Part shown: positions 1-64,000 of the stretch, piece by piece
Numbering within the stretch: the first letter of the stretch is position 1
How the letters are laid out: the number at the start of each line of letters is the position of its first letter
Assembly: GCA_001805445.1 (NCBI GenBank)
Contig: MHGF01000025.1
Coordinates: 338 to 64,337 of the forward strand
From: Omnitrophica WOR_2 bacterium GWF2_43_52
GTDB lineage: Bacteria > Omnitrophota > Gorgyraeia > Gygaellales > UBA12090
Length of the DNA: 64,000 bases
Direction of reading: 5' to 3'
Notes under the pieces: model-generated
Databases searched by the model: none
Seen by the model: the letters and a program-made list of their open reading frames with translations, nothing else
Told to the model about the DNA's origin: nothing
Translations under genes and position numbers: made by a program

Positions 1-558
1 TTAAAACAGTGCCGATGGACGACAGGGACTTTGCAAAATGGCTCAAATTTTCCTCATTTTGGCGAAAACGCCAAAATTGACTTCTCCGAAGTCAAAGATA
101 AGCTGAAAATTAACCAAGAAAAACAATCAAAACTGACGGACGCTTATCTGGAAAATTTGCTTGGTGAAGATGTCTATCGCGAGAAAAATTCAAGCCTTAG
201 AGATGAAGAAGAATCTTTGAAGAAACTCCTTGCAGGATATGAGCTTAGAGAGATTGAACGAGAACGGTCAGAGGGCTATATAAACAGAGTAAAAGAGTTT
301 CTTGATGGCTATGATGATAGCAAAGAAAAGATAGACTTTGCTACTAAAAAAAAACTTGCCGGGCTGCTTTTTAAAAACATCAAAATCGCCTCATGCCTTG
401 GCGGCCGTTTGCCCCAAAAAAGAATTTCATTTTCTCTTTTTGCCCCCTTTAATTTTTTGTTTTTAGAAACCGAAAGAAAATCGCAATGTCAAAAGAATCA
501 AAAGCTTATAAAAATTTGCCAAAAAAAGTCTACATCCGTACCTTCGGATGTCAGATGA
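1..558 (+). CDS. 3' part of a larger gene that enters the window from upstream. The C-terminal coiled-coil region resembles large serine recombinases. The true stop is uncertain because the reading frame stays open into the miaB start.
   Basis: Frame 1 is open from position 1 with no start codon in the window. The translation '...LTDAYLENLLGEDVYREK...FATKKKLAGLLFKNIKI' matches the pattern of the serine-recombinase C-terminal coiled-coil and final beta-strand. Confidence 0.35.
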   Translation, partial: LKQCRWTTGTLQNGSNFPHFGENAKIDFSEVKDKLKINQEKQSKLTDAYLENLLGEDVYREKNSSLRDEEESLKKLLAGYELREIERERSEGYINRVKEFLDGYDDSKEKIDFATKKKLAGLLFKNIKIASCLGGRLPQKRISFSLFAPFNFLFLETERKSQCQKNQKLIKICQKKSTSVPSDVR

Positions 559-1736
559 ACCTCAGGGATTCTGAAGTAATTGCGGGGCTGCTTTTGGAGG
601 GGGGATTTGGGGTGACGGAAGAAGAGGAAAAGGCTGACGCGGTTTTGTTTGTGACTTGTTCTGTGAGGCAGCATGCTGAGGATAAGGTTTGGTCGGAGAT
701 TGGGCGGTTTTCTAAAATGGTGCCTAAGCCGGTTATCGGGCTGGTTGGTTGTATGGCAGAAAACTATAAAGACAAAGCTTTTAAACGGATGCAGGGGATT
801 GATGTGGTGGTGGGGACGAATAATATCGGGGAAATTCCATATTTATTAAAAGAGGTGTTTGCTCATCAGCTCATTAGCTCATTAGCTCATCAGCCTTTTT
901 TAGCGGTAAGTAAAAAAGAGCGCGATGAGGTTGTGTATGAGTCTATGTTTCGTCAGGAAAAAGACAGTAGCTTTGTGGTGATTTCAGAGGGATGTGATAA
1001 TTTCTGCTCTTACTGTGTAGTGCCGTATGTGCGGGGAAGGCTAAGACATCGGAATTATAAGAATATTATCGCGGAGATAGAGCAAAATATAAAACAGGGA
1101 ATTGAGCGCGTTACTTTGCTTGGCCAGAACGTGAATGCGTATCAGTTCAAATCTGTCAGTCAATATCAGGAAATACGGATATTACCCCCTCCCTTGCCCT
1201 CCCCACATCAGGGGAGGGCATATCGTTCGCGGTCAATAGTTAATTTTATGCAATTATTAAAGCTGGTTAATGATATAGACGGTTTACGAGAATTCAGTTT
1301 TGTTACCTCTCATCCGAAAGACGCCTCAGTTGAGCTTTTTGAGGCTATGGCTAAGTTAGATAAGCTCAAAAAATATTTACACTTGCCATTTCAGTCAGGT
1401 TCGAATAGAATATTAGAGTTGATGAAACGCGGCTATACCAGAGAGCGCTATCTTCAATTAGCAGGAGAATATCGTAAGATAGTGCCCCAAGGTGAGCTTA
1501 CCACAGATATTATCGTGGGTTTTCCGAGCGAGACGGAAGAGGATTTTAAAGAGACCCTTGAACTCGTGCAAAAGGTAAGATTTAACGGCGCCTATATCTT
1601 TAAATACTCGCCCCGCCCGCATGCTAAGGCGGGCGAATTACCTGACGATGTGCCAAAGATAGAGAAAGAACGAAGGCATAGGATTTTATTAGAAACCCAA
1701 AAAAAGATTTCTAAGGAGTTAAAAGCTAAACAGTGA
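486..1736 (+). CDS. miaB: tRNA-i6A37 methylthiotransferase, a radical-SAM enzyme of the MiaB/RimO family
   Basis: An N-terminal MTTase domain with 'FGCQMN' and a radical-SAM 'CDNFCSYCVVP' motif. It sits next to miaA. It contains two in-frame repeat insertions, described in the findings. Confidence 0.8.
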   Translation: MSKESKAYKNLPKKVYIRTFGCQMNLRDSEVIAGLLLEGGFGVTEEEEKADAVLFVTCSVRQHAEDKVWSEIGRFSKMVPKPVIGLVGCMAENYKDKAFKRMQGIDVVVGTNNIGEIPYLLKEVFAHQLISSLAHQPFLAVSKKERDEVVYESMFRQEKDSSFVVISEGCDNFCSYCVVPYVRGRLRHRNYKNIIAEIEQNIKQGIERVTLLGQNVNAYQFKSVSQYQEIRILPPPLPSPHQGRAYRSRSIVNFMQLLKLVNDIDGLREFSFVTSHPKDASVELFEAMAKLDKLKKYLHLPFQSGSNRILELMKRGYTRERYLQLAGEYRKIVPQGELTTDIIVGFPSETEEDFKETLELVQKVRFNGAYIFKYSPRPHAKAGELPDDVPKIEKERRHRILLETQKKISKELKAKQ

Positions 1737-2488
1737 AACAAAAAATATTTTTGACTTTTCTACTTTCTACTTTCTACTTGCTACTCTCTACTCTCTACTG
1801 CTATGCCGAAGGCTTACACAGAGCTGAGGCTCTTTACTTGCAAGGCAGCTATAGCGAAAGCATTGAAGAATGCGCGGAAAGCATTTCCCGCGGGAAGGAT
1901 ATGGATAGGGCATACTATCTTTTGGGGCTTAATTACCTTAAGCTGGGTGATACTCAAAAGGCGCGTGAGAAACTGAAAATCATGATAGAAAATTATAAAG
2001 AGAGTAACTATAGCGCTATTGTCCAAGTGCTCTATGCAGACAGCTATTTTATAGACCAGGAATACGCGACCGCGCAAAGCCGTTATGAGGAAATTCTAAG
2101 GACTAATACGGCACTAGCTAACAGCGCTTATTTAGGCTTGGCCCGCTGTGCTTTGAAAACTGGGGAGTGGGAAAAGGCAAAAGGCTATGCCGAGTTGTTA
2201 GCGCAGAAATTTCCTAAGAGTTTAGAGGCACGTATGGCTAAGGAACTTTTTAGCGGGCAGGAATTTTTCTTTACAGTGCAGGTGGGAAGTTTTGCAAGCC
2301 TTAAAAATGCCGAACGCCTAATGAGTAAATTGCAGGGAAAATACTTTGACGCATTTATTGACCAAGTTCCTTCAGGACAAAATCTCCTCTACCGTGTACG
2401 GGTTGGAAAAGTAAAAACTCGCCAGGAAGCGTTGGCGCTTAAGAATGCGTTGGAAGCAGAAGGGTATCCTACCAGAATTTTCCCTTAG
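1733..2488 (+). CDS. TPR-repeat plus SPOR-domain envelope protein (septal peptidoglycan binding)
   Basis: A signal peptide or N-terminal transmembrane segment, TPR-like helices, and a C-terminal SPOR domain ('FFTVQVGSFASLKNAE...YRVRVG'). Confidence 0.65.
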   Translation: MKQKIFLTFLLSTFYLLLSTLYCYAEGLHRAEALYLQGSYSESIEECAESISRGKDMDRAYYLLGLNYLKLGDTQKAREKLKIMIENYKESNYSAIVQVLYADSYFIDQEYATAQSRYEEILRTNTALANSAYLGLARCALKTGEWEKAKGYAELLAQKFPKSLEARMAKELFSGQEFFFTVQVGSFASLKNAERLMSKLQGKYFDAFIDQVPSGQNLLYRVRVGKVKTRQEALALKNALEAEGYPTRIFP

Positions 2489-2491
2489 TTT

Positions 2492-3448
2492 ATGGCAAAG
2501 CCGGAATTACGCCCCGTAAAACAAAAGCCACAAATTATTTTTTTAGTCGGCCCTACCGCTATCGGTAAAAGCGCTCTTGCCATATCATTAGCCAAAAAAA
2601 TCAGCGCTGAAATCATATCTCTTGATTCCATGCAGATTTATAAAGGCTTAAGGATTGTAAGCTCTCAACCTGACATGGCGATGCAAAAGAGTATTCCTCA
2701 CCATTTACTGGGCTTTGTTTCTCCAGGAGATAAGTTTGATGTTGCCACATACAGAAAATTAGCACTGCAAAAAATAAGGCAGGTCCATAAAAGAAAAAAA
2801 ATCCCCTTGTTTGTAGGCGGGACCGGCCTTTACATGAGTGTGCTTATTGATGGAATCTTTGAGGAAGTAAAGAAGGATGAAGCCTTGCGTAAAAAGCTCT
2901 ACCAACAAGAAAAAAAACGAGGAAGCGGATTTTTGTATAATAAATTACTGGCGGTGGATAGAGAGGCTGCTGCCAAGATTCATCCTCATGATACGCGTAG
3001 GATTGTTAGGGCCTTAGAAGTCTATACGCTCACCGGAAAACCTATTTCAGAATTATGGCGTAAGAGAAAAGGCTTAAGTGAAAAATATGAGGTAAGGATA
3101 TTCGGGCTCAATAAAGACAGGCAGGAGCTCTATAATGATATTAATGCGCGTGTGGAAACAATGTTTAAGGAGGGGTTAGTCGCAGAAGTAAGGAAAGCAG
3201 GTAAGAAAAAGATAAGCCTTACCTGTAGCCAGGCAATCGGCCTTAAGGAAGTGCGGGGCTATTTAGAGGGAGGCTATGATTTAGCTTTCGCTAAAGAGTT
3301 GATGAAGAAAAATACCCGCAATTATGCCAAAAGGCAGTTGACGTGGTTTAGGAAAGATACGCGGATTCTTTGGTTAGATGTAACAAAGGTAAGGATTGAA
3401 GATGCGATTATCAATGAGTTAGTCTATGCTGAAAACACTTTTTCATAA
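2492..3448 (+). CDS. miaA: tRNA dimethylallyltransferase
   Basis: P-loop 'GPTAIGKS' and MiaA conservation throughout. Confidence 0.85.
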   Translation: MAKPELRPVKQKPQIIFLVGPTAIGKSALAISLAKKISAEIISLDSMQIYKGLRIVSSQPDMAMQKSIPHHLLGFVSPGDKFDVATYRKLALQKIRQVHKRKKIPLFVGGTGLYMSVLIDGIFEEVKKDEALRKKLYQQEKKRGSGFLYNKLLAVDREAAAKIHPHDTRRIVRALEVYTLTGKPISELWRKRKGLSEKYEVRIFGLNKDRQELYNDINARVETMFKEGLVAEVRKAGKKKISLTCSQAIGLKEVRGYLEGGYDLAFAKELMKKNTRNYAKRQLTWFRKDTRILWLDVTKVRIEDAIINELVYAENTFS

Positions 3449-5270
3449 TAAATTTTTTGCAATAATCAGCATATGCCTTTTAGGTAGTCTTATTTACTCT
3501 AACACATTCTCTTGTTCATTTCATCTTGATGATAATCGCTGCATTGCGCGTAATCCTAATATACAAGATATCGCGAATTTAGGAGCTATTTTTGATTTTT
3601 GGCCTACGCGCTTTATAGCTTTTTTTTCGATAGCGCTTAATTATCATCTCAACCAAGTTCATCTTTTCGGCTGGCACTTATTTAATCTTATTGTACACTT
3701 GGCTACAGCGGTTTTGGCCTGGTGGTTTATCCGTTTAACATTTTCTACCCCTGCAATGAGAGGTAAAGCGATTGCTGTTTATGCTGTTCCTTGCGCTTTA
3801 TTCTCCGGGTTGATTTTTGTCGCGCATCCTATTCAGACACAGAGCGTAACGTACATTATTCAAAGGATTACTTCTCTGTCGGCCCTTTTTTATTTAGCTT
3901 CCTTATGCCTGTATAGTAAGTCGAGATTGTTGACGGACAGTTCGCAAAACAGGAAAACTACAACATGGTGTTATGTTGCTTCAGTCTTTCTATCTGTCAT
4001 AGCAATGTTTACAAAAGAGTCGACCATAACGCTGCCTTTTATGATTGTAATGTATGAGGTGTTTTTCTTTGATAAAAAAGACGTTAGCTATAGAAGCGTT
4101 GTACCATTTTTGCTTTGTTTAGCAGTAATTCCTTTAACAATGTTTTTTACTCACTCTGTAGATTTCTTGGAAATGAGAAGGGTTCAGGAAGGAGGTAGCC
4201 TTTTATCTTCGAGCACTTATTTTTTGACCCAACTTAGAGTTGTTTTTACCTATCTGAGGCTTCTTTTCTTTCCTGTAGGACAGAATCTCGATTATGATTA
4301 TTCTCCTTCCAAGACTTTGCTGGGGGATTTTCCTGCCTTGCTGAGTTTTCTGTCTTTGCTTTTGATTTTATTTTTTGCTCTAAAGGCTTTTCGCAGGCAT
4401 AAGTTAATTGCTTTTAGTATTTTCTTCTTTTTTCTTGCTCTTGCGCCGGAATCAAGCGTTATCCCTATTAAGGATGTGATTTTTGAGCATCGATTATACC
4501 TTGCGATGGTTGGATATATTCTTTTTATAGTCAGCAGCACATATTCATTGTTTGGTAAAAAATACTCTAAACTCATCGCAGTGTTTCTTTCACTTCTTGT
4601 TTGTGTTTATTCAATCATGTCATATGCCAGAAATGTTGTTTGGAAGGATGAATTTAGTTTGTGGGATGATGTGGTAAAAAAATCTCCTCGAAAAGCCAGG
4701 GCATACCTTTGCCGTGGCAACGCTTATGTAAGCAAGGGTAAAATAGATAAAGCCATCGTTGATTATACTACGGCAATAGCAATTCACTCGCAGTATGCGC
4801 AAGCCTATTCTAGCAGAGGATTTGCTTATCATATCCAAGGGAATTTTAGAGAGGCTGTTTTAGATTATGATCAAGCGATAAAAATTAAGCCGGATTTTGC
4901 GCAAGCGTATAATGATAGAGGCGCCATCTATCAAAGCTTAGGGGATTTGGATAGGTCAATTTCAGATTATAGTGCGGCTATAGACAGTAACCCATATTAT
5001 TATGAAGCTTATAATAACCGGGGAGTAATTTATCAAACAAGGAATAGTTTAGAACAAGCTATTGTAAATTATAGTAAGGCAATAGAAATCAACCCTCATT
5101 ATGGCACGGCTTACAGAAATCGGGCCACTGCCTATTTTTTATATGGAGAATATGATAAATGCTTTAGGGATATTGCTAAGTCAGAAAGTTTAGGGATAAA
5201 GTTTGATCCGGAGGCTTTAAAAATTATGCGGGGAGTTTTTGAAAGAAATGACTCTGCTGGCGGTGGGTAG
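3426..5270 (+). CDS. Polytopic membrane protein with a C-terminal TPR array. It is likely a GT-C-fold glycosyltransferase of the PMT/DUF2723 type.
   Basis: About 10 predicted transmembrane helices with an 'FHLDD' loop motif, followed by at least 6 TPR repeats ('AYxxRGxAY'). Confidence 0.5.
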   Translation: MLKTLFHNKFFAIISICLLGSLIYSNTFSCSFHLDDNRCIARNPNIQDIANLGAIFDFWPTRFIAFFSIALNYHLNQVHLFGWHLFNLIVHLATAVLAWWFIRLTFSTPAMRGKAIAVYAVPCALFSGLIFVAHPIQTQSVTYIIQRITSLSALFYLASLCLYSKSRLLTDSSQNRKTTTWCYVASVFLSVIAMFTKESTITLPFMIVMYEVFFFDKKDVSYRSVVPFLLCLAVIPLTMFFTHSVDFLEMRRVQEGGSLLSSSTYFLTQLRVVFTYLRLLFFPVGQNLDYDYSPSKTLLGDFPALLSFLSLLLILFFALKAFRRHKLIAFSIFFFFLALAPESSVIPIKDVIFEHRLYLAMVGYILFIVSSTYSLFGKKYSKLIAVFLSLLVCVYSIMSYARNVVWKDEFSLWDDVVKKSPRKARAYLCRGNAYVSKGKIDKAIVDYTTAIAIHSQYAQAYSSRGFAYHIQGNFREAVLDYDQAIKIKPDFAQAYNDRGAIYQSLGDLDRSISDYSAAIDSNPYYYEAYNNRGVIYQTRNSLEQAIVNYSKAIEINPHYGTAYRNRATAYFLYGEYDKCFRDIAKSESLGIKFDPEALKIMRGVFERNDSAGGG

Positions 5271-5291
5271 CGTGAGGTTAAGGAGAGCAAA

Positions 5292-6563
5292 ATGATTGAG
5301 TTGTTTGAGAAAGAAAAGGCTTTGCTGGTTACTGTTGATGTATTTTCTTTACGATCCCAGGGCATGAAGATTGAGGATGAAAAACAAGAGTTAAGGGAAT
5401 TGGTAAAAACTGCTGGTTTAGAGATAGTTGATGAAGTTATATGCCATTACGATAAACCGTCGCCTAGTTTGTTTATCGGCTCAGGCAAGGCCGCGGAACT
5501 AAACCTGGTAGCAGCTCAACTGCGGATTGATGTGGTAGTTTTCTCTGTTGATCTGTCCGGAACCCAAGCCAGAAATTTGGAGGAAAAGTTAGGCTGTAAA
5601 GTCATTGACAGGACCCAGTTGATTTTAGACATATTTGCCCTGCATGCCAAAAGCCCCGAAGGAAAGATGCAGGTGGAACTTGCCCAGTTGGAGTATTTAT
5701 TGCCGCGCTTAACCGGGAAAGGGACAATGCTCTCGCGTTTAGGGGGAGGCATCGGTACCCGGGGCCCGGGTGAACAGAAATTAGAGCTTGACCGCAGGCG
5801 TATCCGCAGCCGAATTACCAGGCTGAAGGGGGATTTGGAAAAGGTTCATTCCCATCGCGAGTTGATTCGTAAAAAGCGCAAGGAAGACGATGTCCCTTTG
5901 GTTTCTTTTGTAGGTTATACCAACGCGGGAAAGACTACTCTTCTTAATTCTCTGGTAAACGAGCATCAGTTAGCCGATGACAGTTTGTTTACCACCCTTG
6001 ATCCATTGTCGCGGACACTGGTTCTGCCTAATCATCAAAAAGTTGTGATTTCCGATACGGTTGGTTTTTTGCATAACCTGCCGCATCACCTTATTGAGGC
6101 GTTTAAGGCTACGTTAGAAGACGTAAGAGAGGCGGATTTATTGATTCATGTCTTAGACATTGCTCATCCACTGCGCTATAGCTATTATCAGTCGGTGAAT
6201 ACGGTGCTTCAGGAATTGAATTGCCAGGATAAACCTACTATCACTGTATTGAATAAAGTTGATAAGTTAGAGGATGCAAGTTGGCTTGAACGCTACAAAA
6301 TCGATTTTCCTAATTCAGTAGCCCTCTCCGCGTTAAAAAAAGAGAATCTTGATGGCTTCTTAGCCTTGATATCACAAAAGGTGTCTAACGTCTTTGAAAA
6401 GGTAGAATTAAGCATACCCTTAGATAAAATGAGCTTAGTGGATTTAATTTATCGGGAAGGCAAGGTTGAAAAGGTGCGCTATACCAGTAAGTCAGTGATC
6501 GTATCTGCCTTTCTTCCTGCTACTGTTACCAATAAGCTTTCTTCCTACGTGAATAGGAAATAA
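5292..6563 (+). CDS. hflX: GTPase HflX
   Basis: HflX N-terminal domain plus G-domain motifs ('GYTNAGKTTLLN', 'DTVGF', 'NKVD'). Confidence 0.85.
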   Translation: MIELFEKEKALLVTVDVFSLRSQGMKIEDEKQELRELVKTAGLEIVDEVICHYDKPSPSLFIGSGKAAELNLVAAQLRIDVVVFSVDLSGTQARNLEEKLGCKVIDRTQLILDIFALHAKSPEGKMQVELAQLEYLLPRLTGKGTMLSRLGGGIGTRGPGEQKLELDRRRIRSRITRLKGDLEKVHSHRELIRKKRKEDDVPLVSFVGYTNAGKTTLLNSLVNEHQLADDSLFTTLDPLSRTLVLPNHQKVVISDTVGFLHNLPHHLIEAFKATLEDVREADLLIHVLDIAHPLRYSYYQSVNTVLQELNCQDKPTITVLNKVDKLEDASWLERYKIDFPNSVALSALKKENLDGFLALISQKVSNVFEKVELSIPLDKMSLVDLIYREGKVEKVRYTSKSVIVSAFLPATVTNKLSSYVNRK

Positions 6564-6684
6564 TTTTCTTTCCACCCCTTTTTCCCAACAGATATAAGCC
6601 GCACTGTCACAGAAGAAAGCGCTTTCAAAAAAAGCTGTTTTCGCCCTTGTAACTCCTGTTTCTTGAGGTAAACTTAAAGTATCC

Positions 6685-9600
6685 ATGAAATCACATTTGC
6701 TGCATAAAACTATTTCCCTATGGGTATCTTTTTGCCTCATTTTTACCCAATTCGCATTTGCCCAAGGGGTAGCCGAACTTAATGTATCAGAGTACTTTAG
6801 GCAAATACATACTAATGTACCTTTTGGTGATAAGCTGAGGCCGCCTCAGCTTAGGTATTTCTCTTATGATACTGTCACAGATGATTATAGGATTATTTTA
6901 GATAAGGGGGCAATAAAAGAGATATCAGAAACCGACGCGGCAGAAAAAGCGAAAACACTTTTAAGTTACTTTCTGATAGGGGTAACCCTCCCCAATGATA
7001 CATTCTGGGTCAACCTGAGGCCCGATGCTCCGGATACTATCATAGACTTTGAATTAGAGAAAACCGATATCGGGAGGATTCTTCTGGAAGCCGACCTGCA
7101 ACTCAAGAAAGATACGGCTCAATGCACCTCACCTCAAACGCCAGATGGTAAGCTCTATTGGGATAAGCTCTATCAGAAGGCAGGTGAGCTCTTTGGCTCT
7201 GAGAATATTACCATTCCTACCTTAACCCGTCCGTGGATAGTACCAGGGGAGATAATCGTAAGAGAAACAGATAATTCCGCCTACATTTACAAGGCAAGCC
7301 TCAAGGTATTGTTAGAAGAAGATTACCTCAAAAGCTCTCAGCTTTCAGCTGTCAGCGTTCAGCAGTATAATTTTAAAGACGAACGGCTAAAAGAGTTGAA
7401 TGAATACTCCACACAGCTTATCAGAGAACTTATTATTCCAAAGCTGACCAGAGAGGTTAATACTTCCCAAAGGTATGCCGCCTTGCGGCAGGTATTCTTT
7501 TCATTAGTGCTTTCTCGATGGTTTAAGGAAAGATTCCGGGGAAAGCAGGGCGCCTATGCGAAGCTAATTGACAGTAAGAATTTAACTAACCTTATTTCGC
7601 AAGAGCAGTGGTCAAAAAATACCTATTTTAATGAATATAAGGAATCATTTCAGCATGGCGAATATAATATAAAGGAAGGTGTAGCCACTCCTTATGGGCA
7701 AACGATACGGAGTTATGTGAGCGGAGGAATTGAATTGACAGGCGCAGCCAGCCCTTTAAATAGTAATAGCTTTAGGGCTGGAGAGGGCCAAAAAATTACT
7801 AACACAATGCTTACTCTGGCAGGAAATGGAAAAAATCCAAGCCTGCAATTTCCTGCGGTCACATCTTCGCCTTTAGGAAAGCCTGAAGAATATAACAATA
7901 AAACAAACAATATAATTAAAGAGATACGTGATGAGGCTTATAAGGTTCACAGTGGCCTCAAAACTATAATAGAAGCATTAAGGCTTAAAATTACTACAGA
8001 GGATAAAGCACATCAAGACATTGAAGCGGCATTGGATAATCTATCAAGTTGGCCGGGTATCTTGCCTGAAAGTACCGATATTAAGGCTATGGCTAAGGAA
8101 ATAGCGAAAGCATTAAGAATATTGAATAAATATTATCTTAGAGATTTAAAAGGGATACTTGAAAAAAGTGGTTTTGAGGAGCAGTTCTCTGCCATGATAC
8201 TGCGTATGGAAAAAATTATTCCCTTAAAAGAGCAGATTCCCGAAGCGCTTGATAACTTTATGGTTAAGTATAAAAGTAGTATTAACCAAGAGCAATTCCA
8301 AAAAGTAGAAGAACTGCGCCTCAAGGAAAGGCAAGAGTTAGAGAATAAGTACGATGATTTTATCCGTTTATGCGCGTATATGGAGGACCTTGTATCGCAG
8401 CTACGAGAACATGCACAGGAACCTGCGAAAGATTCGCTTTATTTTGATTTGGATGAGTGGCTTTCTTTGGAGTTTAGGGCGCAAATAGAAATGATTGAAA
8501 TAGTGGCTGTGGAAGCTGTGAAGGAAATCCATGGTAAGTTTCAGGAAAAAGTAAATGGAATGGAGCGGCAAAGGGAGGAGTTGGAAAATGATATTAAAAA
8601 TATTCACGACAAAATGAGCGCGGGTGTTTTAGAGCTTATTAATAGGTATAACGATTTAGCGCTGCCTTCATTTATGCCAGCGGGTGATGCCGCCGTTGTA
8701 AGCGAAGATGCGTTCAGCCTATTATTTTTAGAAAACAAAGATTTCAACCACTTGACGCAATTTCAATTTCTTTTGCTTTTTGCAAGTTATGCCTTGGGAA
8801 ATTACGAAATTACAAGGGATAAGAATATACAAAAAGCGTTTAAGGAGAAATCTTTTGCTGAAGGGTTAATTACATTATATAAGAGCGTTTATGATCTAGA
8901 TGAAAGGACAAAGAGCTTTGCTAAAGAGCCTTATACTCCAAATTATAATAAAGCTCTTAATCGTATTCTTATTGAAATGCAGAAAAGAAGTGAAAACTTA
9001 GAGAATAAAATCAGCGGTAATTTGGAATATGCCGTTACTAATGATATGCCTTTTGTGAGATTGCCATTTAGCTTAAGACAAGATAAAGATAATGATTTTA
9101 TAAGGAGCAATCTGCCTGAAGCGATAAGCAGGCTTGATAATTATTCCAAAGAGCTTGTAGCAGGATATGGTAAGTCAAGAGATAACAGTATGAGAAATCA
9201 TTTATTTTTATTAAACGTAATAGCTGTCAGCGCGAAGGTTGAGATGGAGTTGTTGATGAGTGAGATTAACGGCAATGCTGAAGCTGCGTCTCCCTTGAGG
9301 CAAGAGAATCAGGAGCAAGATGAGTTAGAAAGGATTAAGAAAGAGTTTCTTCCGCCTCTTGGCGCAGGCAGGCTTACTTTTAAAGATGCAGCAAATAAAA
9401 TTGTTCATGAAATTAGCCAAGTCATAATGGAAAAGATCAATTCTACTGATGAGAACGCAGCATCAAAATTATATAGGGAGAAGCCGTCACCTTACAGTAG
9501 CCTCAAAACGTACCTAGAGGCTTTAGGCTTTACTATTAATGAAAAAGTGGACATGCAGAAGCTGCAAAACGAGATAGAAGCTCTTATCGGGGTAATAAAG

Positions 9601-10407
9601 GATTACGGCTTTGCAGCTAAGCTGGCGGATGAGATTAAAGCTTTGGACACACTTAGTAATAGATTGATTTCACAAGGCGAACAGTTTGCTGAGGAGCTGA
9701 GTCAGTTAAAGGTGACGCCTGCATATTTGGGAAGCCTTATAAAAGAGAGGCCTGTCGCTCTTTATTATCAATTTGCTGAGCTGGTCAAGTTAAATGATCA
9801 AAGCTATCCTGATAATTTTTCTTTGATTCTAGTCCCGTTGCCTCATGACGAGGGTAGTTTTTTAATTCAATTGCAAACACCGCAGCGCAGTATTGTAAAT
9901 ATAAATGTTTATAAAAATGGTGCTATTAAAGTTTCGCGCAATGATATTTTAAACAATTTAGACGTGAGGGTTTTAGCCATGAATATTGCAGAGGCTTTGC
10001 AAAAAGGCGTTGCTTCTTCTGGGATTCAAGGCCAGCCGCAAGGGGATATTGGAGGTATTGACTTTCGTGCGATGAATATATTGACGCAGCCAATGGGAAA
10101 CCTTTCCGGGTTGGATTTTAGTTTACCTGTGTTGAGTAGGGCAACGTTGGAAGACTTTGATATGGAGAAAGAATTAGAGCAGATTAGGAATATGGTAAAA
10201 GGCGGGATAATTCCCTCTGGCCAAAGAGTGAAGGAGTATGTAGCGGCCTGTTTTCAAAAAGGGCAAATGAAGGAAAAGGAGGATGAATTGATGTTTTGTT
10301 TGCTGGAAATCTGCATGTTGCAAGAGGAGCAAGTAGTAGAAAGCTCGGCAGCATTGAGAGAATCAATAGTTATCGTAGATACAGGAAGATACGTTTTAAA
10401 AAAGTAA
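6685..10407 (+). CDS. Large secreted, mostly alpha-helical protein of unknown function (1240 aa)
   Basis: A long ORF with a clear signal peptide and RBS context. No motif I recognise. Confidence 0.6.
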   Translation: MKSHLLHKTISLWVSFCLIFTQFAFAQGVAELNVSEYFRQIHTNVPFGDKLRPPQLRYFSYDTVTDDYRIILDKGAIKEISETDAAEKAKTLLSYFLIGVTLPNDTFWVNLRPDAPDTIIDFELEKTDIGRILLEADLQLKKDTAQCTSPQTPDGKLYWDKLYQKAGELFGSENITIPTLTRPWIVPGEIIVRETDNSAYIYKASLKVLLEEDYLKSSQLSAVSVQQYNFKDERLKELNEYSTQLIRELIIPKLTREVNTSQRYAALRQVFFSLVLSRWFKERFRGKQGAYAKLIDSKNLTNLISQEQWSKNTYFNEYKESFQHGEYNIKEGVATPYGQTIRSYVSGGIELTGAASPLNSNSFRAGEGQKITNTMLTLAGNGKNPSLQFPAVTSSPLGKPEEYNNKTNNIIKEIRDEAYKVHSGLKTIIEALRLKITTEDKAHQDIEAALDNLSSWPGILPESTDIKAMAKEIAKALRILNKYYLRDLKGILEKSGFEEQFSAMILRMEKIIPLKEQIPEALDNFMVKYKSSINQEQFQKVEELRLKERQELENKYDDFIRLCAYMEDLVSQLREHAQEPAKDSLYFDLDEWLSLEFRAQIEMIEIVAVEAVKEIHGKFQEKVNGMERQREELENDIKNIHDKMSAGVLELINRYNDLALPSFMPAGDAAVVSEDAFSLLFLENKDFNHLTQFQFLLLFASYALGNYEITRDKNIQKAFKEKSFAEGLITLYKSVYDLDERTKSFAKEPYTPNYNKALNRILIEMQKRSENLENKISGNLEYAVTNDMPFVRLPFSLRQDKDNDFIRSNLPEAISRLDNYSKELVAGYGKSRDNSMRNHLFLLNVIAVSAKVEMELLMSEINGNAEAASPLRQENQEQDELERIKKEFLPPLGAGRLTFKDAANKIVHEISQVIMEKINSTDENAASKLYREKPSPYSSLKTYLEALGFTINEKVDMQKLQNEIEALIGVIKDYGFAAKLADEIKALDTLSNRLISQGEQFAEELSQLKVTPAYLGSLIKERPVALYYQFAELVKLNDQSYPDNFSLILVPLPHDEGSFLIQLQTPQRSIVNINVYKNGAIKVSRNDILNNLDVRVLAMNIAEALQKGVASSGIQGQPQGDIGGIDFRAMNILTQPMGNLSGLDFSLPVLSRATLEDFDMEKELEQIRNMVKGGIIPSGQRVKEYVAACFQKGQMKEKEDELMFCLLEICMLQEEQVVESSAALRESIVIVDTGRYVLKK

Positions 10408-10528
10408 GCTTAGCAATACTCGCGTATCAGATATACGAGTAATGACAAGCTATTTCTGCCCACAGCTAACAAGGGCATTTTTAATACTCGTTACAGTTAG
10501 AATATCTAATTAATTTTATTAAATTATC

Positions 10529-10557
10529 TTGACAAAATAATTATTTAATGGTATAAA
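10529..10557 (+). promoter_or_regulatory. Sigma-70-like promoter for hspR (TTGACA, 17-bp spacer, TATAAA)
   Basis: TTGACA at 10529-10534, a 17-bp spacer and TATAAA at 10552-10557, about 35 bp upstream of the hspR start. Confidence 0.5.
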
Positions 10558-10591
10558 AATATTTAGAATAGAAGAAAGAGAGAGTGACCAA

Positions 10592-10849
10592 GTGCCTATG
10601 TTTGATATACAAATAAGCCCTGATGAGCCCGTATACGTGATTAGTGTTGTCAGTAAGCTGGTAGGGATACCACTGTGGACGTTACGGCAATTGGATAAGG
10701 CAGGGGTAGTCTGCCCCAAAAGAATTGGTAAAAAAAGCCGCCTTTACTCTCTTAAGGATGTGAGAAGGCTTGAGTATGTGCATTTTTTGATAGAAGAAAA
10801 ACACGTGAACATTAGCGGCGTAAAAATAATTTTAGAAAAAGAAGAGTAA
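10592..10849 (+). CDS. hspR: MerR-family heat-shock repressor HspR
   Basis: 'PVYVISVVSKLVGIPLWTLRQLDKAGVV...RLYSLKDVRRLEYV' is the HspR/MerR helix-turn-helix signature. It lies immediately upstream of hsp20 and clpB. Confidence 0.7.
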   Translation: MPMFDIQISPDEPVYVISVVSKLVGIPLWTLRQLDKAGVVCPKRIGKKSRLYSLKDVRRLEYVHFLIEEKHVNISGVKIILEKEE

Positions 10850-10867
10850 AATTTTTTTATTTTTTCG

Positions 10868-10894
10868 TTGGCACTCTTAAGCGAAGAGTGCTAA
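10868..10894 (+). promoter_or_regulatory. CIRCE operator (HrcA binding site) upstream of hsp20
   Basis: TTGGCACTC-N9-GAGTGCTAA compared with the consensus TTAGCACTC-N9-GAGTGCTAA. hrcA is encoded 3.3 kb downstream. Confidence 0.8.
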
Positions 10895-10974
10895 AATGAA
10901 CTTGATGAGAAAAGGGTAAGTGAAGGCTTTGCCTGCGGTGCAGGCAAAGCAAAGAGTGAAAGGAGGCGGTTAGA

Positions 10975-11433
10975 ATGGCTATCGTAAAATGGAGGGGAAG
11001 AGAGTGGGATCCGTTTCACGAATTAAGGGATTTGGAAAAAGGGTTAACGCGCTTCTTTGATACTTCCTATGAAATGTTGCCGGAGAAAATATCCAAAGAA
11101 GCGACATGGTCGCCGTCAATGGATATCAGCGAGGACAAAAATCAGGTAACCATCAAAGTGGATTTACCGGGAGTGAAGCAATCTGATATAGACATCTCTG
11201 TGGATAATAATATGCTGACCATTAGCGGCCAGCGTAAGCATGAGGAAGAGCATAAGGAAAAGAAATATCACAGCATTGAGAGATTTTACGGTTCGTTTTT
11301 GCGCAGCCTGCCTTTACCCGCGTATGTTGATGCCGATAAAGTAAAGGCGCAGTATAAGGAAGGGGTGTTGGCAATACATATCCCCAAAAAAGAAGGCGCG
11401 AAGGCGAAACAGATTAAGGTGGAAGTGAAATAA
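10975..11433 (+). CDS. Small heat-shock protein (Hsp20/alpha-crystallin)
   Basis: Alpha-crystallin domain, an AGGAGG RBS, and the CIRCE upstream. Confidence 0.85.
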   Translation: MAIVKWRGREWDPFHELRDLEKGLTRFFDTSYEMLPEKISKEATWSPSMDISEDKNQVTIKVDLPGVKQSDIDISVDNNMLTISGQRKHEEEHKEKKYHSIERFYGSFLRSLPLPAYVDADKVKAQYKEGVLAIHIPKKEGAKAKQIKVEVK

Positions 11434-11562
11434 GATTAGAGAAGAATTTTTTACGTTTACCGTTCACCGCTTACCGTGTACCGTTATAATCGTACATACT
11501 CTACGGTAAACGGTTCGCGGTTAACGGTACACGAAACGTGATTCTTCAAGAAGGATAGGTAA

Positions 11563-14142
11563 ATGAATTTAGACAAGTTCACCATAAAAGCGCAGGAAGC
11601 CATTCAGGATGCTGTCGCGTTAACTAAAAAGTTAAGCCACCAGCAGGTGGATAATGAGCATCTTTTGTTGTCTTTATTACGGCAGGAAGAAAGCATTGTC
11701 GTTGAGGCCCTCGTGAGCATGGGGTTGAATACGGCTTCTTTGTCGAGGGAAACTGAGGATTCCCTTAAGGAGCGTTCTAAAGTATACGCTAAGGCGCAGG
11801 AAGTGTATTTTTCTTCCCGGCTTACTACTACCTTCAGTAGTGCCGAAGAAGAGGCAAGGCGGCTTGGAGATGAGTATGTTTCGGTTGAGCATTTATTTTT
11901 AGCAATGCTTGATGATTTATCAGGGGTTTTGGGAAAACATAAGCTATCGCGTGACAGGGTGTTATCTGAGTTGGCAAAGATACGCGGAAGCCATAGGGTA
12001 ACTGATAATAATCCAGAAGCTAAATTCAAGGCATTAGAAAAATACAGCCGAAATCTTACGGATTTGGCTAACCGGGGAAAATTAGACCCGGTGATAGGGC
12101 GCGATGATGAGATTCGCCGGCTGATTCAGGTATTGTCCAGGCGCACAAAAAATAATCCCGTGCTTATCGGCGAGCCAGGTGTTGGCAAGACCGCTATTGT
12201 TGAGGGGCTTGCCCAGAGAATTATCAATAATGATGTGCCCGAAGGATTAAAAGAGAAGCAGGTAGTGGCATTAGACCTGGGGGCATTGATTGCCGGAGCA
12301 AAGTTTAGAGGGGAGTTTGAGGACAGGCTTAAGGCAGTGCTCAAAGAGATACAGGCGAAAGAAGGCCAGATTATCTTATTTATAGATGAGTTGCATACCG
12401 TAGTTGGCGCGGGATCCGCGGAAGGGGCGGTTGATGCCTCGAATATGCTTAAACCAGCGTTGGCACGGGGAGAATTGCGTTGCGTCGGCGCGACCACTTT
12501 GGATGAATACCACAAATATATTGAAAAAGACGCTGCCCTTGAACGCAGATTTCAGCCGATTTTAGTTGGCGAGCCTACGGTTGAAGATACGATTACCATT
12601 TTACGCGGGCTCAAAGAGCGGTACGAATCTCATCACGGGGTGCGGATTAAAGATTCCGCGCTTATTGCCGCGGCCACGTTATCCAATCGTTATATCAGTG
12701 AGAGGTTTTTGCCGGATAAGGCAATAGACCTGATTGATGAAGCGGCCTCAGGGCTGCGTATCGAAATAGACAGTAAGCCTCAGGAGTTAGATGAGGTAGA
12801 GCGTAAAATCATGCAGATAGAAATTGAGGCTCAAGCGTTAAAAAAAGAAAAAGACCGGAATTCAATCGAGCGGCTAAAGAAAATTGAGAAGGAGTTAGAA
12901 ATATTAAAGGAAAAATCTGAGGGGCTCACCAAGCATTGGAAACAGGAGAAAACCGTAATCAAGAAAATACAGGATGTTAAAAACAAAATAGAAGAAGTCA
13001 AGGCGGATGAGAAAAAATACGAACGCGCGGGAAACTTGGACAAGATAGCCGAGATTCGTTACGGAAAGCTGATAGCGTTAGAGAAAGAATTAGACGAGGA
13101 AAATAAGAGGCTGCAAAAGCTCCAGCAAGACAGGCAGATGCTTAAGGAAGAAGTTGATGAAGAGGATATTGCCAAGGTTTTATCTAAATGGACGCATATC
13201 CCCTCAAGCAGGTTGCTTGAAGGTGAAATCGAGAAATTATTAAAAATCGGAGAGCGGCTTAAGAGCAGGGTTATCGGCCAGGATGAGGCGGTAGAGGCGG
13301 TCTCAAGCTGTATCCGCAGGTATCGTTCGGGTTTGGGAGATCCTCACCGTCCAATGGGTTCCTTTATCTTTATGGGGCCAACCGGTGTGGGCAAGACCGA
13401 GCTCGCCAAATCATTAGCCTGGTTTTTATTTGATGATGAGCAGGCAGTGGTGCGTATAGATATGTCTGAATATATGGAGAAGCATACGGTTTCCCGGCTT
13501 GTGGGCGCGCCTCCGGGATATGTGGGCTATGAGGAAGGCGGACAGCTTACAGAAACCGTCAGGCGCAGGCCTTACGCGGTGGTCCTTTTTGATGAGATTG
13601 AGAAGGCGCATCCGGAGGTGCTGGATGTTTTATTGCAGCTTCTGGATGATGGCCGTTTAACTGACGGGCAGGGCAGAACAGTGAATTTTAGGAATACCTT
13701 GATTATTATGACCTCTAACCTCAGGGATAACGAAGCATTAAAGGGCGCTTTCCGTCCGGAATTCATTAACCGTATTGATGAAATAATTATTTTTAAGAGC
13801 CTCGGGGTTGAAGAAATAAAGAAAATAGTGGATGTTCAGTTGAATATCCTTAAGAAACGCATGGAAGAGAGAAAAATAACCTTAGAGGTAAGCGATAAGG
13901 CAAAAGAATATTTGGCGAATATCGGTTATGACCCTGTGTATGGCGCGCGGCCGCTGAAGCGGGTTATCCAAAAAAATATTCAGGATCCTCTATCGCTTAT
14001 AGTGCTGCGAGCTGAACTAAAAGAGCTCGAGACAGTGAAAGCGGCCTTAGAAAGTGAAACCAAGGGCCTGAAGAAAAATCAACTCTTAACAGAAAAATCT
14101 GAAACCAATATTGACAAGAAGATAGTTTTTGTTAAAATATAA
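11563..14142 (+). CDS. clpB: Chaperone disaggregase ClpB
   Basis: Two AAA+ modules ('GEPGVGKT', 'GPTGVGKT') with a middle coiled-coil. Confidence 0.9.
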
Positions 14143-14200
14143 GTTTCCTTTTAGAAACATAGCGTGTATCTGCGCGCAATCGAGATTTCCTTAAAACATA

Positions 14201-14938
14201 ATGGTAAGAAGAACGGATAAAGAAACGCGTAACCGCGAAGTGCTTTCGGCAGTAATCGAAAGCTATATCAAAAGGGCCTTAGCGGTCAGCTCCGATGATA
14301 TCTGCCGCGATTTTGAATGTTCTTCGGCAACGATGCGCAATGTCATGACTGAGCTTGAGGGCCAGGGGTATCTTACCCATACCCATACCTCAAGCGGGCG
14401 CATACCGACCGATCAAGGGTATCGTTATTATGTGGATATGCTTTTATCGCAGATGCAGCTTTTGGAGGAAGAGAAGAGCTCTATCACCCATGAATACTGC
14501 CGGCAGCTTACGAAATTGGAAGATATTCTTGAGAAGACTTCAGAGGTCCTCTCTACCTTTACCCATTGCGCTGGTATCGTAACTATTCTGGATAAAGAAA
14601 ATAAAATCTATTACAATGGAGCGTCATTAATTATAGGCCATCCCGAATTAAAAAATATTGAGCGAATCCGCAGCATTGTGCGTATCCTTGAGGAAAAGAA
14701 AACGCTCCTAGAGATTCTGAACCGGGATTTAGAAAAAAGGCTGCGGGTGTATATCGGCCATGAACTTGCCTGTTCTGAAATAGATACGTGCTCTTTAATT
14801 GTTTCAACCTACGAGGTTGAAGATAAGCCTACAGGGAGAATTGCCGTATTGGGGCCGCGGAGCATGAATTACAGCTCGGTTATCCCTACGATTGAGTATG
14901 TATCGGAGTTAATGAGCAAGGCATTGGAAAACTTATAA
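14201..14938 (+). CDS. hrcA: Heat-inducible repressor HrcA (short form, 245 aa)
   Basis: HrcA N-terminal winged helix. It is followed by grpE-dnaK-dnaJ. Confidence 0.7.
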   Translation: MVRRTDKETRNREVLSAVIESYIKRALAVSSDDICRDFECSSATMRNVMTELEGQGYLTHTHTSSGRIPTDQGYRYYVDMLLSQMQLLEEEKSSITHEYCRQLTKLEDILEKTSEVLSTFTHCAGIVTILDKENKIYYNGASLIIGHPELKNIERIRSIVRILEEKKTLLEILNRDLEKRLRVYIGHELACSEIDTCSLIVSTYEVEDKPTGRIAVLGPRSMNYSSVIPTIEYVSELMSKALENL

Positions 14939-14945
14939 CGAATCT

Positions 14946-15569
14946 ATGCATCTGAAAGATAATAATCAAAATGACGATAAGGAACCCCTGAAGGCCGAAG
15001 CCAAACACGCGCATGTAAAGAAGCCGGAAGAAAAAGTGATGATTGTCGCGGAGGAAGAGTATAAACGGCTGCAGGAGGAGTCCATCAAATGTAATGACCT
15101 GCACGACAGGCTCTTGAGGCTTCAGGCGGAATTTGATAATGCCCGTAAGCGTATGGAGAAGCAGTCCCAGGATTTTACTAAATATGCTAATGAAGGTATT
15201 ATTTTGGAACTGCTTACTATTCTAGACGATTTGGAAAATGCGTCACAAGCCGCGGAAAACAAGAATGCCGATTTAGCGAATTTCTTAAAAGGTATAGAGA
15301 TGATTCTTACTCATCTGTATGAGATGCTAAAATCCCACGGGGTTAAGCCTATAGAGGTCACAGGAAAGGCATTTGACCCGCATACATCCGAGGCTATGCT
15401 CCAGGTAGCTTCAGCGTTACCCGAGCATACGGTGGTTGAGGAATTGCAAAAAGGGTATTTTCTTCATGATAGAGTAGTGAGGACATCAAAAGTAAAGGTG
15501 TCAACCGGTAAACCTGTAGAACAGAAAGCTCAAATAGCATTGGAACAAAAGGATAACAAAACAGCTTAA
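14946..15569 (+). CDS. grpE: Nucleotide exchange factor GrpE
   Basis: GrpE coiled-coil plus a C-terminal beta domain. It sits in the dnaK operon. Confidence 0.85.
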   Translation: MHLKDNNQNDDKEPLKAEAKHAHVKKPEEKVMIVAEEEYKRLQEESIKCNDLHDRLLRLQAEFDNARKRMEKQSQDFTKYANEGIILELLTILDDLENASQAAENKNADLANFLKGIEMILTHLYEMLKSHGVKPIEVTGKAFDPHTSEAMLQVASALPEHTVVEELQKGYFLHDRVVRTSKVKVSTGKPVEQKAQIALEQKDNKTA

Positions 15570-15606
15570 GGTTTGAAAGGCCGAAAATATTAAGGGAGGA
15601 AGAAAA

Positions 15607-17499
15607 ATGGCTAAAGTAATAGGAATTGATTTAGGGACATCAAACTCAGCGGCAGCAGTGATGGAGGGTGGAAGGCCTGTGATTATTCCTTCCGCGGAAG
15701 GCGCGGGGGTTGCTTCAGGCAAGGCATTCCCATCATACGTAGCCTTTACCAAAGACGGCCAGCGTTTAGTAGGAGAGCCGGCGCGCCGCCAGGCAGCGAT
15801 TAATGCCGAGGGTACCATTCAGGCGGCCAAACGCAAGATGGGTACGGACCATAAATTTAAGGTCTACGGCAAGGAATATACCCCTCAGCAGATTTCCGCG
15901 TTTATTTTGCAGAAAATCAAGCAGGACGCCGAGAGCTATTTAGGGGACAAGGTTGAAGAGGTAGTGATTACCTGCCCCGCGTATTTTAACGATAACCAGA
16001 GGACCGCGACTAAAGACGCGGGTGAAATTGCCGGGCTTAAGGTATTACGCATTATCAACGAGCCTACTGCCGCCTGTCTTGCCTATGGTTTAGAAAAATC
16101 TCATAAGGAACAGAAGATTATGGTTTTTGACTTAGGCGGGGGGACACTGGATGTTACTATTATGGAAATGGCGCAAGGCGTATTTGAGGTTAAAGCTACC
16201 TCAGGAGATACGCAATTAGGCGGGACCGATATGGATAACGCCCTGATTGAGTATGTTACCAAAGAATTTAAGAAAGAGTCCGGCATTGATTTGAAAAACG
16301 ATAAGATGGCGGTACAGCGTGTGCGAGAATCGGCGGAGAAGGCGAAAATTGAGCTTTCAAGCACGGTGAGCACAGATCTAAACCTGCCTTTTATTACCGC
16401 GGATGCCACAGGCCCGAAACATCTTACGATGAATTTAACCAGGGCCAAGGTTGAGGAATTGATTATGCCTATTGTAGAAAGGTGCCACCATCCTATGGAA
16501 CAGGCGCTTTCGGATGCCAAACTTACCGCTAAAGATATCGACCGGGTGATTATGGTTGGCGGGCCAACCCGTATGCCTATTATCCAGAAATATGTTGAAG
16601 ATTTTGTGGGCAAAAAAATCGAGCGCGGTGTTGACCCTATGGAATGTGTTGCCTTGGGGGCCGCGGTCCAGGCGGCGATTATCACGGGCGATATGAAAGA
16701 CGTCTTGCTTTTGGATGTGACGCCGCTTTCACTTGGTATTGAAACCTTAGGCGGGGTCAGTACCAAACTCATTGAGAGAAATACCACTATCCCTACCAAA
16801 AAGAGCCAGATATTTTCAACTGCCGCTGATAACCAGACCGCGGTTACCATTCGCGTGCTCCAGGGTGAGCGTCAAATGGCCGATGATAATGTTGAATTAG
16901 GCAGGTTTGATTTGGTGGGTATCCCTGCCGCCCAGCGCGGCGTGCCGCAGATTGAGGTTGGCTTTGATATTGACGCTAATGGTATTGTGCACGTTTCAGC
17001 TAAAGATTTAGGTACCGGAAAGGAGCAATCTATCCGCATCACCGCGCCGAAGAAGCTATCCAAAGAGGAAATTGATAAAATGGTCAGGGACGCGGAGAAA
17101 TTCGCCGCCGATGATATCAAGAAAAAAGAGGAAGTTGAAATCAAAAATCAGGCGGATACGCTGGTGTATTCCACGGAAAAATCCTTGAAGGAGTTCGGAG
17201 ATAAAATTGCTGCTTCCGAGAAAGAGGGAATTCAGAAAAAAGTTGATGATTTAAAAGATGCGATAAAGGATAAGGATGTTGATAAAATTAAGAAGAAGAT
17301 GGAAGAGTTAACTGCCGCTTCTCATAAATTAGCCGAAGAAGTATATAAACAGGCAGCGGCCAAACAACAAGGGCAGAAGCCTGAAGAGAAAGCCCAGGGT
17401 TCATCAGAGCGGGGACAGAAGACAGAAAAAGAACCAAAAGAAAAACAGAAGGATGAGGATATCATTGACGCCGAGTACAAGGCGGAGGATGATAAATAA
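15607..17499 (+). CDS. dnaK: Hsp70 chaperone DnaK
   Basis: '[10 protein letters not shown]' and 'DLGGGTLD' motifs. Confidence 0.95.
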
Positions 17500-17575
17500 A
17501 CTGCTAAACTGTCAAATTGGCACATTGTTTTTTATTCTCAACAATGTAACAATTTAGCAATGTAACAGTTAAACA

Positions 17576-18736
17576 ATGATGAGTACTAAACGCGACTATT
17601 ACGAAATACTCAATGTAAGCAAGGCCGCTCCTTTGGATGAGATAAAGAAGGCATACAGAACTCTTGCCATGAAGTATCATCCTGACCGTGTCCCTCCTGA
17701 GCAAAAAAAAGAGGCGGAGGAAAAGTTTAAGGAGATATCTGAGGCCTACGCGGTTCTATCCGATACCCAGAAAAGATCGCTCTACGATCAATACGGCCAT
17801 TCGGGGATTGACCAGAAATATGCCTATGAAGATATCTTTAAGGGCGCTGATTTTGGCAGCATTTTTGGTGACGCGAAAGGGTTTGGCGGAGGTATCTTTG
17901 ACGAAATTTTCAGCGATTTAGGCTTTGATATATTTGGAGGCGGAGCCCGAAAGCAGGGGACACGTTCGCGCAGGGGAAGAGATATCCAGATTGAGGTGGA
18001 TATTACTTTAGAAGAAGCTTATGCGGGGTTGGAAAAGACTATTAATGTTCCCCGCTATGAAATTTGCTCAACCTGCCAGGGACAGGGGGCGAAACCGGGT
18101 TCGAAAAAGACTGCCTGCAGCCAGTGTAAGGGCGCGGGGCAGGTAATTATGTCCAGCGGCTTCTTTCAGATACGTCAGACCTGTCCGAAGTGCCGCGGCG
18201 AAGGCTCTTTTGTAGGCCAGCCCTGTACTTCTTGCCAGGGGCAGGGCAGGATAAAAATTACCCGTAAGATAGAGGTTAAAATTCCCGCGGGCATTGATAC
18301 GGGCTCATCGCTGCGGGTGCGCGGTGAAGGTGAAGCCGGAACACAGGGGCATGGGGATCTCTATGTTTTGATTAATGTCCTGCCGCATAATAACTTTGAA
18401 CGCCATAATAATGATATTGTAACTGAAAGCAGGATACCTCTTTCGACTGCTCTTTTGGGCGGGGAAGTTGAAGTTTTGACTTTAGAGGGGAAAGTGAAAA
18501 TGAAAATCCCTTCGGGCACTCAGCCGGGAAAGATATTTCGGCTCAAGGAAAAAGGCATGCCGGATGTGCATAGCTATGACCGGGGAGATCAGCTTGTGCG
18601 GATGAATGTTGAGATTCCTAATGATTTAACAGCGCAGCAGAGAAAGCTTATAGAAGAGTTTGCCGCGCTGCGCGGGGAAGAGGTAGATGCGGGAAAAGAG
18701 TCTTTTACGGACAAAGTAAAGAAAGTGTTTAGATAA
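17576..18736 (+). CDS. dnaJ: Hsp40 co-chaperone DnaJ
   Basis: J-domain 'HPD', a G/F region, and four CxxCxGxG zinc repeats. Confidence 0.9.
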
Positions 18737-18912
18737 AGAAGAGAACAGAAGACAGAGTACAGAAAACAGAAATTAGTAGAAATATACAGCAAAGCGAGGA
18801 AATTGATTGAGCTCATTGTTGGTAGAATTTCCACGAATTTCAATAAATTTCTGCATATTTCTGTAATCTGTTCTCTGTTATCTGTTATCTAACCGAACGA
18901 AGTGAGGTTATA

Positions 18913-19176
18913 ATGCCAACATATGAATACGAATGTAAGTCTTGCGCGTACCGTTTTGAAAAGTTTCAAAGTATGACAGATAAGCCTTTGTCGCGCTGTC
19001 CAAAGTGCAAAAAGTCACTACGCAGGATTATTGGTAATGGCGCGGGTATAATTTTTAAGGGAGCAGGGTTCTACGCGACTGATTACCGAAAATCAACCGG
19101 AAAAGAAAAGAGCGCGCAGGCTGCGTGCGCTGCAAGTAAGCCATCGTGCCAAGGCTGTCCTTCGGCGAATAAGTAA
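18913..19176 (+). CDS. FmdB-family zinc-ribbon protein
   Basis: 'YEYECKSC...RCPKC' zinc ribbon. Confidence 0.6.
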   Translation: MPTYEYECKSCAYRFEKFQSMTDKPLSRCPKCKKSLRRIIGNGAGIIFKGAGFYATDYRKSTGKEKSAQAACAASKPSCQGCPSANK

Positions 19177-19187
19177 CGCTCTCTGCG

Positions 19188-19562
19188 GTGCGAAAATTTT
19201 TTCTTTATTGGTTTCCTGTTTATAGTTATATGGCGCTTATTTTCTATCTTTCTTCCTTAAGCCGTCCCCCCGAACAGTTCTCTCTTTTTGAATGGGATAA
19301 ACTTAACCATTGCCTTGAATATGCCATTTTGGGGCTGCTCCTTATAAGGGCATTGAATGAACACTATGGCAAGGTGGGTTTCCTTCAGCTGCAAATTATC
19401 GCTTTTATCATCGCGGCCGTTTATGGGGCAAGCGATGAGTTTCATCAAAGCTTTATTTTTGGCAGAAGCGCGAGTTTCCTTGATTGGATTACCGATATGA
19501 TAGGCGCGGCTATCGGCGCGTTTTTTATTCTTAAGCGAAAGAAGGCCTCATGGCAGAAATAA
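19188..19562 (+). CDS. VanZ-like membrane protein
   Basis: Small 4-transmembrane protein with VanZ-like motifs. Confidence 0.5.
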   Translation: MRKFFLYWFPVYSYMALIFYLSSLSRPPEQFSLFEWDKLNHCLEYAILGLLLIRALNEHYGKVGFLQLQIIAFIIAAVYGASDEFHQSFIFGRSASFLDWITDMIGAAIGAFFILKRKKASWQK

Positions 19563-20863
19563 GCGCGTTTTGCGGTTTGCGATATAACCCCACGCTCGTT
19601 AAAAAAATAGAAAAAGTAGTATGCCCGCCCTATGACGTTATTTCCCCGGAGCAGCAGAATAAACTCCATGCATCAAGCCGCGATAATTTTATCCGTCTCA
19701 TTTTAGGTAAGGCAAAGCAAAGTGATACCTCCAGGCATAATAAATATACCCGCGCGGGAGATTTCTTAAAGGAGGCTATCAGAAAAAAAGTATTCGTTTG
19801 CGACAGCCTGCCAGCTATCTATCTCTATGAACAGGAGTACAGGGTAGCCGCTCAGGGCTATAAGCGCCTTGGTTTTATTGCCCTTCTTCGGCTTGAGCCG
19901 ACAGGAAAAGGGGTAGTGTTTCCTCACGAGAAGACTTTTTGTAAGCCCAAACAGGACAGGCTTTCCCTGCTTAAGGCGACGCAGGCAAATCTCTGCCCTA
20001 TCTTTGGGCTCTATGATGCCGATGATGCCGCTGTCGACGCGCGCCTCAGAAAGCATGCCAAGGCAAAACCGCTCTATGATTTTTTCTTTGAGGGAATAAG
20101 AAATAAACTTTGGAAAATAGAAGACCGGGAATTTATCCGCGGGCTTACGCAAGCGATGGCCGATAAACAGATTTTTATCGCTGACGGCCATCATCGCTAT
20201 GAAGTAGCCAGCCTTTATCATAGGCTAGCGCGCAAGCGTACCGTGGCGCGCTCGCGGAGTGATTATGTGATGATGTATTTTTGTAACCTCAGGAACCAAG
20301 GCCTCAGAGTGTTGCCAACGCATAGGGTAGTACGTAATGTCAGCCAGGAAATTATTTCTCAACTACCGGCATTGTTAGAAAACTATTTCAAGCTAAGCCC
20401 TTGCGCGAATTTACCCGAGCTTCTTCTCCAGCTTAAAAAAAGGGCAGGCCGGCGCGCCTTCGGACTTTTTTTAGGAGCAAACCGGTTTTACCTGCTTGAT
20501 GTTAGGGCTACTCCGGCAAAAAAGAAACCCGTGGTTTCCCAAGGAGATTATTGCTATAATAACTTAGATGTTGTTTTGCTGCATAGTTTAGTTTTTAGCA
20601 AACTACTGAAACTAAAAAAGCAGCATCATCACGATGCGGATATTGTGTATGCCCGGGATGAAAAGCAAGCCGTTAGTTTAGTAAAAAGCAAAAAATACCA
20701 GGCAGCATTTTTTATGAATCCGCCAAGCCCTCGGGAAATCAGCTCTATCGCGCGCTGCTTTAAAAAGATGCCGCATAAGTCAACGTATTTTTATCCTAAG
20801 CCGGTTTCAGGGCTGGTGATAAACATGCTCAAGAAAGAGCTGCCAGTAGAGAGTAGAGAGTAG
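19550..20863 (+). CDS. DUF1015-family protein
   Basis: N-terminal 'FCGLRYNP...PPYDVIS' is characteristic of DUF1015. Confidence 0.6.
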   Translation: MAEISAFCGLRYNPTLVKKIEKVVCPPYDVISPEQQNKLHASSRDNFIRLILGKAKQSDTSRHNKYTRAGDFLKEAIRKKVFVCDSLPAIYLYEQEYRVAAQGYKRLGFIALLRLEPTGKGVVFPHEKTFCKPKQDRLSLLKATQANLCPIFGLYDADDAAVDARLRKHAKAKPLYDFFFEGIRNKLWKIEDREFIRGLTQAMADKQIFIADGHHRYEVASLYHRLARKRTVARSRSDYVMMYFCNLRNQGLRVLPTHRVVRNVSQEIISQLPALLENYFKLSPCANLPELLLQLKKRAGRRAFGLFLGANRFYLLDVRATPAKKKPVVSQGDYCYNNLDVVLLHSLVFSKLLKLKKQHHHDADIVYARDEKQAVSLVKSKKYQAAFFMNPPSPREISSIARCFKKMPHKSTYFYPKPVSGLVINMLKKELPVESRE

Positions 20864-20915
20864 AAAGTAGAAAGTAGAAAGTAGTAACTAAATTACTTAC
20901 TACTCTCTACTATTT
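20845..20915. terminator. Hairpin built from AGTAGAR heptamer tandem repeats and their inverted copy, between the DUF1015 gene and accD
   Basis: 'agtagagagtagagagtagaaagtagaaagtagaaagtag' ... 'cttactactctctactattt'. Confidence 0.45.
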
Positions 20916-20938
20916 ACTCCCGAAGGTAGTGAGGGAAG

Positions 20939-21775
20939 ATGCCGTTATTTAAGCCTAAATATACAATAGTCAAAGTAAAAAAGAAAGAAATTCCTGAGGG
21001 CTTATGGACTAAGTGTGAGGATTGTTCAGCTCCTATTTACAATAAGAACCTTGAGGAGAGCCTTAAGGTATGCCCGAAATGCGGGTATCATTTTATGCTT
21101 ACTGCCGGAGAGCGGCTGCAGTTGCTTATTGATGAAGGAACTTTTCGTGAATATGACCCAGATATGGTTTCGGCAGATCCTTTAGGATTTAAAGGGCCAA
21201 AAACCTATTGTGATAAGCTTAAAAGCGACCAGGAGATAACGGGGTTAAAGGACGCTGCAGTAAGCGGTGAAGGAACTTTAAATAGGAAAAAAATTGTAAT
21301 TGTTGTCACCGATTCCCGCTTTATTATGGGCTCAATGGGTTCAGTGGTGGGAGAAAAGATTACCAGGGCAGTCGAAAAGGCAACCAGTATGAAGGTCCCT
21401 GTAATTATTGTTTCCGGCTCTGGCGGCGGAGCGCGTATGTATGAAGGGATGTTTAGCCTGATGCAGATGGCAAAAACCTCAGGCGCGCTTGCTTTGCACC
21501 AGAAAGCAGGGCAGCTGTATATTTCAATTTTGACAAATCCCACAATGGCGGGGATTTTGGCATCATTTGCCAGCCTAGGCGATGTTATCATCGCTGAACC
21601 AAAGGCGTTAATAGGTTTTACCGGCCCGCGAGTTATTGAACAGACGATACGCCAGAAACTGCCTGCCGGTTTCCAAAGCTCAGAGTTCCTTTTGGAGCAT
21701 GGCCATATTGATATGATTCTGCAGCGCAAACAGATGAAGGCAGTGGTAAGCCAGCTGATTGATTATCTGAGTTGA
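20939..21775 (+). CDS. accD: Acetyl-CoA carboxylase carboxyltransferase beta subunit
   Basis: N-terminal C4 zinc ribbon and a carboxyltransferase domain. Confidence 0.85.
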   Translation: MPLFKPKYTIVKVKKKEIPEGLWTKCEDCSAPIYNKNLEESLKVCPKCGYHFMLTAGERLQLLIDEGTFREYDPDMVSADPLGFKGPKTYCDKLKSDQEITGLKDAAVSGEGTLNRKKIVIVVTDSRFIMGSMGSVVGEKITRAVEKATSMKVPVIIVSGSGGGARMYEGMFSLMQMAKTSGALALHQKAGQLYISILTNPTMAGILASFASLGDVIIAEPKALIGFTGPRVIEQTIRQKLPAGFQSSEFLLEHGHIDMILQRKQMKAVVSQLIDYLS

Positions 21776-21925
21776 CATCTTTTCGGAATCTACTATAATA
21801 TATTTCACCTGAAAGGCTCTGCTGTTGTGTATACTTTGACCAGCGATAAAGTATGTAGAGTAATTCCGAGGGATGGTGAATGTGTGTGACAGGATAGCTT
21901 GATGCAAAACTAAAAAAGAGGAAAA

Positions 21926-23029
21926 ATGGCACAAGTAAGCTTAAAGGATGTTTCTAAGGTATATCCGGGAGGGGTTACCGCGGTAAATAAAGTAAGCCTT
22001 GGCATTGAAAATAAGGAGTTTATGGTCCTCGTCGGGCCTTCTGGTTGCGGTAAGTCCACAACCTTACGAATGATCGCAGGCTTAGAGGAGATAAGTTCCG
22101 GGGAATTATACCTTGGAGATAAACTGGTCAATGATGTCCCGGCAAAAGACCGTGATATCGCCATGGTATTTCAGAATTATGCCTTATATCCTCATATGAC
22201 CGTATTTGAAAATATGGCATTTGGCTTAAAGCTCAGGCGTTATCCAAAAGCAGAGATAGAGAAACGGGTTAACGACGCCGCGGGAATTTTAGGGCTTAAA
22301 CGCCTCTTTAGCCGCAGGCCGAAGGAATTATCCGGCGGAGAGCGCCAGCGTGTCGCGGTTGGCAGGGCAATTGTAAGGAAACCTCTGGTATTCTTGTTTG
22401 ATGAGCCTTTGAGTAACCTTGACGCGAAATTGCGCGTGCAGATGCGTACGGAAATTCATAAGCTCCACCTTCGCTTGGCGACTACTATGATTTATGTAAC
22501 CCATGACCAGACAGAAGCTATGACTATGGGGGATCGCATCGCGGTAATGAAAGACGGGCTGGTGCAGCAAGTGGCTGATCCTATTACTATCTATGACCAT
22601 CCGGTCAATAAGTTTGTGGCCAGTTTTATCGGTTCTCCTCCCATGAATTTTATGCTTGGAAGGATTATTAAGAAAGACAGCCGTTTCTATTTTGATGAAG
22701 GTAAAATCAAGGTGAAGATTGTCGAGGAAATGAATAGGATTATTGCTTCTTACGCGGGTAAAGAGATTTTCCTCGGTATACGTTCAGAAGATATTTACGA
22801 TAAGCTTTTTGTTTCAACCGCTCCTCCCGAAAATATTGTCCGCGCGACCTGTGAAGTTGTTGAACCGCTGGGCTCCGAGGTCTACTTATATCTTAATACC
22901 GGAAAACATAGTTTTATCGCGCGGGTCGGCGCTCATGACCGTCCTTTGATCAATCAGGATATGGATCTCGTTTTTGATATGAGTAAAGTCCATTTCTTTG
23001 ATAAAGATACAGAAGCTACCGTTGTTTAA
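21926..23029 (+). CDS. Sugar-type ABC transporter ATP-binding protein (MalK/UgpC/MsmK family). It is an orphan with no adjacent permease.
   Basis: Walker A 'GPSGCGKST', signature 'LSGGERQRV', and a C-terminal MalK-like regulatory domain. Confidence 0.8.
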   Translation: MAQVSLKDVSKVYPGGVTAVNKVSLGIENKEFMVLVGPSGCGKSTTLRMIAGLEEISSGELYLGDKLVNDVPAKDRDIAMVFQNYALYPHMTVFENMAFGLKLRRYPKAEIEKRVNDAAGILGLKRLFSRRPKELSGGERQRVAVGRAIVRKPLVFLFDEPLSNLDAKLRVQMRTEIHKLHLRLATTMIYVTHDQTEAMTMGDRIAVMKDGLVQQVADPITIYDHPVNKFVASFIGSPPMNFMLGRIIKKDSRFYFDEGKIKVKIVEEMNRIIASYAGKEIFLGIRSEDIYDKLFVSTAPPENIVRATCEVVEPLGSEVYLYLNTGKHSFIARVGAHDRPLINQDMDLVFDMSKVHFFDKDTEATVV

Positions 23030-23124
23030 CCCGGATTTTAAAAGGCGCTCTTAAACAATCTATGTTTCTTCCATTCGTATCATATCCCTGGCGATAAAAC
23101 GCAGGAATATTTAAGAGGGAGCCT

Positions 23125-24351
23125 ATGTCCCCCAATGGGCACCTTTTTATGGCTTACCTTACACATCCGTCCATAGTAGCGAGCCTTGCCTTTGTTTCTT
23201 TCCTTATAGCCGTATCGTTCATACAGAAAAAGAATAAAAAAGAGTATTCGCTAAAAGCAGAGCTTGAAGACCTGCAAGGGCGGATAAATATCGCCAGCCA
23301 ACAGCTCGAGGTTGAAGAGTCGCGAAGCCGAGCCCTCCGTTTTAAACTGAGGCGTTATGACGCCTTATCTCTTTTTACCGAGAAACTTAATCAGAATTTA
23401 TCCTTGGACGATACTCTTGCTATGTTGCTAGGCCAAACCCTCATCCTTCTTGGCCATGAAAAGACTATCTGCATGGTGTATTCTGTAGATAGCTCCTCAG
23501 GAGAGGTGGTATTGGAGGCAGCCAAAAACAATACGACAGAGTATTCGTTTGTTAAGGGAAAAGACAGCGATATGTTTAACCAGTGGGTAGTAAAACATAT
23601 GCAACCGTTATTAGTTGAAGATACGGTAAATGATTTTCGTTTTGACATAAAAAAACTAAAAACAGCGGCTGCCTTTCCCATAGGTTCACTTATCGCCTGC
23701 TGTCTTGTAAGCCAAAATAGTCCTCGGGGCATCGTGCGTTTAGATTCTCCCTATGCTAAATCATTTACTCTTGAGGATCTGAGGGTCTTAAACACTATCG
23801 CGGATATCGCAAGCGTAGCCATAGATAACGCGCGGTATTACCAGCATTTAAAGGAATTGGTGGTTAAGGATTCACTCACCGCGCTCTATACCCGCGCTTT
23901 TATTCTCGAGAAGCTTAAGGAGGAATTACAGCGTGTCAATAGCGCCACAGGCGGTTTAGCAGTTATGATGATAGATATAGATTACTTCAAGCAGTATAAC
24001 GATCTCTACGGCCATGTGGCCGGAGACTCTGTGCTAAAGAATTTAAGCGCGTGGTTGGGCGGATATATAAAGCCGAAGAACGCTCATCTGGGCCGTTATG
24101 GCGGCGAAGAATTTTTGATCATTGTCCCGTCTTGCACCAAACAGGAAGGGTTTAGTTTGGCTGAGACTATCCGTAGTTTTGTCCAGGAGAAAAAGATGAT
24201 GGTGCGGCGCAAAGCGACTGCCATTACTGTTTCAATAGGTGTTGCTCACTGTCCCCAGGATGCCGCGTCACTTTTGGAGTTGCTCCATAAGGCGGATACG
24301 GCATTGTATGAGGCAAAAAAATTGGGTAGGAATAGAGTATGCTTATTCTAG
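23125..24351 (+). CDS. Membrane-anchored coiled-coil/GAF-like sensor diguanylate cyclase (GGDEF)
   Basis: An N-terminal transmembrane segment and an intact 'RYGGEEF' active site. Confidence 0.8.
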   Translation: MSPNGHLFMAYLTHPSIVASLAFVSFLIAVSFIQKKNKKEYSLKAELEDLQGRINIASQQLEVEESRSRALRFKLRRYDALSLFTEKLNQNLSLDDTLAMLLGQTLILLGHEKTICMVYSVDSSSGEVVLEAAKNNTTEYSFVKGKDSDMFNQWVVKHMQPLLVEDTVNDFRFDIKKLKTAAAFPIGSLIACCLVSQNSPRGIVRLDSPYAKSFTLEDLRVLNTIADIASVAIDNARYYQHLKELVVKDSLTALYTRAFILEKLKEELQRVNSATGGLAVMMIDIDYFKQYNDLYGHVAGDSVLKNLSAWLGGYIKPKNAHLGRYGGEEFLIIVPSCTKQEGFSLAETIRSFVQEKKMMVRRKATAITVSIGVAHCPQDAASLLELLHKADTALYEAKKLGRNRVCLF

Positions 24352-25328
24352 GGGTTTTCTTTGGAATCCTTATCGCTTCCATGGTGATGTGGTGGATTTG
24401 GAACACAGGGAAGCGAAGCGTGCAGGCTTTGTCTATCGCTTCTTTGGCCAAGCGTGATTTGCTCGAAGTTATCGGGACTAGGCTGCAATATGCCCAGGAG
24501 TCAAATGCTAAAATAGCAGCTTCTGTAGAAATGGAGTCGGCCCTCTATGAGGTTACCAAGGAGCTTTCGAAGCCTCTTGAGGAAGAAGATATACTGAATA
24601 CGTTTCGAGAGAAGATAACCGCGCTTTTTAATCTCAGTGAGGCAGAATTTGTTGAATCTCCTGACGCAAGCGGCAAAAGTGTGTTCAGGATTTCGGCCAA
24701 TCAAAAGACATATTATTTTGCTGTTAGGGATTCCGTGAGCGTAAATAGGGTTAAGATGATGGTAATGGTAAACCAGCTTGAGCTTTTCTTAAAGCGCGCG
24801 GAGCTATATAGGGAAATACAGGAACTTTCAATTACCGATAGCCTGACCGGTGTCTACGTGCGGCGGTATTTTATGGAGAGATTTAAAGAGGAACAGGTGC
24901 GAGCAAAGCAGAATAACCTGGCGTTATCATTTTTGATTATCGACGTAGATAACTTTAAAACCTACAATGACACCTATGGACATATCACAGGAGATTTTAT
25001 CTTAAGGGAAATTGGGCGCATTCTTAGCGGCTCTTTACGCCAGATTGATATGTGCGCGCGCTATGGCGGAGAAGAATTTTGTATCATGTTACCTGAGACT
25101 ATTAAAGAAAAGGCCTACTTGGTAGCAGAACGCATCCGTTTAAATATGGAAAAGGCCAGAATAAGTGCTTTCCATGAGCGTTTCAACTGTACCATCAGTA
25201 TAGGAGTATCATCATATCCTGAAGACGCGGAACAGATCAGCCGGTTAATTGATAAGGCGGATAAGGCCCTTTATATCGCGAAGGCCAAAGGCAGGAATAG
25301 AGTCTGCGCGTTCGGCATTAAATGTTAG
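24339..25328 (+). CDS. Membrane-anchored diguanylate cyclase (GGDEF)
   Basis: 'RYGGEEF' motif. It overlaps the upstream DGC gene by 13 nt. Confidence 0.8.
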   Translation: MLILGVFFGILIASMVMWWIWNTGKRSVQALSIASLAKRDLLEVIGTRLQYAQESNAKIAASVEMESALYEVTKELSKPLEEEDILNTFREKITALFNLSEAEFVESPDASGKSVFRISANQKTYYFAVRDSVSVNRVKMMVMVNQLELFLKRAELYREIQELSITDSLTGVYVRRYFMERFKEEQVRAKQNNLALSFLIIDVDNFKTYNDTYGHITGDFILREIGRILSGSLRQIDMCARYGGEEFCIMLPETIKEKAYLVAERIRLNMEKARISAFHERFNCTISIGVSSYPEDAEQISRLIDKADKALYIAKAKGRNRVCAFGIKC

Positions 25329-25497
25329 CGCGCCGGGAATATGGAGAGTAACCGGCCAGTTATCAGTGGCCAAAGGAAATGGGTACTGTCCCCGCCTGCG
25401 GCGGGGCCACCCATTTCCCCCGTTTAGCGACCGATTACTATGGAGATAATTTTCTGCTTGCAAAGGGGGATGTTTTAGGTTACAATACACCTCTCTT

Positions 25498-26430
25498 ATG
25501 GTTAAAAACTATATCATTGGCATAGACTTAGGCGCGACGAACATAAAAATCGGGTTAATCAGAAAAAGGCGGATAGTTTTGCGCGCTGTTGTGCCTACAG
25601 CTACTTTTGGTATAAAGGAAAATCTTATCGCCGGCCTTTCTAACGCGGCAAGCGGCCTTTTCTTGGAAGCGGATATCACTAAAAATAATGTGGCTGGTAT
25701 TGGTATCGGTGTTCCCGGGCCTGTTGATTTTTCTAGAGGTGTAGTCCATTTTTTCCCCAATATAAAAGGCTGGTGTAATGTTGCCCTAAAATCGATTATG
25801 CAAAAAAAGACGCATTTACCGGTAGTGATTGATAATGATGCCAATCTGATGAGTTTAGCGGAAACTCGTATCGGCGCGGCAATAGGGTTAAAGAATGTTA
25901 TTGGCATTACCCTTGGCACAGGGGTAGGGGGAGGGATAATCATTAACGGAGAGCTTTATCGCGGCAGTAGCTTTTGTGCCGGTGAGGCCGGCCATATTCC
26001 TCTTAATGAGGCTGGCCCGAAATGTAACTGTGGTGGCCGCGCCTGTATCGAGCGCTATGTCGGGAATAGATATATCTTAAGGAATGTCAGAAAAACCTTT
26101 GGTAAAGGTATTAATTTGGAAGCTCTAAGCCGTTTAGCCCATCAGGGGAATGCCAAAGCTATTGGCATATGGAATGGTGTTGCCTGCCACTTGGGGGTGG
26201 GGCTTTCCGGAATAATCAATTTTCTTAATCCTGACGCGGTAGTTATTGGCGGCGGGGTTTCTAATGCCGGCAAGTTTATTTTTGATAAGGCTAGGGAAGT
26301 CATAAAGGAAAGATCCATGCCTACCCAGGCAAAAACAGTTAAGATCCTTAAGGCAAAATTAGGCAATGACGCTGGTATGATAGGCGCGGCTTTATTGGTT
26401 GAAGAAACATTGGTAAAAAATGAAAAGTAA
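25498..26430 (+). CDS. ROK-family sugar kinase (glucokinase-like)
   Basis: 'IGIDLGATN' and a ROK zinc motif 'CNCGGRAC'. Confidence 0.75.
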   Translation: MVKNYIIGIDLGATNIKIGLIRKRRIVLRAVVPTATFGIKENLIAGLSNAASGLFLEADITKNNVAGIGIGVPGPVDFSRGVVHFFPNIKGWCNVALKSIMQKKTHLPVVIDNDANLMSLAETRIGAAIGLKNVIGITLGTGVGGGIIINGELYRGSSFCAGEAGHIPLNEAGPKCNCGGRACIERYVGNRYILRNVRKTFGKGINLEALSRLAHQGNAKAIGIWNGVACHLGVGLSGIINFLNPDAVVIGGGVSNAGKFIFDKAREVIKERSMPTQAKTVKILKAKLGNDAGMIGAALLVEETLVKNEK

Positions 26431-28711
26431 GCCTTCAATACTGTTTTTAGCTCTCCTGATTTCATTATCTGGGTATTCTTTCGCTTTCGCGCAGGAAGAT
26501 TTAAAAATAGGGGAAAATGTTCAGCCGTCAGATACTCGTGATGCCTCGTCAGGGCTTTTAACTGCCGCTCAGGAGGAAGGAGATAAGCGTACGCCTGTTA
26601 AGGCACTTTCAGGGGATTCCGAAAATACCCAGGAAAAACAGCCGATAATTATTAATGCCGATACAATTGAATACTCAAAAGAAAAAAATGTGGTTACTTT
26701 AGAAGGCAATGTGAAGCTTATCAAGGAGAATTCGGTTTTAACCTGCGATAAGGCGACCGTTAATACCGCCACCAACGAAGCCCATGCCCAAGGCCATGTC
26801 ATTTTAGAAGACGGCCAAGGCGTGATTAAGGCAAACTCTTGCGATTACAATTTTAAAACAAAAACCGGCCAGGCATTTGATGCTACCATAGCATATCATC
26901 CTTATTTTGGCTCAGGGAAAATCGTGCGTAAGGTATCCGAAAACGAAATAGAGATTAAAAACGGCTATTTTACCACCTGCGATAAAGAGCAGTCTCCCCA
27001 TTATAGGATACAAAGCCGCTTGTTGAGGTTATTCCCTAACGATAAGGTCACTGCCAAGGCCATGACGATGCGGGTAGCCAATACTCCCATATTCTATATG
27101 CCGAAGTTTACCCAGAACTTAAAGGATGACCGGATGCATGTTGAGGTTAGCCCTGGTAAAAATAAGGACTGGGGCTTGTTTCTTTTAACCGCATGGAGAT
27201 ATGACCTTCTGCCTGATTCCGGTGGCAGGGTGCACCTTGATTATCGGGAAAAGAAAGACTTTGCCTGGGGTATTGATAATTATTATGATACGAAAAAAGC
27301 GGGCAAAGGGTATGTCAAGACTTATTATATGAACGAGCGGACTATTGGCAGAAAGCATCTGTATTCTTATCCGGTTAACCTTAAGGCAACAAGCGATACT
27401 CAGCGTTATCGTATTCAATGGCGCCATAAATGGGATATAGATAAGAATACCTATTGGCTGGCGGAGTATCATAAACTAAGCGATACAAAATTCATCAAAG
27501 ATTATTTTTTCCGTGAGTATGAAAAGGATAAGCAGCCTCTTTCGTACCTGGTGTATAACCGTATCCTTTCAAATCAATCTTCTACATTTAGCATCCTAAC
27601 TCAAAAACGGACTAATCGTATTTTTTCAGAAACAGAAAAGTTGCCGGAGATAAAATTAGATAACGCCACTACCCAGATTTTGGAGTCTCCTTTTTACGTA
27701 AGTAGTAATGTTTCGTATGTAAGTTTTAACGAAAAAATAGCGACCACGCCAGAGAATGCTGGGCGTTGGGATGAAGATGATGCTAGTCAGAGAGAGGATC
27801 TGTATAAGCGATTCTCATTACCTTTCAAATTAGCTTTTCTTGAGCTGAATCCTTTCGCAGGTAGCCGCGAAACGTATTTTCGCCGTATCTCTGGTAGGGA
27901 TGTAGGTGTTTTTAGGGAAGTCTGGGATAGCGGAATTAGCCTTACCACAAGATTTTACAGGATATTTGATGTCGATACTGATATTGTGGGCATGGAAATT
28001 AGCAAGTTGCGGCATATTGTCAGCCCTAATATTAATTACTCGTATATTCATCCCCCGACAGTTTCTTCAACAAAACTTTTACAGTTTGATGGTATAGATG
28101 CCATAGGTGAGTCAAATCAAATAGCATTCTCATTAGAAAATAAACTGCAAACCAAGCGGCGCAATAAAACTGTTGATTTCTTGCGCTTAATCGTGGATTC
28201 AAATTATTTTTTTAATGTTGAAGGGCGTAATCGGAATTGGAGCGATACTATTAATTTTGACCTGGAGATGCTTCCCTATGATTGGATGAGGTTTGAATCA
28301 GATGCTACTTATAACCATGAGAAGGATTATTTTTCTTATGCTAATTTTGACGCGACGGCATCCGGCAAGGGGCTTTCTGTTGGCGGCGGCTATCGTTATG
28401 AAAGAAAGTCCAGCAGCCAGATGACCGGAGAAATCATCTGCAATTTAATCAAAGGCTGGTCTTTTAAAGTGTATGAAAGGCTGCAATTTAAAGGAAACAG
28501 CCTTTTAAAGGAACAGACCTATAGTATTTCAAAAGAGCTCCATTGCTGGATTCTTGATGTTAATTATAATGTGGTGCGCGAGCGCGGGGAAACGATATGG
28601 TTTGCCTTAAGGCTCAAGGCTTTCCCGGAGATGTCGATTGATTATAACCAGAATTACCATGACCCTAAGCCGATGTCGCAGGGATATGCTGAGGGCAAGG
28701 CGGCTGATTAG
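26420..28711 (+). CDS. lptD: LPS-assembly outer-membrane protein LptD (OstA-like N-terminal domain plus beta-barrel)
   Basis: Signal peptide, an OstA/LptA-like jellyroll and a long beta-strand-rich C-terminal region. Confidence 0.65.
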   Translation: MKSKPSILFLALLISLSGYSFAFAQEDLKIGENVQPSDTRDASSGLLTAAQEEGDKRTPVKALSGDSENTQEKQPIIINADTIEYSKEKNVVTLEGNVKLIKENSVLTCDKATVNTATNEAHAQGHVILEDGQGVIKANSCDYNFKTKTGQAFDATIAYHPYFGSGKIVRKVSENEIEIKNGYFTTCDKEQSPHYRIQSRLLRLFPNDKVTAKAMTMRVANTPIFYMPKFTQNLKDDRMHVEVSPGKNKDWGLFLLTAWRYDLLPDSGGRVHLDYREKKDFAWGIDNYYDTKKAGKGYVKTYYMNERTIGRKHLYSYPVNLKATSDTQRYRIQWRHKWDIDKNTYWLAEYHKLSDTKFIKDYFFREYEKDKQPLSYLVYNRILSNQSSTFSILTQKRTNRIFSETEKLPEIKLDNATTQILESPFYVSSNVSYVSFNEKIATTPENAGRWDEDDASQREDLYKRFSLPFKLAFLELNPFAGSRETYFRRISGRDVGVFREVWDSGISLTTRFYRIFDVDTDIVGMEISKLRHIVSPNINYSYIHPPTVSSTKLLQFDGIDAIGESNQIAFSLENKLQTKRRNKTVDFLRLIVDSNYFFNVEGRNRNWSDTINFDLEMLPYDWMRFESDATYNHEKDYFSYANFDATASGKGLSVGGGYRYERKSSSQMTGEIICNLIKGWSFKVYERLQFKGNSLLKEQTYSISKELHCWILDVNYNVVRERGETIWFALRLKAFPEMSIDYNQNYHDPKPMSQGYAEGKAAD

Positions 28712-28932
28712 TTATTGCCGGGAAACCTTATTTTCAGTGTTTAAAATTGATTTTTCCAGTGTAAACTAATGCATTGTTACATAAGTCCTTTGATAGATAT
28801 GATGGTAAAAATGGGTCCTGTCCAGGTTATGTTTTCGCCCCGCCTACGGCGGGGCTCAAACACAACCCGGCCACCAATTTTTACAGCTATTTTAAGAAAC
28901 TTATGTAACAATGTACTAATCAAGGAAAGAAA

Positions 28933-30246
28933 ATGAATATCGCAATCATAGGAACTGGGTATGTAGGATTAGTCACAGGCGCTTGTTTCGCGGATTTAGG
29001 CAATACCGTTATATGCGTGGATAACAATAAGGATAAAATCGCTTCGCTTAAAAAGCTGATAATGCCTATTTATGAGCCGGGGCTTGATGAATTGGTCAGG
29101 CGCAACGTTAAGGAAAAACGGCTTTGTTTTAGCGCCGATATCAAGGAAGCCCTCAGGAAGTCAAAAATAATTTTTATCGCCGTTGGCACCCCTCCATTAG
29201 ATAACGGCGATGCCGATCTTACCGGGGTAGAAAACGTCGCCAAAGCCATCGCGAAAAACTTAAACGGATATAAACTGATAGTGGAAAAATCGACGGTGCC
29301 GGTAGAAACAGGTTTTTGGGTTGAGCATACCATTAAGGTCAATCTCCCGAACGCGAAAAAAGGGAAAATCAGCTTTGATGTCGCTTCAAATCCCGAATTT
29401 TTGCGGGAAGGCCAGGCTATCAACGATTTTATGCATCCTGACAGGATTGTTATTGGCGTGGAGTCGCAGGCTGCCAGGGAGCTTTTATGTGATTTGTATA
29501 AGCCGCTTAAAACACATCTTGTTGTTACCGATATAAAATCAGCCGAAATTATCAAGCACGCGTCTAATTCCTTTCTCGCTACTAAAATTTCGTTTATCAA
29601 TGCCATAGCGCAGATATGTGAGCGCGTGGGAGCGGATGTCGTTAAGGTCGCTGACGGTATGGGGATGGATAAAAGAATTGGCAGGGCATTTTTAGACGCG
29701 GGAATAGGCTATGGAGGCTCCTGTTTTCCTAAAGACCTGGATGCTTTTATCACCATTGCCAGGAAAAACGGCTATGATTTTGAATTGCTTAAGGCAGTGC
29801 GGGATATTAATGAGTATCAGAAAAAAGATATCGTTAAAAAAATTAAGGACGCATTGTGGATACTCAAAGATAAGCGTATTTGCCTTTTGGGGCTTTCTTT
29901 TAAACCCAATACCGATGACCTGCGAAGCGCTCCTTCGTTGGCTATTATTGAGTCACTTCAGTCAGAAGGCGCGAAAATAAGGGTTTTTGATCCCCAGAGT
30001 ATGGAAAAGGCCAAAGAAATAGTTCAGGGAGTTACCTTTTGTAAAGATGCCTATCAGGCGGCAAAAGGCGCGGATTGCGTTGTTATTGTAACCGAATGGA
30101 ATGAGTTTAAGGAGCTTGATGTAGCACGGCTTAAAAAAATTATGCATCAGCCCCTTATTATCGACGGTAGAAACATCTATGAACCGCAGGTAATGAAGAA
30201 AAACGGTTTCCGCTATATCGGGATGGGGAGAGGAAAGAGGCAATGA
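28933..30246 (+). CDS. ugd: UDP-glucose 6-dehydrogenase
   Basis: 'IAIIGTGYVGLV' Rossmann fold and a catalytic 'GGSCFPKD' motif. Confidence 0.85.
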   Translation: MNIAIIGTGYVGLVTGACFADLGNTVICVDNNKDKIASLKKLIMPIYEPGLDELVRRNVKEKRLCFSADIKEALRKSKIIFIAVGTPPLDNGDADLTGVENVAKAIAKNLNGYKLIVEKSTVPVETGFWVEHTIKVNLPNAKKGKISFDVASNPEFLREGQAINDFMHPDRIVIGVESQAARELLCDLYKPLKTHLVVTDIKSAEIIKHASNSFLATKISFINAIAQICERVGADVVKVADGMGMDKRIGRAFLDAGIGYGGSCFPKDLDAFITIARKNGYDFELLKAVRDINEYQKKDIVKKIKDALWILKDKRICLLGLSFKPNTDDLRSAPSLAIIESLQSEGAKIRVFDPQSMEKAKEIVQGVTFCKDAYQAAKGADCVVIVTEWNEFKELDVARLKKIMHQPLIIDGRNIYEPQVMKKNGFRYIGMGRGKRQ

Positions 30247-30689
30247 TCCAGGGTGTAAAGGTAAAACAACTAAAAGTGTTTCCCGACGGCCGGGGAAAAC
30301 TGATGGAAATCTTGCGTTGTGACGACGAAATATTCCAGAAGTTCGGGCAGGTGTATTTTACTACCGCGTATCCGGGAGTTGCCAAGGCCTGGCACTATCA
30401 TAAGAAACAGGATGACCACTTCTGTTGTATCAAAGGGAAGATGCGTTTGGCACTGTATGACGCGCGGAAAACATCAAAAACCTATCGGAAGATTAATGAG
30501 TTTGAGTTAAGCCTGGAGAATCCCCTTTTAGTGAGAATCCCAAAGAAGGTCTACCATGGGTTTAAGTGTATCAGTGATGAGGAAGCCGTTGTCATTAATG
30601 TGCCTACTGTCGCCTATAACCGGGATAATCCCGATGAATACAGGATAGATGCCTTTGATAATGATATCCCGTATGACTGGAGAAAGTAA
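30243..30689 (+). CDS. rfbC: dTDP-4-dehydrorhamnose 3,5-epimerase-like cupin (RmlC family)
   Basis: RmlC-like motifs ('WHYHK', 'CIKGK', 'YHGF'). Confidence 0.65.
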   Translation: MIQGVKVKQLKVFPDGRGKLMEILRCDDEIFQKFGQVYFTTAYPGVAKAWHYHKKQDDHFCCIKGKMRLALYDARKTSKTYRKINEFELSLENPLLVRIPKKVYHGFKCISDEEAVVINVPTVAYNRDNPDEYRIDAFDNDIPYDWRK

Positions 30690-31429
30690 TGCCGAAAGCT
30701 GATAGCCTTAAAGGGATTATTTTATGCGGAGGGCTGGGAAAGCGCCTCGAGCCTTTAACCCGGATTACCAACAAACATTTGCTTCCTGTGTATGATAAAC
30801 CGATGGTTTATTATACCATTCAAACCCTGGTTGAGGCGGGGATACAGGATATTATGATTGTCACCGGAGGCAATAACGCGGGAGATTTCCTGAGGTTGAT
30901 CGGTAACGGCCAGGAATTCGGCTTACGCCATATCAATTATACCTATCAAAGAGGGGAAGGCGGTATTGCCGAGGCATTAGGGTTGACCGAGCATTTTGCC
31001 GATGGCTCAAAGATTGTGGTTGTCTTGGGAGATAACCTTATCGGTGGGTCAATCAAAAAATACGTAGACAAGTTTAGGAGGCAGGAGAAGGGTGCCCGTG
31101 TCCTTGTAAAGAAGGTGCAAGACCCCGAGCGCTTCGGCGTAGCCGAAATTAAAAACGGGAAAATAGTATCCATAGAAGAGAAACCGAAGAAGCCGAAATC
31201 CTGCTACGTCATTACCGGTATCTATATGTATGATGAAAAAGTGTTTGATATTATCAAAACCTTGAAACCCTCAGGCCGCGGAGAATTTGAAATAACCGAC
31301 GTGAATAACGCCTACTTGAAAAAGAACGAACTCTCGTATGATATTTTAAATTGCTGGTGGACAGATTGCGGCCTCCCTGAGACACTCTATCGCGCCGCTA
31401 CCTTAGTGCGAAAGAAATGTAAGGAATAA
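30689..31429 (+). CDS. rfbA: Glucose-1-phosphate thymidylyltransferase, short form (sugar nucleotidyltransferase)
   Basis: 'GIILCGGLGKRLEPLT' nucleotidyltransferase motif. Confidence 0.7.
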   Translation: MPKADSLKGIILCGGLGKRLEPLTRITNKHLLPVYDKPMVYYTIQTLVEAGIQDIMIVTGGNNAGDFLRLIGNGQEFGLRHINYTYQRGEGGIAEALGLTEHFADGSKIVVVLGDNLIGGSIKKYVDKFRRQEKGARVLVKKVQDPERFGVAEIKNGKIVSIEEKPKKPKSCYVITGIYMYDEKVFDIIKTLKPSGRGEFEITDVNNAYLKKNELSYDILNCWWTDCGLPETLYRAATLVRKKCKE

Positions 31430-31432
31430 TCC

Positions 31433-32389
31433 ATGAGATTACTTGTGACAGGTGGAGCCGGTTTTATCGGCTCCAATTTTATTAGGCATATCCTTAAGAA
31501 ATATCCGGGCTATAGCGTTACTAATCTGGATAAGCTTACCTATGCCGGTAACCTGGAAAATCTTTCGGATATCGAGAAGAATAAGCGCTACCGGTTTGTC
31601 AAAGGGGATATCGCCAATGGCGCGTTAGTCAGTAAAGTGCTTTCCGAATGCGACTGCCTTGTGAATTTTGCCGCGGCAACACATGTGGACCGTTCAATTT
31701 CTGACGCGTCGGATTTTATCAAGGCCAATATTGCCGGCACGTATGTATTGCTGGAAGCGGCCCGCAAGCACAGGGTAAGGAAGTTTTTGCACATATCAAC
31801 CGATGAAGTCTATGGAAGCATCGAAAAAGGGAGGTCTCAAGAGACAGACGCCCTTTTTCCTAACAGCCCTTATTCGGCAAGTAAAGCGTCAGCCGACCAC
31901 CTGGCGCGGGCGTATCATGTTACCTATAACGTACCTGTTTTGATTACCCGCTCATCGAACAATTTCGGGCCTTATCAGTATCCTGAGAAAGTTATCCCGC
32001 TTTTTATCACGCATCTGCTTGAAGGCAAAAAAGTGCCGCTCTACGGAGATGGGATGAATAAGAGGGATTGGATCTTTGTTGTGGATAATTGCCGGGCTAT
32101 CGATACGGTGCTGCATAAGGGGAAAATCGGAGAAGTGTATAATATCGGCGTAGGTAATGAAATTCCCAATATACTGCTGACTAGGAAAATCCTTCAGTCC
32201 ATGGGTAAGCCTGAGAGTTGCATCAGCCATGTCCAGGATAGGCCTGGCCATGACCGGCGGTACGCTTTGAATGTCAGGAAGCTAAAAGCATTAGGCTGGT
32301 ATCCTGAATTCTCATTTGAGAAAGCCCTTGCCTTGACGATTGCCTGGTATACCAATAACCAAAAGTGGTGGAAAAGAATAAAAAAATAG
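31433..32389 (+). CDS. rfbB: dTDP-glucose 4,6-dehydratase
   Basis: 'VTGGAGFIGSNF' and a YxxxK catalytic motif. Confidence 0.85.
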   Translation: MRLLVTGGAGFIGSNFIRHILKKYPGYSVTNLDKLTYAGNLENLSDIEKNKRYRFVKGDIANGALVSKVLSECDCLVNFAAATHVDRSISDASDFIKANIAGTYVLLEAARKHRVRKFLHISTDEVYGSIEKGRSQETDALFPNSPYSASKASADHLARAYHVTYNVPVLITRSSNNFGPYQYPEKVIPLFITHLLEGKKVPLYGDGMNKRDWIFVVDNCRAIDTVLHKGKIGEVYNIGVGNEIPNILLTRKILQSMGKPESCISHVQDRPGHDRRYALNVRKLKALGWYPEFSFEKALALTIAWYTNNQKWWKRIKK

Positions 32390-33252
32390 TCTTTATAACC
32401 GGCGCGGAAGGCATGTTAGGTAGGGAACTCGCAGCCATATTCGCGAAGCATTATAAGGTTATCGCGCCTGCCCGTAAAGAATGTGATATTACAGACGCTA
32501 AGAAAGTAACGGCTCTTTTTCTGCGGTACAGGCCGTGGCTTGCGATACACGCGGCAGGTTTTACCGATGTTGACGGCTGCGAAGAGAATGTAAGAAAAGC
32601 GTACGCGGTCAATGCCCAAGGCACCTGTATCGTGAGTAAGGCGGCCCGCACAAGCGGTACAGTGCTTATCTATGTGAGCACGGATTATGTCTTTAGCGGT
32701 GCCAAGCATGCTGCCTACCGGGAAACCGACAGGGTTCATCCCTTAAGTGTTTACGGCAGGACTAAATTAGAGGGAGAAGAGTTCGTAAGGAAGCTGTTAA
32801 AAAAACACATTATTATTCGTACTTCCTGGCTTTTTGGGACAGGCAGGGATAATTTTATCACGAATGTCATGGCATGGGCAAAAGAGAAAGAATGCTTTTC
32901 TATTGTTTGCGATAAGTACGCCTGTCCGACATATACCATTGACCTGGCAAAGGCACTGTATCTTATCGCAAAGCGCATTGATACCCATAAGCCCGGAGAT
33001 ACATTCTATGGCACCTATCATATTGCTAATTCCGGGTATTGCTCGTGGTTTGATTACGCCAACTATATCCTAAAGGTGGCCAAGGTAAAGAATGTCCGGC
33101 TTCTACCCGTTGCGATGGCACAGATGAAGTTTAAGGCCAAGCGCCCGGCGTTTTCCGTGTTGGATAGCACGAAATTTAACCGGGTGTTTGGATATAAGCT
33201 CAGGCCATGGCAAAAAGCAGTAAAGGAGTATATGCAATGTACATACCATTAG
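32365..33252 (+). CDS. rfbD: dTDP-4-dehydrorhamnose reductase
   Basis: RmlD-like short-chain dehydrogenase/reductase fold, in the rml cluster. Confidence 0.8.
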   Translation: MVEKNKKIVFITGAEGMLGRELAAIFAKHYKVIAPARKECDITDAKKVTALFLRYRPWLAIHAAGFTDVDGCEENVRKAYAVNAQGTCIVSKAARTSGTVLIYVSTDYVFSGAKHAAYRETDRVHPLSVYGRTKLEGEEFVRKLLKKHIIIRTSWLFGTGRDNFITNVMAWAKEKECFSIVCDKYACPTYTIDLAKALYLIAKRIDTHKPGDTFYGTYHIANSGYCSWFDYANYILKVAKVKNVRLLPVAMAQMKFKAKRPAFSVLDSTKFNRVFGYKLRPWQKAVKEYMQCTYH

Positions 33253-34523
33253 AGAAAAAAATAAAGAATAAAAGCGCTCAAGTTGCGGTGATAGGTTTGG
33301 GATATGTTGGATTACCTCTTGCGGTTGAGCTTGCAAAGGCGGGCTTTCACGTTACGGGAATTGATACCGATAGTGATAGAGTGCATAATGTCAAAAACGC
33401 AATTCCCTATATCCTGGATGTAGATAGTAAAGATGTAAAAAGATTAGTTAAAGAGGCTTCATTAGTAGCGACGACTGATTTTCGGCGCTTAGGCCATGTT
33501 GATGTTATTATTATCTGTGTCCCTACGCCGCTCAAGCGAAAATACCAGCCGAATATAAGCTATATTAAGCAGGCAGTTACCCAGATAAAACAGCATCTGC
33601 GCAAAGGGCAGTTAGTGATTTTAGAAAGTACGACGTATCCCGGGACAACGGATGAGGTTATCCTGCCGATGCTTGAGTCAACCGGTTTAAAATGCGGGAT
33701 AGACTTCTTTTTAGTCTTTTCTCCCGAAAGAATTGACCCGGGCAATGAAAAATTCCCCTTAAACAAAATCCCTAAGGTTGTCGGAGGGGTGACTCAGGAG
33801 TCCGCGCATTTATTCAAATTGTTGTATGAAAATATCATAGAGCGGGTCGTCACTGTCTCAAGCCCGCGCGCTGCCGAGACGGTAAAGCTTTTAGAGAATA
33901 CCTTCCGCCTTATCAATATCGGGTTAGTCAACGAACTCGCGATGCTCTGTCATACCATGAATATGGATGTCTGGGAAATAATTGACGCGGCAAAGACCAA
34001 GCCTTTCGGTTTTATGCCCTTTTATCCGGGGCCGGGCGTCGGCGGCCATTGCATTCCAAAAGACCCTTTATATTTATATTGGAAAGCAAAGCTCCACGGG
34101 TTTAAGTCGCGTTTTATAAAATTGGCCTCAGATTTAAACTCCTCGATGCCGGCGTATGTCGTGAACCGTTTACATGCCCTGAAGCCTTTACCGGGGGCAA
34201 AAATTTTGGTCTTAGGGGTAACCTACAAGAAAGATGTGAAAGACCTTCGTAAATCCCCGCCTTTAGAGATAATTGATTTGCTTAAGAAAAACAAGGCTGA
34301 TGTTTTTTATGCTGACCCGCTTATTCCTTACCTCAAATTTGGGCATTTTAATGTAAAGGCAACTCCTCTTACTTCCAAAGCCTTAAGCGCTATGGACTGC
34401 GCGGTAGTGGTTACTGACCACACCAGTTTTGACTATGATTTTATCCTCAAGCATTCCAAGCGTATCTTTGATACCCGTAACGCCTATAAGGGTAATAAGA
34501 GCGATAAGATCATTCGTCTGTAA
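33237..34523 (+). CDS. UDP-N-acetyl-D-mannosamine/glucosamine dehydrogenase-family NDP-sugar dehydrogenase (WecC/TviB-like)
   Basis: 'VIGLGYVGLPLA' and 'GGHCIPKD' motifs. The start was moved to the ATG at 33237, which follows an AAGGAG RBS; the ORF track start is 33207. Confidence 0.75.
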   Translation: MYIPLEKKIKNKSAQVAVIGLGYVGLPLAVELAKAGFHVTGIDTDSDRVHNVKNAIPYILDVDSKDVKRLVKEASLVATTDFRRLGHVDVIIICVPTPLKRKYQPNISYIKQAVTQIKQHLRKGQLVILESTTYPGTTDEVILPMLESTGLKCGIDFFLVFSPERIDPGNEKFPLNKIPKVVGGVTQESAHLFKLLYENIIERVVTVSSPRAAETVKLLENTFRLINIGLVNELAMLCHTMNMDVWEIIDAAKTKPFGFMPFYPGPGVGGHCIPKDPLYLYWKAKLHGFKSRFIKLASDLNSSMPAYVVNRLHALKPLPGAKILVLGVTYKKDVKDLRKSPPLEIIDLLKKNKADVFYADPLIPYLKFGHFNVKATPLTSKALSAMDCAVVVTDHTSFDYDFILKHSKRIFDTRNAYKGNKSDKIIRL

Positions 34524-34982
34524 ATCCTTGAGAAAATATTCATAGCATCTCTTTAGCATCGATGTAATTCTTCCCGCATGTTAGAGAGTGTCTTTGTACT
34601 CACACGCTCTCTTATCGTAAAGATTCCCGCAATAAAAGATAACCCAGAATAGTTTTATTATTACACTGTGATAAGAAATTTGGGTCACTGTGTAGTAGTG
34701 CTCCGTGACATAAATTCTTACTATCTGCAACACTTCACTTGCCAGCGGGGGTGGCAAGGTTGTGTTTGAGCCCCGCCGTAGGCGGGGCGAAAACATAACC
34801 TTGACAGGACCTCCGCCCTATATTCAAACATGATAGCGCAATGCCAAAATCTAATGTCACAGCGCAGCAGGATAATAGAGGTAATTTCATGATAATGTAA
34901 AAATATGTCATGATATGTAAATATTCTTCTTGACAATTGTGCTAACTATTATAAAATGTAACCTATGGTGTCAGAGGCTCTT

Positions 34983-35132
34983 ATGACTATTGATGACCTG
35001 GCGGGGTATTTAAAGGTTAAAAAGCGCACTATTTATGAGTGGCTTAAAAAGAAGAAGATTCCCGCTTCAAAAGTCATTGGGCAGTGGAGGTTCCGTCGGG
35101 AAAGAATAGATGCGTGGCTTGAGAATGAGTAG
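34983..35132 (+). CDS. Small HTH_17 (excisionase/AlpA-like) DNA-binding protein, 49 aa. It is below the ORF-track size cutoff.
   Basis: 'MTIDDLAGYLKVKKRTIYEWLKKKKIPASKVIGQWRFRRERIDAWL' matches the HTH_17 motif. A TTGACA-N17-TAAAAT promoter lies about 45 bp upstream. Confidence 0.6.
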   Translation: MTIDDLAGYLKVKKRTIYEWLKKKKIPASKVIGQWRFRRERIDAWLENE

Positions 35133-35173
35133 TTGTCAGCATACGTGCCTCTTACGAGGGCGAAAGGAGATAG

Positions 35174-38100
35174 ATGTATTTTAAGAAATTAGAGCTCTTG
35201 GGATTTAAATCTTTTGCCGATAAAACAACCTTGTATTTTGAACCGGGAATAACCGCGGTAGTCGGGCCCAATGGATGCGGGAAGTCGAATATTTTTGATG
35301 CTATCCGCTGGGTTTTAGGCGAGCAATCCGTTAAATCTCTGCGCGGCTCTAAAATGGAGGATGTCATTTTTAACGGTACCGAAAGCATTCCCGCGTTAGG
35401 CTACGCGGAGGTTTCGTTAACCTTTGCTAATGAGACGAAGGTTTTGCCTATTGATTATGATGAGGTAACGGTGACCCGCAGGCTTTTCCGCTCCGGAGAA
35501 AGCGAATATTGTATTAATAAGACGCAGGTGCGGCTTAAGGATATAACTGAGCTTTTTTTAGGCACCGGTATTGGCGCGGAGAGTTATTCTTTAATTGAAC
35601 AGGGTAAGATAGATTTGATATTGAGTTCAAAACCCGAAGACAGGCGCTTAGTGTTCGATGAGGCCGCTGGAATCAGTAAGTATAAATCACAGAAAAGGGA
35701 AACGATGCGTAGGCTAGAAGATGCCGAGGCAAATCTTCTTCGTATCAATGATATTATTATTGAGGTTAAACGTCAGATAAACTCTCTTGAGCGCCAGGCG
35801 GCAAAGGCACGGCGCTATAAAGATGTTTTCGAAAAGCTTAAAGGCCTTGAAACTACCTTGGCTGCTTACCAGTTAGGAGAGTATGAAGCGCAAATAGCCC
35901 AGCTTAACCTGCAGCTTGAGCAGTTGATAGCTACGGAGATGCGCGATGCCCAGGCAATTGAAGGGCTGCATAAGGAATGTGCTGAGCGTCAGAAGGAATT
36001 GGATGGGCTGGAAACTCAGTTAAGCGATTTCCGAAGCCGGGCAACGACTGCTGCCAATGCCATTGCCCATGATGTTCAGGAGCTCGGGTTTAATCGCGAA
36101 CGCATAGAGGAACTCAAGAAGCGGATAGCGCTGCTTGCAGGGCAAAGGGAAGAGCTTGCTATAAAAATTACCCAAGACCGCCAGAAGATAGATAATTTTA
36201 AGGCTAACCTTGATGTTTTAATCAGAGAATTGGAGGGAAAAAATGGCTTGGAAGCAAAAGCCAGCAGCGAACTTGAAAACGTTAGCCTTACGATTACCAC
36301 TGCTCAGGCGACACTAAAAGAAGCAAAGACAAAAGTCATAGAATTCGCCGCGCAGGAAGCATTGCTGCATAATCAGGTGAATGATTTTACCAGCCAGTTG
36401 AATCAGGCAATTGCCCGGAAAAAGCGGCTGGATATAGAAAAGCTTAAGAATGAAGAAGAACTTTCGCTCGTCAATCAGAATTTAATGGCCGCGCAGGAGT
36501 TGGAGGATACCTCGTATAGAGCATTCACCAGCCGTAAAGAAGAATGTGAGCAGATAAAAACACGCAATAACCAGTGCCTTCAGGCAAAAGACTCTCTCAG
36601 CGCGCAGCTGCAAAATCATGAAAATGAGCTAGCCGCGCTTTCATCGCAAAAAGAATTTTTATGCAACTTAAAACTGCAGTATGAGAATATTACTGAATCC
36701 TCAAACGCCACGGTCTTGCTTGATGTTTTAAGTGACGAAAAAGTCAGCGGAATTATTATTAAGGTTGAAGAGGTCCAAAAAATTCAAGAGGGCGGCTCCG
36801 GTATTGTTGGGCAGGCAAAGTTTAAGGCCAGAGGAGTTGCTAAGCCTATTTCCTTAGATCCGGAGGAGGTTATCAATAAAATCGAGGCTCTTACTCAGCA
36901 GATACAAACGTTGACGGATTCCCTCGCGCGAAAAAGCCAGGAAATTACAGAATTGGCGCTAAGGCTCGACGGCGCGGAGAAGTCTTTACGCGAAAGCGAA
37001 TTGGAATATAACACCTGTAGAAATAAAAAGGATAATATACGCCAGCATGCTCAAAGGCTTAAAGATGAGTTCGATGTGGTGTGTCTTGAGACGCAGGATA
37101 TCGATGCGCAGGTCAGTAAGCTCACTATAGAAGAAAAGTCTTTCAACGAGAGGCTGGTTACTATCACAGAATTGTCGAAGGCTAATCAGGAAACGATAGA
37201 CCGATGCCTTGAGGAAATAGCCTCTGGCAATAGCGCGAAAGAACGGATATTACTATCGCTTACACAGTTAAAGACGGAGATTTCCGCCTATCAGGAAAAA
37301 GTGGCAGGACAGCAGGAAGCGCGCTCACTCCTTGAAGAGGCTTACGTAAAAAGTAATGCTGATAGAGAAGCTATTTGCAGGGAGGAATCAGATTCCAAGA
37401 AACGTATTCAGGATTTAGAAAGCCAGATCGGCATCCTTGAAGCCGGTATAGAAGATTTCAAAAAGCAGAAAGAACTCTTCGAGGAGGAGATACAAAAAAA
37501 CGCGGCAGCGTTTTCTGAATCAAAGCAGGCACTCTCCTCCGTGCAGGATGCCATTACTCAGAAAAAGGATACCCTTGATGAGATTAAGTCTAAGGTTCAT
37601 GAATTGCAGCTGCAGTTGCAGCAGGTGACGTTTTTACGCAGCGGCATAGAGGAACGTATGCATCAGGTATATAAAATGCAGGCGCCTGAGGTACGCGGCC
37701 ATCTTCAGGAGGATTTAAATATAGAAGAGGTTTCTCAGGAAGTGGAATTGTTGAAACAAAAGATTGAATCTTACGGGCAGGTGAATTTGGTGGCAATTGA
37801 GGAGTTTGATGAGCTTAAACAGCGCTATGATTTTCTTATCAACCAGCAGTCAGATTTATTAAAATCAAAAGAGTCATTGCATGAAGCCATTTTAAAGATA
37901 AACCGTACCACAAAAAAGATATTTTTAGAGACTTTTGAGAAGCTGGTAGTAGAATTTAAGAATTATTTTCGCCTGCTTTTTGGAGGAGGAGATGCCCAGC
38001 TTTTTCTGGTTGACGAGCAGGATGTTTTAGAAAGCGGCATCGAGATTGTCTGCCGTCCTCCGGGCAAGAAGCTGCAGAACGTGCTGCTTCTTTCCGGCGG

Positions 38101-38431
38101 GGAAAAGTCAATGTCAGCAAGCGCTCTTATGTTTGCTATTTTTAAGGTCAAGCCTTCTCCGTTTTGCGTGCTGGATGAGATTGATGCTGCTTTAGATGAG
38201 GCAAACGTGGATAGGTTTAGCCGCATGCTCGTTGATTTTACCGCGCAGTCGCAGTTTATCGTTATTACCCATAATAAGAAAACTATCGCCAATGCCAATA
38301 TCATGTACGGGATTACTATGGAGAAGGCGGGGATTTCAAAGATTGTTTCGGTAAAATTAGCGGAAAACACAGAAAAGAAAAAACTTGTTAGCTCGCTCCA
38401 AGAAGAACAAAAGGTTCCTGAGGCGGTGTAA
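35174..38431 (+). CDS. smc: Chromosome partition protein SMC
   Basis: N-terminal Walker A 'GPNGCGKSN', a long coiled-coil with a hinge, and a C-terminal 'LSGGEKS' plus Walker B. Confidence 0.9.
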   Translation: MYFKKLELLGFKSFADKTTLYFEPGITAVVGPNGCGKSNIFDAIRWVLGEQSVKSLRGSKMEDVIFNGTESIPALGYAEVSLTFANETKVLPIDYDEVTVTRRLFRSGESEYCINKTQVRLKDITELFLGTGIGAESYSLIEQGKIDLILSSKPEDRRLVFDEAAGISKYKSQKRETMRRLEDAEANLLRINDIIIEVKRQINSLERQAAKARRYKDVFEKLKGLETTLAAYQLGEYEAQIAQLNLQLEQLIATEMRDAQAIEGLHKECAERQKELDGLETQLSDFRSRATTAANAIAHDVQELGFNRERIEELKKRIALLAGQREELAIKITQDRQKIDNFKANLDVLIRELEGKNGLEAKASSELENVSLTITTAQATLKEAKTKVIEFAAQEALLHNQVNDFTSQLNQAIARKKRLDIEKLKNEEELSLVNQNLMAAQELEDTSYRAFTSRKEECEQIKTRNNQCLQAKDSLSAQLQNHENELAALSSQKEFLCNLKLQYENITESSNATVLLDVLSDEKVSGIIIKVEEVQKIQEGGSGIVGQAKFKARGVAKPISLDPEEVINKIEALTQQIQTLTDSLARKSQEITELALRLDGAEKSLRESELEYNTCRNKKDNIRQHAQRLKDEFDVVCLETQDIDAQVSKLTIEEKSFNERLVTITELSKANQETIDRCLEEIASGNSAKERILLSLTQLKTEISAYQEKVAGQQEARSLLEEAYVKSNADREAICREESDSKKRIQDLESQIGILEAGIEDFKKQKELFEEEIQKNAAAFSESKQALSSVQDAITQKKDTLDEIKSKVHELQLQLQQVTFLRSGIEERMHQVYKMQAPEVRGHLQEDLNIEEVSQEVELLKQKIESYGQVNLVAIEEFDELKQRYDFLINQQSDLLKSKESLHEAILKINRTTKKIFLETFEKLVVEFKNYFRLLFGGGDAQLFLVDEQDVLESGIEIVCRPPGKKLQNVLLLSGGEKSMSASALMFAIFKVKPSPFCVLDEIDAALDEANVDRFSRMLVDFTAQSQFIVITHNKKTIANANIMYGITMEKAGISKIVSVKLAENTEKKKLVSSLQEEQKVPEAV

Positions 38432-38572
38432 CCAAAGGCAGGAGTATGTGTCCTCCTGCAAAGCTTTTTCTCTCACCCCAGAGTTGTGTCTTTAGAGTAA
38501 CGTAATCGTATAAACCACTAAGCATACCGTTACTAAAAAGCGCTCATAGGCAGTCGCAGCGTTTTTTCTAAC

Positions 38573-39772
38573 CTATCCGCAGATACAATTTTTTCCTTGG
38601 TTTTTTGCTTCATAGAGTGCTTTATCAGCATGCCCTAAGAGCGCGTCCTTGGTTTGGGCGTCTTCAGAGAAGGCGGCAAGGCCGATGCTGATGGTGAGTT
38701 TCTTCGCGGAATGGTTTTGAGGCTGCTGGAAATCGTATTGTTCTATGGCCGCGCGTATTCTTTCCGCGATAAAACGCGCTTCCTGTTTGTTGGTGTGTTG
38801 TAACAGTATGGCGAATTCCTCGCCGCCATATCGGTAAATTGAATCTTGTTTTCTGGCGGAAAGAATAAGCAGGCGGGCGATCTGTTTTAGTATCTGATCC
38901 CCTTTTTGATGGCCGAAGGTATCGTTGTAGCTTTTGAAATTATCCAAATCCGCCATAATAATGCTTAAGGGCTGTTTATTCTTCTGTGCCGCGGTAATTT
39001 CTTCCTGAAGGCAATATTGAAAGTATCCGTGATTCCAAAGCCCTGTGAGGCTGTCGGTATGGGTTTTAATGAGAGTTTGTTCGTAGAGCTGGGAGTTTTC
39101 TATCGCTAACCCCGCTTGGTTAGCAAACATGGTAAGGATGCGAATACCGTCATTGGTGATCGGTTTATGGGTATACGGGTTATCGGCAAAGAGGACTCCG
39201 ATGATTTTGTTCTTTGCCTTAAGAGGGACGGTGATGAATTCTTCCGGTTTTAAAATATTAAGCAACGTGTCATCTTTATTCGGGAAAGTGCTCTCCCTGT
39301 TAAAATGAAGAGGCATGCCGTCAAGGAGGGTCATCGCTAAGACGCCGCCTTCTTCTTCTTTTAAAGGCAGGCGCAGGCTTTTGACTATGCGGTTAAGCTG
39401 GCTGTTGGCAAGCTGCCCGGAGACCTGGTAGTTGTTTATAAGGTCTTGAAGGTCAATAGATTCTTTTTCCATGCAGGTCCAGATTTGGTTTGCTTCTTCA
39501 CCGCTATCCGGGCCAATCCCCATTTTTCCCTCCAGAACCCCCTCTTTTTCATTGACGAGAAAAAGCATGGCTCGGTTGAAGCCCAATCCGACATGCGCGG
39601 TTACCGCGGTAAGGATGATGTAGAGAATCTCATCAAGTTTAAGCGTGGTATGCATGGCATTGGAAATCTCATAGAGGAGGGCGAGCTCTATACGTGTCTT
39701 TTGCAGCTCATTGGGGGTATTTTCAGGTTCACTCATAAGATAAAATGTAACATACGGCGCAAGAAAAGTCAA
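38573..39772 (-). CDS. GAF-domain diguanylate cyclase (GGDEF)
   Basis: 'RYGGEEF' motif and an N-terminal GAF domain. Confidence 0.8.
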   Translation of the reverse strand: MTFLAPYVTFYLMSEPENTPNELQKTRIELALLYEISNAMHTTLKLDEILYIILTAVTAHVGLGFNRAMLFLVNEKEGVLEGKMGIGPDSGEEANQIWTCMEKESIDLQDLINNYQVSGQLANSQLNRIVKSLRLPLKEEEGGVLAMTLLDGMPLHFNRESTFPNKDDTLLNILKPEEFITVPLKAKNKIIGVLFADNPYTHKPITNDGIRILTMFANQAGLAIENSQLYEQTLIKTHTDSLTGLWNHGYFQYCLQEEITAAQKNKQPLSIIMADLDNFKSYNDTFGHQKGDQILKQIARLLILSARKQDSIYRYGGEEFAILLQHTNKQEARFIAERIRAAIEQYDFQQPQNHSAKKLTISIGLAAFSEDAQTKDALLGHADKALYEAKNQGKNCICG

Positions 39773-39849
39773 GCTTGACTTAGAAGAGGCGATACGCTAT
39801 AATTATTTTCCGGTAAAAACTACAAAAAGCTCAAATTGAGGGGGTTACC

Positions 39850-40899
39850 ATGACACAGGAAAAGAAACTACAGGCAGATCCAAAGCAGGACGTAAACGCT
39901 AATCGTCAGAAGGCATTAGAGTTGGCATTGGCCCAGATAGAAAAACAGTTTGGTAAGGGGGCTATTATGAAGCTTTCAAGCGATATAAAGCTTGATGTGC
40001 CGGCAATATCAACGGGCGCGTTATCGTTAGATTTGGCATTGGGCATAGGAGGCTTACCTCGGGGGAGGGTTGTCGAAATTTTCGGCCCTGAATCTTCGGG
40101 TAAGACCACCCTTACCTTAAGCGTGATTGCCCAGGCGCAGAAAACAGGCGGGGTTGCCGCGTTTATTGACGCTGAGCATGCCTTTGATTCCATTTACGCG
40201 AAAAAAGTCGGCGTTAATCTTGACGAATTGCTCATTTCTCAGCCGGATACCGGAGAGCAGGCATTGGAGATCGCGGAAACCTTGGTGCGCTCAAATGCCG
40301 TTGATGTGATCGTGATTGATTCGGTAGCGGCATTGACACCACGGGCAGAAATTGAGGGTGAAATGGGAGATAGCCATATGGGCCTGCAGGCACGGCTTAT
40401 GTCCCAGGCATTAAGAAAACTTACCGCGGCGATAAGTAAATCGAAAACGTGCATGGTTTTTATTAATCAGATACGTGAAAAAATCGGGGTGATGTTCGGA
40501 AATCCCGAGACGACTCCGGGAGGAAGGGCCTTAAAGTTTTATTCTTCAGTGCGCATCGATTTGCGAAGGCTAAGCCAGATTAAAAGCGGGGAAGAGATTG
40601 TTGGTAACCTGGTGAGAGCTCGGGTAGTAAAGAATAAGGTCGCGGCACCTTTCCGTGAAGCAGAGTTTGAGATCTATTATAGTGAAGGCATTTCCAGAGT
40701 TGCCAATATCCTTGAGTTGGCCTCAGAGTTTGGAATTGTGCAGAAGTCCGGAAGCTGGTTTGCTTATAACAGCGAGAAACTCGGCCAGGGAAAAGAGCAG
40801 GCTGTACAGTTTCTGAAAGCACAGGCAAAATTGATTAAAGAATTAGAAGAGAAAGTCCGAGCCTATGCTTTAGCCAAGGTAAAAGAACAGGCTAAATAG
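39850..40899 (+). CDS. recA: Recombinase RecA
   Basis: 'GPESSGKTT' motif and RecA conservation throughout. Confidence 0.95.
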
Positions 40900-41069
40900 G
40901 TATTGTTAAAAAACCTTATTTTACACGAATTACCGCGAATTTTTAGCGAATTAACACGAATAAATTTGTGGAAATTAGTGTTTAAAATGGACTTTTTCAG
41001 TGTAAACTGAATAGGTGCTCTGGAAAAACAGGAGTTTTCTATCAGCAACCATTTAGGGAGGATAGCGGT

Positions 41070-42566
41070 ATGGGAAGTAAAACTAAATGGCTTTTCTTAG
41101 GGTCGGGTTTGGCTGTGGGAATTATTCTGGGGTTAGGGTTTGCGGGTAAGCCGGCAATTGTTTCTCCTGTCCATGCGGCACATCCGGTATCAGCGGAACC
41201 TTTTACGGCAAGCTTTGAGAGCGCGGTTGAGCTTGTCGCGAGCAGGGTTGGGAAAACGGTAGTTTCTATTAGTACCGTGCGTACCCAGCGGCTTCCCGGA
41301 ATGAGCAGGTATTATTTCGGAACCCCTTCTGAAGATGATATCTTCCGCAGATTTTTTGAGGATTTCTTTGGGGAAATGCCGGAAAGAGAATTTAAACAGC
41401 AAGGCCTAGGTTCAGGGGTAATTATTGATAAACAGGGTTATATTTTGACCAATGAGCATGTGGTCGCCGACGCGGATAAAATTACCGTTACCTTATCTGA
41501 CGGCAAGGAGTATAAAGCCGAGGTCAAAGGTACCGACAAGCGCTCAGATTTGGCAGTGATTAAGATTACCGGCGATAATTTTCCCGCTGCTTCGTTAGGG
41601 GATTCAGATACGCTAAGGATAGGCCAGTGGGTGATAGCCATAGGTAATCCCTTTGGTTATGCCCTGCATAACCCGGAGCCAACGGTAACGGTAGGCGTGG
41701 TGAGCGCGTTACACCGCTCTTTAGGCCGTAGTAGCGTGGATAGAGATTACGGCGACCTCATTCAGACTGACGCGGCGATTAACCCGGGTAATTCCGGCGG
41801 CCCTTTGGTGAATTTAAAGGGAGAGGTTGTCGGCATTAATGTAGCGATATTCTCTACTACCGGAGGATACCAGGGTATTGGCTTTGCCGTTCCGATTAGC
41901 TCGGCACAGAAGATAGTGGCAAAACTTATTGAAGGCAAGACAATCTCCTATGGCTGGCTTGGAGTCAGTGTTCAGAATCTTGATGATACCCTGGCGCAGT
42001 ATTTCGGGCTTAAAGAAAAAAGAGGTGTTTTAGTCTCACAGGTAATGGATAAGAGCCCCGCGCAAAAAGCCGGGATTAAAGAAGGAGATGTAATTTTAAA
42101 ATTTAATGGTGTTGATACCAATACGGTGAACTCACTTCTGAAGTCGGTAGGCACTACAGAAGCGGGTAAGAAAGTAAGGGTAGCCTTCATAAGGGACAAA
42201 ATCCCTTTTACCGTGGATGTTGAAGTTGGTTTACGGCCAGAGACAAGTGAGGAACAGCTCCTGCCTTCAGAGAAAGATAAGGATGTATCCGCGTATTGGC
42301 GCGGGATCAGGGTAATGGAGATTACCGCGGAAGTGGCGCGTCAATACCGTTTAAAGGCCGCCAAGGGTGTGGTGGTGGTTGATATTAAACCAGATAGTGA
42401 AGCTGATGCAGCAGGGATGGTGGCAGGGGACATTATTGAAGAAATCAATAAAACGGTTATTGATACCATCGCAACCTATGCGAGAGTGACTCAATCAATC
42501 GGCGCGGGGGATTGCCTTATTCGCAGCTTGCGGGGCTTCTTCGTTCTAAAAGGTGGCAAAAAGTAA
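41070..42566 (+). CDS. htrA: Periplasmic serine endoprotease HtrA/DegP (trypsin domain plus two PDZ domains)
   Basis: 'GNSGGPL' catalytic serine motif and two PDZ domains. Confidence 0.9.
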   Translation: MGSKTKWLFLGSGLAVGIILGLGFAGKPAIVSPVHAAHPVSAEPFTASFESAVELVASRVGKTVVSISTVRTQRLPGMSRYYFGTPSEDDIFRRFFEDFFGEMPEREFKQQGLGSGVIIDKQGYILTNEHVVADADKITVTLSDGKEYKAEVKGTDKRSDLAVIKITGDNFPAASLGDSDTLRIGQWVIAIGNPFGYALHNPEPTVTVGVVSALHRSLGRSSVDRDYGDLIQTDAAINPGNSGGPLVNLKGEVVGINVAIFSTTGGYQGIGFAVPISSAQKIVAKLIEGKTISYGWLGVSVQNLDDTLAQYFGLKEKRGVLVSQVMDKSPAQKAGIKEGDVILKFNGVDTNTVNSLLKSVGTTEAGKKVRVAFIRDKIPFTVDVEVGLRPETSEEQLLPSEKDKDVSAYWRGIRVMEITAEVARQYRLKAAKGVVVVDIKPDSEADAAGMVAGDIIEEINKTVIDTIATYARVTQSIGAGDCLIRSLRGFFVLKGGKK

Positions 42567-43029
42567 AGACGCCGCTGGCGCGCGCCAGTGTATCTGGCGC
42601 CTTCTGAAATTCCGTCAACGCAGTGAGCATGAGATTCGTCAAAGGCTTGCGTTACATGCATACGAGCCATCGATAAGCGAAGAAGCCATTACGTATTTTA
42701 AGGATATAGGTTATCTTGATGACAGGGTCTTCGCGAAGCAGTGGATTGAGGCCAGGCTCGATAAGCCTTTGGGTTTACGGGCGATCAAGGTAGAGTTGCA
42801 AAGAAAAGGTATTAGCGCGGAAATTATAGATGAGCTCTTAACGCAAAAAAAGCAAACCCTCGATGAACATGCGATTGTAGAGAAAGTAGCGGAAAAATAT
42901 CTCGCCGCGGTAAAAGAAAAGAAGGAGCCTTCACTAAGGCTCAAAGCAAGGTTTTATGCCTATCTCTTCCGCCGCGGATTCTCTCCCGAGGTAATCAGCG
43001 AGGTAGTACAACAATTTTTTAAAGAATAA
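42553..43029 (+). CDS. recX: RecA regulator RecX
   Basis: RecX-family helical repeats, with the typical position after recA (here with htrA in between). Confidence 0.65.
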   Translation: MAKSKDAAGARQCIWRLLKFRQRSEHEIRQRLALHAYEPSISEEAITYFKDIGYLDDRVFAKQWIEARLDKPLGLRAIKVELQRKGISAEIIDELLTQKKQTLDEHAIVEKVAEKYLAAVKEKKEPSLRLKARFYAYLFRRGFSPEVISEVVQQFFKE

Positions 43030-43032
43030 GCC

Positions 43033-45696
43033 ATGAACACAGACCTTATCCGTCAGAAATACCTTAATTTCTTTGCCAAGAAAGGCCACAAAGTCATTGC
43101 TTCATGTTCACTTGTCCCCCAGGATGATCCTACGCTTCTTTTTACGACCGCGGGCATGAATCAATTTAAAAAGGAATTCCTGGGACAGGTGACGGCCTAT
43201 CGGCGAGCAACTACCTGCCAGCGTTGTTTGAGGACCGACGACTTGGATAAGGTAGGCCATACCGCCTATCACCATACCTTATTCGAAATGCTGGGAAACT
43301 TTTCCTTTGGCGATTATTTCAAGGAAGAAGCGATTGTCTGGGCGTGGGAATTCCTAACGAGCGAGTTAAAGCTTAATCCTGAGGTGCTTTGGGTATCGGT
43401 ATACCAGGAAGATAAGGAAGCATTCACGCTCTGGAAGCATAAGGTTGGTTTTCCTGAGGAAAGGATTGTGAAATTAGGGGCAAAGGATAATTTTTGGCCT
43501 TCCAATGCCATAGAAGACGGCCCTAACGGGCCGTGCGGGCCATGTTCAGAAATATTTTTTGATTATGGCAAAGATACCGGCTGTAAAAAATCTGATTGTA
43601 AACCCGGATGTGATTGCGGAAGGTTCGTTGAAATATGGAATTTAGTTTTTACCCAGTTTAACCGTAAAGATAAAGGAATCGTGGAACCTTTGCCAAGCAA
43701 AAATATAGATACTGGGATGGGCTTAGAGCGCATGGCTTCGGTTATGCAGGGAGTAAAGAGTAATTTTGATATCGATATCTTTAAGCCGATTATTAAGGCA
43801 ATTCTAGGTTATCTGCCATTTCCGCCGCAGGCGGATCAGCCTACGGCTGAGCCCATAGACTATCGGCTGATACATGCAATCGCCGACCATATTCGCGCCA
43901 TAACTTTTGCCATGTATGACGCGGTTATGCCTTCAAATGAACAAAGAGGCTATGTGGTGCGAAAGCTTATCCGTAAGGCCGAGTTTCACGGCTATACCCT
44001 GGGGATACGGGAGCCATTTTTATACCGGCTAAGCCCAGTTGTCGGGCAAACGTTTAAAACCACCTATCCCGAGCTTCCCCAACACTTGGAGAAAATCAAC
44101 GAGATCCTGGAGAGGGAAGAGAAGAATTTTATAACAACCTTACAAGAAGCTCCTCAGATTCTAAAGCGTGAATTTAAAGAGACACAAAAAAAAGGCAGCG
44201 GCCATAGCGCCTTTAAGCTCCATGATACCTACGGTATTCCCTTGGAAATTACTAAGAGCTGGGCTAAAGAGCGCGGTTTTGATATAGATGAAGACGAGTT
44301 TCAGTATGACTTAAAGCAGCAACAAGAGCGTTCAAAAAAATTCAGTAAGCTCAGTGACGGCGTATTTGTGGGAGAGGCACTGAAACTAGAGCTTAAGCCA
44401 AGCAGGTTTTTAGGCTACCAGAAGCGCCTGGTGAAAGACGCGAAAATCTTAAAAATCATTAAGGACGCTCACGTGGTAAAATCAGCGCGGGCACCCGATA
44501 CCTGCCAGCTTATTCTTGATAAAACGCCTTTTTACGCGGAATCCGGAGGACAGATTGGCGATAGAGGAGTAATAACCAAAGGAAAAAATGTTTTTACAGT
44601 GTCTGACGTGCAAAAGCACGGGGCATTATTTCTGCACCGCGGTACGTTAGAAAGCGGTAAGCTCAAAGTCAATGACAGGGTTTCCCTGGAGGTCGACAGC
44701 GCGTTTCGCCAGGCAGTCAGCCGCGCGCATACCGCGACCCATCTTTTGCAGGCCGCGTTGCGAGAGGTCCTGGGCAGCCACAGTAAGCAGGCAGGCTCCT
44801 TAGTTGAAGCTGATCGCCTGCGCTTTGACTTTATCCATTTTGAAAAAATATCGCCCAATGACGTAAAGAAGATCGAAGCTCTTGTAGAAAAGAATATTCT
44901 CTTAAGCCACGAGGTTACCGTAAAACAAACAACATTAGCCAACGCGAAAAAAGATAAGGCGATTGCCTTATTTGAAGATAAATACGAAGAGAACGTGCGT
45001 ATGGTTAGTGTCGGCACGTATTCAAAAGAGCTTTGCGGGGGAACACACCTGGAGAGTTCATCACAGGTAGGTTTATTCAAAATCACCGCGGAAAGTTCTA
45101 TAGCCAAAGGGATCCGCAGGATTGAAGCCTTAACCGGAGAGCTTGCCTGGGATAATCTTCGGCAGGCAAGCGAGCAGGTGGCAAGAATTTCCGAGGTATT
45201 CAAGATTAGCGATGATAAAATAATTCCTTTTATTGAGGAGAAACTTACTGCGCTTGCGCGCCTGGAAAAGGAATCTGCCTGGCTGCGCCTTGAAATGCAT
45301 AAGCGTGACACCAATAATCTCATCCAGGATGCCGAGGATATTAATGGAATGAAGCTCCTTTGTCAAAAGTATCAGGATGTGGATATCGGGTTGTTACGTC
45401 AGATAATGGATGTGCTCAAATCAAAAGTAGCTTCATATGCCTTTTGCCTGGGGGCCGCGGAGAGCCTCAAGGCAACGCTTATCATTGGACTCTCAGATGA
45501 TGCCGTCAGAAAGGGGCTTGATGCTTCGCGGATTATTAAGGACGTCGCGTCTTTTATTAACGGCAGCGGAGGAGGCCGGCCAACTATGGCGCAGGCCGGA
45601 GGAAGCAACCCTCAAGGCCTGGATAAGGTCATGGAAAGATTTAAGGAGATCGTCAGGAATACGGATAAGATCGTACGGCCTGGCGCGGGCCTATAA
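43033..45696 (+). CDS. alaS: Alanine--tRNA ligase
   Basis: Class II core, editing domain ('HTATHLL') and a C-terminal DHHA1 domain. Confidence 0.95.
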   Translation: MNTDLIRQKYLNFFAKKGHKVIASCSLVPQDDPTLLFTTAGMNQFKKEFLGQVTAYRRATTCQRCLRTDDLDKVGHTAYHHTLFEMLGNFSFGDYFKEEAIVWAWEFLTSELKLNPEVLWVSVYQEDKEAFTLWKHKVGFPEERIVKLGAKDNFWPSNAIEDGPNGPCGPCSEIFFDYGKDTGCKKSDCKPGCDCGRFVEIWNLVFTQFNRKDKGIVEPLPSKNIDTGMGLERMASVMQGVKSNFDIDIFKPIIKAILGYLPFPPQADQPTAEPIDYRLIHAIADHIRAITFAMYDAVMPSNEQRGYVVRKLIRKAEFHGYTLGIREPFLYRLSPVVGQTFKTTYPELPQHLEKINEILEREEKNFITTLQEAPQILKREFKETQKKGSGHSAFKLHDTYGIPLEITKSWAKERGFDIDEDEFQYDLKQQQERSKKFSKLSDGVFVGEALKLELKPSRFLGYQKRLVKDAKILKIIKDAHVVKSARAPDTCQLILDKTPFYAESGGQIGDRGVITKGKNVFTVSDVQKHGALFLHRGTLESGKLKVNDRVSLEVDSAFRQAVSRAHTATHLLQAALREVLGSHSKQAGSLVEADRLRFDFIHFEKISPNDVKKIEALVEKNILLSHEVTVKQTTLANAKKDKAIALFEDKYEENVRMVSVGTYSKELCGGTHLESSSQVGLFKITAESSIAKGIRRIEALTGELAWDNLRQASEQVARISEVFKISDDKIIPFIEEKLTALARLEKESAWLRLEMHKRDTNNLIQDAEDINGMKLLCQKYQDVDIGLLRQIMDVLKSKVASYAFCLGAAESLKATLIIGLSDDAVRKGLDASRIIKDVASFINGSGGGRPTMAQAGGSNPQGLDKVMERFKEIVRNTDKIVRPGAGL

Positions 45697-45734
45697 TAGG
45701 AAAACAACTTTTCATGCGATGGTACGGATACTGA

Positions 45735-46985
45735 ATGCTTCCACCATGGCTAGACAAGCTTATGAAAATCATCAAATACGGTTCTAAGGAATTAACAAAA
45801 ATCTATGCGCGGTCGCTTTGCCGTAAACCAAAGGTTATCGCGAAAGTCGCTAAGATTATCGAAGATGTGCGTATTGCTGGCGATGACGCCTTAGTGCGCT
45901 ATACCAAAAAATTTGATAACGTAAAACTCCTACCTAAGCAGATAAGAGTTACCCAGGCAGAGATTAGCGGCGCGTATCAAAATATCAGCCCTGACTTTAT
46001 CTCAAGCCTAAAGGTCATCATCGAGAATGTCACTAAATTCTACAAAAGACAACTTAAAAAGCCCTGGAAGCTTAAGGCTGATGATGGAGTAATTCTTGGC
46101 GAGCAGTTTACCCCGCTTGATTCTGTCGGTGTTTATATCCCCGCGGGCCAGGCGCCGCTTGTTTCCACGGTTTATATGACAGTGCTTCCGGTAAAGATTG
46201 CCGGAGTAAAAAGGACCGTCCTGGTCAGCCCGCCGGATAAAACAGGGAACATCAATCCCCATATTTTGGTGGTGGCCGACCTTCTTAAGGTTGATGAAAT
46301 ATATAAGCTTGGCGGCGCGCAGGCAATAGCGGCATTAGCGCTCGGCACTAAAATACTTGAGCCGGTGAACAAAATCGTCGGCCCTGGGAATGTCTATGTT
46401 ACCGAGGCAAAACGCCAAGTCTACGGGTATGTTGATATTGATATGCTCGCCGGGCCTACAGAACTGGTTATCATTGCCAATCGCCACAGCCCCGCGTCCT
46501 TCTTAAAGGCTGACCTCTTAGCGCAGGGAGAGCACAGGGGCGGGCTTGCTATTTTGATTACCACCTCAAAGGCGCAGGCCAGGCACTTTAAGCACGAACT
46601 GGATAAGACTCGCGGCTATACGGTCTTGGTAAAAAATCTTAACGAGGCTATTGAAGTGGCCAATAAAATCGCCCCGGAGCATTTGGAGATACTCATTAAG
46701 AATCCTTCTAAGATCCTGAAAAAAATAAGGAACGCGGGGGCGATATTCTTAGGCCCCTACAGCCCTACCGCGGTAGGCGATTACGTAGCCGGGCCAAGCC
46801 ATGTTTTACCAACCAGCGGCACAGCCAAGTTTTTCTCCGGTTTATCCCTGCAGGACTTTATTAAATCCAACCATATCATAAGCTATTCTAAAAAAGCTTT
46901 AGAGAAGGTGCGAGGGCCGCTAGAAAAAATTGCCGAGATCGAGGGGTTATCGAGGCATTTGGAATCGGTAAGGGCGCGTTTTTAA
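45735..46985 (+). CDS. hisD: Histidinol dehydrogenase
   Basis: HisD conservation. The true start may be the internal M at about 45765. Confidence 0.85.
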   Translation: MLPPWLDKLMKIIKYGSKELTKIYARSLCRKPKVIAKVAKIIEDVRIAGDDALVRYTKKFDNVKLLPKQIRVTQAEISGAYQNISPDFISSLKVIIENVTKFYKRQLKKPWKLKADDGVILGEQFTPLDSVGVYIPAGQAPLVSTVYMTVLPVKIAGVKRTVLVSPPDKTGNINPHILVVADLLKVDEIYKLGGAQAIAALALGTKILEPVNKIVGPGNVYVTEAKRQVYGYVDIDMLAGPTELVIIANRHSPASFLKADLLAQGEHRGGLAILITTSKAQARHFKHELDKTRGYTVLVKNLNEAIEVANKIAPEHLEILIKNPSKILKKIRNAGAIFLGPYSPTAVGDYVAGPSHVLPTSGTAKFFSGLSLQDFIKSNHIISYSKKALEKVRGPLEKIAEIEGLSRHLESVRARF

Positions 46986-47037
46986 AAACGCAGATCATCG
47001 CGGATTAGAATAACGCGGATTACACGGATAAGGCAAA

Positions 47038-47637
47038 ATGAGAAAACAAAGAAAAGCAAAAGTTGAGAGAAGAACAACAGAAACCACTATTGGCCTCGCG
47101 ATTAACTTAGATGGCAGGGGGAAATCGAAAATTAAAACGCCGATAGGTTTTTTGAGCCATATGCTTACCCTTTTTGCTAGACACGGATTATTTGACCTTG
47201 AGCTAAAGGCTACTGGGGATACAGAGGTGGATCTTCATCATACGAATGAAGATATTGGGATATGCCTAGGCCAGGCGCTCCAAAAGGCGCTCAAGGATAA
47301 GGCAGGTATCAGAAGGTTTGGTTTTGCCTCGGTGCCTATGGATGAGGCGCTTGTAGAACTAAGCCTGGATATCAGCGGAAGGCCTTATTTAGCGTTTATC
47401 GTTAACCGTTTACCGTTTACCGCTACTGGGAAAGAATACAGTATGAATTATTTAAAGCAGTTCCTGCAGGCACTGGTGAATACCTCGGGGATAACCATGC
47501 ATGTGGAAATCCTCTATGGGGAAGATTTGCATCACTGTATTGAAGCGGTGTTTAAGGCTTTAGGAAGAGCTTTACGGGAGGCGGTAAGTATCGATAGCCG
47601 TATTCAAGGAATTTTATCTACAAAAGGAAGATTGTAG
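47038..47637 (+). CDS. hisB: Imidazoleglycerol-phosphate dehydratase
   Basis: IGPD motifs ('HHTNED'). Confidence 0.85.
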   Translation: MRKQRKAKVERRTTETTIGLAINLDGRGKSKIKTPIGFLSHMLTLFARHGLFDLELKATGDTEVDLHHTNEDIGICLGQALQKALKDKAGIRRFGFASVPMDEALVELSLDISGRPYLAFIVNRLPFTATGKEYSMNYLKQFLQALVNTSGITMHVEILYGEDLHHCIEAVFKALGRALREAVSIDSRIQGILSTKGRL

Positions 47638-47659
47638 TGCGCTGTGAACTTAATTATTG

Positions 47660-47815
47660 CAAAATAACCAAACACCAATTTCCAATAACCAAATAATAAC
47701 CAATGTGCCAATGACCAAACTATTTGTTTATTGGGTATTGTCACGCAAAGCTGGTTTCTTGTCTCTATGAGATAATGGGCAGGTGAGTTTATTTGGTTAT
47801 TGGTGATTTATGCTC
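47660..47815. repeat. MITE-like long imperfect hairpin repeat (copy 1 of the 'AACCAAACACCAATTTCCAATAACCAAA' family)
   Basis: A 35-bp block nearly identical to 52822-52860. The arms CCAATAACCAAATAA and TTATTTGGTTATTGG pair. Confidence 0.6.
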
Positions 47816-47885
47816 AATAATTTTTTCGCAGCAGTAAAATTGTTTGGCATGTCCTCTGCTTGTTGTGTAATAGGGTATTGTTATT

Positions 47886-48560
47886 ATGATTTCAGTTATC
47901 GACTATGGTATGGGAAATTTGCGCAGTGTGGCAAAGGCGTTAGAAGCCGCGGGTGCGGGGGATGTTTTGGTGACTTCAGATATCAAGACAATTGACAAAG
48001 CAGATAAGATCGTCCTCCCCGGTGTTGGCGCGATGCAGGATGCCATGAAAGAGCTTAAGCGGTTGGATTTAATAAAGGTGATTAAAGAAAGTATTCTGAA
48101 AAAACCGTTTCTAGGTATTTGCCTCGGGCTGCAGTTACTTTTTACCGAAAGTGAAGAGGGGCACAAGACGCGAGGGTTGGGGGTATTTAAAGGAAAGGTT
48201 AAACGCTTTAGTTCTGACATGAAAGCCCCGCATATGGGGTGGAATCAAATTGTACGAAGGACGAAGGACGTCCCTTCGACTTGGTTCGACTACGCTCACC
48301 ACAAGTCGCTCAGGGCAGGGGGACGAGAGACGAAAAAAAACATAAATCTGTTAAAAAATATCCCTGATGCTGCGTATTTTTATTTCTGTCATTCATACTA
48401 TGTTGTTCCGGATGATAAAGGCCTGATTGCGACAACTACCGAGTATGGCATTGACTTTGTATCTTCAATTTGTAAGGGTAATCTTTTTGCCTGTCAGTTT
48501 CATCCTGAGAAAAGCCAAAGTGTGGGTTTAAAGCTTTTAGAAAATTTTGTAAGGCTATAG
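47886..48560 (+). CDS. hisH: Imidazole glycerol phosphate synthase glutaminase subunit
   Basis: 'VLPGVGA' and a catalytic Cys 'GICLGLQ'. It contains an in-frame insert of about 30 aa. Confidence 0.85.
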   Translation: MISVIDYGMGNLRSVAKALEAAGAGDVLVTSDIKTIDKADKIVLPGVGAMQDAMKELKRLDLIKVIKESILKKPFLGICLGLQLLFTESEEGHKTRGLGVFKGKVKRFSSDMKAPHMGWNQIVRRTKDVPSTWFDYAHHKSLRAGGRETKKNINLLKNIPDAAYFYFCHSYYVVPDDKGLIATTTEYGIDFVSSICKGNLFACQFHPEKSQSVGLKLLENFVRL

Positions 48561-48642
48561 CTAATACAAAGCGGCCAACGGTAAACGGTTCACGCCTACC
48601 TGCCGGCAGGGTAAACGTAACTTTATTTGAGAGAGCAGTGAA

Positions 48643-49371
48643 ATGCTTATTATTCCCGCGATTGATTTAAAAGACGGCCAAGTCGTCAGATATACGAAAG
48701 GAAGATTACATAAAAAGGTGTATTCTGACGATCCTCTGAGTATAGCGCTCAGCTGGCAGGCCCAAGGGGCAGGGTTTTTACACCTTGTGGACCTTGATGG
48801 CGCGATGACAGGGGTGCAAAAAAATCTGGCTATCATTAAAAAAATAACGAAAACCCTTAAAATCCCGGTAGAAGTCGGAGGAGGGATTAGGGATTTGACA
48901 GCGGTAAAAAAAGTAATTGGCAGCGGGGCAGAGAGGATTATTTTAGGAACGAAGGCAATTGAGGATTTTGGTTTTTTGGAGAAGGCTCTGGAACGCTATG
49001 GTGATGCCATAGCCCTGAGTATTGATGCCGCGGGAAAAAAGGTCGGCCTCTACGGATGGAGCTCGGCTTCTTCTCTTGGGTTAGATTGTCTTTTTAAGAA
49101 GTTGCAAAAGATACGCCTGAAAACGATAATTTATACCGATATTACCCGTGACGGGACATTGCAGGGAGTAAACCTTTCCAGGGTAAAGAGTGTTTTGCGA
49201 TCAACGGCGATTAATGTGATTATTTCCGGCGGGGTTTCTTCATTGACAGATATACAAAAACTTGCTAAGCTAACCTTTTCTCATTTTAAGGGTGTTATTG
49301 TGGGAAAAGCATTGTATGAGCATAAGTTTTCTTTACAAGAAGCGCTAGCAGTAGTACGAGAGGAGGGGTAA
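48643..49371 (+). CDS. hisA: ProFAR isomerase
   Basis: HisA TIM-barrel motifs ('IIPAIDL', 'GGGIRD'). Confidence 0.85.
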   Translation: MLIIPAIDLKDGQVVRYTKGRLHKKVYSDDPLSIALSWQAQGAGFLHLVDLDGAMTGVQKNLAIIKKITKTLKIPVEVGGGIRDLTAVKKVIGSGAERIILGTKAIEDFGFLEKALERYGDAIALSIDAAGKKVGLYGWSSASSLGLDCLFKKLQKIRLKTIIYTDITRDGTLQGVNLSRVKSVLRSTAINVIISGGVSSLTDIQKLAKLTFSHFKGVIVGKALYEHKFSLQEALAVVREEG

Positions 49372-49374
49372 ACG

Positions 49375-49818
49375 ATGAGAGGGAAAATTTTCATTATAGC
49401 GGGGATGTTAGGATTGGCAGGATGCGCGACTGCCCATAAAAATAGTGATATGGAAATGCAGAGCCTACGTACGCATGTTAGTGAGTTAGAATCACAGCTT
49501 CAGCAAAAGGATAATCAGGTTATTGCCCTCCAGGAAGCCTTGGATACCGAATCTAAGGAAAGGACAAGCCTTGCAACCCAGCTCTCAACCTTAACTGAGA
49601 AGTATAAGTCGGTTTCCCATACAGGTTCAGTGAAGCAAATTCAAATTGCTCTCCAGAACGCGGGTTATGATATGGGCAAGATTGATGGGGTAATGGGTGG
49701 TAAAACCCGTAGCGCGGTGAGAGATTTTCAAAAGGCCAATAGTTTGAAGGTTACCGGGAAGGTGGACAAAGAGACTTGGCTTTTGCTGCGGCAATATCTG
49801 CATAAAAAGGTAAAATAA
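49375..49818 (+). CDS. Lipoprotein with a coiled-coil and a PG_binding_1 (peptidoglycan-binding) domain
   Basis: 'LAGC' lipobox and a C-terminal 'GKIDGVMGGKTRSAVRDFQ' peptidoglycan-binding motif. Confidence 0.6.
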   Translation: MRGKIFIIAGMLGLAGCATAHKNSDMEMQSLRTHVSELESQLQQKDNQVIALQEALDTESKERTSLATQLSTLTEKYKSVSHTGSVKQIQIALQNAGYDMGKIDGVMGGKTRSAVRDFQKANSLKVTGKVDKETWLLLRQYLHKKVK

Positions 49819-50023
49819 CTATTCGTTAAGAATACGGAAATCTAGTGCGCTGTTACAAAAGTTATCAAACAGCGCACTAGGGGGTGTGGGGGAGATTGTC
49901 CACCACGCTTGGGGGGTGCTCAGCGATCCGCCGTAGGCGGAGAGCGCCGAAGCCCGCCGTAGGCGGGCTAGCGGAAGTGCGAAATCAATATTAAGAATTA
50001 ATTTGACAGAGCACTAGGCAACG

Positions 50024-50845
50024 ATGTTAACCAAAAGGATTATACCCTGCCTTGACGTTAAAGACGGAAGGGTGGTAAAAGGAGTCAAGTTTTTAAATTT
50101 AAAAGACGCGGGTGACCCGGTTATCATTGCCAAACGCTATGAAGAAGAGCAGGCCGATGAACTTGTATTCCTGGATATTACCGCAAGCGCGGAAAACAGA
50201 AATATTATTCTCGATGTGGTCCGGCGCACCGCGGAAAATGTCTTTATGCCGCTTACTGTCGGAGGAGGGATACGCGCTATAGCTGACATCCGCGCGTTGC
50301 TGAATGCCGGCGCGGACAAGGTTTCTATCAATACGGCGGCAGTAAAGAGGCCGGCGCTCATCAAAGAGGCAGCGGATAAATTCGGCAGTCAGTGTATTGT
50401 GGTGGCGATTGACGCTAAAAGGGTCAATAGTCAATGGCCTATGGCCAATGGTCAAACGAAGAAGCTATCGACTATCGACTATCGATTATCGACTAAGAAG
50501 TGGGAAGTGTATATTAACGGAGGCAGAACGCCCACAGGGTTAGATGCTGTAAAATGGGCGAAGAAGGCTGAAGCCTCAGGAGCGGGTGAAATACTTTTGA
50601 CCAGCATGGATGCTGATGGGACAAAAAACGGTTATGACCTTGAGCTGACGAACGCTATAACAACTGCAGTGAATATTCCACTCATCGCATCGGGAGGCGC
50701 GGGGAAAAAAGAGGATTTTTATACTGTATTGACTGAAGCAGGCGCGGATGCCGCGTTAGCCGCATCGCTTTTTCACTATCAGGAGTTACGCATTAAAGAG
50801 GTTAAGAGCTATTTACAGAAAAAAGGAGTATTGGTGCGATGGTAA
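50024..50845 (+). CDS. hisF: Imidazole glycerol phosphate synthase cyclase subunit
   Basis: HisF motifs. It contains an in-frame insert of about 21 aa. Confidence 0.85.
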
Positions 50846-51186
50846 ATCTTAAGCAATTAGACCTGAAATATGATAGCGCGGGGCTTATTCCCGCGATTAT
50901 ACAGGATTATAGGACCAATGAAGTGCTCATGGTGGCATATATGAATGAGCAATCTCTGAAGCGCACCCTGAAACTTAAAAAAACGTGTTTTTGGTCGCGT
51001 TCACGCAAGGAATTCTGGGTCAAAGGTGAAACTTCCGGACATTACCAGCATGTAAAAAGTATGTATTATGACTGTGATTGCGACGCGCTTCTGGTTAAGG
51101 TTCGCCAAGTTGGCGTTGCCTGCCATACGGGCAATCGCTCTTGCTTTTACCGCAGCCTTACTAAAACTAAGAGCTCGAAAAGCTAA
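50839..51186 (+). CDS. hisI: Phosphoribosyl-AMP cyclohydrolase
   Basis: HisI motifs with conserved Cys and His residues ('CDCDA...CHTG'). Confidence 0.8.
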
Positions 51187-51295
51187 TATTATTATTTATG
51201 GATAAGCTCATTGGTTTTTTGATAAACGCAAGCAGCAGCCGGCGAACGGTCAGCGGTAAACGGTACACGTAAAAGAAGTTTTCTAGGTAAATACA

Positions 51296-52774
51296 ATGTT
51301 TTTTCCTTCTAAAGAAGAGTTTATACAATTAGCCAAACAAGGTAATCTTATTCCGGTATATAAGGAAATTCCCGGAGATTTAGAAACGCCTGTTTCGGTA
51401 TTTTTAAAGTTATCCCAGGGAAGCGAGTATGGCTATCTTTTGGAATCTGTTGAGGGCCAGGAAAGGATTGCCAGGTTCTCTTTTGTTGGTGTCGAACCTC
51501 AGGCGATTCTTAAGGTAAAAGGCAAAAGGCTTGAGATTATTACTCGTAATAGTAAAGGAGCTTTGCGAGAGACTCTGGTAGTAGAAACCGAAGACCCGTT
51601 CCTGGAAATTAAGAAGTTTATGTCAAAATACAGGATGGTTAAGACAAACAAGAGCGCGCGTTTTTGCGGCGGGCTGGTAGGGTACATTGGTTACGATATG
51701 GTGCGTTTTTTTGAAAAGATACCTGATAAAAATCCTGATTCTCTGGGCACACCTGATTGCTTATTTATGCTGACTGATACCCTGGCTATGTTCGACCATT
51801 ACCACCATAAACTTAAGATTATTTCCTGCGCTTTTATGGAAACGGCCGGCAGCGCGGCAGTGAGCCGCGCGTATACACAGGCACTCAAACGGATAGAGGG
51901 CCTGATAAAAAAAATGAATGCCCGTGTGCGGGAAAAGAGTAGTGTAAAGCAAGAAAAAGCCAAGGTTCGGCATTGTAGTTCCCTGCAAGCATTTACGCGT
52001 ATGGTGCAAAAGGCAAAAGAATATATCACCAAAGGAGATATCATTCAAGTGGTCTTGTCTCAGGTGCTTACTGCTAAAATTACCCGTAAACCGTTTGATA
52101 TCTACCGCAGCCTGCGAAGCCTTAATCCTTCGGCATATATGTTTTATCTTAAATTTAAGGCGTTGCATGTAGCAGGCTCGTCTCCGGAGATGCTGGTACG
52201 CTGCGAAGACGGATGTGTGGCAACCCGCCCTATTGCCGGGACCCGTCCCCGCGGCAAGACCGAGGCAGAAGACCTGCTCCTTGAGAAGGAATTGCTCAGC
52301 GATGACAAGGAGAAAGCAGAGCATATCATGCTCGTTGACTTAGGCAGGAACGACTTGGGCAGGGTCTGTCAATTCGGGTCTGTGCGCTTGAGTGACTTTA
52401 TGCGTGTTGAGCGTTATTCCCATGTGATGCATATTGTCAGCGAGGTACAGGGGAGGCTTCAGAGAGGCAAGGACAGTTTTGATGTGCTGCGCGCCGCCTT
52501 TCCCGCGGGAACGGTCAGCGGCAGCCCTAAAGTGCGGGCAATGGAAATTATTGATGAGTTGGAAAATTTCCGGCGCGGCCCCTACGCGGGGGCGGTAGGG
52601 TATTTTGGTTTTTCGGGGAATCTGGATACCTGTATTACCATCCGTACTATTGTCATTGAGAAAAATACGGCTTATATTCAGGCAGGCGCCGGCATTGTCG
52701 CTGATTCCGTGGCCAAGCGGGAATATCAAGAAACCTTGAATAAAGCGAAGGCGCAAGTAGAGGCGCTGTGTTAA
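51296..52774 (+). CDS. Anthranilate/aminodeoxychorismate synthase component I (TrpE/PabB family)
   Basis: Chorismate-binding domain conservation. Confidence 0.75.
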   Translation: MFFPSKEEFIQLAKQGNLIPVYKEIPGDLETPVSVFLKLSQGSEYGYLLESVEGQERIARFSFVGVEPQAILKVKGKRLEIITRNSKGALRETLVVETEDPFLEIKKFMSKYRMVKTNKSARFCGGLVGYIGYDMVRFFEKIPDKNPDSLGTPDCLFMLTDTLAMFDHYHHKLKIISCAFMETAGSAAVSRAYTQALKRIEGLIKKMNARVREKSSVKQEKAKVRHCSSLQAFTRMVQKAKEYITKGDIIQVVLSQVLTAKITRKPFDIYRSLRSLNPSAYMFYLKFKALHVAGSSPEMLVRCEDGCVATRPIAGTRPRGKTEAEDLLLEKELLSDDKEKAEHIMLVDLGRNDLGRVCQFGSVRLSDFMRVERYSHVMHIVSEVQGRLQRGKDSFDVLRAAFPAGTVSGSPKVRAMEIIDELENFRRGPYAGAVGYFGFSGNLDTCITIRTIVIEKNTAYIQAGAGIVADSVAKREYQETLNKAKAQVEALC

Positions 52775-52821
52775 GGAGTGGCCAGAAATCAGATTGAGGA
52801 AAAAGAACGAGGCAGTAACAT

Positions 52822-52965
52822 GAAAATAACCAAACACCAATTTCCAATAACCAAACAATACCCAATCACCAATAGCCAAATTTCACGCATGCTGTTTGGT
52901 TATTGATAATAGGGTATTGGGGTTTGTTTGATTATTGTATCTTGATAATTGGTTATTTCGGGCTC
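52822..52965. repeat. MITE-like hairpin repeat (copy 2 of the 'CCAATAACCAAA' family)
   Basis: Shares a 35-bp block with 47662-47697 and has a complementary TGTTTGGTTATTG arm. Confidence 0.6.
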
Positions 52966-52990
52966 AAGATATTACACGAGGAGGATAATA

Positions 52991-53236
52991 ATGTCAGTAG
53001 CAATCAGGATGAGGAAAGTCGGTAAAGGTATAAAGAAAAATTTCTATTTTAGGGTTGGGGTCATTGACGAGCAAAAAAGCCGGGATGGCAAAATGCTGGA
53101 AGATATCGGCGTCTATGAGCCTGCCAAAAAAGAAAATAATTTCAGGATTAACAAGGAGCGCTTTGACTACTGGAAATCAAAGGGCGCGGTTATTTCTGAT
53201 ACGGTAAGAAGCCTGGTTAAGAAAAGCAGTAAGTAG
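52991..53236 (+). CDS. rpsP: 30S ribosomal protein S16
   Basis: 'VAIRMRKVGKG...FYFRVGV' and a GAGGAGG RBS. The start was moved to the internal ATG at 52991. Confidence 0.85.
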   Translation: MSVAIRMRKVGKGIKKNFYFRVGVIDEQKSRDGKMLEDIGVYEPAKKENNFRINKERFDYWKSKGAVISDTVRSLVKKSSK

Positions 53237-53294
53237 TAAGTAGAGAGTAGATAGTAGTAAGTAGATAGTAGCAAGTAAAAGAAAGGAAGATCAA

Positions 53295-53579
53295 ATGCAG
53301 CCACAACAACAGGTTCCGGCGCTTGCCCAGTTTATTCCCTTACTTCTGGTAATGGTCATTTTTTATTTTTTGCTCATACGGCCGCAAAAAAAGCAGGAAG
53401 ACGCGCGCAAGGCGATGCTTAAGCAAATCAAAAAAAATGACGAAGTGGTGACTTCAGGGGGAATCCACGGCGTGGTGCTTACGGTTAAGGATCGGACAGT
53501 GACCTTGCGTATTGACGATAATGTTAAGATTGAAGTTGACAGGGAAGCGATTGCCAGAATAGCAAAAGTGGCAGGCTAA
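53295..53579 (+). CDS. yajC: Preprotein translocase subunit YajC
   Basis: A single transmembrane helix plus the YajC motif. It sits upstream of secDF. Confidence 0.8.
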   Translation: MQPQQQVPALAQFIPLLLVMVIFYFLLIRPQKKQEDARKAMLKQIKKNDEVVTSGGIHGVVLTVKDRTVTLRIDDNVKIEVDREAIARIAKVAG

Positions 53580-53676
53580 TTAGTTACCACTTTGGAATTA
53601 GTTACCGCGGAAAAACAGGGGTTTCTCAGCGGTAACTAATTATTGCGGGTTTTTTGATGCGGGAGGGAAGGGGAGA

Positions 53677-55857
53677 ATGACATCTAATCAAAGGCTTAAC
53701 GTAAAAATTGCACTTATCGTAGGATTGCTGGGCGCGTCTATTTGGCTTGCGTTTCCGCTAAACAAAAAGATAAATTTAGGGCTGGACTTACGCGGAGGGA
53801 TGCATTTGGTCTTACGCGTCGATATGTCAAAATTAAGCGCGGACGCCAAAAACGACGCGGTTGAACGGGCAATTGAAATTGTCCGTAACCGAATTGATGA
53901 GTTTGGCGTCTCAGAGCCGCTTATCCAGCGTCAGGGCACAGACCAGATTGTCGTTCAGCTCCCCGGGGTAACAGACCGCGAGCGCGCGAAAGATTTAATC
54001 GGAAAGACCGCCCTGCTTGAATTTAAGCTGGTCAATGACAAGCCTCAGGATTTAACTGATGCCGCAGCCGGAAAGGTTCCTGATGGCTTTGACTATGTCA
54101 AGGATGAAGAAGGGCGAGCGGTACTTTTAAGTAAAACCGCTTCCCTGACAGGGCAGGCAGTTAAAGATGCGAGCGTGGGTATTGATCAATACGGCCTTCC
54201 CGCGGTCAAATTAACCTTTAATGAAAAAGGTATCGACGCATTCGCGAAGCTGACCGGCGAACATATTAATGAGCGCCTGGCAATTGTGCTTGACGGTAAA
54301 ATTCATTCTGCTCCTGCCATACGGTCAAAAATAGACTCGGGTGAGGCGGAAATTACCCGAGGGGGTGGTTTTGGCGTTGAGGAGGCCAATGATTTAAGAA
54401 TTGTGCTTCGTTCAGGGGCGCTGCCGGCTCCTATGAATATTGAAGAGGAACGCACGATAGGGCCGCTTTTAGGCGCGGATTCTATCAGAACTGGAGTCAA
54501 GGCAAGTATCATTGGAACCTTAGCGGTGTTTGTCTTTATGATTATCTACTACCTTTTTTCAGGAGTGGTTGCCTGTATCGCGCTTTCCCTTAATTTTCTG
54601 TTTATCCTTGCTTGTATGGGGTATTTTCATGCTACCCTTACCTTGCCGGGCATCGCGGGTATTGTGCTTACTTTGGGCATGGCAGTAGATGCCAATGTGC
54701 TTATCAGCGAGCGTATCCGTGAGGAGCTGAAGCTTGGGAAATCCTTGTTCGCGGGCATACAGACCGGTTACGCCAAGGCCTTGAGTGCCATTTTTGACTC
54801 AAACTTTACGACCTTGATCGCGGCATTTTTCTTGTTTCAATTCGGCACAGGGCCTATCCGCGGTTTTGCCTTAACCTTAACTATCGGGCTGCTTGCCAGT
54901 ATGTTTACGGCGATATTTGTTACGAAGGCTATTTTTGAGCTCACGCTTACCAATAAGAATTTTAAGAGTTTAAAGATGCTGCAGTTTATCGGTGAAACAA
55001 AATTTGATTTTATCGCCAAGCGTAAGATTTTTTACGCGCTTTCGTCATTGGTGATTATTATTGGATTAGTGAGTTTTTTTAAGAAAGGTAAAGATGCCTA
55101 CGGTATAGATTTTTCCGGAGGGCAGCTCCAGGAATATAGCTTTACCAAACCTGTGGCGGTTGATACTATGCGCGCCATTCTCAAGGAAGCGGGGATTTCT
55201 GACGGCTCAATACAGCAGTTTAAAGAAGACCCGAAAATCGTGATGATCCGCACAAGCGTTGATACCGCGGACGCGGTTGCCGCTCAATTAAAAAAGAATT
55301 TAGCTGATAATCCCTTTGAGGTGCTGCGGGTAGAAAACGTCGGCCCGGTCGCGGGAAAGGAACTTCAGAAAAAGGCGCTTATGGCGCTAGGATTATCGCT
55401 TCTAGGGATATTGTTCTATGTGGCATACAGGTTTAAACACTTTAATTTTGCCATCGCCGGCGTCATTGCTCTTTTCCATGATGTCCTGGTAACGCTGGGG
55501 ATCCTGGCGCTTACCGGAAAGCAGATAGACCTCTTAATCGTTACCGCGCTTTTGACCATCGCCGGTTATTCTATTAACGACACTATTGTTATTTATGACC
55601 GGGTGCGCGAAAATATGAGGGCACAGCGTAAATTGACGCTTGCCCAGATTATTAATTTAAGTGTTAATCAAACGCTCTCGCGCAGTATCCTTACCAGCGG
55701 TGTAACCCTTTTGGCTGTGAGCGCGTTATTCTTCTGGGGAGGAGCTATTCTGCATAATTTTGCCTTTAGCCTGCTCGTGGGATTTATTTCAGGGGTATAT
55801 TCTACCGTATTTATTGCCTCGCCTTTAGTTTTAGCCTGGTCAAAGAATAAGAAATAG
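53677..55857 (+). CDS. secDF: Fused protein-export membrane protein SecDF
   Basis: SecD periplasmic domain and two six-helix membrane bundles in one ORF. Confidence 0.9.
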   Translation: MTSNQRLNVKIALIVGLLGASIWLAFPLNKKINLGLDLRGGMHLVLRVDMSKLSADAKNDAVERAIEIVRNRIDEFGVSEPLIQRQGTDQIVVQLPGVTDRERAKDLIGKTALLEFKLVNDKPQDLTDAAAGKVPDGFDYVKDEEGRAVLLSKTASLTGQAVKDASVGIDQYGLPAVKLTFNEKGIDAFAKLTGEHINERLAIVLDGKIHSAPAIRSKIDSGEAEITRGGGFGVEEANDLRIVLRSGALPAPMNIEEERTIGPLLGADSIRTGVKASIIGTLAVFVFMIIYYLFSGVVACIALSLNFLFILACMGYFHATLTLPGIAGIVLTLGMAVDANVLISERIREELKLGKSLFAGIQTGYAKALSAIFDSNFTTLIAAFFLFQFGTGPIRGFALTLTIGLLASMFTAIFVTKAIFELTLTNKNFKSLKMLQFIGETKFDFIAKRKIFYALSSLVIIIGLVSFFKKGKDAYGIDFSGGQLQEYSFTKPVAVDTMRAILKEAGISDGSIQQFKEDPKIVMIRTSVDTADAVAAQLKKNLADNPFEVLRVENVGPVAGKELQKKALMALGLSLLGILFYVAYRFKHFNFAIAGVIALFHDVLVTLGILALTGKQIDLLIVTALLTIAGYSINDTIVIYDRVRENMRAQRKLTLAQIINLSVNQTLSRSILTSGVTLLAVSALFFWGGAILHNFAFSLLVGFISGVYSTVFIASPLVLAWSKNKK

Positions 55858-56031
55858 CCCAGGAAAAGCGGCCGTCAAAATTATTATCCCGGATTTTACT
55901 CCGACGCCAGAAAGCCCCGCTATTTATAGCGGGGATGAATGGCTTTCTGGGTCGGAGTTCCGACCTCTGAAGGAGCGTCGGAACTATTCAAGAAAGAAGC
56001 CCCGTGATTTATCACGGGGAGTCTACACTGT

Positions 56032-57948
56032 ATGTTTAAGTCTCTTAAACTATACACTCACCAAACAATTAATCTTGAAGAACTGACGGCTGCCTTAATC
56101 GCCTTTGGATATCAAAGGCAGGAACAGGTTTCCCAGGAGGGCGATTTCTCGCGGCGGGGAGAAATCCTTGATGTCTATCCTGCTACCTTTGATTGTCCCA
56201 TCCGTATTGCTCTCGATATCAATACGATAGAATCGATTACCAGTATTGACCTTATCCATAACCGGGTTATCTTTAGCCATAGCCTGGTTATTATTCTGCC
56301 TAAGCATAAGTCCTACCGCAGCCAGAATACAGGGTTTACCCAGGAATCGCCGCTTAACCTTTTTGTAGAATTAAAAAAAGGCGATCTTCTGGTGCATATC
56401 CAACACGGCATCGGCAGGTATATGGGCATTGAAAAAGTCAAGACCTTAAAAGCCACCAGCGACCATTTTGTTCTTGAGTACGCGCATAAGGAAAAATTAT
56501 TTGTTCCGGTAACCGAGGCGCACCGAATCCAGAAATTTATCGGTTTAAAAGCGCATGTTCCTAAACTGAACCGTCTGGGAACTAATGAGTGGGAGGCCGT
56601 CAAGCGCAGAGTTCAAAAAGGGATTAAGACCGTAGCCGTGGGGCTCCTTCGCCGTCAGGCAGAACGCGCGGTCACCCTAGGCTTTTCCTTTAGTAAAGAT
56701 ACCGACTGGCAGGAGAGGTTTGAAAAGACTTTTCCTTATCAGGAAACTCCGGACCAGATAAAAGCGGCGCTTGAGGTGAAAAATGATATGGAGTCGCCGC
56801 ATCCTATGGACAGGCTTTTATGCGGCGATGTAGGCTACGGCAAGACTGAGGTGGCGTTACGCGCCGCGTTTAAGGCGGTCATGGATAATAAACAGGTTGC
56901 CGTTTTAGTGCCTACTACTATTTTGGCAGAGCAGCATTATCAGAATTTTATTCGCCGTTTAAAAGATTTTCCGGTGAATGTGCAAATGCTTTCCCGCTTT
57001 CGAAGCGATGCCCAGCAGAAAAAGATTGTTGAAGAGACTAAAAAAGGAAACGTGGATATTATTATCGGAACTCACCGCTTGCTTTCTGACGACCTTGCTT
57101 TTAAGGATTTAGGGCTCTTGATTATTGATGAGGAACAGCGTTTCGGGGTTGCGGCAAAAGAAAAGTTAAAATCTATGAAGCTGGCGGTAGATGTTTTGAC
57201 CCTTACGGCAACTCCGATCCCGCGCACGCTCTATATGGGGCTCATGGGGCTTAAAGATATTTCAAGTATCAACACCCCTCCGCAAAATCGTATACCAATT
57301 ACCACCTATGTGGTAGAATATGATGATGATATCATCAGCCATGCCCTTACCAAGGAATTAAGCCGTAAAGGGCAGGTATTCTTTGTGCATAATCAGATTT
57401 ATGATATCGAGGAGATGGGCCAGAGGATTAAAAAGCTGGCTACGAGAAATGCTATCGTTACCTGCGCTCATGGCCAGATGCCGGAAAAAGAACTTGAAGC
57501 GATTATGGTAGGATTCCTGGAGCAAAAAATTGATTGTCTGGTTTCAACGACCATTATTGCTTCAGGCATAGATGTTCCCATGGCAAATACCTTACTCGTT
57601 AATAATGCCCATCTCTTCGGGCTTTCGGATTTACATCAGCTGCGCGGCAGAGTGGGACGGTTTGACCGTAAGGCATACGCGTATTTTTTTATCCCTAAGG
57701 ATGAGATCCTGTCGAGCGAGTCCCGCAGGCGTCTTGAAGCGCTCAAGGATTATTCTGAGCTTGGCGCGGGCTTTAAGATTGCCATGGAAGACCTGGAAAT
57801 CCGGGGCGCGGGCAATCTCTTAGGCTATACCCAGCACGGCTTTATTCAGGCTGTGGGATTTGATTTATATTGCCGTCTACTCAAAGAGATGGTAAATGTA
57901 TTAAAGAAAGGTAATGATACTCGTGTTGATGAAGACAATGAGGAATAA
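56032..57948 (+). CDS. mfd: Truncated transcription-repair coupling factor (Mfd). Only D3, the RNAP-interacting domain and the translocase are present; D1a/D2/D1b and D7 are missing.
   Basis: CarD/TRCF RNAP-interacting domain ('GDLLVHIQHGIGRYMGIEKV'), helicase motifs ('GDVGYGKTEVALRAA', 'DEEQRFG') and a 'TRG' motif. It is 638 aa, against about 1150 aa for full-length Mfd. Confidence 0.75.
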   Translation: MFKSLKLYTHQTINLEELTAALIAFGYQRQEQVSQEGDFSRRGEILDVYPATFDCPIRIALDINTIESITSIDLIHNRVIFSHSLVIILPKHKSYRSQNTGFTQESPLNLFVELKKGDLLVHIQHGIGRYMGIEKVKTLKATSDHFVLEYAHKEKLFVPVTEAHRIQKFIGLKAHVPKLNRLGTNEWEAVKRRVQKGIKTVAVGLLRRQAERAVTLGFSFSKDTDWQERFEKTFPYQETPDQIKAALEVKNDMESPHPMDRLLCGDVGYGKTEVALRAAFKAVMDNKQVAVLVPTTILAEQHYQNFIRRLKDFPVNVQMLSRFRSDAQQKKIVEETKKGNVDIIIGTHRLLSDDLAFKDLGLLIIDEEQRFGVAAKEKLKSMKLAVDVLTLTATPIPRTLYMGLMGLKDISSINTPPQNRIPITTYVVEYDDDIISHALTKELSRKGQVFFVHNQIYDIEEMGQRIKKLATRNAIVTCAHGQMPEKELEAIMVGFLEQKIDCLVSTTIIASGIDVPMANTLLVNNAHLFGLSDLHQLRGRVGRFDRKAYAYFFIPKDEILSSESRRRLEALKDYSELGAGFKIAMEDLEIRGAGNLLGYTQHGFIQAVGFDLYCRLLKEMVNVLKKGNDTRVDEDNEE

Positions 57949-57964
57949 ACTAGAGGAGATAATA

Positions 57965-58870
57965 ATGGGAAAAAAAGTAGTGCTTATCGCTATAGTTCTT
58001 GGTATTCTAGGCTTATGCGCAAGCGCGCAGGCGGCAGACAGGATACTTGCCATTGTCAATAAAGATAGCATTACCCAGTCTGAGGCTGATATTTATCTTA
58101 ATATGATTATTCTCCAGCTCAGCCAGCAGTATACAGGAAAGGCCCTTGAAGAAAAGGCCGCGGATGAGCGAAAACAGCTGATCGAAAAGATGATTGAGGA
58201 TAAGGTGATTCTTCAAGAGGCAAAACGGCAGGGTTTCGCGGCGCGAGCGGAAAAGGTTAAGCAAAAAGTAGAACAGATAAGAGCAGCCTATGGCTCGGAA
58301 ACAGAGTTTGAGAATTCTTTAAAAGAGAGAGGCCTGACGATTCGCGATATAGAAGGAAAGCTTAGCGACGAAATGATTATGCGCGAGATTATAGAGCGCC
58401 AGGTACGCGGTAAAATCGTCATCAGCCCTGAAGAGGTAACAAAATTCTACGCAAGCCATAAAAGCGAATTCCTCCAGCCTGAAACGCGTGCCATTGAATC
58501 CCTGTATATTGAAGATGCAGCAGCCTTAGAGGCCTTGGAAGAGGAGCTTGAAAATAATACGGGATTTCAGGCCTCAGCGGAGAAGTACAAAGCTGCCTAT
58601 GCTAATGATGTAGTCGCCAGGGAGCAGCTGCGGCCCCAACTGCAGGAGCAGATATTCTCCTTAGCCTTGAACGAAGTTTCCAAACCGCTCAAGGAAGAAA
58701 AGGGCACGTATTTCTTCAAGGTTCTGGAAGTGCATCCGCCTCGTCAACTTGCCTTGGCCGAGGTGCATGAGCATATTTTTGGTTACCTGTTCGAGCAGAA
58801 ATTCACCGTCAAAATGCTCGAATGGCTAGAAGATCTAAAGTCAAAATCCTACATAAAAATCAATTCCTAA
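57965..58870 (+). CDS. SurA N-terminal-domain periplasmic chaperone-like protein
   Basis: Signal peptide and 'ADRILAIVNKDSITQSE', a SurA N-domain signature. The probable start is the internal ATG near 57965, after a GAGGAG motif; the ORF track starts at 57914 and overlaps mfd. Confidence 0.55.
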   Translation: MGKKVVLIAIVLGILGLCASAQAADRILAIVNKDSITQSEADIYLNMIILQLSQQYTGKALEEKAADERKQLIEKMIEDKVILQEAKRQGFAARAEKVKQKVEQIRAAYGSETEFENSLKERGLTIRDIEGKLSDEMIMREIIERQVRGKIVISPEEVTKFYASHKSEFLQPETRAIESLYIEDAAALEALEEELENNTGFQASAEKYKAAYANDVVAREQLRPQLQEQIFSLALNEVSKPLKEEKGTYFFKVLEVHPPRQLALAEVHEHIFGYLFEQKFTVKMLEWLEDLKSKSYIKINS

Positions 58871-58987
58871 CCCCACCTACCAATTCAACCTCGTAGGTTG
58901 TAGGAAAACGTCGACGGGTAATTCTGACAACCTACGAGGTTGAATTGGTTGACAACCTACGAGGTTGAATTGGTTTTGGAAGATGAG

Positions 58988-59950
58988 ATGAAGATTCGGT
59001 GTGGTATAACGATGGGGGATCCTGCGGGAATAGGCGCGGAAATTATTCTCAAGGCGCTTGTCAGGCCATCAATACGGAAATTAGCGGATTTTGTGGTTAT
59101 CGGAGATCGCCGTATACTCGAGGAAGTATGGAGGATAGAAAATAGGAAGGGGAAGCTGGCGGGCTTTAAGGTAATTGACCTGAAAAATGTGTCCGAGAAA
59201 GGATTCAAGTTCGGTAAGTTACGCTCTGCCAATGGAAAGGTAGCCCTGGAATATCTGGATACGGCTATTGATTTAATCAACCATAAACACATAGATTGTT
59301 TAGTTACCGCTCCGGTGAATAAGGAGGCAATTACTTCCTCTGGATGCCATTTTACCGGACAAACCGAGTATCTGGCGCGGCATTTTAAGATACAAAATGC
59401 GGTCATGATGCTGCTGAATAAAAAATTAAAAGTGGCTTTGGCAACCCGCCATATTCCCTTAAAGGATGTACCTGCCCATATAACGATTGATGGGCTTGTA
59501 AAAGTAATTACAGGATGCGCGCAAGGGCTATATTCTTTTTTCGGTATGAGAAATCCCCGTCTTGCAGTCTGCGGCCTCAATCCGCATGCCTCTGATAACG
59601 GGGTGATAGGTAAGGAAGAAGCGCGGGTGTTGATTCCCGCGATAAAAAAGGCAAGAAGACAGCGTATTTCAGTAAGCGGCCCGTTTGCCGCTGATACTAT
59701 TTTTGAAAAAGCAGTCCAGGGTAAGTATGACTGCGTTGTTTGTATGTATCATGACCAAGGGCTTATTCCGCTCAAGCTTACCGGTTTTAACCAAGCGGTG
59801 AATATTACCTTAGGCCTGCCTTTTGTGCGTACTTCACCGGGCCACGGTACCGCCTATGATATCGCCGGAAAAAATAAAGCTAACCCGGAATCCCTTATCC
59901 AGGCAATAAAAATCGCCCTCCAATGCACCCGAAACCAAAGAAAAGCTTAG
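58988..59950 (+). CDS. pdxA: 4-hydroxythreonine-4-phosphate dehydrogenase
   Basis: PdxA conservation. The start was moved to the ATG at 58988; the ORF track start lies inside the repeat. Confidence 0.8.
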   Translation: MKIRCGITMGDPAGIGAEIILKALVRPSIRKLADFVVIGDRRILEEVWRIENRKGKLAGFKVIDLKNVSEKGFKFGKLRSANGKVALEYLDTAIDLINHKHIDCLVTAPVNKEAITSSGCHFTGQTEYLARHFKIQNAVMMLLNKKLKVALATRHIPLKDVPAHITIDGLVKVITGCAQGLYSFFGMRNPRLAVCGLNPHASDNGVIGKEEARVLIPAIKKARRQRISVSGPFAADTIFEKAVQGKYDCVVCMYHDQGLIPLKLTGFNQAVNITLGLPFVRTSPGHGTAYDIAGKNKANPESLIQAIKIALQCTRNQRKA

Positions 59951-60702
59951 GGCAGAATTTCCTCGTTGATAAAAACATCCAGGAAAAAATAATTGCCGCC
60001 TGTAACCTCAAAAAAACCGATACCGTAGTGGAAATAGGCCCGGGCAAAGGAGAAATAACCAAATTTCTACTTGCCACGGTAAAAAAGGTAGTCGCGGTTG
60101 AAATTGACCGCGCGCTCTGTGAGCGTTTGGTAGAACAATTCAGGCCGTATCCGAATTTCACCTTGCTTCATGCCGATATCCTGAAAACTTCATTGGCACA
60201 CTATAAAAACCTGAAAATTATTGCCAATATCCCTTACTATATCTCAACTCCCATAATTACCTATTTACTGCAGTATAGAAAACAGATAAAGGTTATTTAT
60301 TTAACCATGCAAAAGGAATTAGCCGGCCGTCTTGTCGCGACCGCCGGCACTAAGGCCTATGGCTCTTTTAGCTGTTTTACCCAGTTTTATACCCAGCCAA
60401 AGATACTTTTTCCCATTAAGAATACGTCATTCTGGCCAAAGCCAAAGGTGGATTCATCGTTTGTAGAGTTAAAAATTCTAAAAACACCGAGAGTCAAAGT
60501 GAAGGATGAAGAGCTTTTTTTTAGGATTATCCGCCGTGGCTTTAATCAACGGCGTAAAGTGCTTACCAATAGCCTGGCGACAATAGCTCCTATAAAGAAG
60601 CTGCAAGGCGCGCTTCGCGGCCGTAACCTATCCCAGACAGTAAGGGCTGAAGATTTGAGTTTAGAAGATTTTGCGCGCTTGGCGGGCTGTCTTAGTGGGT
60701 AA
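59923..60702 (+). CDS. rsmA: 16S rRNA (adenine1518/1519-N6)-dimethyltransferase
   Basis: 'LGQNFL' motif and a SAM-binding motif. The pdxA-ksgA linkage is conserved. Confidence 0.85.
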   Translation: MHPKPKKSLGQNFLVDKNIQEKIIAACNLKKTDTVVEIGPGKGEITKFLLATVKKVVAVEIDRALCERLVEQFRPYPNFTLLHADILKTSLAHYKNLKIIANIPYYISTPIITYLLQYRKQIKVIYLTMQKELAGRLVATAGTKAYGSFSCFTQFYTQPKILFPIKNTSFWPKPKVDSSFVELKILKTPRVKVKDEELFFRIIRRGFNQRRKVLTNSLATIAPIKKLQGALRGRNLSQTVRAEDLSLEDFARLAGCLSG

Positions 60703-60801
60703 TGCCCTACATATCAAGGCTCAGCCTTTAAATGTATATGACTTTCCAAGGCTGAGCCTTTACAATTTCCGAGGCTGTGTCAAAAAAATTATGCTCTCCT
60801 C

Positions 60802-60829
60802 TTGAAACTTAGCAAAGCTATGGTATACT
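60802..60829 (+). promoter_or_regulatory. Promoter (TTGAAA, 16-bp spacer, extended -10 TGGTATACT) driving the riboswitch leader
   Basis: TTGAAA at 60802-60807 and TGGTATACT at 60821-60829. Confidence 0.5.
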
Positions 60830-60851
60830 TTAACTAAAGATATTGTGACTA

Positions 60852-60930
60852 CTGATAAAGGTAAACCCAGAGTAATCTGGGGGCGCAAAGCAATGGGGTC
60901 CTGATAAAGGATTGCCCGGCTGCCAAAGGG
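60852..60930 (+). ncRNA. Candidate c-di-GMP-I (GEMM) riboswitch aptamer
   Basis: 'AAAGGUAAACC-CAGA-GUAA-UCUGG-GGGCGCAAAGC...GGGGUCCUGAUAAAGG...GCCCGGCUGCC' compared with the Vc2/GEMM core 'GGCAAACC-stem-GNRA-stem-GGACGCAAAGCC...'. Confidence 0.55.
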
Positions 60931-60997
60931 TAAGAACCGCCGATTACGCAGATTATGTGTAGCAAAGAAAAATGCGAATTACGCGGATTCTGAAATA

Positions 60998-61030
60998 AAC
61001 CTAAGGTATCAAGCGCTTTAGGTTTTTTTA
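60998..61030 (+). terminator. Intrinsic terminator and expression platform of the riboswitch (AACCUAA stem, 13-nt loop, UUAGGUU, then U7)
   Basis: aacctaa ggtatcaagcgct ttaggtt ttttttt. Confidence 0.7.
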
Positions 61031-61163
61031 TTGCCCCTGATTCTTTTGTGAGGAGGTGGTGTTCATAAGGCTAATGATGATAGTAAATTAGGAAGATTTC
61101 TCTTGACAATAGAATATCAGGTGTTAGAATAAGTTTGCCTTTGAAAGGCAGAAAGGGGGCAAT

Positions 61164-61646
61164 ATGTTTACAAAAAATAAGAAAGGTTTTACCTTAGTTG
61201 AAATTATGATTGTGGTGGCAATCATAGCGCTTTTGGCGGCAATATCAATTCCCGGGCTTTTACGTTCGCGTATGAATGCCAATGAGTCAAATGCTATCGG
61301 TAGTGTAAAGACATTAAGCACTGGTGCTGAGACGTTTAGGTCAGCTCAGGCTGCTCCACTGTATCCTGCTGATATAGCAGTTGACCTTGTTGGTGCTGTT
61401 CCTCCGTATGTCACGGGTTTTGTTGGCGCAGCAGATCCTGTTACAAAAAGCGGCTATACCTTTAGTATAGGACGAAATACAGCGAATACCTATACTGTTA
61501 GGGCAAATCCAACAACTGTAGGAACAACAGGAAACCGTGCCTTTTGCGTTGATGAAACAGGCCTTATGTATGCAACAACGGCAGCGGCAGGCTTTGTAGA
61601 TACTGCAGCATGTATTGGACAGGGAGGTGCTACACAATTACAGTAG
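61164..61646 (+). CDS. Type IV (major) pilin
   Basis: N-terminal 'KKGFTLVEIMIVVAIIALLAAI', the class III signal with Glu5. Confidence 0.85.
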   Translation: MFTKNKKGFTLVEIMIVVAIIALLAAISIPGLLRSRMNANESNAIGSVKTLSTGAETFRSAQAAPLYPADIAVDLVGAVPPYVTGFVGAADPVTKSGYTFSIGRNTANTYTVRANPTTVGTTGNRAFCVDETGLMYATTAAAGFVDTAACIGQGGATQLQ

Positions 61647-61669
61647 AAATAAAAACTTTTTTGGAAAAA

Positions 61670-61706
61670 GACAAATGGCGATGGTATTTCCATCGCCATT
61701 TGTCTT
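61670..61706 (+). terminator. 15-bp stem hairpin after the pilin gene
   Basis: gacaaatggcgatgg tattt ccatcgccatttgtc. Confidence 0.5.
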
Positions 61707-61877
61707 CAGAAATGTTGCTTAAAAAATAGATGAAACATAAGAGATGAGACTGATTTTTGAATGGGGATTAACTATTGATCTATCTAACCTGTGGTTTATT
61801 AAAAAAATAATGAGATGATGCAGGAATGATGACTGCCTTAGATTAGAACTTTCCTAAGAGATTTTCCGCTCTTTAAA

Positions 61878-62315
61878 ATGAAGATAGCCAAAGGGTTCAC
61901 GCTCGTAGAAATAATGCTGGTGGTTGCTCTTATTGCCTTATTAGCAGGGCTTGCTGTTCCTCAAGTTTTGCGCTCTAGGCTTCTTGCACATGAAGCTGCG
62001 GCAATAGCGGGCATGAAGGCAATCCATAAGGGATGCCAGATGTATTACAGCGCTAATGATAATACGTATCCTCTCACCGGTTTGACGGATTTAGCTTCTG
62101 CTAGTCCGGCATATATAGATTCTGTATTAGGTTCAGGAACAAAGCAGGGCTATCAGTTTACGTTTACCTTTGTTGATGCTGACCATTATTTTGTGAACGC
62201 GGATCCGGTTACCCCCGGAGTAAGCGGTAATAGATATTTTTATATAGATCAGGAGGGCGCGATACATAGTTCAACAACCGGCCAGGCAACGGCAGCGGAC
62301 CCTCTCGTGCAATGA
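61878..62315 (+). CDS. Type IV pilin
   Basis: 'KGFTLVEIMLVVALIALLAG' prepilin N-terminus. Confidence 0.8.
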   Translation: MKIAKGFTLVEIMLVVALIALLAGLAVPQVLRSRLLAHEAAAIAGMKAIHKGCQMYYSANDNTYPLTGLTDLASASPAYIDSVLGSGTKQGYQFTFTFVDADHYFVNADPVTPGVSGNRYFYIDQEGAIHSSTTGQATAADPLVQ

Positions 62316-62338
62316 TTTAGGAATCTCTAGGAAAGCTG

Positions 62339-62764
62339 GTGGCAGGCGCTATGGCAAGAAAACTTAATAAAGGTTTCACCCTTCCGGAATTACTGCTGGC
62401 TTTTTCGGTTATGGCTCTTGTCTTGGCAGGGGCATTGAGCCTTTTCATCAGCTGTATCTTTCTTAATGAAACTAACCGGAATCTGAGCGTGGCAACCGGG
62501 CATGCCCAGCTCGTTTTAGAGGAGATAAAAAATACTAATTTCGTAAGTATGCAGTCGGGGGCTATAAATCCAGAGACAAATTGGGATTGGGATAACGCCG
62601 CGATAAGCGCGAAAGGCTTGATTGTTCTTAATACTGAGTCAATCAGCACGCAGGCAGTATGGACAGGTACCGACCGGCTTAACGTCAATGTTACGGTGAG
62701 TTGGAAAGACCGCGGGCTAAGGGATAGGTCAACATCCTTAGAAACACTCATCACTGAGCCATGA
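62339..62764 (+). CDS. Minor pilin or pseudopilin (PilV/GspI-like)
   Basis: 'KGFTLPELLLAFSVMALVLAG' N-terminus. Confidence 0.65.
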   Translation: MAGAMARKLNKGFTLPELLLAFSVMALVLAGALSLFISCIFLNETNRNLSVATGHAQLVLEEIKNTNFVSMQSGAINPETNWDWDNAAISAKGLIVLNTESISTQAVWTGTDRLNVNVTVSWKDRGLRDRSTSLETLITEP

Positions 62765-63321
62765 AAAACCCATTAAGCCATATATTTTTTTTAAAAGGCA
62801 AGAGGATACCAAAGCCTTCAGGACTTACCTTGGTTGAAATTTTGATTGCGACTGCCCTGTTCCTCCTGCTGATCACAGGTGTTTTCGCGGTGCTTAATGT
62901 CGCGGACATGAGCTGGCATTCTGATATGGGGCTGGTAGACTTACAGCAGGAGGCCCGGCACATTATGGATGGTATGACCCGGGAAATCCGGCAGGCTGAC
63001 CCGTCTAGAGACGTTACCATTGGCGCCGGCGGCAATAGCCTCCAGTTTTATATTGCTAGTTATACTGACCCTATAAGCTATACTTTGATTAACGGCCAGC
63101 TTATTCGCCAGCATCCAAATGGCGTAAGTAAGGTATTGGGAAATGATGTCAGCAGTTTAGGCTTTTGCTGGCTGCAATCTAACGGTGCCTGTCAGGCTGC
63201 CAGAAATAATAGCTATACCTTGCAGGTGAGTTTACAGGCAACTAAGACCGTCAGGCAGAGGGTAGTGGTTTTTCCTTCTGCCGGGCCTTTGATAGAGGAG
63301 GTTAAGCTAAGAAATGAATAA
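62761..63321 (+). CDS. Minor pilin (PilW/GspJ-like)
   Basis: 'SGLTLVEILIATALFLLLITGVF' N-terminus. Confidence 0.6.
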   Translation: MKNPLSHIFFLKGKRIPKPSGLTLVEILIATALFLLLITGVFAVLNVADMSWHSDMGLVDLQQEARHIMDGMTREIRQADPSRDVTIGAGGNSLQFYIASYTDPISYTLINGQLIRQHPNGVSKVLGNDVSSLGFCWLQSNGACQAARNNSYTLQVSLQATKTVRQRVVVFPSAGPLIEEVKLRNE

Positions 63322-64000
63322 TAGAGGAGCAGCACTCATTATTGCTTTTGCGGTAATATTGGTGTTGGCTATCTTAGGCAGCGCGATACTTTCGCGCAGT
63401 ATCTCCGAAAACAACATAGCTAAGCGATATCAAGAGTCAACCCAGGCCTTTTGGCTTGCCGAGAGCGGGATTAACAGGGCACTCTATGAGTTGCGTAACA
63501 ATTATGACTTGAACTCCGTCAGCGCGACCGCCCTTGGCCAGGGTGGGTATCAGGTAAGTATAGCCCAAAGCGGGCAGAATCGTATCGTTACCGCGACCGG
63601 TTATATCCCTTTTACCGGCCAGGCCCGCGCCAGCCGTATCATAGAAGCGACCATGTCTAAAACTATTCCTCCTGATTTTTATGAGAATGCCATTTATTCC
63701 GGAGGAGACATAGATTTAAACGGCAACGCCTATCAGGTAAACGGAAAGGTACGCTACGCGGATGAGCTTGACTATCAGCACGACTATATAACCGGGACAG
63801 AAACCCAGGATCCCTCAATTAGCCCTTTAGCCCGGTTTGATTTCACGCAGATGCGCGCTTTGAGTGTGGCACAGCAGAACCTTTATGTTGTAAGCGGCAA
63901 CAAACTTATCAATCAGGCAACAGGATCCGAGGCATTTCCAAGTTCCTTCTGGTTTTCTCCGCCGACTGACATTAATGACGGGACAACCGGAACTCCCAAC
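63314..64000 (+). CDS. PilX-like pilus assembly protein (partial; the 3' end lies beyond the window)
   Basis: 'MNNRGAALIIAFAVILVLAILGSAIL...QAFWLAESGINRALYEL' matches the PilX N-terminal domain. The ATG at 63314 overlaps the upstream stop (ATGAATAA). Confidence 0.6.
   Translation, partial: MNNRGAALIIAFAVILVLAILGSAILSRSISENNIAKRYQESTQAFWLAESGINRALYELRNNYDLNSVSATALGQGGYQVSIAQSGQNRIVTATGYIPFTGQARASRIIEATMSKTIPPDFYENAIYSGGDIDLNGNAYQVNGKVRYADELDYQHDYITGTETQDPSISPLARFDFTQMRALSVAQQNLYVVSGNKLINQATGSEAFPSSFWFSPPTDINDGTTGTPN

Follow-up and report, generated by a model that had tools for sequence, protein, structure and literature searches.

Heptamer repeats in a loop of HisF from an Omnitrophota bacterium, probably carried as a passenger

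The hisF gene of Omnitrophica WOR_2 bacterium GWF2_43_52 contains a run of tandem heptamers within its coding sequence, and the locus raises the question of what such a run is doing there: whether it switches the gene, serves the protein, serves the transcript, or is merely carried along. We analysed the whole stretch of 64,000 nucleotides in which the gene lies (the window; contig MHGF01000025.1, positions 338 to 64,337). On the evidence set out below, we consider it likely that the insert is repeat DNA carried as a passenger, akin to STRRs or palindromic elements, in a loop where a functional HisF can accept it, and nothing indicates regulation or switching of hisF by the insert.

The hisF gene and the anatomy of its insert

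The open reading frame that holds the repeat (Table 1) is identified by its profile and chain matches as HisF: the TIGR00735 profile, for which the cutoff is 294.55 bits, scored 387.7 and matched over its full length (protein 1-272, profile 1-254 of 254), and PDB HisF chains matched with E-values down to 6e-103. In its his cluster, hisF is preceded by hisB, hisH, hisA and a gene for a small lipoprotein that binds peptidoglycan; hisI and then trpE come after it. In the HisF alignment of 52 sequences R5, D11, E46, K99, D130 and E189 were invariant; D11 and D130 we take to be catalytic, and R5, E46, K99 and E167 to form the ammonia gate, in the numbering of T. maritima HisF, and the role of Asp130 is likewise presumed from the T. 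maritima enzyme.

When the PDB HisF chains were aligned to the protein with HMMER, each matched in two separate parts, one over query residues 1-138 and the other over about 160-272, so that about 22 residues, P139-W160 or W138-K159, are without counterpart in solved HisF, close to the figure of about 21 extra residues given in an earlier note made from the letters of the window. The protein has an insertion relative to Thermotoga HisF and LUCA-HisF and also relative to some close homologues, such as P0044/L211, which reads 'VNSQWEVYIN', and the DNA alignment of the window gene with the insert-free L211 opens a gap of 66 nt. Because a TGG codon stands at both ends, the insertion can equally well be placed at 50435-50500 (W138-K159). 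The letters at 50424-50498 are as that note had described them, namely tcaatagtcaatggcctatggccaatggtcaaacgaagaag followed by three copies of ctatcga, one ttatcga and cta, in frame with the gene.

Two arrays of period 7 were reported here by TRF, at 50432-50455 (CAATGGC, 3.4 copies) and at 50465-50495 (CTATCGA, 4.4 copies, 91% matches), and the whole of 50423-50499 can be read as 11 heptads in a single register: GTCAATA, GTCAATG, GCCTATG, GCCAATG and GTCAAAC from 50423, and then GAAGAAG, CTATCGA, CTATCGA, CTATCGA, TTATCGA and CTAAGAA to 50499. The lag-7 identity of this stretch is 48/70, a value that none of 100,000 shuffles equalled (best shuffle 35). Elsewhere in the 64-kb window its score is matched at a single place, about 20834-20849. 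Thus the CAATGG direct repeat and the four CTATCGA heptamers of the earlier note are both present, and the description needs amending in one part, as CAATGG belongs to a degenerate first array of heptamers.

The two arms are imperfect inverted complements, agreeing at best at 6/7 positions per heptad, and only 3 perfect CTATCGA units occur in the gene. AAGAAG stands on both sides of arm 2 and TGG on both sides of the whole insert, neither of which is convincing as a target-site duplication. Read on the opposite strand, CTATCGA includes a TAG, and a perfect arm 1 of at least three units must give an in-frame stop. At the in-frame TAG position the arm-1 unit has TGG (W138) in the window and CAG (Gln) in the relatives L215 and L216, and out-of-frame TAGs are retained in arm 1, as read from the sequences of the window and the relatives; the pattern of TGG or CAG in place of the in-frame TAG fits an origin of the arm as a DNA repeat.

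We further modelled HisF with AlphaFold2, using the 52-sequence alignment as input. The mean pLDDT was 84.7, with 170 residues at or above 90 and a confident barrel whose pLDDT lay above 90, and the model superposed on the crystal structures 4evz, 1gpw and 6rtz with target-normalised TM of 0.92-0.95 and rmsd of 1.6-1.9 Å. Residues 137-156, lying between strands 125-135 and 158-164, had pLDDT below 50 and no secondary structure, which agrees with the expectation in the earlier note that the insert should map to a surface loop. In this model the insert loops out without structure from the tip of the beta-5/beta-5' hairpin, 3-8 residues past D130 and on the catalytic face, and the predicted enzyme looks functional despite it.

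Table 1. Features of the hisF locus and other repeat arrays in the window
Feature	Position	Strand	Basis or remark
hisF, imidazole glycerol phosphate synthase cyclase subunit	50024..50845	+	273 aa ORF
Asp130 GAC codon, end of strand beta-5	50411..50413	+	Invariant in 52-sequence alignment; 3 codons upstream of repeat tract
22-codon insertion proper, 66 nt	50438..50503 (P139-W160)	+	HMMER break against HisF-LUCA 4evz at query 138/160
Arm 1, five degenerate heptads	50423..50457	+	TRF, lag-7 reading; contains the CAATGG repeat of the earlier note
Spacer heptad GAAGAAG	50458..50464	+	In relatives an A-rich Lys-coding loop, e.g. AAAAAAGAAAAAA
Arm 2, CTATCGA x3, TTATCGA, CTAAGAA	50465..50499	+	35 nt; encodes 12-residue peptide
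Intergenic hairpin, arms (TTTACCG)n and (ACGGTAA)n	11446..11528		TRF; RNA fold -37.7 kcal/mol, z -4.98
Long intergenic hairpin, heptamer-periodic arms of AGAACAG / CTGTTCT types	18736..18890		Fold z -5.66
(AGTAGAR)n array and inverted partner, across stop codon	20845..20920		TRF; fold z -4.90
In-frame TTTACCG-type array in hisB, loop hypervariable among relatives	47388..47422	+	TRF
Imperfect heptamer array, hisB-hisH spacer	47660..47692	+	33 nt identical to 52822-52854
Second copy of the 47660-47692 array, trpE-rpsP spacer, with inverted partner giving a hairpin	52822..52930	+	Fold z -3.54
Octamer array GCTCATCA x4.2 in miaB	861..894	+	TRF

Alleles in the population and cassettes in relatives

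The exact 273-aa HisF was found in 37 blocks of the assembly collection and on at least 24 contigs, and the hisF DNA of seven contigs, from different samples and pipelines, showed 0 differences over 822 nt. Neither the DNA of these seven assemblies nor the 90%-identity protein cluster held a length variant of ±7 nt, ±21 nt or ±7 aa; besides the exact protein, the cluster contained one further sequence of 273 aa that has the same insert, and P0121, a fragment of 112 aa, which starts just past the repeat, probably at a contig break. Repeats are classic sites of misassembly and this fragment begins at such a place, so that an assembly or sequencing artefact of the metagenome-assembled genome has to be weighed; against it stand the identical DNA in seven assemblies of different pipelines and samples, the homologous inserts in many related genomes and the intact reading frame, and we regard an artefact as scarcely credible.

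The only polymorphism found at the hisF loop is a discrete in-frame allele replacement. A second hisF allele was present on two independent contigs, L088 and L219, whose hisF flanks share 98.7% and 100% identity with those of the window, and here the heptamer cassette is replaced by an octamer array, GCTCATTA GCTCATTA GTTCATCA GCCCATGA (period 8), which encodes KKLISSLVHQPMS and is 25/26 identical to the octamer array in miaB (861-894). Five of the seven upstream SNPs of the alternative allele are located at 50409-50420, within 15 nt of the loop, and the other two at 50221 and 50388. Judged by accession numbers, the heptamer and octamer alleles appear to come from one sample series.

These data bear on the possibility that the tract is a contingency locus, in which slippage at CTATCGA would switch hisF on and off and make histidine prototrophy phase-variable. 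The earlier note had pointed out that gain or loss of one repeat would shift the frame, and so it does: the unit is not a multiple of three and lies inside the ORF, and simulated changes of ±1 unit gave HisF of 170 or 159 aa, with ±3 units remaining in frame; moreover, heptamer repeats are tied to slippage in the literature (PMC4692102). However, the frameshift-prone or switchable gene that this implied is not supported, and the repeat-number variants that the note proposed to look for were not found in these data: the protein is identical on the many contigs cited above, no copy of the gene among the seven contigs differs, and the 90% cluster holds no length variant. Moreover, the tract is short, with its 3 perfect units, the gene encodes a housekeeping biosynthetic enzyme within an intact his cluster and not a surface protein or a restriction-modification system, the frame is preserved in all relatives however much their cassettes differ, and the sole polymorphism is the in-frame replacement just described. 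We therefore think contingency switching very unlikely.

Two further candidates were tried and rejected: a programmed -1 frameshift site, as CTATCGA is not a slippery heptamer of the X XXY YYZ type and the zero frame is intact, and a strong mRNA hairpin in the window copy, for which z was -1.5, although inserts of relatives do fold.

When characterizing the loop in relatives, we took its length as the segment between 'AIDAK' and 'WEVYINGGR' in the 120 best homologues, mostly Omnitrophota where named. In these best 120 (66-91% identical overall) the loop ranged from 11 to 49 residues and the remaining protein was highly conserved; the baseline of 11 residues is represented by P0044 ('MVNSQWEVYIN'), and the window loop has 33 by the same count. 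The lengths peak at 11, 17-18, 23-25, 30-34 and 39, a 7-residue step that can be no more than suggestive, given that the sequences share phylogenetic history. A scan of genome contigs returned mostly distant HisF of at most 74% identity.

Among ten relatives whose loop DNA was read, seven were clearly of period 7, with lag-7 identity of 0.56-0.60 and differing units. The loops of L089, L213, L215 and L216 have (GTCNAYA)4 and (CTATCGA-like)4 on either side of an A-rich spacer that codes for Lys, and homologues of arm 1 (GTCTATA/GTCAATG, GTCCACA/GTCCATA) are present in these four and in L214, whose arms are GTCCACA and CCATCGG. L217 has the arms TGGCATA and CCATAAG, L218 has a single arm of CGAACCA x4 encoding 'RTTNHEPRTTR', L212 is reduced to about 2 and 1 units (lag-7 0.42), and L211 has GTCAATAGTCAG only, without insert (lag-7 0.38); the tenth is L088, with the period-8 cassette described above. 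These cassettes at the loop of relatives, like the inverted arms and the genome-wide heptamer arrays described below, are not in the earlier note.

Arm 2 of the window is 94-97% identical to those of L089, L215 and L216, and the hisF flanks of the same three are just 63-75% identical. As read from these alignments, such conservation beyond the gene background would not be predicted for a purely neutral passenger; it could be due to concerted evolution, to lateral exchange of cassettes as in the octamer allele, or to selection, whether on the DNA or on the peptide.

Selection on the peptide is the substance of a further alternative, in which the inserted peptide was recruited as a functional extension of the beta-5/beta-5' hairpin, where it might form a lid close to the PRFAR site or bind a partner. 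Its position on the catalytic face next to D130 would suit such a role, arm 2 is strongly conserved, and its 12-residue peptide is found again in many homologues with overall identities of 66-86%. The loop nevertheless has no structure in the AlphaFold model, with pLDDT below 50, and close relatives have unrelated cassettes or none (none in P0044, KKLISSLVHQPMS in L088, 'RTTNHEPRTTR' in L218). The same peptide-coding array is found in unrelated proteins, as described in the next section, and the conservation extends to synonymous positions and to the whole heptamer unit, which points to processes at the DNA level. An adaptive protein loop is, on this balance, unlikely.

Heptamer arrays in the window and in other genomes

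The hisF cassette is not alone. TRF found 17 period-7 arrays in the 64-kb window, as compared with about 1.5 expected from Markov-1 simulations, and arrays of other periods were near expectation in the same comparison. Eight of the 17 are fully intergenic, 2/17 straddle gene ends and 7/17 lie in ORFs, among them hisB, hisH, hisF and trpE, with intergenic DNA making up 9% of the window; the hisF copy, being intragenic, is thus an atypical member of a mostly intergenic class. Several of the intergenic arrays are inverted pairs that form long hairpins with one mismatch per heptad (z -3.5 to -5.7; Table 1). Four relatives (L089, L215, L218 and L002) had 5-6 period-7 arrays per about 20 kb, as compared with 0.2-0.9 expected, and no such arrays were found at the loci of two other Omnitrophota, L029 and L069.

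The 33-nt identity of the imperfect arrays in the hisB-hisH and trpE-rpsP spacers indicates dispersal by copying, the near-identity of the miaB octamer array to the octamer allele of hisF is a second instance, and TTTACCG-type arrays occur at 4 loci of the window, one of them in frame in hisB. Since some unit families recur at separate loci in this way, repeats are both copied between loci and generated locally. For the unit of hisF itself no second array was found in the 64-kb window, where single CTATCGA units number 6, as compared with 6.1 by chance, and to that extent the window lends no support to dispersal of the CTATCGA family within this genome.

Beyond the window, a metagenome scan with (CTATCGA)2.7 returned at least 120 stretches, and the 80 loci kept from these had GC from 30% to 70%. 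None of the 80 among the matches listed was hisF, and many of them had arrays of other heptamers nearby and an inverted partner arm; the ranking of these 80 loci by period-7 density was noisy in low-GC and high-GC genomes. In L158 the PheT linker holds an in-frame composite of (GTCNATA)4, an A-rich segment and (CTATCGA)4, about 15 residues beyond solved PheT, and in-frame (CTATCGA)n was also found on moderate-GC contigs in IspG (L121), a PyrK-like protein (L159), CysN (L132) and FtsK (L130). In IMG/VR the CTATCGA array was present in 26 contigs, and control heptamers of the same composition in 5, 8 and 12 (a difference of 2-5 times); all four counts exceed a rough chance expectation of less than 1 contig. 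As the excess of CTATCGA is modest, it makes no case for a sequence-specific mobile element.

A bolder reading of the same material is that heptamer-armed hairpin cassettes are distinct, very small elements, present in Omnitrophota as well as in other uncultured phyla. Such elements would move actively from locus to locus and from strain to strain, by copying or exchange through a dedicated mechanism or through template switching, and would prefer surface loops of core enzymes (HisF, HisB, HisH, PheT, IspG). This reading is based on few cases, and we hold it to be rather unlikely; if true, it would give rise to hypervariable loops encoded by repeats, with DNA more strongly conserved than that of the host gene.

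The fold of the cassettes as RNA bears on yet another alternative, that a nucleic-acid hairpin is the functional entity in the his operon, acting in processing, pausing, attenuation or recombination, with its coding capacity secondary. The inserts of relatives fold well, with z from -2.4 to -5.0 (L089 -4.4, L215 -4.6, L217 -5.0), as do the intergenic members of the class and the pheT composite of L158 (z -6.2); arm 2 is conserved at the DNA level, and alleles are exchanged at the cassette. The insert of the window, by contrast, is a weak hairpin that is no better than shuffles (z -1.5 to -1.6; 13/200 shuffles as stable), L218 has a single arm and L211 no insert at all. A scan of the whole window at Rfam gathering thresholds gave a c-di-GMP-I riboswitch at 60850-60927 alone, with no match near hisF. 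Taken together, a functional hairpin at hisF seems to us improbable.

Origin of the insert and comparison with known repeat systems

We therefore return to the passenger repeat as the preferred explanation. The insert would be a repeat-built cassette, made of two imperfectly inverted heptamer arrays and an A/G-rich Lys-coding spacer and adding 22 residues, and would be one of the tandem arrays of period 7 and hairpins with heptamer arms that form a class throughout the lineage and lie mostly between genes. Such arrays may arise and change in length by replication slippage, a step that we infer, no copy-number variants having been found; some are copied between loci, as seen for other families in the window, and whole cassettes are replaced between near-identical strains, as seen in the heptamer and octamer alleles. 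Selection on hisF would presumably act as a filter only, so that lengths divisible by 3 and free of stops persist, and a stop-free filter of this kind would account for TGG (W138) or CAG in place of the in-frame TAG. For the enzyme the insert would be neutral.

The case shows that 22 residues encoded by repeats can be tolerated in an essential (beta/alpha)8 enzyme close to its catalytic Asp, and that the HisF loop serves in this lineage as a landing pad; what it contains changes more quickly than the remainder of the gene. For annotation, it accounts for odd peptides of the 'LSTIDYR' type and for the uneven lengths of housekeeping proteins in MAGs of Omnitrophota. It also extends the excess of heptameric repeats, long noted and unexplained, to another phylum and to coding sequence. 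With two alleles in one population and copies of 0 to 5 units, the locus offers natural material on the origin of arrays and on the conservation of arm 2; it reveals no new regulatory mechanism.

Previous studies have described heptameric SSRs as over-represented in many bacteria, sometimes as inverted pairs (PMC4692102), and a passage of the same paper, citing Mrázek 2007 and the Calothrix STRRs, attributes them to polymerase slippage; TAACTGA heptamers are known from Beggiatoaceae, Cyanobacteria and Bacteroidetes and are occasionally within ORFs (PMC4679880). The arrays analysed here resemble these repeats (Calothrix/Nostoc STRRs, Xanthomonas GGGAATC, TAACTGA) in having a 7-nt unit in 2-10 copies, an over-representation of period 7, a mostly intergenic location, convergent inverted pairs that can sometimes form stem-loops, length and sequence that vary widely between close relatives, and occasional members in ORFs. 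Unlike them, the hisF arrays lie in the interior of an essential enzyme near the catalytic Asp, and not at a protein terminus or between genes; moreover, the hisF units are not G-rich, so that there is no G-quadruplex. No description of heptamer repeats in Omnitrophota was found in the literature searched.

In-frame palindromic inserts are known as Rickettsia palindromic elements (RPEs; PMC10969869). Much as in RPEs, repeat-derived DNA that may be palindromic stands in frame in unrelated housekeeping genes, is compatible with the fold, adds a stretch of peptide and would leave function in place. RPEs, however, are dispersed copies of about 100-150 bp in defined families with a conserved peptide, whereas the hisF cassette has 66 nt and consists of tandem heptamers, without clear terminal inverted repeats or target-site duplication and with its CTATCGA array in a single copy in 64 kb.

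Phase-variable genes of Haemophilus carry tetranucleotide or heptanucleotide tracts (PMC2651432), and hisF is like such contingency genes in that its coding sequence contains a tandem repeat with a unit length indivisible by three, so that slippage by a single unit would shift the frame. It is unlike them in that the tract is short, shows no length polymorphism across many samples and belongs to a housekeeping gene whose frame is always kept in relatives.

The arrays also recall the small dispersed repeats (SDRs) of Nostoc (Elhai et al. 2008, cited in PMC3116915). SDRs are reportedly very small, hairpin-forming mobile repeats that accompany tandem heptamers and occasionally lie in conserved genes; the SDRs are said to form defined families of 21-27 nt, whereas arrays of the hisF type are not uniform in either unit or length. 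Heptameric repeats of bacteria and palindromic inserts in frame were thus both known before, and the hisF insert adds a new phylum, Omnitrophota, and an unusual position inside a gene.

Heptamer arrays in hisB and around the his cluster

The hisB-hisH spacer (47660-47692) and the trpE-rpsP spacer (52822-52854) contain the same 33-nt imperfect heptamer array, AAAATAACCAAACACCAATTTCCAATAACCAAA. This identity indicates inter-locus copying and not independent slippage. Within hisB itself, an in-frame TTTACCG-type array shows about 80% similarity to arrays lying between genes (11446 and 51245, reverse complement), and the HisB loop that bears it is hypervariable across relatives while being similar in length. 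The features are collected in the table, in which the product of the ORF at 6685-10407 (1240 aa) had no NCBIfam match.

Repeat arrays, inserts and other features of the window
Feature	Position	Strand	Remarks
Octamer array GCTCATCA x4.2	861-894		in frame within miaB (486-1736)
Heptamer array AGCTYTC x4.4	7333-7363		inside ORF 6685-10407
27-nt period repeat	7403-7472		inside ORF 6685-10407
TTTACCG-type heptamer array	47388-47422		in frame within hisB
HisH in-frame insert, 18 residues, DVPSTWFDYAHHKSLRAG	48267-48320		HisH residues D128-G145
Small lipoprotein gene, peptidoglycan-binding domain (PF01471)	49375-49818		between hisA and hisF
Perfect 13-bp hairpin	49842-49880		upstream of hisF
Perfect 25-nt tandem duplication, TGACAACCTACGAGGTTGAATTGGT x2	58925-58975		two-gene junction
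c-di-GMP-I riboswitch aptamer	60850-60927	+	RF01051, 55.3 bits vs gathering score 35

Synteny breakpoint upstream of hisF

The hairpin is followed by a GC-rich element, roughly 137 nt long (region 49842-50018), which is bounded by a 13-nt direct repeat, ACAG[C/A]GCACTAGG, at 49869 and 50006, and in which the palindrome CCGCCGTAGGCGG is present twice. This palindrome has six copies in the window against 0.04 expected (25392, 28840, 34773, 43822, 49928 and 49954). Some strains (loci L082 and L083) have hisF DNA 100% identical to that of the window; upstream of it they carry genes for a MazE/PIN toxin-antitoxin pair and an S8 peptidase where the window has hisA and the lipoprotein gene. The synteny breakpoint was located at about 49945-49953, within the GC-rich element. 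The lipoprotein gene keeps its position between hisA and hisF in the relatives L089 and L218. At the L218 locus (ENA contig_4746), many housekeeping genes, among them recA, hisA, trpE, secDF, mfd and pdxA, are each split into two or three gene calls, which suggests frameshift errors of a long-read-style assembly and not biology.

HisH insert and octamer cassettes

The HisH insert is missing in L089 and L218; in a third relative, L215, another insert (…LRLRSG…) occupies its site. ACGAAGG x2.4 precedes the window's insert, which looks like another repeat-derived cassette. In the alternative hisF allele (contigs L088 and L219) a different cassette takes the place of the heptamer insert, and the miaB octamer array is 25/26 identical to that cassette. 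We also observed, in another Omnitrophota genome (L013, 8883-8975), a HisF loop that holds, in frame, a perfect 30-bp palindrome, GTTAGCTGGTGAGCC|GGCTCACCAGCTAAC, with period-8 structure.

Follow-up and report, generated by a model that had tools for sequence, protein, structure and literature searches.

The mfd gene at positions 56032 to 57948 (forward strand) of a 64,000-nucleotide stretch of DNA from Omnitrophica WOR_2 bacterium GWF2_43_52, hereafter the window, raises the question of whether a transcription-repair coupling factor can function at about 55% of the length of its Escherichia coli counterpart, or whether the gene is a broken or divided copy of a full-length one. Current models of Mfd, based on the E. 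coli protein, hold D7 and D1-D3 to be essential to regulation: these domains mask the UvrA site, hold back the motor and wrap the DNA to make translocation processive. In 2026, work on Thermus Mfd argued against universal autoinhibition but still rated conservation as higher in D7 and the hook than in the N-terminal region. We describe the Omnitrophota protein as a new architectural variant within the known Mfd family. We argue, with a probability that we put at roughly 60%, that this short Mfd is a functional, lineage-wide minimal coupling factor of the Omnitrophota, unmasked by the loss of D7, probably derepressed and predicted to dock UvrA.

The open reading frame, 638 codons and a stop, encodes Mfd. 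Its product scores 853.3 bits against the mfd equivalog model TIGR00580 (trusted cutoff 800) and 624.7 bits against NF007966 (PRK10689), which describes enterobacterial-type full-length Mfd and has a cutoff of 1329; it is 100% identical to the protein (P0001) named 'transcription-repair coupling factor [Omnitrophica WOR_2 bacterium GWF2_43_52]'. Residues 111-634 align by BLASTP, in one unbroken block and with 46% identity over 524 residues, to residues 474-996 of E. coli Mfd (1148 aa; PDB 2EYQ, 6X26), whose numbering is marked Ec throughout. The best structures in a fold search, 6ac8, 2eyq and 6x26, are all Mfd, and in the AF2 model (pTM 0.56) D2, the RNAP-interacting domain (RID) and the motor each fold with confidence as a domain of their own, joined by a low-confidence linker. 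An identity as RecG was considered and rejected: the TIGR00643 score of 372.6 bits falls below the cutoff of 659.4, the motor alone aligns, and the N-terminus is made up of D2 and RID.

The domain order can be followed along the forward strand. At the extreme N-terminus lies D2, the UvrB-like UvrA-interaction domain (residues 5-92; 56044 to 56307), followed by a variable linker (residues 93-110; 56308 to 56361) of low conservation and low model confidence (AF2 pLDDT < 50 for residues 93-112) in place of D1b and D3. Next comes D4, the RID (residues 111-172; 56362 to 56547), located by BLASTP to Ec 474-535 and by Pfam PF02559 (CarD_TRCF_RID, residues 114-170, E 9e-18), matched by the PDB RID fragments 6yhz and 3mlq, and modelled with a pLDDT of about 82-87. 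The relay helix occupies residues 185-214 (56584 to 56673), equivalent to Ec 548-577 at a BLASTP offset of 363, with boundaries taken from PMC7864632, and AF2 places a helix at 186-214 in this position. D5, translocation domain 1 (residues 217-417, or Ec 580-780; 56680 to 57282; PF00270 DEAD, E 8.6e-25), carries motif I (GDVGYGKT, residues 265-272), motif II (DEEQ, 366) and motif III (TATP, 392). D6, translocation domain 2 with the hook helices (residues 418-628; 57283 to 57915; PF00271, E 1.5e-19), carries motif VI (QLRGRVGR, 536) and the TRG residues R567, R591 and Q601, which correspond to Ec R929, R953 and Q963 (PMC7864632). RecG-like SF2 translocase motifs I-VI, the TRG motif and the hook helices are all present, and a short variable acidic tail (residues 629-638; 57916 to 57945; AF2 pLDDT < 50) stands in place of D7.

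Absent from the short Mfd are D1a (Ec 1-126), D1b with D3 (Ec ~214-468) and D7 (Ec ~997-1148). The first-pass annotation of this DNA had described a protein of RID and translocase only, lacking D2 and D7, with motif I about 265 residues from the N-terminus against about 630 in E. coli and an end directly after the TRG/hook region. The measurements agree well with the latter two observations: motif I starts at residue 265 compared with 628 in E. coli Mfd, and the protein stops four residues past the aligned block, at the equivalent of Ec 991-996, whereas E. coli Mfd runs on for about 152 residues of D7, which is therefore missing here. PF03461 (TRCF/D7) finds no match in the short Mfd and does match the full-length relatives P0122, P0168 and P0225; a remnant of D7 downstream was rejected as well, the mfd frame 3' of the gene being full of stop codons. 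The RID, the translocase and the loss of D7 were thus correctly recognized, but D2 has been kept and the deletions are three rather than two. The complete UvrB-homology module D1a-D2-D1b is not present, since D2 alone aligns and neither BLASTP nor MAFFT finds a counterpart of Ec 1-126 or 214-468; in the MAFFT alignment the internal deletion is bounded by Ec 213 and Ec 469.

Several independent comparisons place D2 at residues 5-92, where it had first been considered lost: Pfam PF17757 (UvrB_inter, E 2e-18), a BLASTP alignment to Ec 127-215 (E 7e-10), and a match to positions 8-92 of 4DFC_A, a D2 fragment of 93 residues co-crystallised with UvrA (E 1.7e-6). MAFFT equates residues 9-90 with Ec 132-213, and AF2 models the domain with a pLDDT of about 85-89. 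UvrB domain 2 (3FPN_B) also matches, and PDB scores are similar for the two possible sources (31 bits each for Mfd D2 and Thermus UvrB); parsimony favours a retained Mfd D2 over a recaptured UvrB domain 2. The early view that such a protein could not recruit UvrA rested on the absence of D2 and is not supported: the domain is conserved and keeps both arginines described as 'residues critical for binding' UvrA, Ec R165 and R181 (PMC7385628; PMC3025350). Their equivalents, R42 and R58, are arginine in 91% and 100%, respectively, of 120 aligned family sequences. The best 120 homologs have 60-77% identity to the short Mfd and are Omnitrophota wherever named. In this family D2 is conserved to the same degree as the RNAP-binding domain, with a top-residue frequency of 0.66 against 0.71 for RID and 0.49 for the linker, the least conserved internal segment, and pN values of 0.17, 0.21 and 0.26, respectively. 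Synonymous sites are saturated even against a 77%-identical ortholog, so per-domain dN/dS was set aside and the domains were compared by pN and column conservation only; judged by these, D2 is under purifying selection despite the loss of D7, its sole known intramolecular partner.

The protein thus runs from D2 through a flexible tether some 15-20 residues long to D4 (the RNAP beta-protrusion binder), the relay helix and the RecG-like dsDNA translocase D5/D6 with TRG and hook, and a working mechanism can be proposed for it. The RID would fix the short Mfd onto a stalled elongation complex, the motor would track upstream duplex DNA and drive RNAP forward or off, and the tethered D2 would bring in UvrA(2)B. 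Because there is no D7, the UvrA-binding face of D2 could not be masked, and because the enzyme has neither D7 nor the D1a/D1b/D3 'clamp', behaviour like that of the derepressed E. coli delta-D7 or delta-BHM variants or of Thermus Mfd would be expected, namely an ATPase stimulated by DNA, translocation that needs no RNAP, and a UvrA site that is always accessible. We infer derepression from published cases: hyperactivity is described for E. coli delta-BHM and for D2/D7 mutants (PMC3025350, PMC3488230), and constitutive derepression for Thermus Mfd (PMC13453472). D1-D3 and D7 have roles in loading and DNA wrapping in E. coli (PMC7864632), and in their absence loading or movement may be quite unlike what is proposed.

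The coupling partners are encoded in the phylum. According to published tables for Omnitrophota genomes other than this metagenome-assembled one (PMC10066038 supplement), uvrA, uvrB and uvrC accompany mfd in genomes 58 and 231 (KO table), and the TIGRFAM table lists uvrA in 4/4 and uvrB in 3/4 Omnitrophota genomes, with RecG (TIGR00643) separately encoded in 4/4. Pfam calls found no uvrA within the 64-kb window. A literature search returned no paper joining Omnitrophota and Mfd; the main texts of two Omnitrophota genomics papers make no mention of uvr genes, excision or DNA repair, and supplementary gene tables were the sole source.

The alternative that survives best, though we consider it unlikely, is that D2 has been repurposed, so that the protein would serve only as a translocase for RNAP release, anti-backtracking or roadblock clearing, with D2 kept for a role other than UvrA binding, such as binding a new partner or making a new regulatory contact in cis with the motor or RID in place of the lost clamp. 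Repair-independent roles of Mfd are well documented (PMC13453472), and D2 has changed at several positions. Ec F185, which completes the classical UvrA triad and is phenylalanine in 71% of full-length Mfds, is D62 here and D, N or E across the short family; Ec Q200, present in 100% of full-length Mfds, has become G or N; and S202 is replaced by P, V or A and R193 by K or others. At these positions, near-invariant in full-length proteins, the UvrA interface must therefore have been remodelled at minimum. Conversely, the positions of F53, W81, H83 and I87 vary among full-length Mfds but are fixed or almost fixed in the short family. This points to a newly conserved surface or mini-core, but these residues may merely stabilise a lone D2 after the loss of packing against D1a and D1b. 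Against repurposing, the two arginines tied most directly to UvrA binding are retained, and their conservation cannot be explained by D7, because D7 is absent. UvrABC is found in the phylum, and in the known cases where coupling to nucleotide excision repair (NER) was abandoned (Buchnera, Wigglesworthia and plastids), the loss took both D1 and D2 (PMC3488230), whereas here D2 alone was kept and its surroundings deleted.

A more speculative variant, which we regard as rather improbable, is that the short Mfd is regulated in a different way rather than simply pared down: once D1, D3 and D7 were gone, D2 would have gained a new conserved surface (F53, W81, H83 and I87, with the F185 position turned acidic or polar), would use it to dock either in cis, on the RID or the motor, or else on RNAP or DNA, and would thereby gate both UvrA access and ATPase activity. 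If true, this would amount to an independent solution to autoinhibition, in the smallest known self-regulating transcription-repair coupling factor.

It is much less probable that Mfd is split in this organism, with D1a/D1b, D3 and/or D7 supplied by separate genes that join the core encoded here, as the first-pass annotation had suggested. The regions inspected, namely the 64-kb window together with some 10 kb of adjoining sequence, and neighbourhoods of about 20 kb in relatives, are small beside a genome of 2.47 Mb, which leaves this reading some room. However, tblastn with E. coli Mfd recovers only this gene in the window, and Pfam searches over the whole contig stretch yield no other TRCF, UvrB-like or Mfd-like ORF. 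Genome 58, an Omnitrophota genome about 94% complete, has mfd, PF02559 and PF17757 without any PF03461 (PMC10066038). Three separate excisions would be required, and D1a and D1b, which form one fold normally interrupted by D2, would have to be made without it, while in every aligned family sequence D2 is fused directly to RID, with just a short variable linker between the two.

The short architecture is ancient and a property of the whole family. All of the best 120 homologs have it, with lengths of 571-665 aa, and the short forms make up one clade in the tree, which shows a single origin; a scan of genome contigs with the short Mfd protein returned five loci, one of them in Omnitrophota. Synteny around mfd is kept in relatives, with gaps of 25-35 nt, and a second type of neighbourhood exists in which the mfd start overlaps the upstream gene. 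In the window, a SurA-like gene starts within about 20 nt downstream of mfd, and no Rfam family matched the structured secDF-mfd spacer. Conservation is absent from the tail at residues 629-638, where mean identity to the short Mfd is 0.04. An artefact or decaying gene, whether through frameshift, mis-assembly or survival of a pseudogene fragment of full-length mfd, has only the short length in its favour and is already refuted by sequence data: all three frames are filled with stop codons on both flanks, which also eliminates a frameshifted extension, the upstream gap is only 174 nt, at least 24 contigs, drawn from different assemblies, encode an identical protein, 120/120 homologs are short, the architecture recurs in two neighbourhood types with very close gene spacing, conservation of the N-terminal octapeptide MFKSLKLY is about 90%, the helicase motifs, the RID elements, R591 and Q601 are invariant in the family with R567 conserved in at least 90%, pN across the gene (0.13-0.26) is far below pS (0.72-0.86) in comparison with L003, and the TIGR00580 score lies beyond the trusted cutoff.

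A large clade, with named members that are all Omnitrophota, of an uncultivated bacterial phylum has deleted D1a, D1b, D3 and D7, and the modules that it kept, D2, RID and the motor, are exactly those with assigned catalytic or partner-binding functions. Since this half-length Mfd consists of these modules only, it is a natural 'minimal TRCF' and offers a natural test of the need for regulatory domains. Whether a flexibly tethered D2 suffices for UvrA coupling, whether cells tolerate an unmasked D2, and how processive a motor can be when it is unable to encircle DNA are all now testable questions, and a protein of 638 aa is an attractive compact construct for structural work.

Comparison with known systems sets the short Mfd apart from each of them. 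With canonical full-length Mfd it shares the RID, relay helix, D5/D6 SF2 translocase, TRG motif and hook, as well as the D2 fold signature and the equivalents of R165 and R181, but it is without all four of D1a, D1b, D3 and D7, and therefore has neither a D2-D7 clamp nor any of the UvrB-homology module beyond D2; D2 residues F185, Q200 and S202 are also altered. The E. coli loading pathway involves domains that swing around and encircle DNA (PMC7864632), and the short Mfd has no such domains. RecG has a homologous SF2 motor with a TRG motif (TIGR00643, 373 bits; 1GM5, E 6e-74), but its wedge domain is absent from the short Mfd, which has RID and D2 instead. The E. coli variants delta-D7, delta-BHM, D2-AAA and D7-AAA, together with Thermus thermophilus Mfd, resemble it in that the D2-D7 contact is absent or open, and their DNA-stimulated ATPase, RNAP-independent translocation and exposed UvrA surface (PMC3025350, PMC3488230, PMC13453472) would be expected of it too. 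Those E. coli proteins are laboratory truncations, however, and the Thermus protein is full-length with a dynamic clamp, whereas the short Mfd results from evolutionary deletion of N- and C-terminal regulators together, with D2 spared. Naturally shortened Mfds that keep RID and motor occur in Buchnera aphidicola, Wigglesworthia glossinidia and the Arabidopsis chloroplast (PMC3488230, PMC13453472), where the whole BHM including D2 was lost, D7 was kept, and UvrA, UvrB and UvrC are absent. With D2 present and D7 absent, the short Mfd falls outside this BHM-less class and is its reverse: the Omnitrophota retained D2 and lost D7, in a phylum that has UvrABC.

The 638-codon ORF at 56032..57948 on the + strand encodes a conserved natural minimal Mfd made of D2, the RNAP-interacting domain (RID) and the translocase. 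The first-pass annotation had therefore noticed something real and mis-described part of it. It placed the ORF exactly, correctly put helicase motif I about 265 residues from the N-terminus (GDVGYGKT begins at residue 265; in E. coli the motif begins at 628), and was right that the autoinhibitory D7 is missing, as the TRCF model PF03461 has no match in a Pfam search and the alignment stops at E. coli (Ec) residue 996. Its further claim, that the UvrA-docking D2 is absent as well, fails: residues 5-92 match UvrB_inter (PF17757, E 2e-18), followed by CarD_TRCF_RID (PF02559, 114-170), DEAD (259-399) and Helicase_C (438-544). BLASTP against E. coli K-12 Mfd (from NC_000913.3) gives two collinear segments, residues 4-92 with Ec 127-215 and residues 111-634 with Ec 474-996 (46% identity, one gap), and a MAFFT alignment of 191 sequences places the boundaries likewise (9-90 with Ec 132-213; 106-627 with Ec 469-991). 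The N-terminal 90 residues match, almost end to end, positions 8-92 of the 93-residue D2 construct co-crystallised with UvrA (4DFC_A, E 1.7e-6), as well as UvrB domain 2 (3FPN_B). On sequence grounds this region is D2, and the domains removed are D1a, D1b plus D3, and D7. The RNAP-binding, DNA-translocation (motifs I-VI, TRG, hook) and D2-fold elements are all present and conserved, with TRG residues R567/R591/Q601 corresponding to Ec R929/R953/Q963.

An AlphaFold2 model built from a 40-sequence family alignment (mean pLDDT 74.9, pTM 0.56) has pLDDT of about 85-89 in D2 (5-88), 82-87 in the RID (119-168) and mostly 80-93 in the two RecA-like domains, with a long helix over 186-214 where E. coli Mfd has its relay helix (548-577). 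For residues 93-112, which stand in place of D1b and D3, pLDDT falls below 50, consistent in this model with a flexible tether. In a Foldseek search of the PDB, Mfd structures (6ac8, 2eyq, 6x26, 9n11; E down to 4e-58) rank first and RecG next; the NCBIfam RecG models score far under their own cutoffs for this protein, and a RecG identity was rejected.

Truncation of the gene by error and a split gene, both raised at first pass, are contradicted by the evidence. Against an assembly artefact, several assemblies carry the identical 638-aa protein, on at least 24 contigs in all. An in-frame upstream extension or frameshift is opposed by stops in all three frames of the 174-nt gap after secDF; downstream, many stops lie in the mfd frame and a SurA-like gene starts no more than about 20 nt away. 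As for a separately encoded N-terminal half, neither tblastn with E. coli Mfd nor the precomputed Pfam calls found a second Mfd piece, or a TRCF, UvrB-like or other Mfd-related ORF, anywhere in the window. The 120 best database homologs (the short family; 60-77% identity, 571-665 aa) all carry the same four Pfam domains, those with names all being Omnitrophica/Omnitrophota. The start codon is fixed by conservation of about 90% over the N-terminal octapeptide MFKSLKLY. A relative at 61% identity keeps the gene order S16-YajC-SecDF-mfd-SurA-PdxA-KsgA, mfd being set off from its neighbours by 35 and 25 nt, and in a 54%-identical relative a short mfd lies in another neighbourhood, its start overlapping an upstream pseudouridine-synthase gene. 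In the published Omnitrophota gene tables of Seymour et al. 2023 (Source Data Figs 3-5 of PMC10066038), genome 58 (order B26-G9, about 94% complete) is listed with K03723 (mfd), PF02559 and PF17757, and PF03461 is missing from its Pfam list, as a loss of the domain would predict.

The secDF-mfd spacer itself (55898-56024) contains three strong hairpins; folded as RNA it reaches -71.1 kcal/mol, and shuffled sequences reach -41.0 +/- 3.8 (z = -7.9). A 24-nt hairpin is present twice (55912-55935 and 55997-56020), the two copies having compensatory substitutions in the stem (CCCCGCTAT/ATAGCGGGG versus CCCCGTGAT/ATCACGGGG); the motif does not occur elsewhere in the window, and the spacer matches no Rfam family. 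The hairpins are not conserved in the 77%-identical relative, where a 60-nt spacer holds a different hairpin. The spacer could be a secDF terminator or attenuator, or a small inserted repeat element.

Of the 150 best matches among 1.84 billion representatives clustered at 50% identity, nearly all are 989-1332 aa and align in two stretches, D2 and D4-D6; only two (P0121, 642 aa; P0123, 640 aa) have the short form. The remaining short entries are P0215, a partial sequence from Chloroflexi, and the pair P0193/P0274, complete within the contig, which keep D1-D3 and lack D7 and are a second, independent-looking kind of natural D7-less Mfd. P0193 (914 aa, at 2487-5231 of its locus, from Logan ERR2191545; cluster mate P0274, 923 aa) retains its N-terminal part, D2 included, along with the RID and motor; it has no TRCF/D7, and convergent genes follow it. 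In a neighbour-joining tree of the shared RID-motor region, computed without bootstrap, all 42 sampled short proteins form one clade, nested among full-length Mfds and holding no full-length member, which is indicative of a single origin of the clade. The source MAG, GCA_001805445.1 (GWF2_43_52; 97% complete, 2.47 Mb), belongs to class Velamenicoccia, order Gygaellales (GTDB c__Koll11, o__GIF10).

D2 is conserved in the short family about as well as the RID and far better than the linker or C-terminal tail (mean top-residue frequency 0.66, against 0.71 for the RID and 0.49 for the linker), and pN to the 77%-identical ortholog rises from 0.17 in D2 to 0.21 in the RID and 0.26 in the linker, synonymous sites being saturated. 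Arginine occupies the positions of Ec R165 and R181 in 91% and 100% of members; these two residues are described as 'critical for binding' UvrA and are buried against D7 in the repressed E. coli state (PMC7385628; PMC3025350). The equivalents of G166, D170 and P179 are likewise retained. Because the short family has no D7, the conservation of R165/R181 is not attributable to the clamp, and appears to point to a UvrA interface or a new partner. Against a retained UvrA interface would count the changes at F185 (F in 71% of full-length Mfds; D, N or E in the short family), Q200 (100% in full-length Mfds), S202 and R193. F53, W81, H83 and I87, invariant or nearly so in the short family and variable in full-length Mfds, may form a new surface or stabilise a D2 deprived of its D1a/D1b packing.

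Pfam calls across the whole stretch include no uvr genes; among its contents are recA/recX, an SMC-like gene, clpB, an hrcA-grpE-dnaK-dnaJ cluster, a his operon, secDF and type IV pilus genes. A 1240-aa ORF with no recorded Pfam match (6685-10407, +) has an HflX-like GTPase gene on one side and a MerR/HSP20/ClpB heat-shock cluster on the other. At 34983-38431 (+), a 49-aa HTH_17 (excisionase-like) ORF directly precedes a 1085-aa SMC_N/AAA_21 protein; the two are unusual as a pair and might form a module of defence or chromosome-maintenance type. At 61164-64000 (+) is an N_methyl (pseudopilin/type IV pilin) gene cluster, with PilM, PilO and a secretin following just outside the window; host attachment by Omnitrophota has been discussed in connection with type IV pili or Tad-like systems. 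In the 54%-identical relative (GCA_053991395.1, locus positions 274-6012), an AddAB-like pair of UvrD-like helicase and PDDEXK_1 nuclease genes is found a few genes upstream of the short mfd, and immediately downstream of mfd comes the ClpB-HrcA-GrpE-DnaK-DnaJ cluster, which in the window is about 42 kb from mfd. For the relevant range, the portions of the Seymour et al. tables used span six Omnitrophota genomes. Genomes 58 and 231 have K03701, K03702 and K03703 (uvrA, uvrB, uvrC) together with K03723; of four further genomes, which all have TIGR00580 (mfd) and a separate TIGR00643 (recG), 4 have TIGR00630 (uvrA) and 3 have TIGR00631 (uvrB). Within these portions, uvr genes alongside mfd indicate that nucleotide excision repair is present in the phylum.

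We suggest that the short Mfd would act as a coupling factor in which nothing masks the UvrA-binding face and no D1-D3/D7 clamp restrains the motor, because E. coli Mfd without D7, without the UvrB-homology module (BHM, D1a-D2-D1b), or with point mutations in D2 or D7 at their interface is hyperactive in ATP hydrolysis and translocation and constitutively accessible to UvrA (PMC3025350; PMC3488230; PMC13453472), and Thermus Mfd, with an open clamp, translocates robustly without RNAP (PMC13453472). Loading of E. coli Mfd involves large D1-D3 movements and ends with the protein wrapped around DNA, which is thought to confer high processivity and to delay UvrA recruitment until commitment (PMC7864632). 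Loading and wrapping of this kind are presumably beyond a protein that lacks D1-D3 and D7; lower processivity is predicted for the short Mfd, with premature UvrA binding either tolerated or otherwise controlled, for instance by abundance or a new D2 contact.

Public annotation calls these proteins plainly 'transcription-repair coupling factor', and our literature search found no paper linking Omnitrophota and Mfd. They offer a natural experiment in evolution on the dispensability of individual Mfd domains, of interest mainly to the transcription-coupled-repair field. Like canonical Mfd, the protein passes the mfd equivalog model (TIGR00580, 853 bits against a cutoff of 800) and has the RID, motor and TRG; it differs in lacking a complete BHM and D7, both usually drawn as part of Mfd, and for these reasons we class it, as its domain content suggests, as an Mfd ortholog whose reduced architecture is new. 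The Mfds of Buchnera, Wigglesworthia and the Arabidopsis plastid are the opposite case, having lost the whole BHM, D2 included, and kept D7 where there is no UvrABC (PMC3488230; PMC13453472).

Follow-up and report, generated by a model that had tools for sequence, protein, structure and literature searches.

Does a riboswitch that lies upstream of a gene necessarily gate that gene? The question is raised by a 64,000-nucleotide stretch of Omnitrophota DNA (the window), in which a c-di-GMP riboswitch with its own promoter and intrinsic terminator had been predicted in front of a type IV pilin gene. We asked which RNA this is, how it stands to the promoters and the terminator around it, and in which direction c-di-GMP would move pilus expression.

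The aptamer, its probable ligand and its genomic setting

The whole 64-kb window was searched with cmscan against Rfam 15, and the genes that bear on the question were annotated as follows:

60850..60927, + strand: c-di-GMP-I (GEMM-I) aptamer, by its match to RF01051
61164..61646, + strand: type IV pilin gene, first gene of the pilus operon
61878-62315, 62339-62764 and 62761-63321, + strand: three more prepilin-type genes, 3' of the pilin gene
23098-24351 and 24336-25328, + strand: two adjoining genes for diguanylate cyclases (GAF-GGDEF for one, GGDEF for the other; GGEEF motif in each)
38573-39796, - strand: third diguanylate cyclase gene (GAF-GGDEF, with GGEEF)

The covariance-model search with RF01051 that the original prediction had proposed as its check gave a full-length match at 60850-60927 on the plus strand (score 55.3 bits, gathering score 35, E 4.4e-8, spanning positions 1-87 of the 87 in the model). 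This was the single gathering-level Rfam match in the 64-kb window; c-di-GMP-II or any other RNA family was found nowhere in it at that level. All of the sequence elements from which the GEMM-I core had been read are where they were said to be, namely GGTAAACC at 60860-60867, CCCAGA-GTAA-TCTGGG at 60866-60881, and GGCGCAAAGC, GGGGTCCTGATAAAGG and GCCCGGCTGCC elsewhere in the aptamer. The GEMM-I identity thus holds, both by the full-length match and by canonical contact bases: in the model alignment G20 falls at 60860, A47 at 60887 and C92 at 60923. By itself, an RF01051 annotation is routine and is recovered automatically by Rfam. We also observed that CTGATAAAGG is present twice inside the aptamer.

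The fold has both orthodox and weak parts. P1a (60866-60871/60876-60881) has six pairs and a GUAA loop of the GNRA type (CCCAGA-GUAA-UCUGGG), flanked by G60861-C60886 and by U60862-G60885, a wobble replacing the C-G of the G21-C46/C22-G45 pattern. With its GNRA-capped P1a, its G20/A47/C92 contacts and a core of the ACGCAAAGC type (GGCGCAAAGC in the window), the RNA resembles Vibrio cholerae Vc2, the type example of RF01051; it also resembles the c-di-GMP-I family at large in lying upstream of a motility or adhesion gene in a genome with GGDEF cyclases. It differs from that family in its uncultured Omnitrophota host, in a P1b, the helix that bears the tetraloop receptor in this family, that is about 9 nt (model positions) shorter than the consensus, with four pairs of distal P1b flagged as non-canonical, and in a marginal P1 helix. 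Closure of the three-way junction by this helix, on which the original prediction had staked the call, is the point at which it fares less well: the helix consists of two Watson-Crick pairs (G60854-C60924 and U60853-A60925) and an extension, interrupted by a CA/AA mismatch, of a U.G and a C-G pair. The first five P1 positions are the same in the window-like relative L052, and in four other relatives (L060, L041, L035 and L068) the helix has 4-8 contiguous pairs. Judging from the marginal P1 and the shortened P1b, the affinity of the window aptamer could be reduced.

Position 20 bears directly on the identity of the ligand. Of the two guanines in the ligand, G-alpha is read by G20 and G-beta is paired with C92, and the cGAMP-sensing GEMM-Ib RNAs are defined by an A at position 20 (G20A; PMC6140456). 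Since the window has G at the G20 position together with C92, and not the GEMM-Ib A, its sequence points to a c-di-GMP-sensing and not a cGAMP-sensing aptamer, which presumably binds that ligand. A47, for its part, is taken here to intercalate in the ligand, as in Vc2 structures. It is extremely improbable that the RNA is a cGAMP-sensing GEMM-Ib riboswitch or belongs to the Rfam "GGC" variant (RF03167). Three related aptamers (L041, L035 and L012) score slightly higher on RF03167, c-di-GMP-I-GGC, than on RF01051; they nevertheless keep A47 and owe the higher score only to P1 in that model, and the GGC identity was rejected for them. A47 is replaced by G in the RF03167 consensus (ACGCGAA). The corresponding stretch is (A/G)CGCAAA or ACACAAA in the window and all relatives; the window, with GCGCAAA, has no RF03167 match at the gathering threshold (score 59). 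The GGC variant is not described in the paper on 224 candidate RNAs. Specificity for cGAMP was rejected for the window aptamer on account of the G at 60860. The element is therefore a member of the known c-di-GMP-I family, and nothing about it falls outside known kinds.

The gene behind the riboswitch is, as had been claimed, a type IV pilin gene: from its ATG at 61164 it encodes a 160-aa prepilin with an N-methylation motif, matching PF07963 and TIGR02532 above their cut-offs. On identical public contigs, three pilin-like genes, then pilM, pilO and a secretin gene lie downstream, and from its position in the operon the product of 61164-61646 is presumably the major pilin. The claim that the window encodes three intact GGDEF cyclases was likewise borne out by full-length Pfam/NCBIfam GGDEF matches and GGEEF motifs in all three proteins. 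An identical pilin occurs on more than 20 public contigs, among them three Omnitrophota MAG assemblies; the six of these that were aligned have no comparative power, since they do not differ from the window anywhere in their intergenic regions (100% identity). A pilin search of genome contigs returned just two loci, both distant and irrelevant, and all pilin homologues at 50-66% identity come from Candidatus Omnitrophica.

A predicted terminator between two promoter-like sites and its conservation at pilin loci

Between 60802 and the pilin ATG, the window holds the following elements, of which the promoters and the terminator are putative and rest on consensus matches:

60802..60829, + strand: promoter-like site P1, sigma-70 type with extended -10 (TTGAAA-16-TG.TATACT), 10/12 with TG
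60933..60991, + strand: imperfect spacer hairpin, in minimum-free-energy and centroid folds
60997..61029, + strand: predicted intrinsic terminator, hairpin + U7, by consensus scan
61050..61061, + strand: GAGGAGGTGGTG, likened to the spacer of a family-type P2
61103..61130, + strand: promoter-like site P2 (TTGACA-16-TG.TAGAAT), 11/12 with TG
61136..61159, + strand: short P2 leader, with hairpin TGCCTT-TGA-AAGGCA at 61136-61150, then Shine-Dalgarno AAAGGGGG at 61152-61159

The extended -10 promoter at 60802-60829 had been part of the original prediction, and it is upheld by the consensus scan and by recurrence, a TGnTATACT -10 lying 20-35 nt 5' of the sensor in relatives whose upstream genes differ. 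Transcripts from P1 would start near 60836. The terminator has an 11-bp stem (60997-61025) with three G-C pairs and a 7-nt loop, runs into U7 at 61023-61029 and has a hairpin dG of about -13 kcal/mol; it had been placed at 60998-61030, 130 bp from the pilin gene, and was found at 60997-61029, ending 134 nt from the ATG. The spacer hairpin is specific to the window locus and is absent from the window-like leaders L052 and L061. An origin of the leader or of this hairpin in a repeat or mobile element was considered and rejected, a search for copies elsewhere in the window having yielded only chance 11-mers.

One element had been overlooked. The leader of about 190 nt was predicted correctly as far as P1, aptamer and terminator are concerned, and the prediction missed P2, which lies between terminator and pilin ATG and is the best promoter match within 60400-61900. 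Because P2 stands between terminator and pilin gene, the P1 leader of about 195 nt is not the only 5' UTR of the pilin, and perhaps not its main one. An mRNA started at P2 has a predicted leader of about 27 nt, whose hairpin also came up as a minus-strand terminator-like match (61150-61136). P2 lies 61 nt from the ATG, which is atypical in comparison with the relatives; L061 keeps the leader hairpin and GCAGAAAGGRGG, and also has AAGATTTCTCTTGACAA in common with the window P2. At 61050-61061, GAGGAGGTGGTG is a probable relic, on sequence grounds, of a family-type P2 spacer (TTGACA-N6-8-AAGGAGGTG-N-TATAAA) with decayed flanking hexamers.

We therefore turn to the relatives. With an alignment of pilin homologues, 80 metagenome loci were retrieved, the pilins at GEMM-I loci being 34-58% identical to that of the window. 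Same-strand Rfam GEMM-I matches 200-400 nt upstream of the pilin were found at ten loci including the window, or eleven with L052, where a window-like aptamer is split by an insertion of about 40 nt and is sub-threshold (32 bits, E 7e-4). The aptamers of the c-di-GMP-I clan on the pilin strand are those of L010, L035, L041, L056, L060, L061, L062, L065 and L068; a further one lies 3' of a pilin gene (L011), and the one in L012, on the other strand, points towards a secreted repeat protein. At four of the five loci with the closest pilin homologues (L089-L092; 58-66% identity among the five) no GEMM-I aptamer was found, so that they supplied no closer window-like leader. GEMM-I leaders read, in order, TGnTATACT promoter, aptamer, hairpin with T5-7, TTGACA...TAnAAT promoter (often with AAGGAGGTG in its spacer), untranslated region and pilin; the hairpin with its T-run holds the same position in 9 of the 10 and is missing just from L068.

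The same order of P1, sensor, terminator, P2 and pilin is held in 22 diverged Omnitrophota pilin loci, counted as eleven with GEMM-I (the ten Rfam matches including the window, and L052) and eleven without it, L047 being left out. By sequence comparison, this shared order is a conserved architecture. In 20 of the 22 modules, the 140 nt 3' of the terminator contain a promoter-like site that scores at least 10/12, against an expected 0.043 per scan window. The same type of promoter is found about 160-200 nt 5' of pilin genes that have no GEMM-I match, and in most modules without GEMM-I its -35 hexamer lies 1-7 nt past the T-run. Because the P2 type recurs both 3' of terminators and at pilins without GEMM-I, we take P2 to be the pilin's own promoter, with the riboswitch unit upstream of it. 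It follows from the presence of a near-consensus P2 that the riboswitch can just tune pilin expression and not gate it, and its contribution to pilin output may be small.

Tandem promoters with a conditional terminator between them, in 20 of 22 modules, are also what transcriptional interference would use. Here read-through from P1 at low c-di-GMP would occlude or dislodge polymerase at P2, or give a poorly translated mRNA with a long leader, so that termination would protect P2 and the net effect of c-di-GMP on pilin would be positive. The spacing suits this reading, P2 lying 73 nt past the U-run in the window and abutting it in many relatives. The presumed relative strengths of P1 and P2 count against it: it needs P1 to be strong relative to P2, yet P2 is closer to consensus. 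By sequence alone it makes the same predictions as additive use of the two promoters, and we judge it distinctly unlikely.

The modules without GEMM-I show what else can occupy the sensor position. Twelve pilin loci without a GEMM-I match (L016, L024, L037, L039, L040, L043, L044, L045, L047, L053, L067 and L072), and L091 with them, have promoter, terminator (mostly CCUAUUCUUC...GGAGAATAGG-U6) and P2, as in the GEMM-I modules. Their sensor is shorter than the GEMM-I aptamer and has no Rfam match; even at E<=5, a search of the twelve loci and L052 returned nothing within the modules save the sub-threshold GEMM-I of L052. In twelve loci (this list without L047 and with L091), the best partner of the terminator 5' strand was always an element 13-30 nt past the predicted start, usually inside a small 5' hairpin, and in L091, L024 and L072 the partner strand varies along with the terminator sequence. 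In at least 12 loci, a terminator CCUAUUCUUC...GGAGAAUAGG-U6 lies 3' of a short element without Rfam match whose 3' strand is the predicted antiterminator. The sequences of these modules suggest a four-strand attenuator layout. Tentatively, then, a "conditional terminator" module with interchangeable sensor heads may lie upstream of the pilin's own promoter throughout the lineage, the riboswitch being one such head and the other sensors answering another ligand or a protein; this is a possibility that we hold with low confidence.

The untranslated stretch from P2 to the pilin ATG, about 140 nt long in many relatives, is predicted to be structured as well. It folds there into three nested helices and into a hairpin over the Shine-Dalgarno sequence. 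A search with a single-sequence covariance model returned 15 copies of the motif, and none in the window. Compensatory changes occur in 23 of 28 pairs and 89.5% of cells pair, compared with 34-49% in slid controls, counts that lean towards the structure because the alignment was fitted to its model; none of 500 shuffles reached the observed score. The motif has no Rfam match. RNAalifold on a MAFFT alignment of the relatives' 5' UTRs returned the Shine-Dalgarno hairpin only, the helices being recovered only with the single-sequence covariance model.

Proposed switch logic in the relatives and in the window

In the window and in the relatives, aptamer and terminator share no nucleotides, the terminator being a hairpin of its own. 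We folded nascent transcripts that end 5' of the terminator's 3' strand, at nine loci, and compared them with folds in which the aptamer was sequestered. In the nascent folds, the partners of the terminator 5' strand are nucleotides of the aptamer or the leader (P 0.35-0.80) and hardly ever those of the spacer; once the aptamer is sequestered, the stem of the terminator reaches P 0.81-0.99 in all nine loci. The antiterminator of L010, L035 and L065 sets the P1a loop and 3' strand together with the ACGCAAA core against the terminator 5' strand. The aptamer-terminator duplex beats shuffled sequences in L010, L035 and L062 (n at most 17/500), and does so more weakly in L065 (37/500) and L060 (52/500). 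L061 has the 3' tail of the window, GCCAAAGGGU; there the tail pairs with the terminator 5' strand at P of about 0.9, and its stretch GCCAAAGGGUGAG contains C92 and the 3' strand of the P1 helix. The relatives thus have an OFF-switch layout, in which bound ligand would lock the aptamer and thereby free the terminator; the modules without GEMM-I are arranged alike.

In the window, the equivalent tail pairing is interrupted by an AA/AA mismatch (P about 0.1). The alternatives there are AGGU at 60859-60862, which includes G20, and the 5' leader at 60839-60853, both against 60999-61011 (P 0.35-0.49); when compared with shuffled sequences, the window antiterminator was no better (144/500; second test z -0.09, 426/1000). 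The terminator is in the global minimum-free-energy fold, with P 0.77 in the unconstrained ensemble and P 0.81 with the aptamer locked, and these folding models indicate that termination in the window could be largely constitutive. As complementarity in the window is no better than chance, the OFF sign there rests on architecture and homology, from which we infer it.

The mechanism that we propose would run as follows. RNA would start at P1 near 60836, and the aptamer at 60850-60927 would bind c-di-GMP. With the aptamer folded on its ligand, hairpin and U7 at 60997-61029 would form, and transcription from P1 would stop there, leaving an RNA of about 195 nt. In the absence of ligand, segments of the aptamer or leader could pair with the terminator 5' strand, and some polymerases would read across P2 into the pilus operon. 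P2 would transcribe the pilin gene, with its 27-nt leader, whatever the state of the riboswitch. We consider it reasonably probable that the c-di-GMP-I riboswitch is such a small upstream transcription unit, in which c-di-GMP lowers the P1-derived share of pilus-operon transcription (OFF) and does not turn the pilin gene on and off.

The near-equal probabilities of the window terminator, free or locked, would also suit a riboswitch-tipped small RNA. On this account the terminator would be more or less constitutive, its product a c-di-GMP-binding RNA of about 195 nt with ligand-dependent stability or activity in trans, and pilin mRNA would come from P2. A terminator that forms with or without competition from the aptamer (P 0.77 free, 0.81 locked), an antiterminator not above chance and, across the family, a P2 right behind the terminator, as one would normally expect of two separate transcription units, all agree with it. 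There is also a precedent: most Vc2 transcripts of V. cholerae are small RNAs, and tfoY mRNA arises mainly from downstream promoters (bioRxiv 10.1101/617340). However, complementarity between sensor and terminator 5' strand is kept in the relatives and varies with the terminator, which would be difficult to account for if termination were not conditional; wherever the module occurs, a pilin gene lies beside it, whatever is upstream, and this favors action in cis; and no trans target has been identified. We regard the small-RNA reading as unlikely, though worth keeping in mind.

The opposite sign has to be weighed as well, since in Clostridioides difficile c-di-GMP promotes type IV pili through a riboswitch (PMC6366702). 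In an ON switch like that of pilA1, binding of c-di-GMP would block the terminator and raise pilus expression, and the extra spacer hairpin at 60933-60991 might conceivably act as an anti-antiterminator and so invert the logic. The window terminator is nevertheless self-contained, 70 nt past the aptamer and without nucleotides in common with it; it can still form when the aptamer is locked (P 0.81), pairing between its 5' strand and the spacer has a P of just 0.02, and the layout is plainly OFF in relatives that lack the spacer hairpin. The C. difficile pilA1 element is, moreover, of class II and not class I. We think an ON switch very unlikely, and retain the OFF reading with P2 as an independent pilin promoter.

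Known c-di-GMP riboswitches and the meaning of the locus

For the promoter layout, the closest precedent is Vc2/tfoY of V. cholerae. There, promoters lie on either side of a GEMM-I aptamer, the downstream ones giving riboswitch-independent mRNA and the upstream ones mostly short RNAs, and the effect is of the OFF type (Pursley et al.; bioRxiv 10.1101/617340). The window likewise has promoter-like sites on both flanks of the aptamer and, presumably, the same sign. Whereas Vc2 lacks an intrinsic terminator as its expression platform and works through the stability or translation of the RNA, the window has a terminator of hairpin and U7 with P2 beyond it, in an arrangement that, unlike that of Vc2/tfoY, is conserved over many loci of a lineage.

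Three further systems share parts of the design. Cd1 (flgB) of C. difficile is a class I element with ligand-induced termination (OFF) in front of a motility-organelle operon (PMC6366702). It controls flagella, whereas the window element would control pili; no promoter is described between its terminator and its operon, and the OFF sign of the window element is deduced. The class I c-di-GMP riboswitches of C. difficile are reported to be OFF switches for the most part (cited in bioRxiv 10.1101/617340). Cdi-2-4 (pilA1) of the same species is a class II ON switch, terminator-based and immediately 5' of the gene for the major type IV pilin (PMC6366702). Like the window element, it is a c-di-GMP riboswitch with a terminator in front of a type IV pilin gene; it differs in its aptamer class (c-di-GMP-II), in its opposite sign and in being the sole promoter-proximal control of pilA1. 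Bc1 of Bacillus thuringiensis has a class I aptamer and a long multi-hairpin platform, and is a case in which a strong terminator masks the ligand response (PMC11218506). In the window, too, the class I aptamer leads into a long platform of several hairpins with an intrinsic terminator. The two differ in that Bc1 lacks a downstream promoter and ends in a pair of terminators spaced 28 bp apart, whereas a single terminator, a hairpin that is not a terminator, and P2 are found in the window.

For the Omnitrophota, a phylum without a cultured model, the locus provides a direct link at the RNA level between c-di-GMP and type IV pili, with a sign that is probably opposite to that of the textbook case, C. 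difficile pilA1. The order of promoter, sensor, terminator, promoter and pilin also means that an aptamer upstream of a gene is not the same as a gene gated by a riboswitch. The modules form a natural series with one expression platform and, in front of it, either a GEMM-I aptamer or another sensor; this series suits studies of riboswitch module swapping as well as searches for new ligand-binding or protein-binding RNA. If the idea of interchangeable sensor heads is true, the module would act on the pilin promoter region by regulated read-through, giving an extra mRNA isoform or promoter interference, or would free a signal-dependent small RNA.

A structured RNA in the pilin 5'UTR

Many Omnitrophota type IV pilin genes carry a conserved structured RNA of ~140 nt in their 5'UTR, which runs from the pilin promoter P2 to the pilin ATG. 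Our alignment of this RNA comprised the nine metagenome loci below and six further loci.

Copies of the pilin 5'UTR RNA (locus: coordinates)
L091: 1853-1995
L072: 1356-1488
L053: 276-403
L045: 584-722
L037: 651-772
L044: 263-397
L024: 1355-1493
L067: 1371-1500
L039: 1342-1498

In the fold, three helices are nested within one another (GACU/AGUC, one of GCGC type, and CCUCUUA/UAAGAGG) with AAGUUAUAAUU as the apical element, and an invariant CCUU hairpin covers the Shine-Dalgarno sequence. Compensatory changes were found in 23 of the 28 pairs, a count that leans towards structure since the alignment was fitted to a single-sequence covariance model; none of 500 shuffles reached the observed covariation. 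An Rfam search at E ≤ 5 returned no match to this RNA, and when it was looked for in the window, it was absent.

Modules with a different putative sensor and the P2 spacer

The promoter-terminator-P2 unit of the riboswitch loci was also present in 13 loci (L016, L024, L037, L039, L040, L043, L044, L045, L047, L053, L067, L072 and L091) in which a short putative sensor other than the c-di-GMP-I (GEMM-I) aptamer lies upstream of P2. No Rfam match to this sensor was found; that of L044 is similar to the 5' half of the GEMM-I aptamer. The terminator, CCTATTCTTC...GGAGAATAGG-T6, is nearly identical to that of the riboswitch loci, and in L039, L045, L047, L053 and L016 two additional hairpins are nested inside its stem. 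The terminator 3' strand is copied in an element close to the 5' end, which varies in step with the terminator sequence among these modules and can serve as an antiterminator.

The P2 spacer itself holds a conserved, perfect Shine-Dalgarno-like AAGGAGGTG, arranged as TTGACA-N6-8-AAGGAGGTG-N-TATAAA, in L010, L024, L035, L037, L039, L041, L045, L052, L053, L056 and L091. At this position, only RNAs that read through from the upstream module would contain the element. In L089 and L090, AAGGAGGTG falls within the transcribed leader; the window has it at 61050-61061, probably as a relic, without the flanking hexamers. The element may be a promoter element, an operator or a site acting at the RNA level.

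Repeats around P1 and the window aptamer

Directly 3' of the rsmA/ksgA stop codon in the window, and with only a weak T-tract, lies the following repeat:

60716-60728 / 60748-60760: 13-bp perfect inverted repeat, AAGGCTCAGCCTT ... AAGGCTGAGCCTT, 19-nt loop

This repeat probably marks the end of the upstream operon, setting it apart from the riboswitch promoter P1. Within the aptamer, the 10-mer CTGATAAAGG occurs twice, at 60852-60861 (the 5' strand of the P1 helix plus the G20 junction, G20 being a ligand-contact base) and at 60901-60910 (the P1b apical loop), and the pair may represent the trace of a duplication or an alternative register.

Variant and displaced aptamers in related loci

The GEMM-I aptamer at L052:1030-1157 resembles that of the window and shares its flanks, 5' CUACUGAUAAAGG and 3' GCCAAAG, but a two-hairpin insertion of ~40 nt separates GGGGAC from GCAAAGCC; its Rfam score of 32 bits (E = 7e-4) is under the gathering score. 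In L061, a relic of the 5' end of a window-type aptamer (GCTACTGATAAAGGTTCACTCAG, 953-1017) lies upstream of the intact aptamer, and at the start of the pilin reading frame the peptide RSGSTTLTT occurs three times in tandem; together, these sequence features suggest a local rearrangement. The c-di-GMP-I aptamer of L012 (727-808, minus strand) points away from the pilin gene in its direction of transcription and faces a gene (112-585, minus strand) encoding a 157-aa secreted repeat-rich protein; therefore, the riboswitch is not restricted to pilin genes in this lineage.
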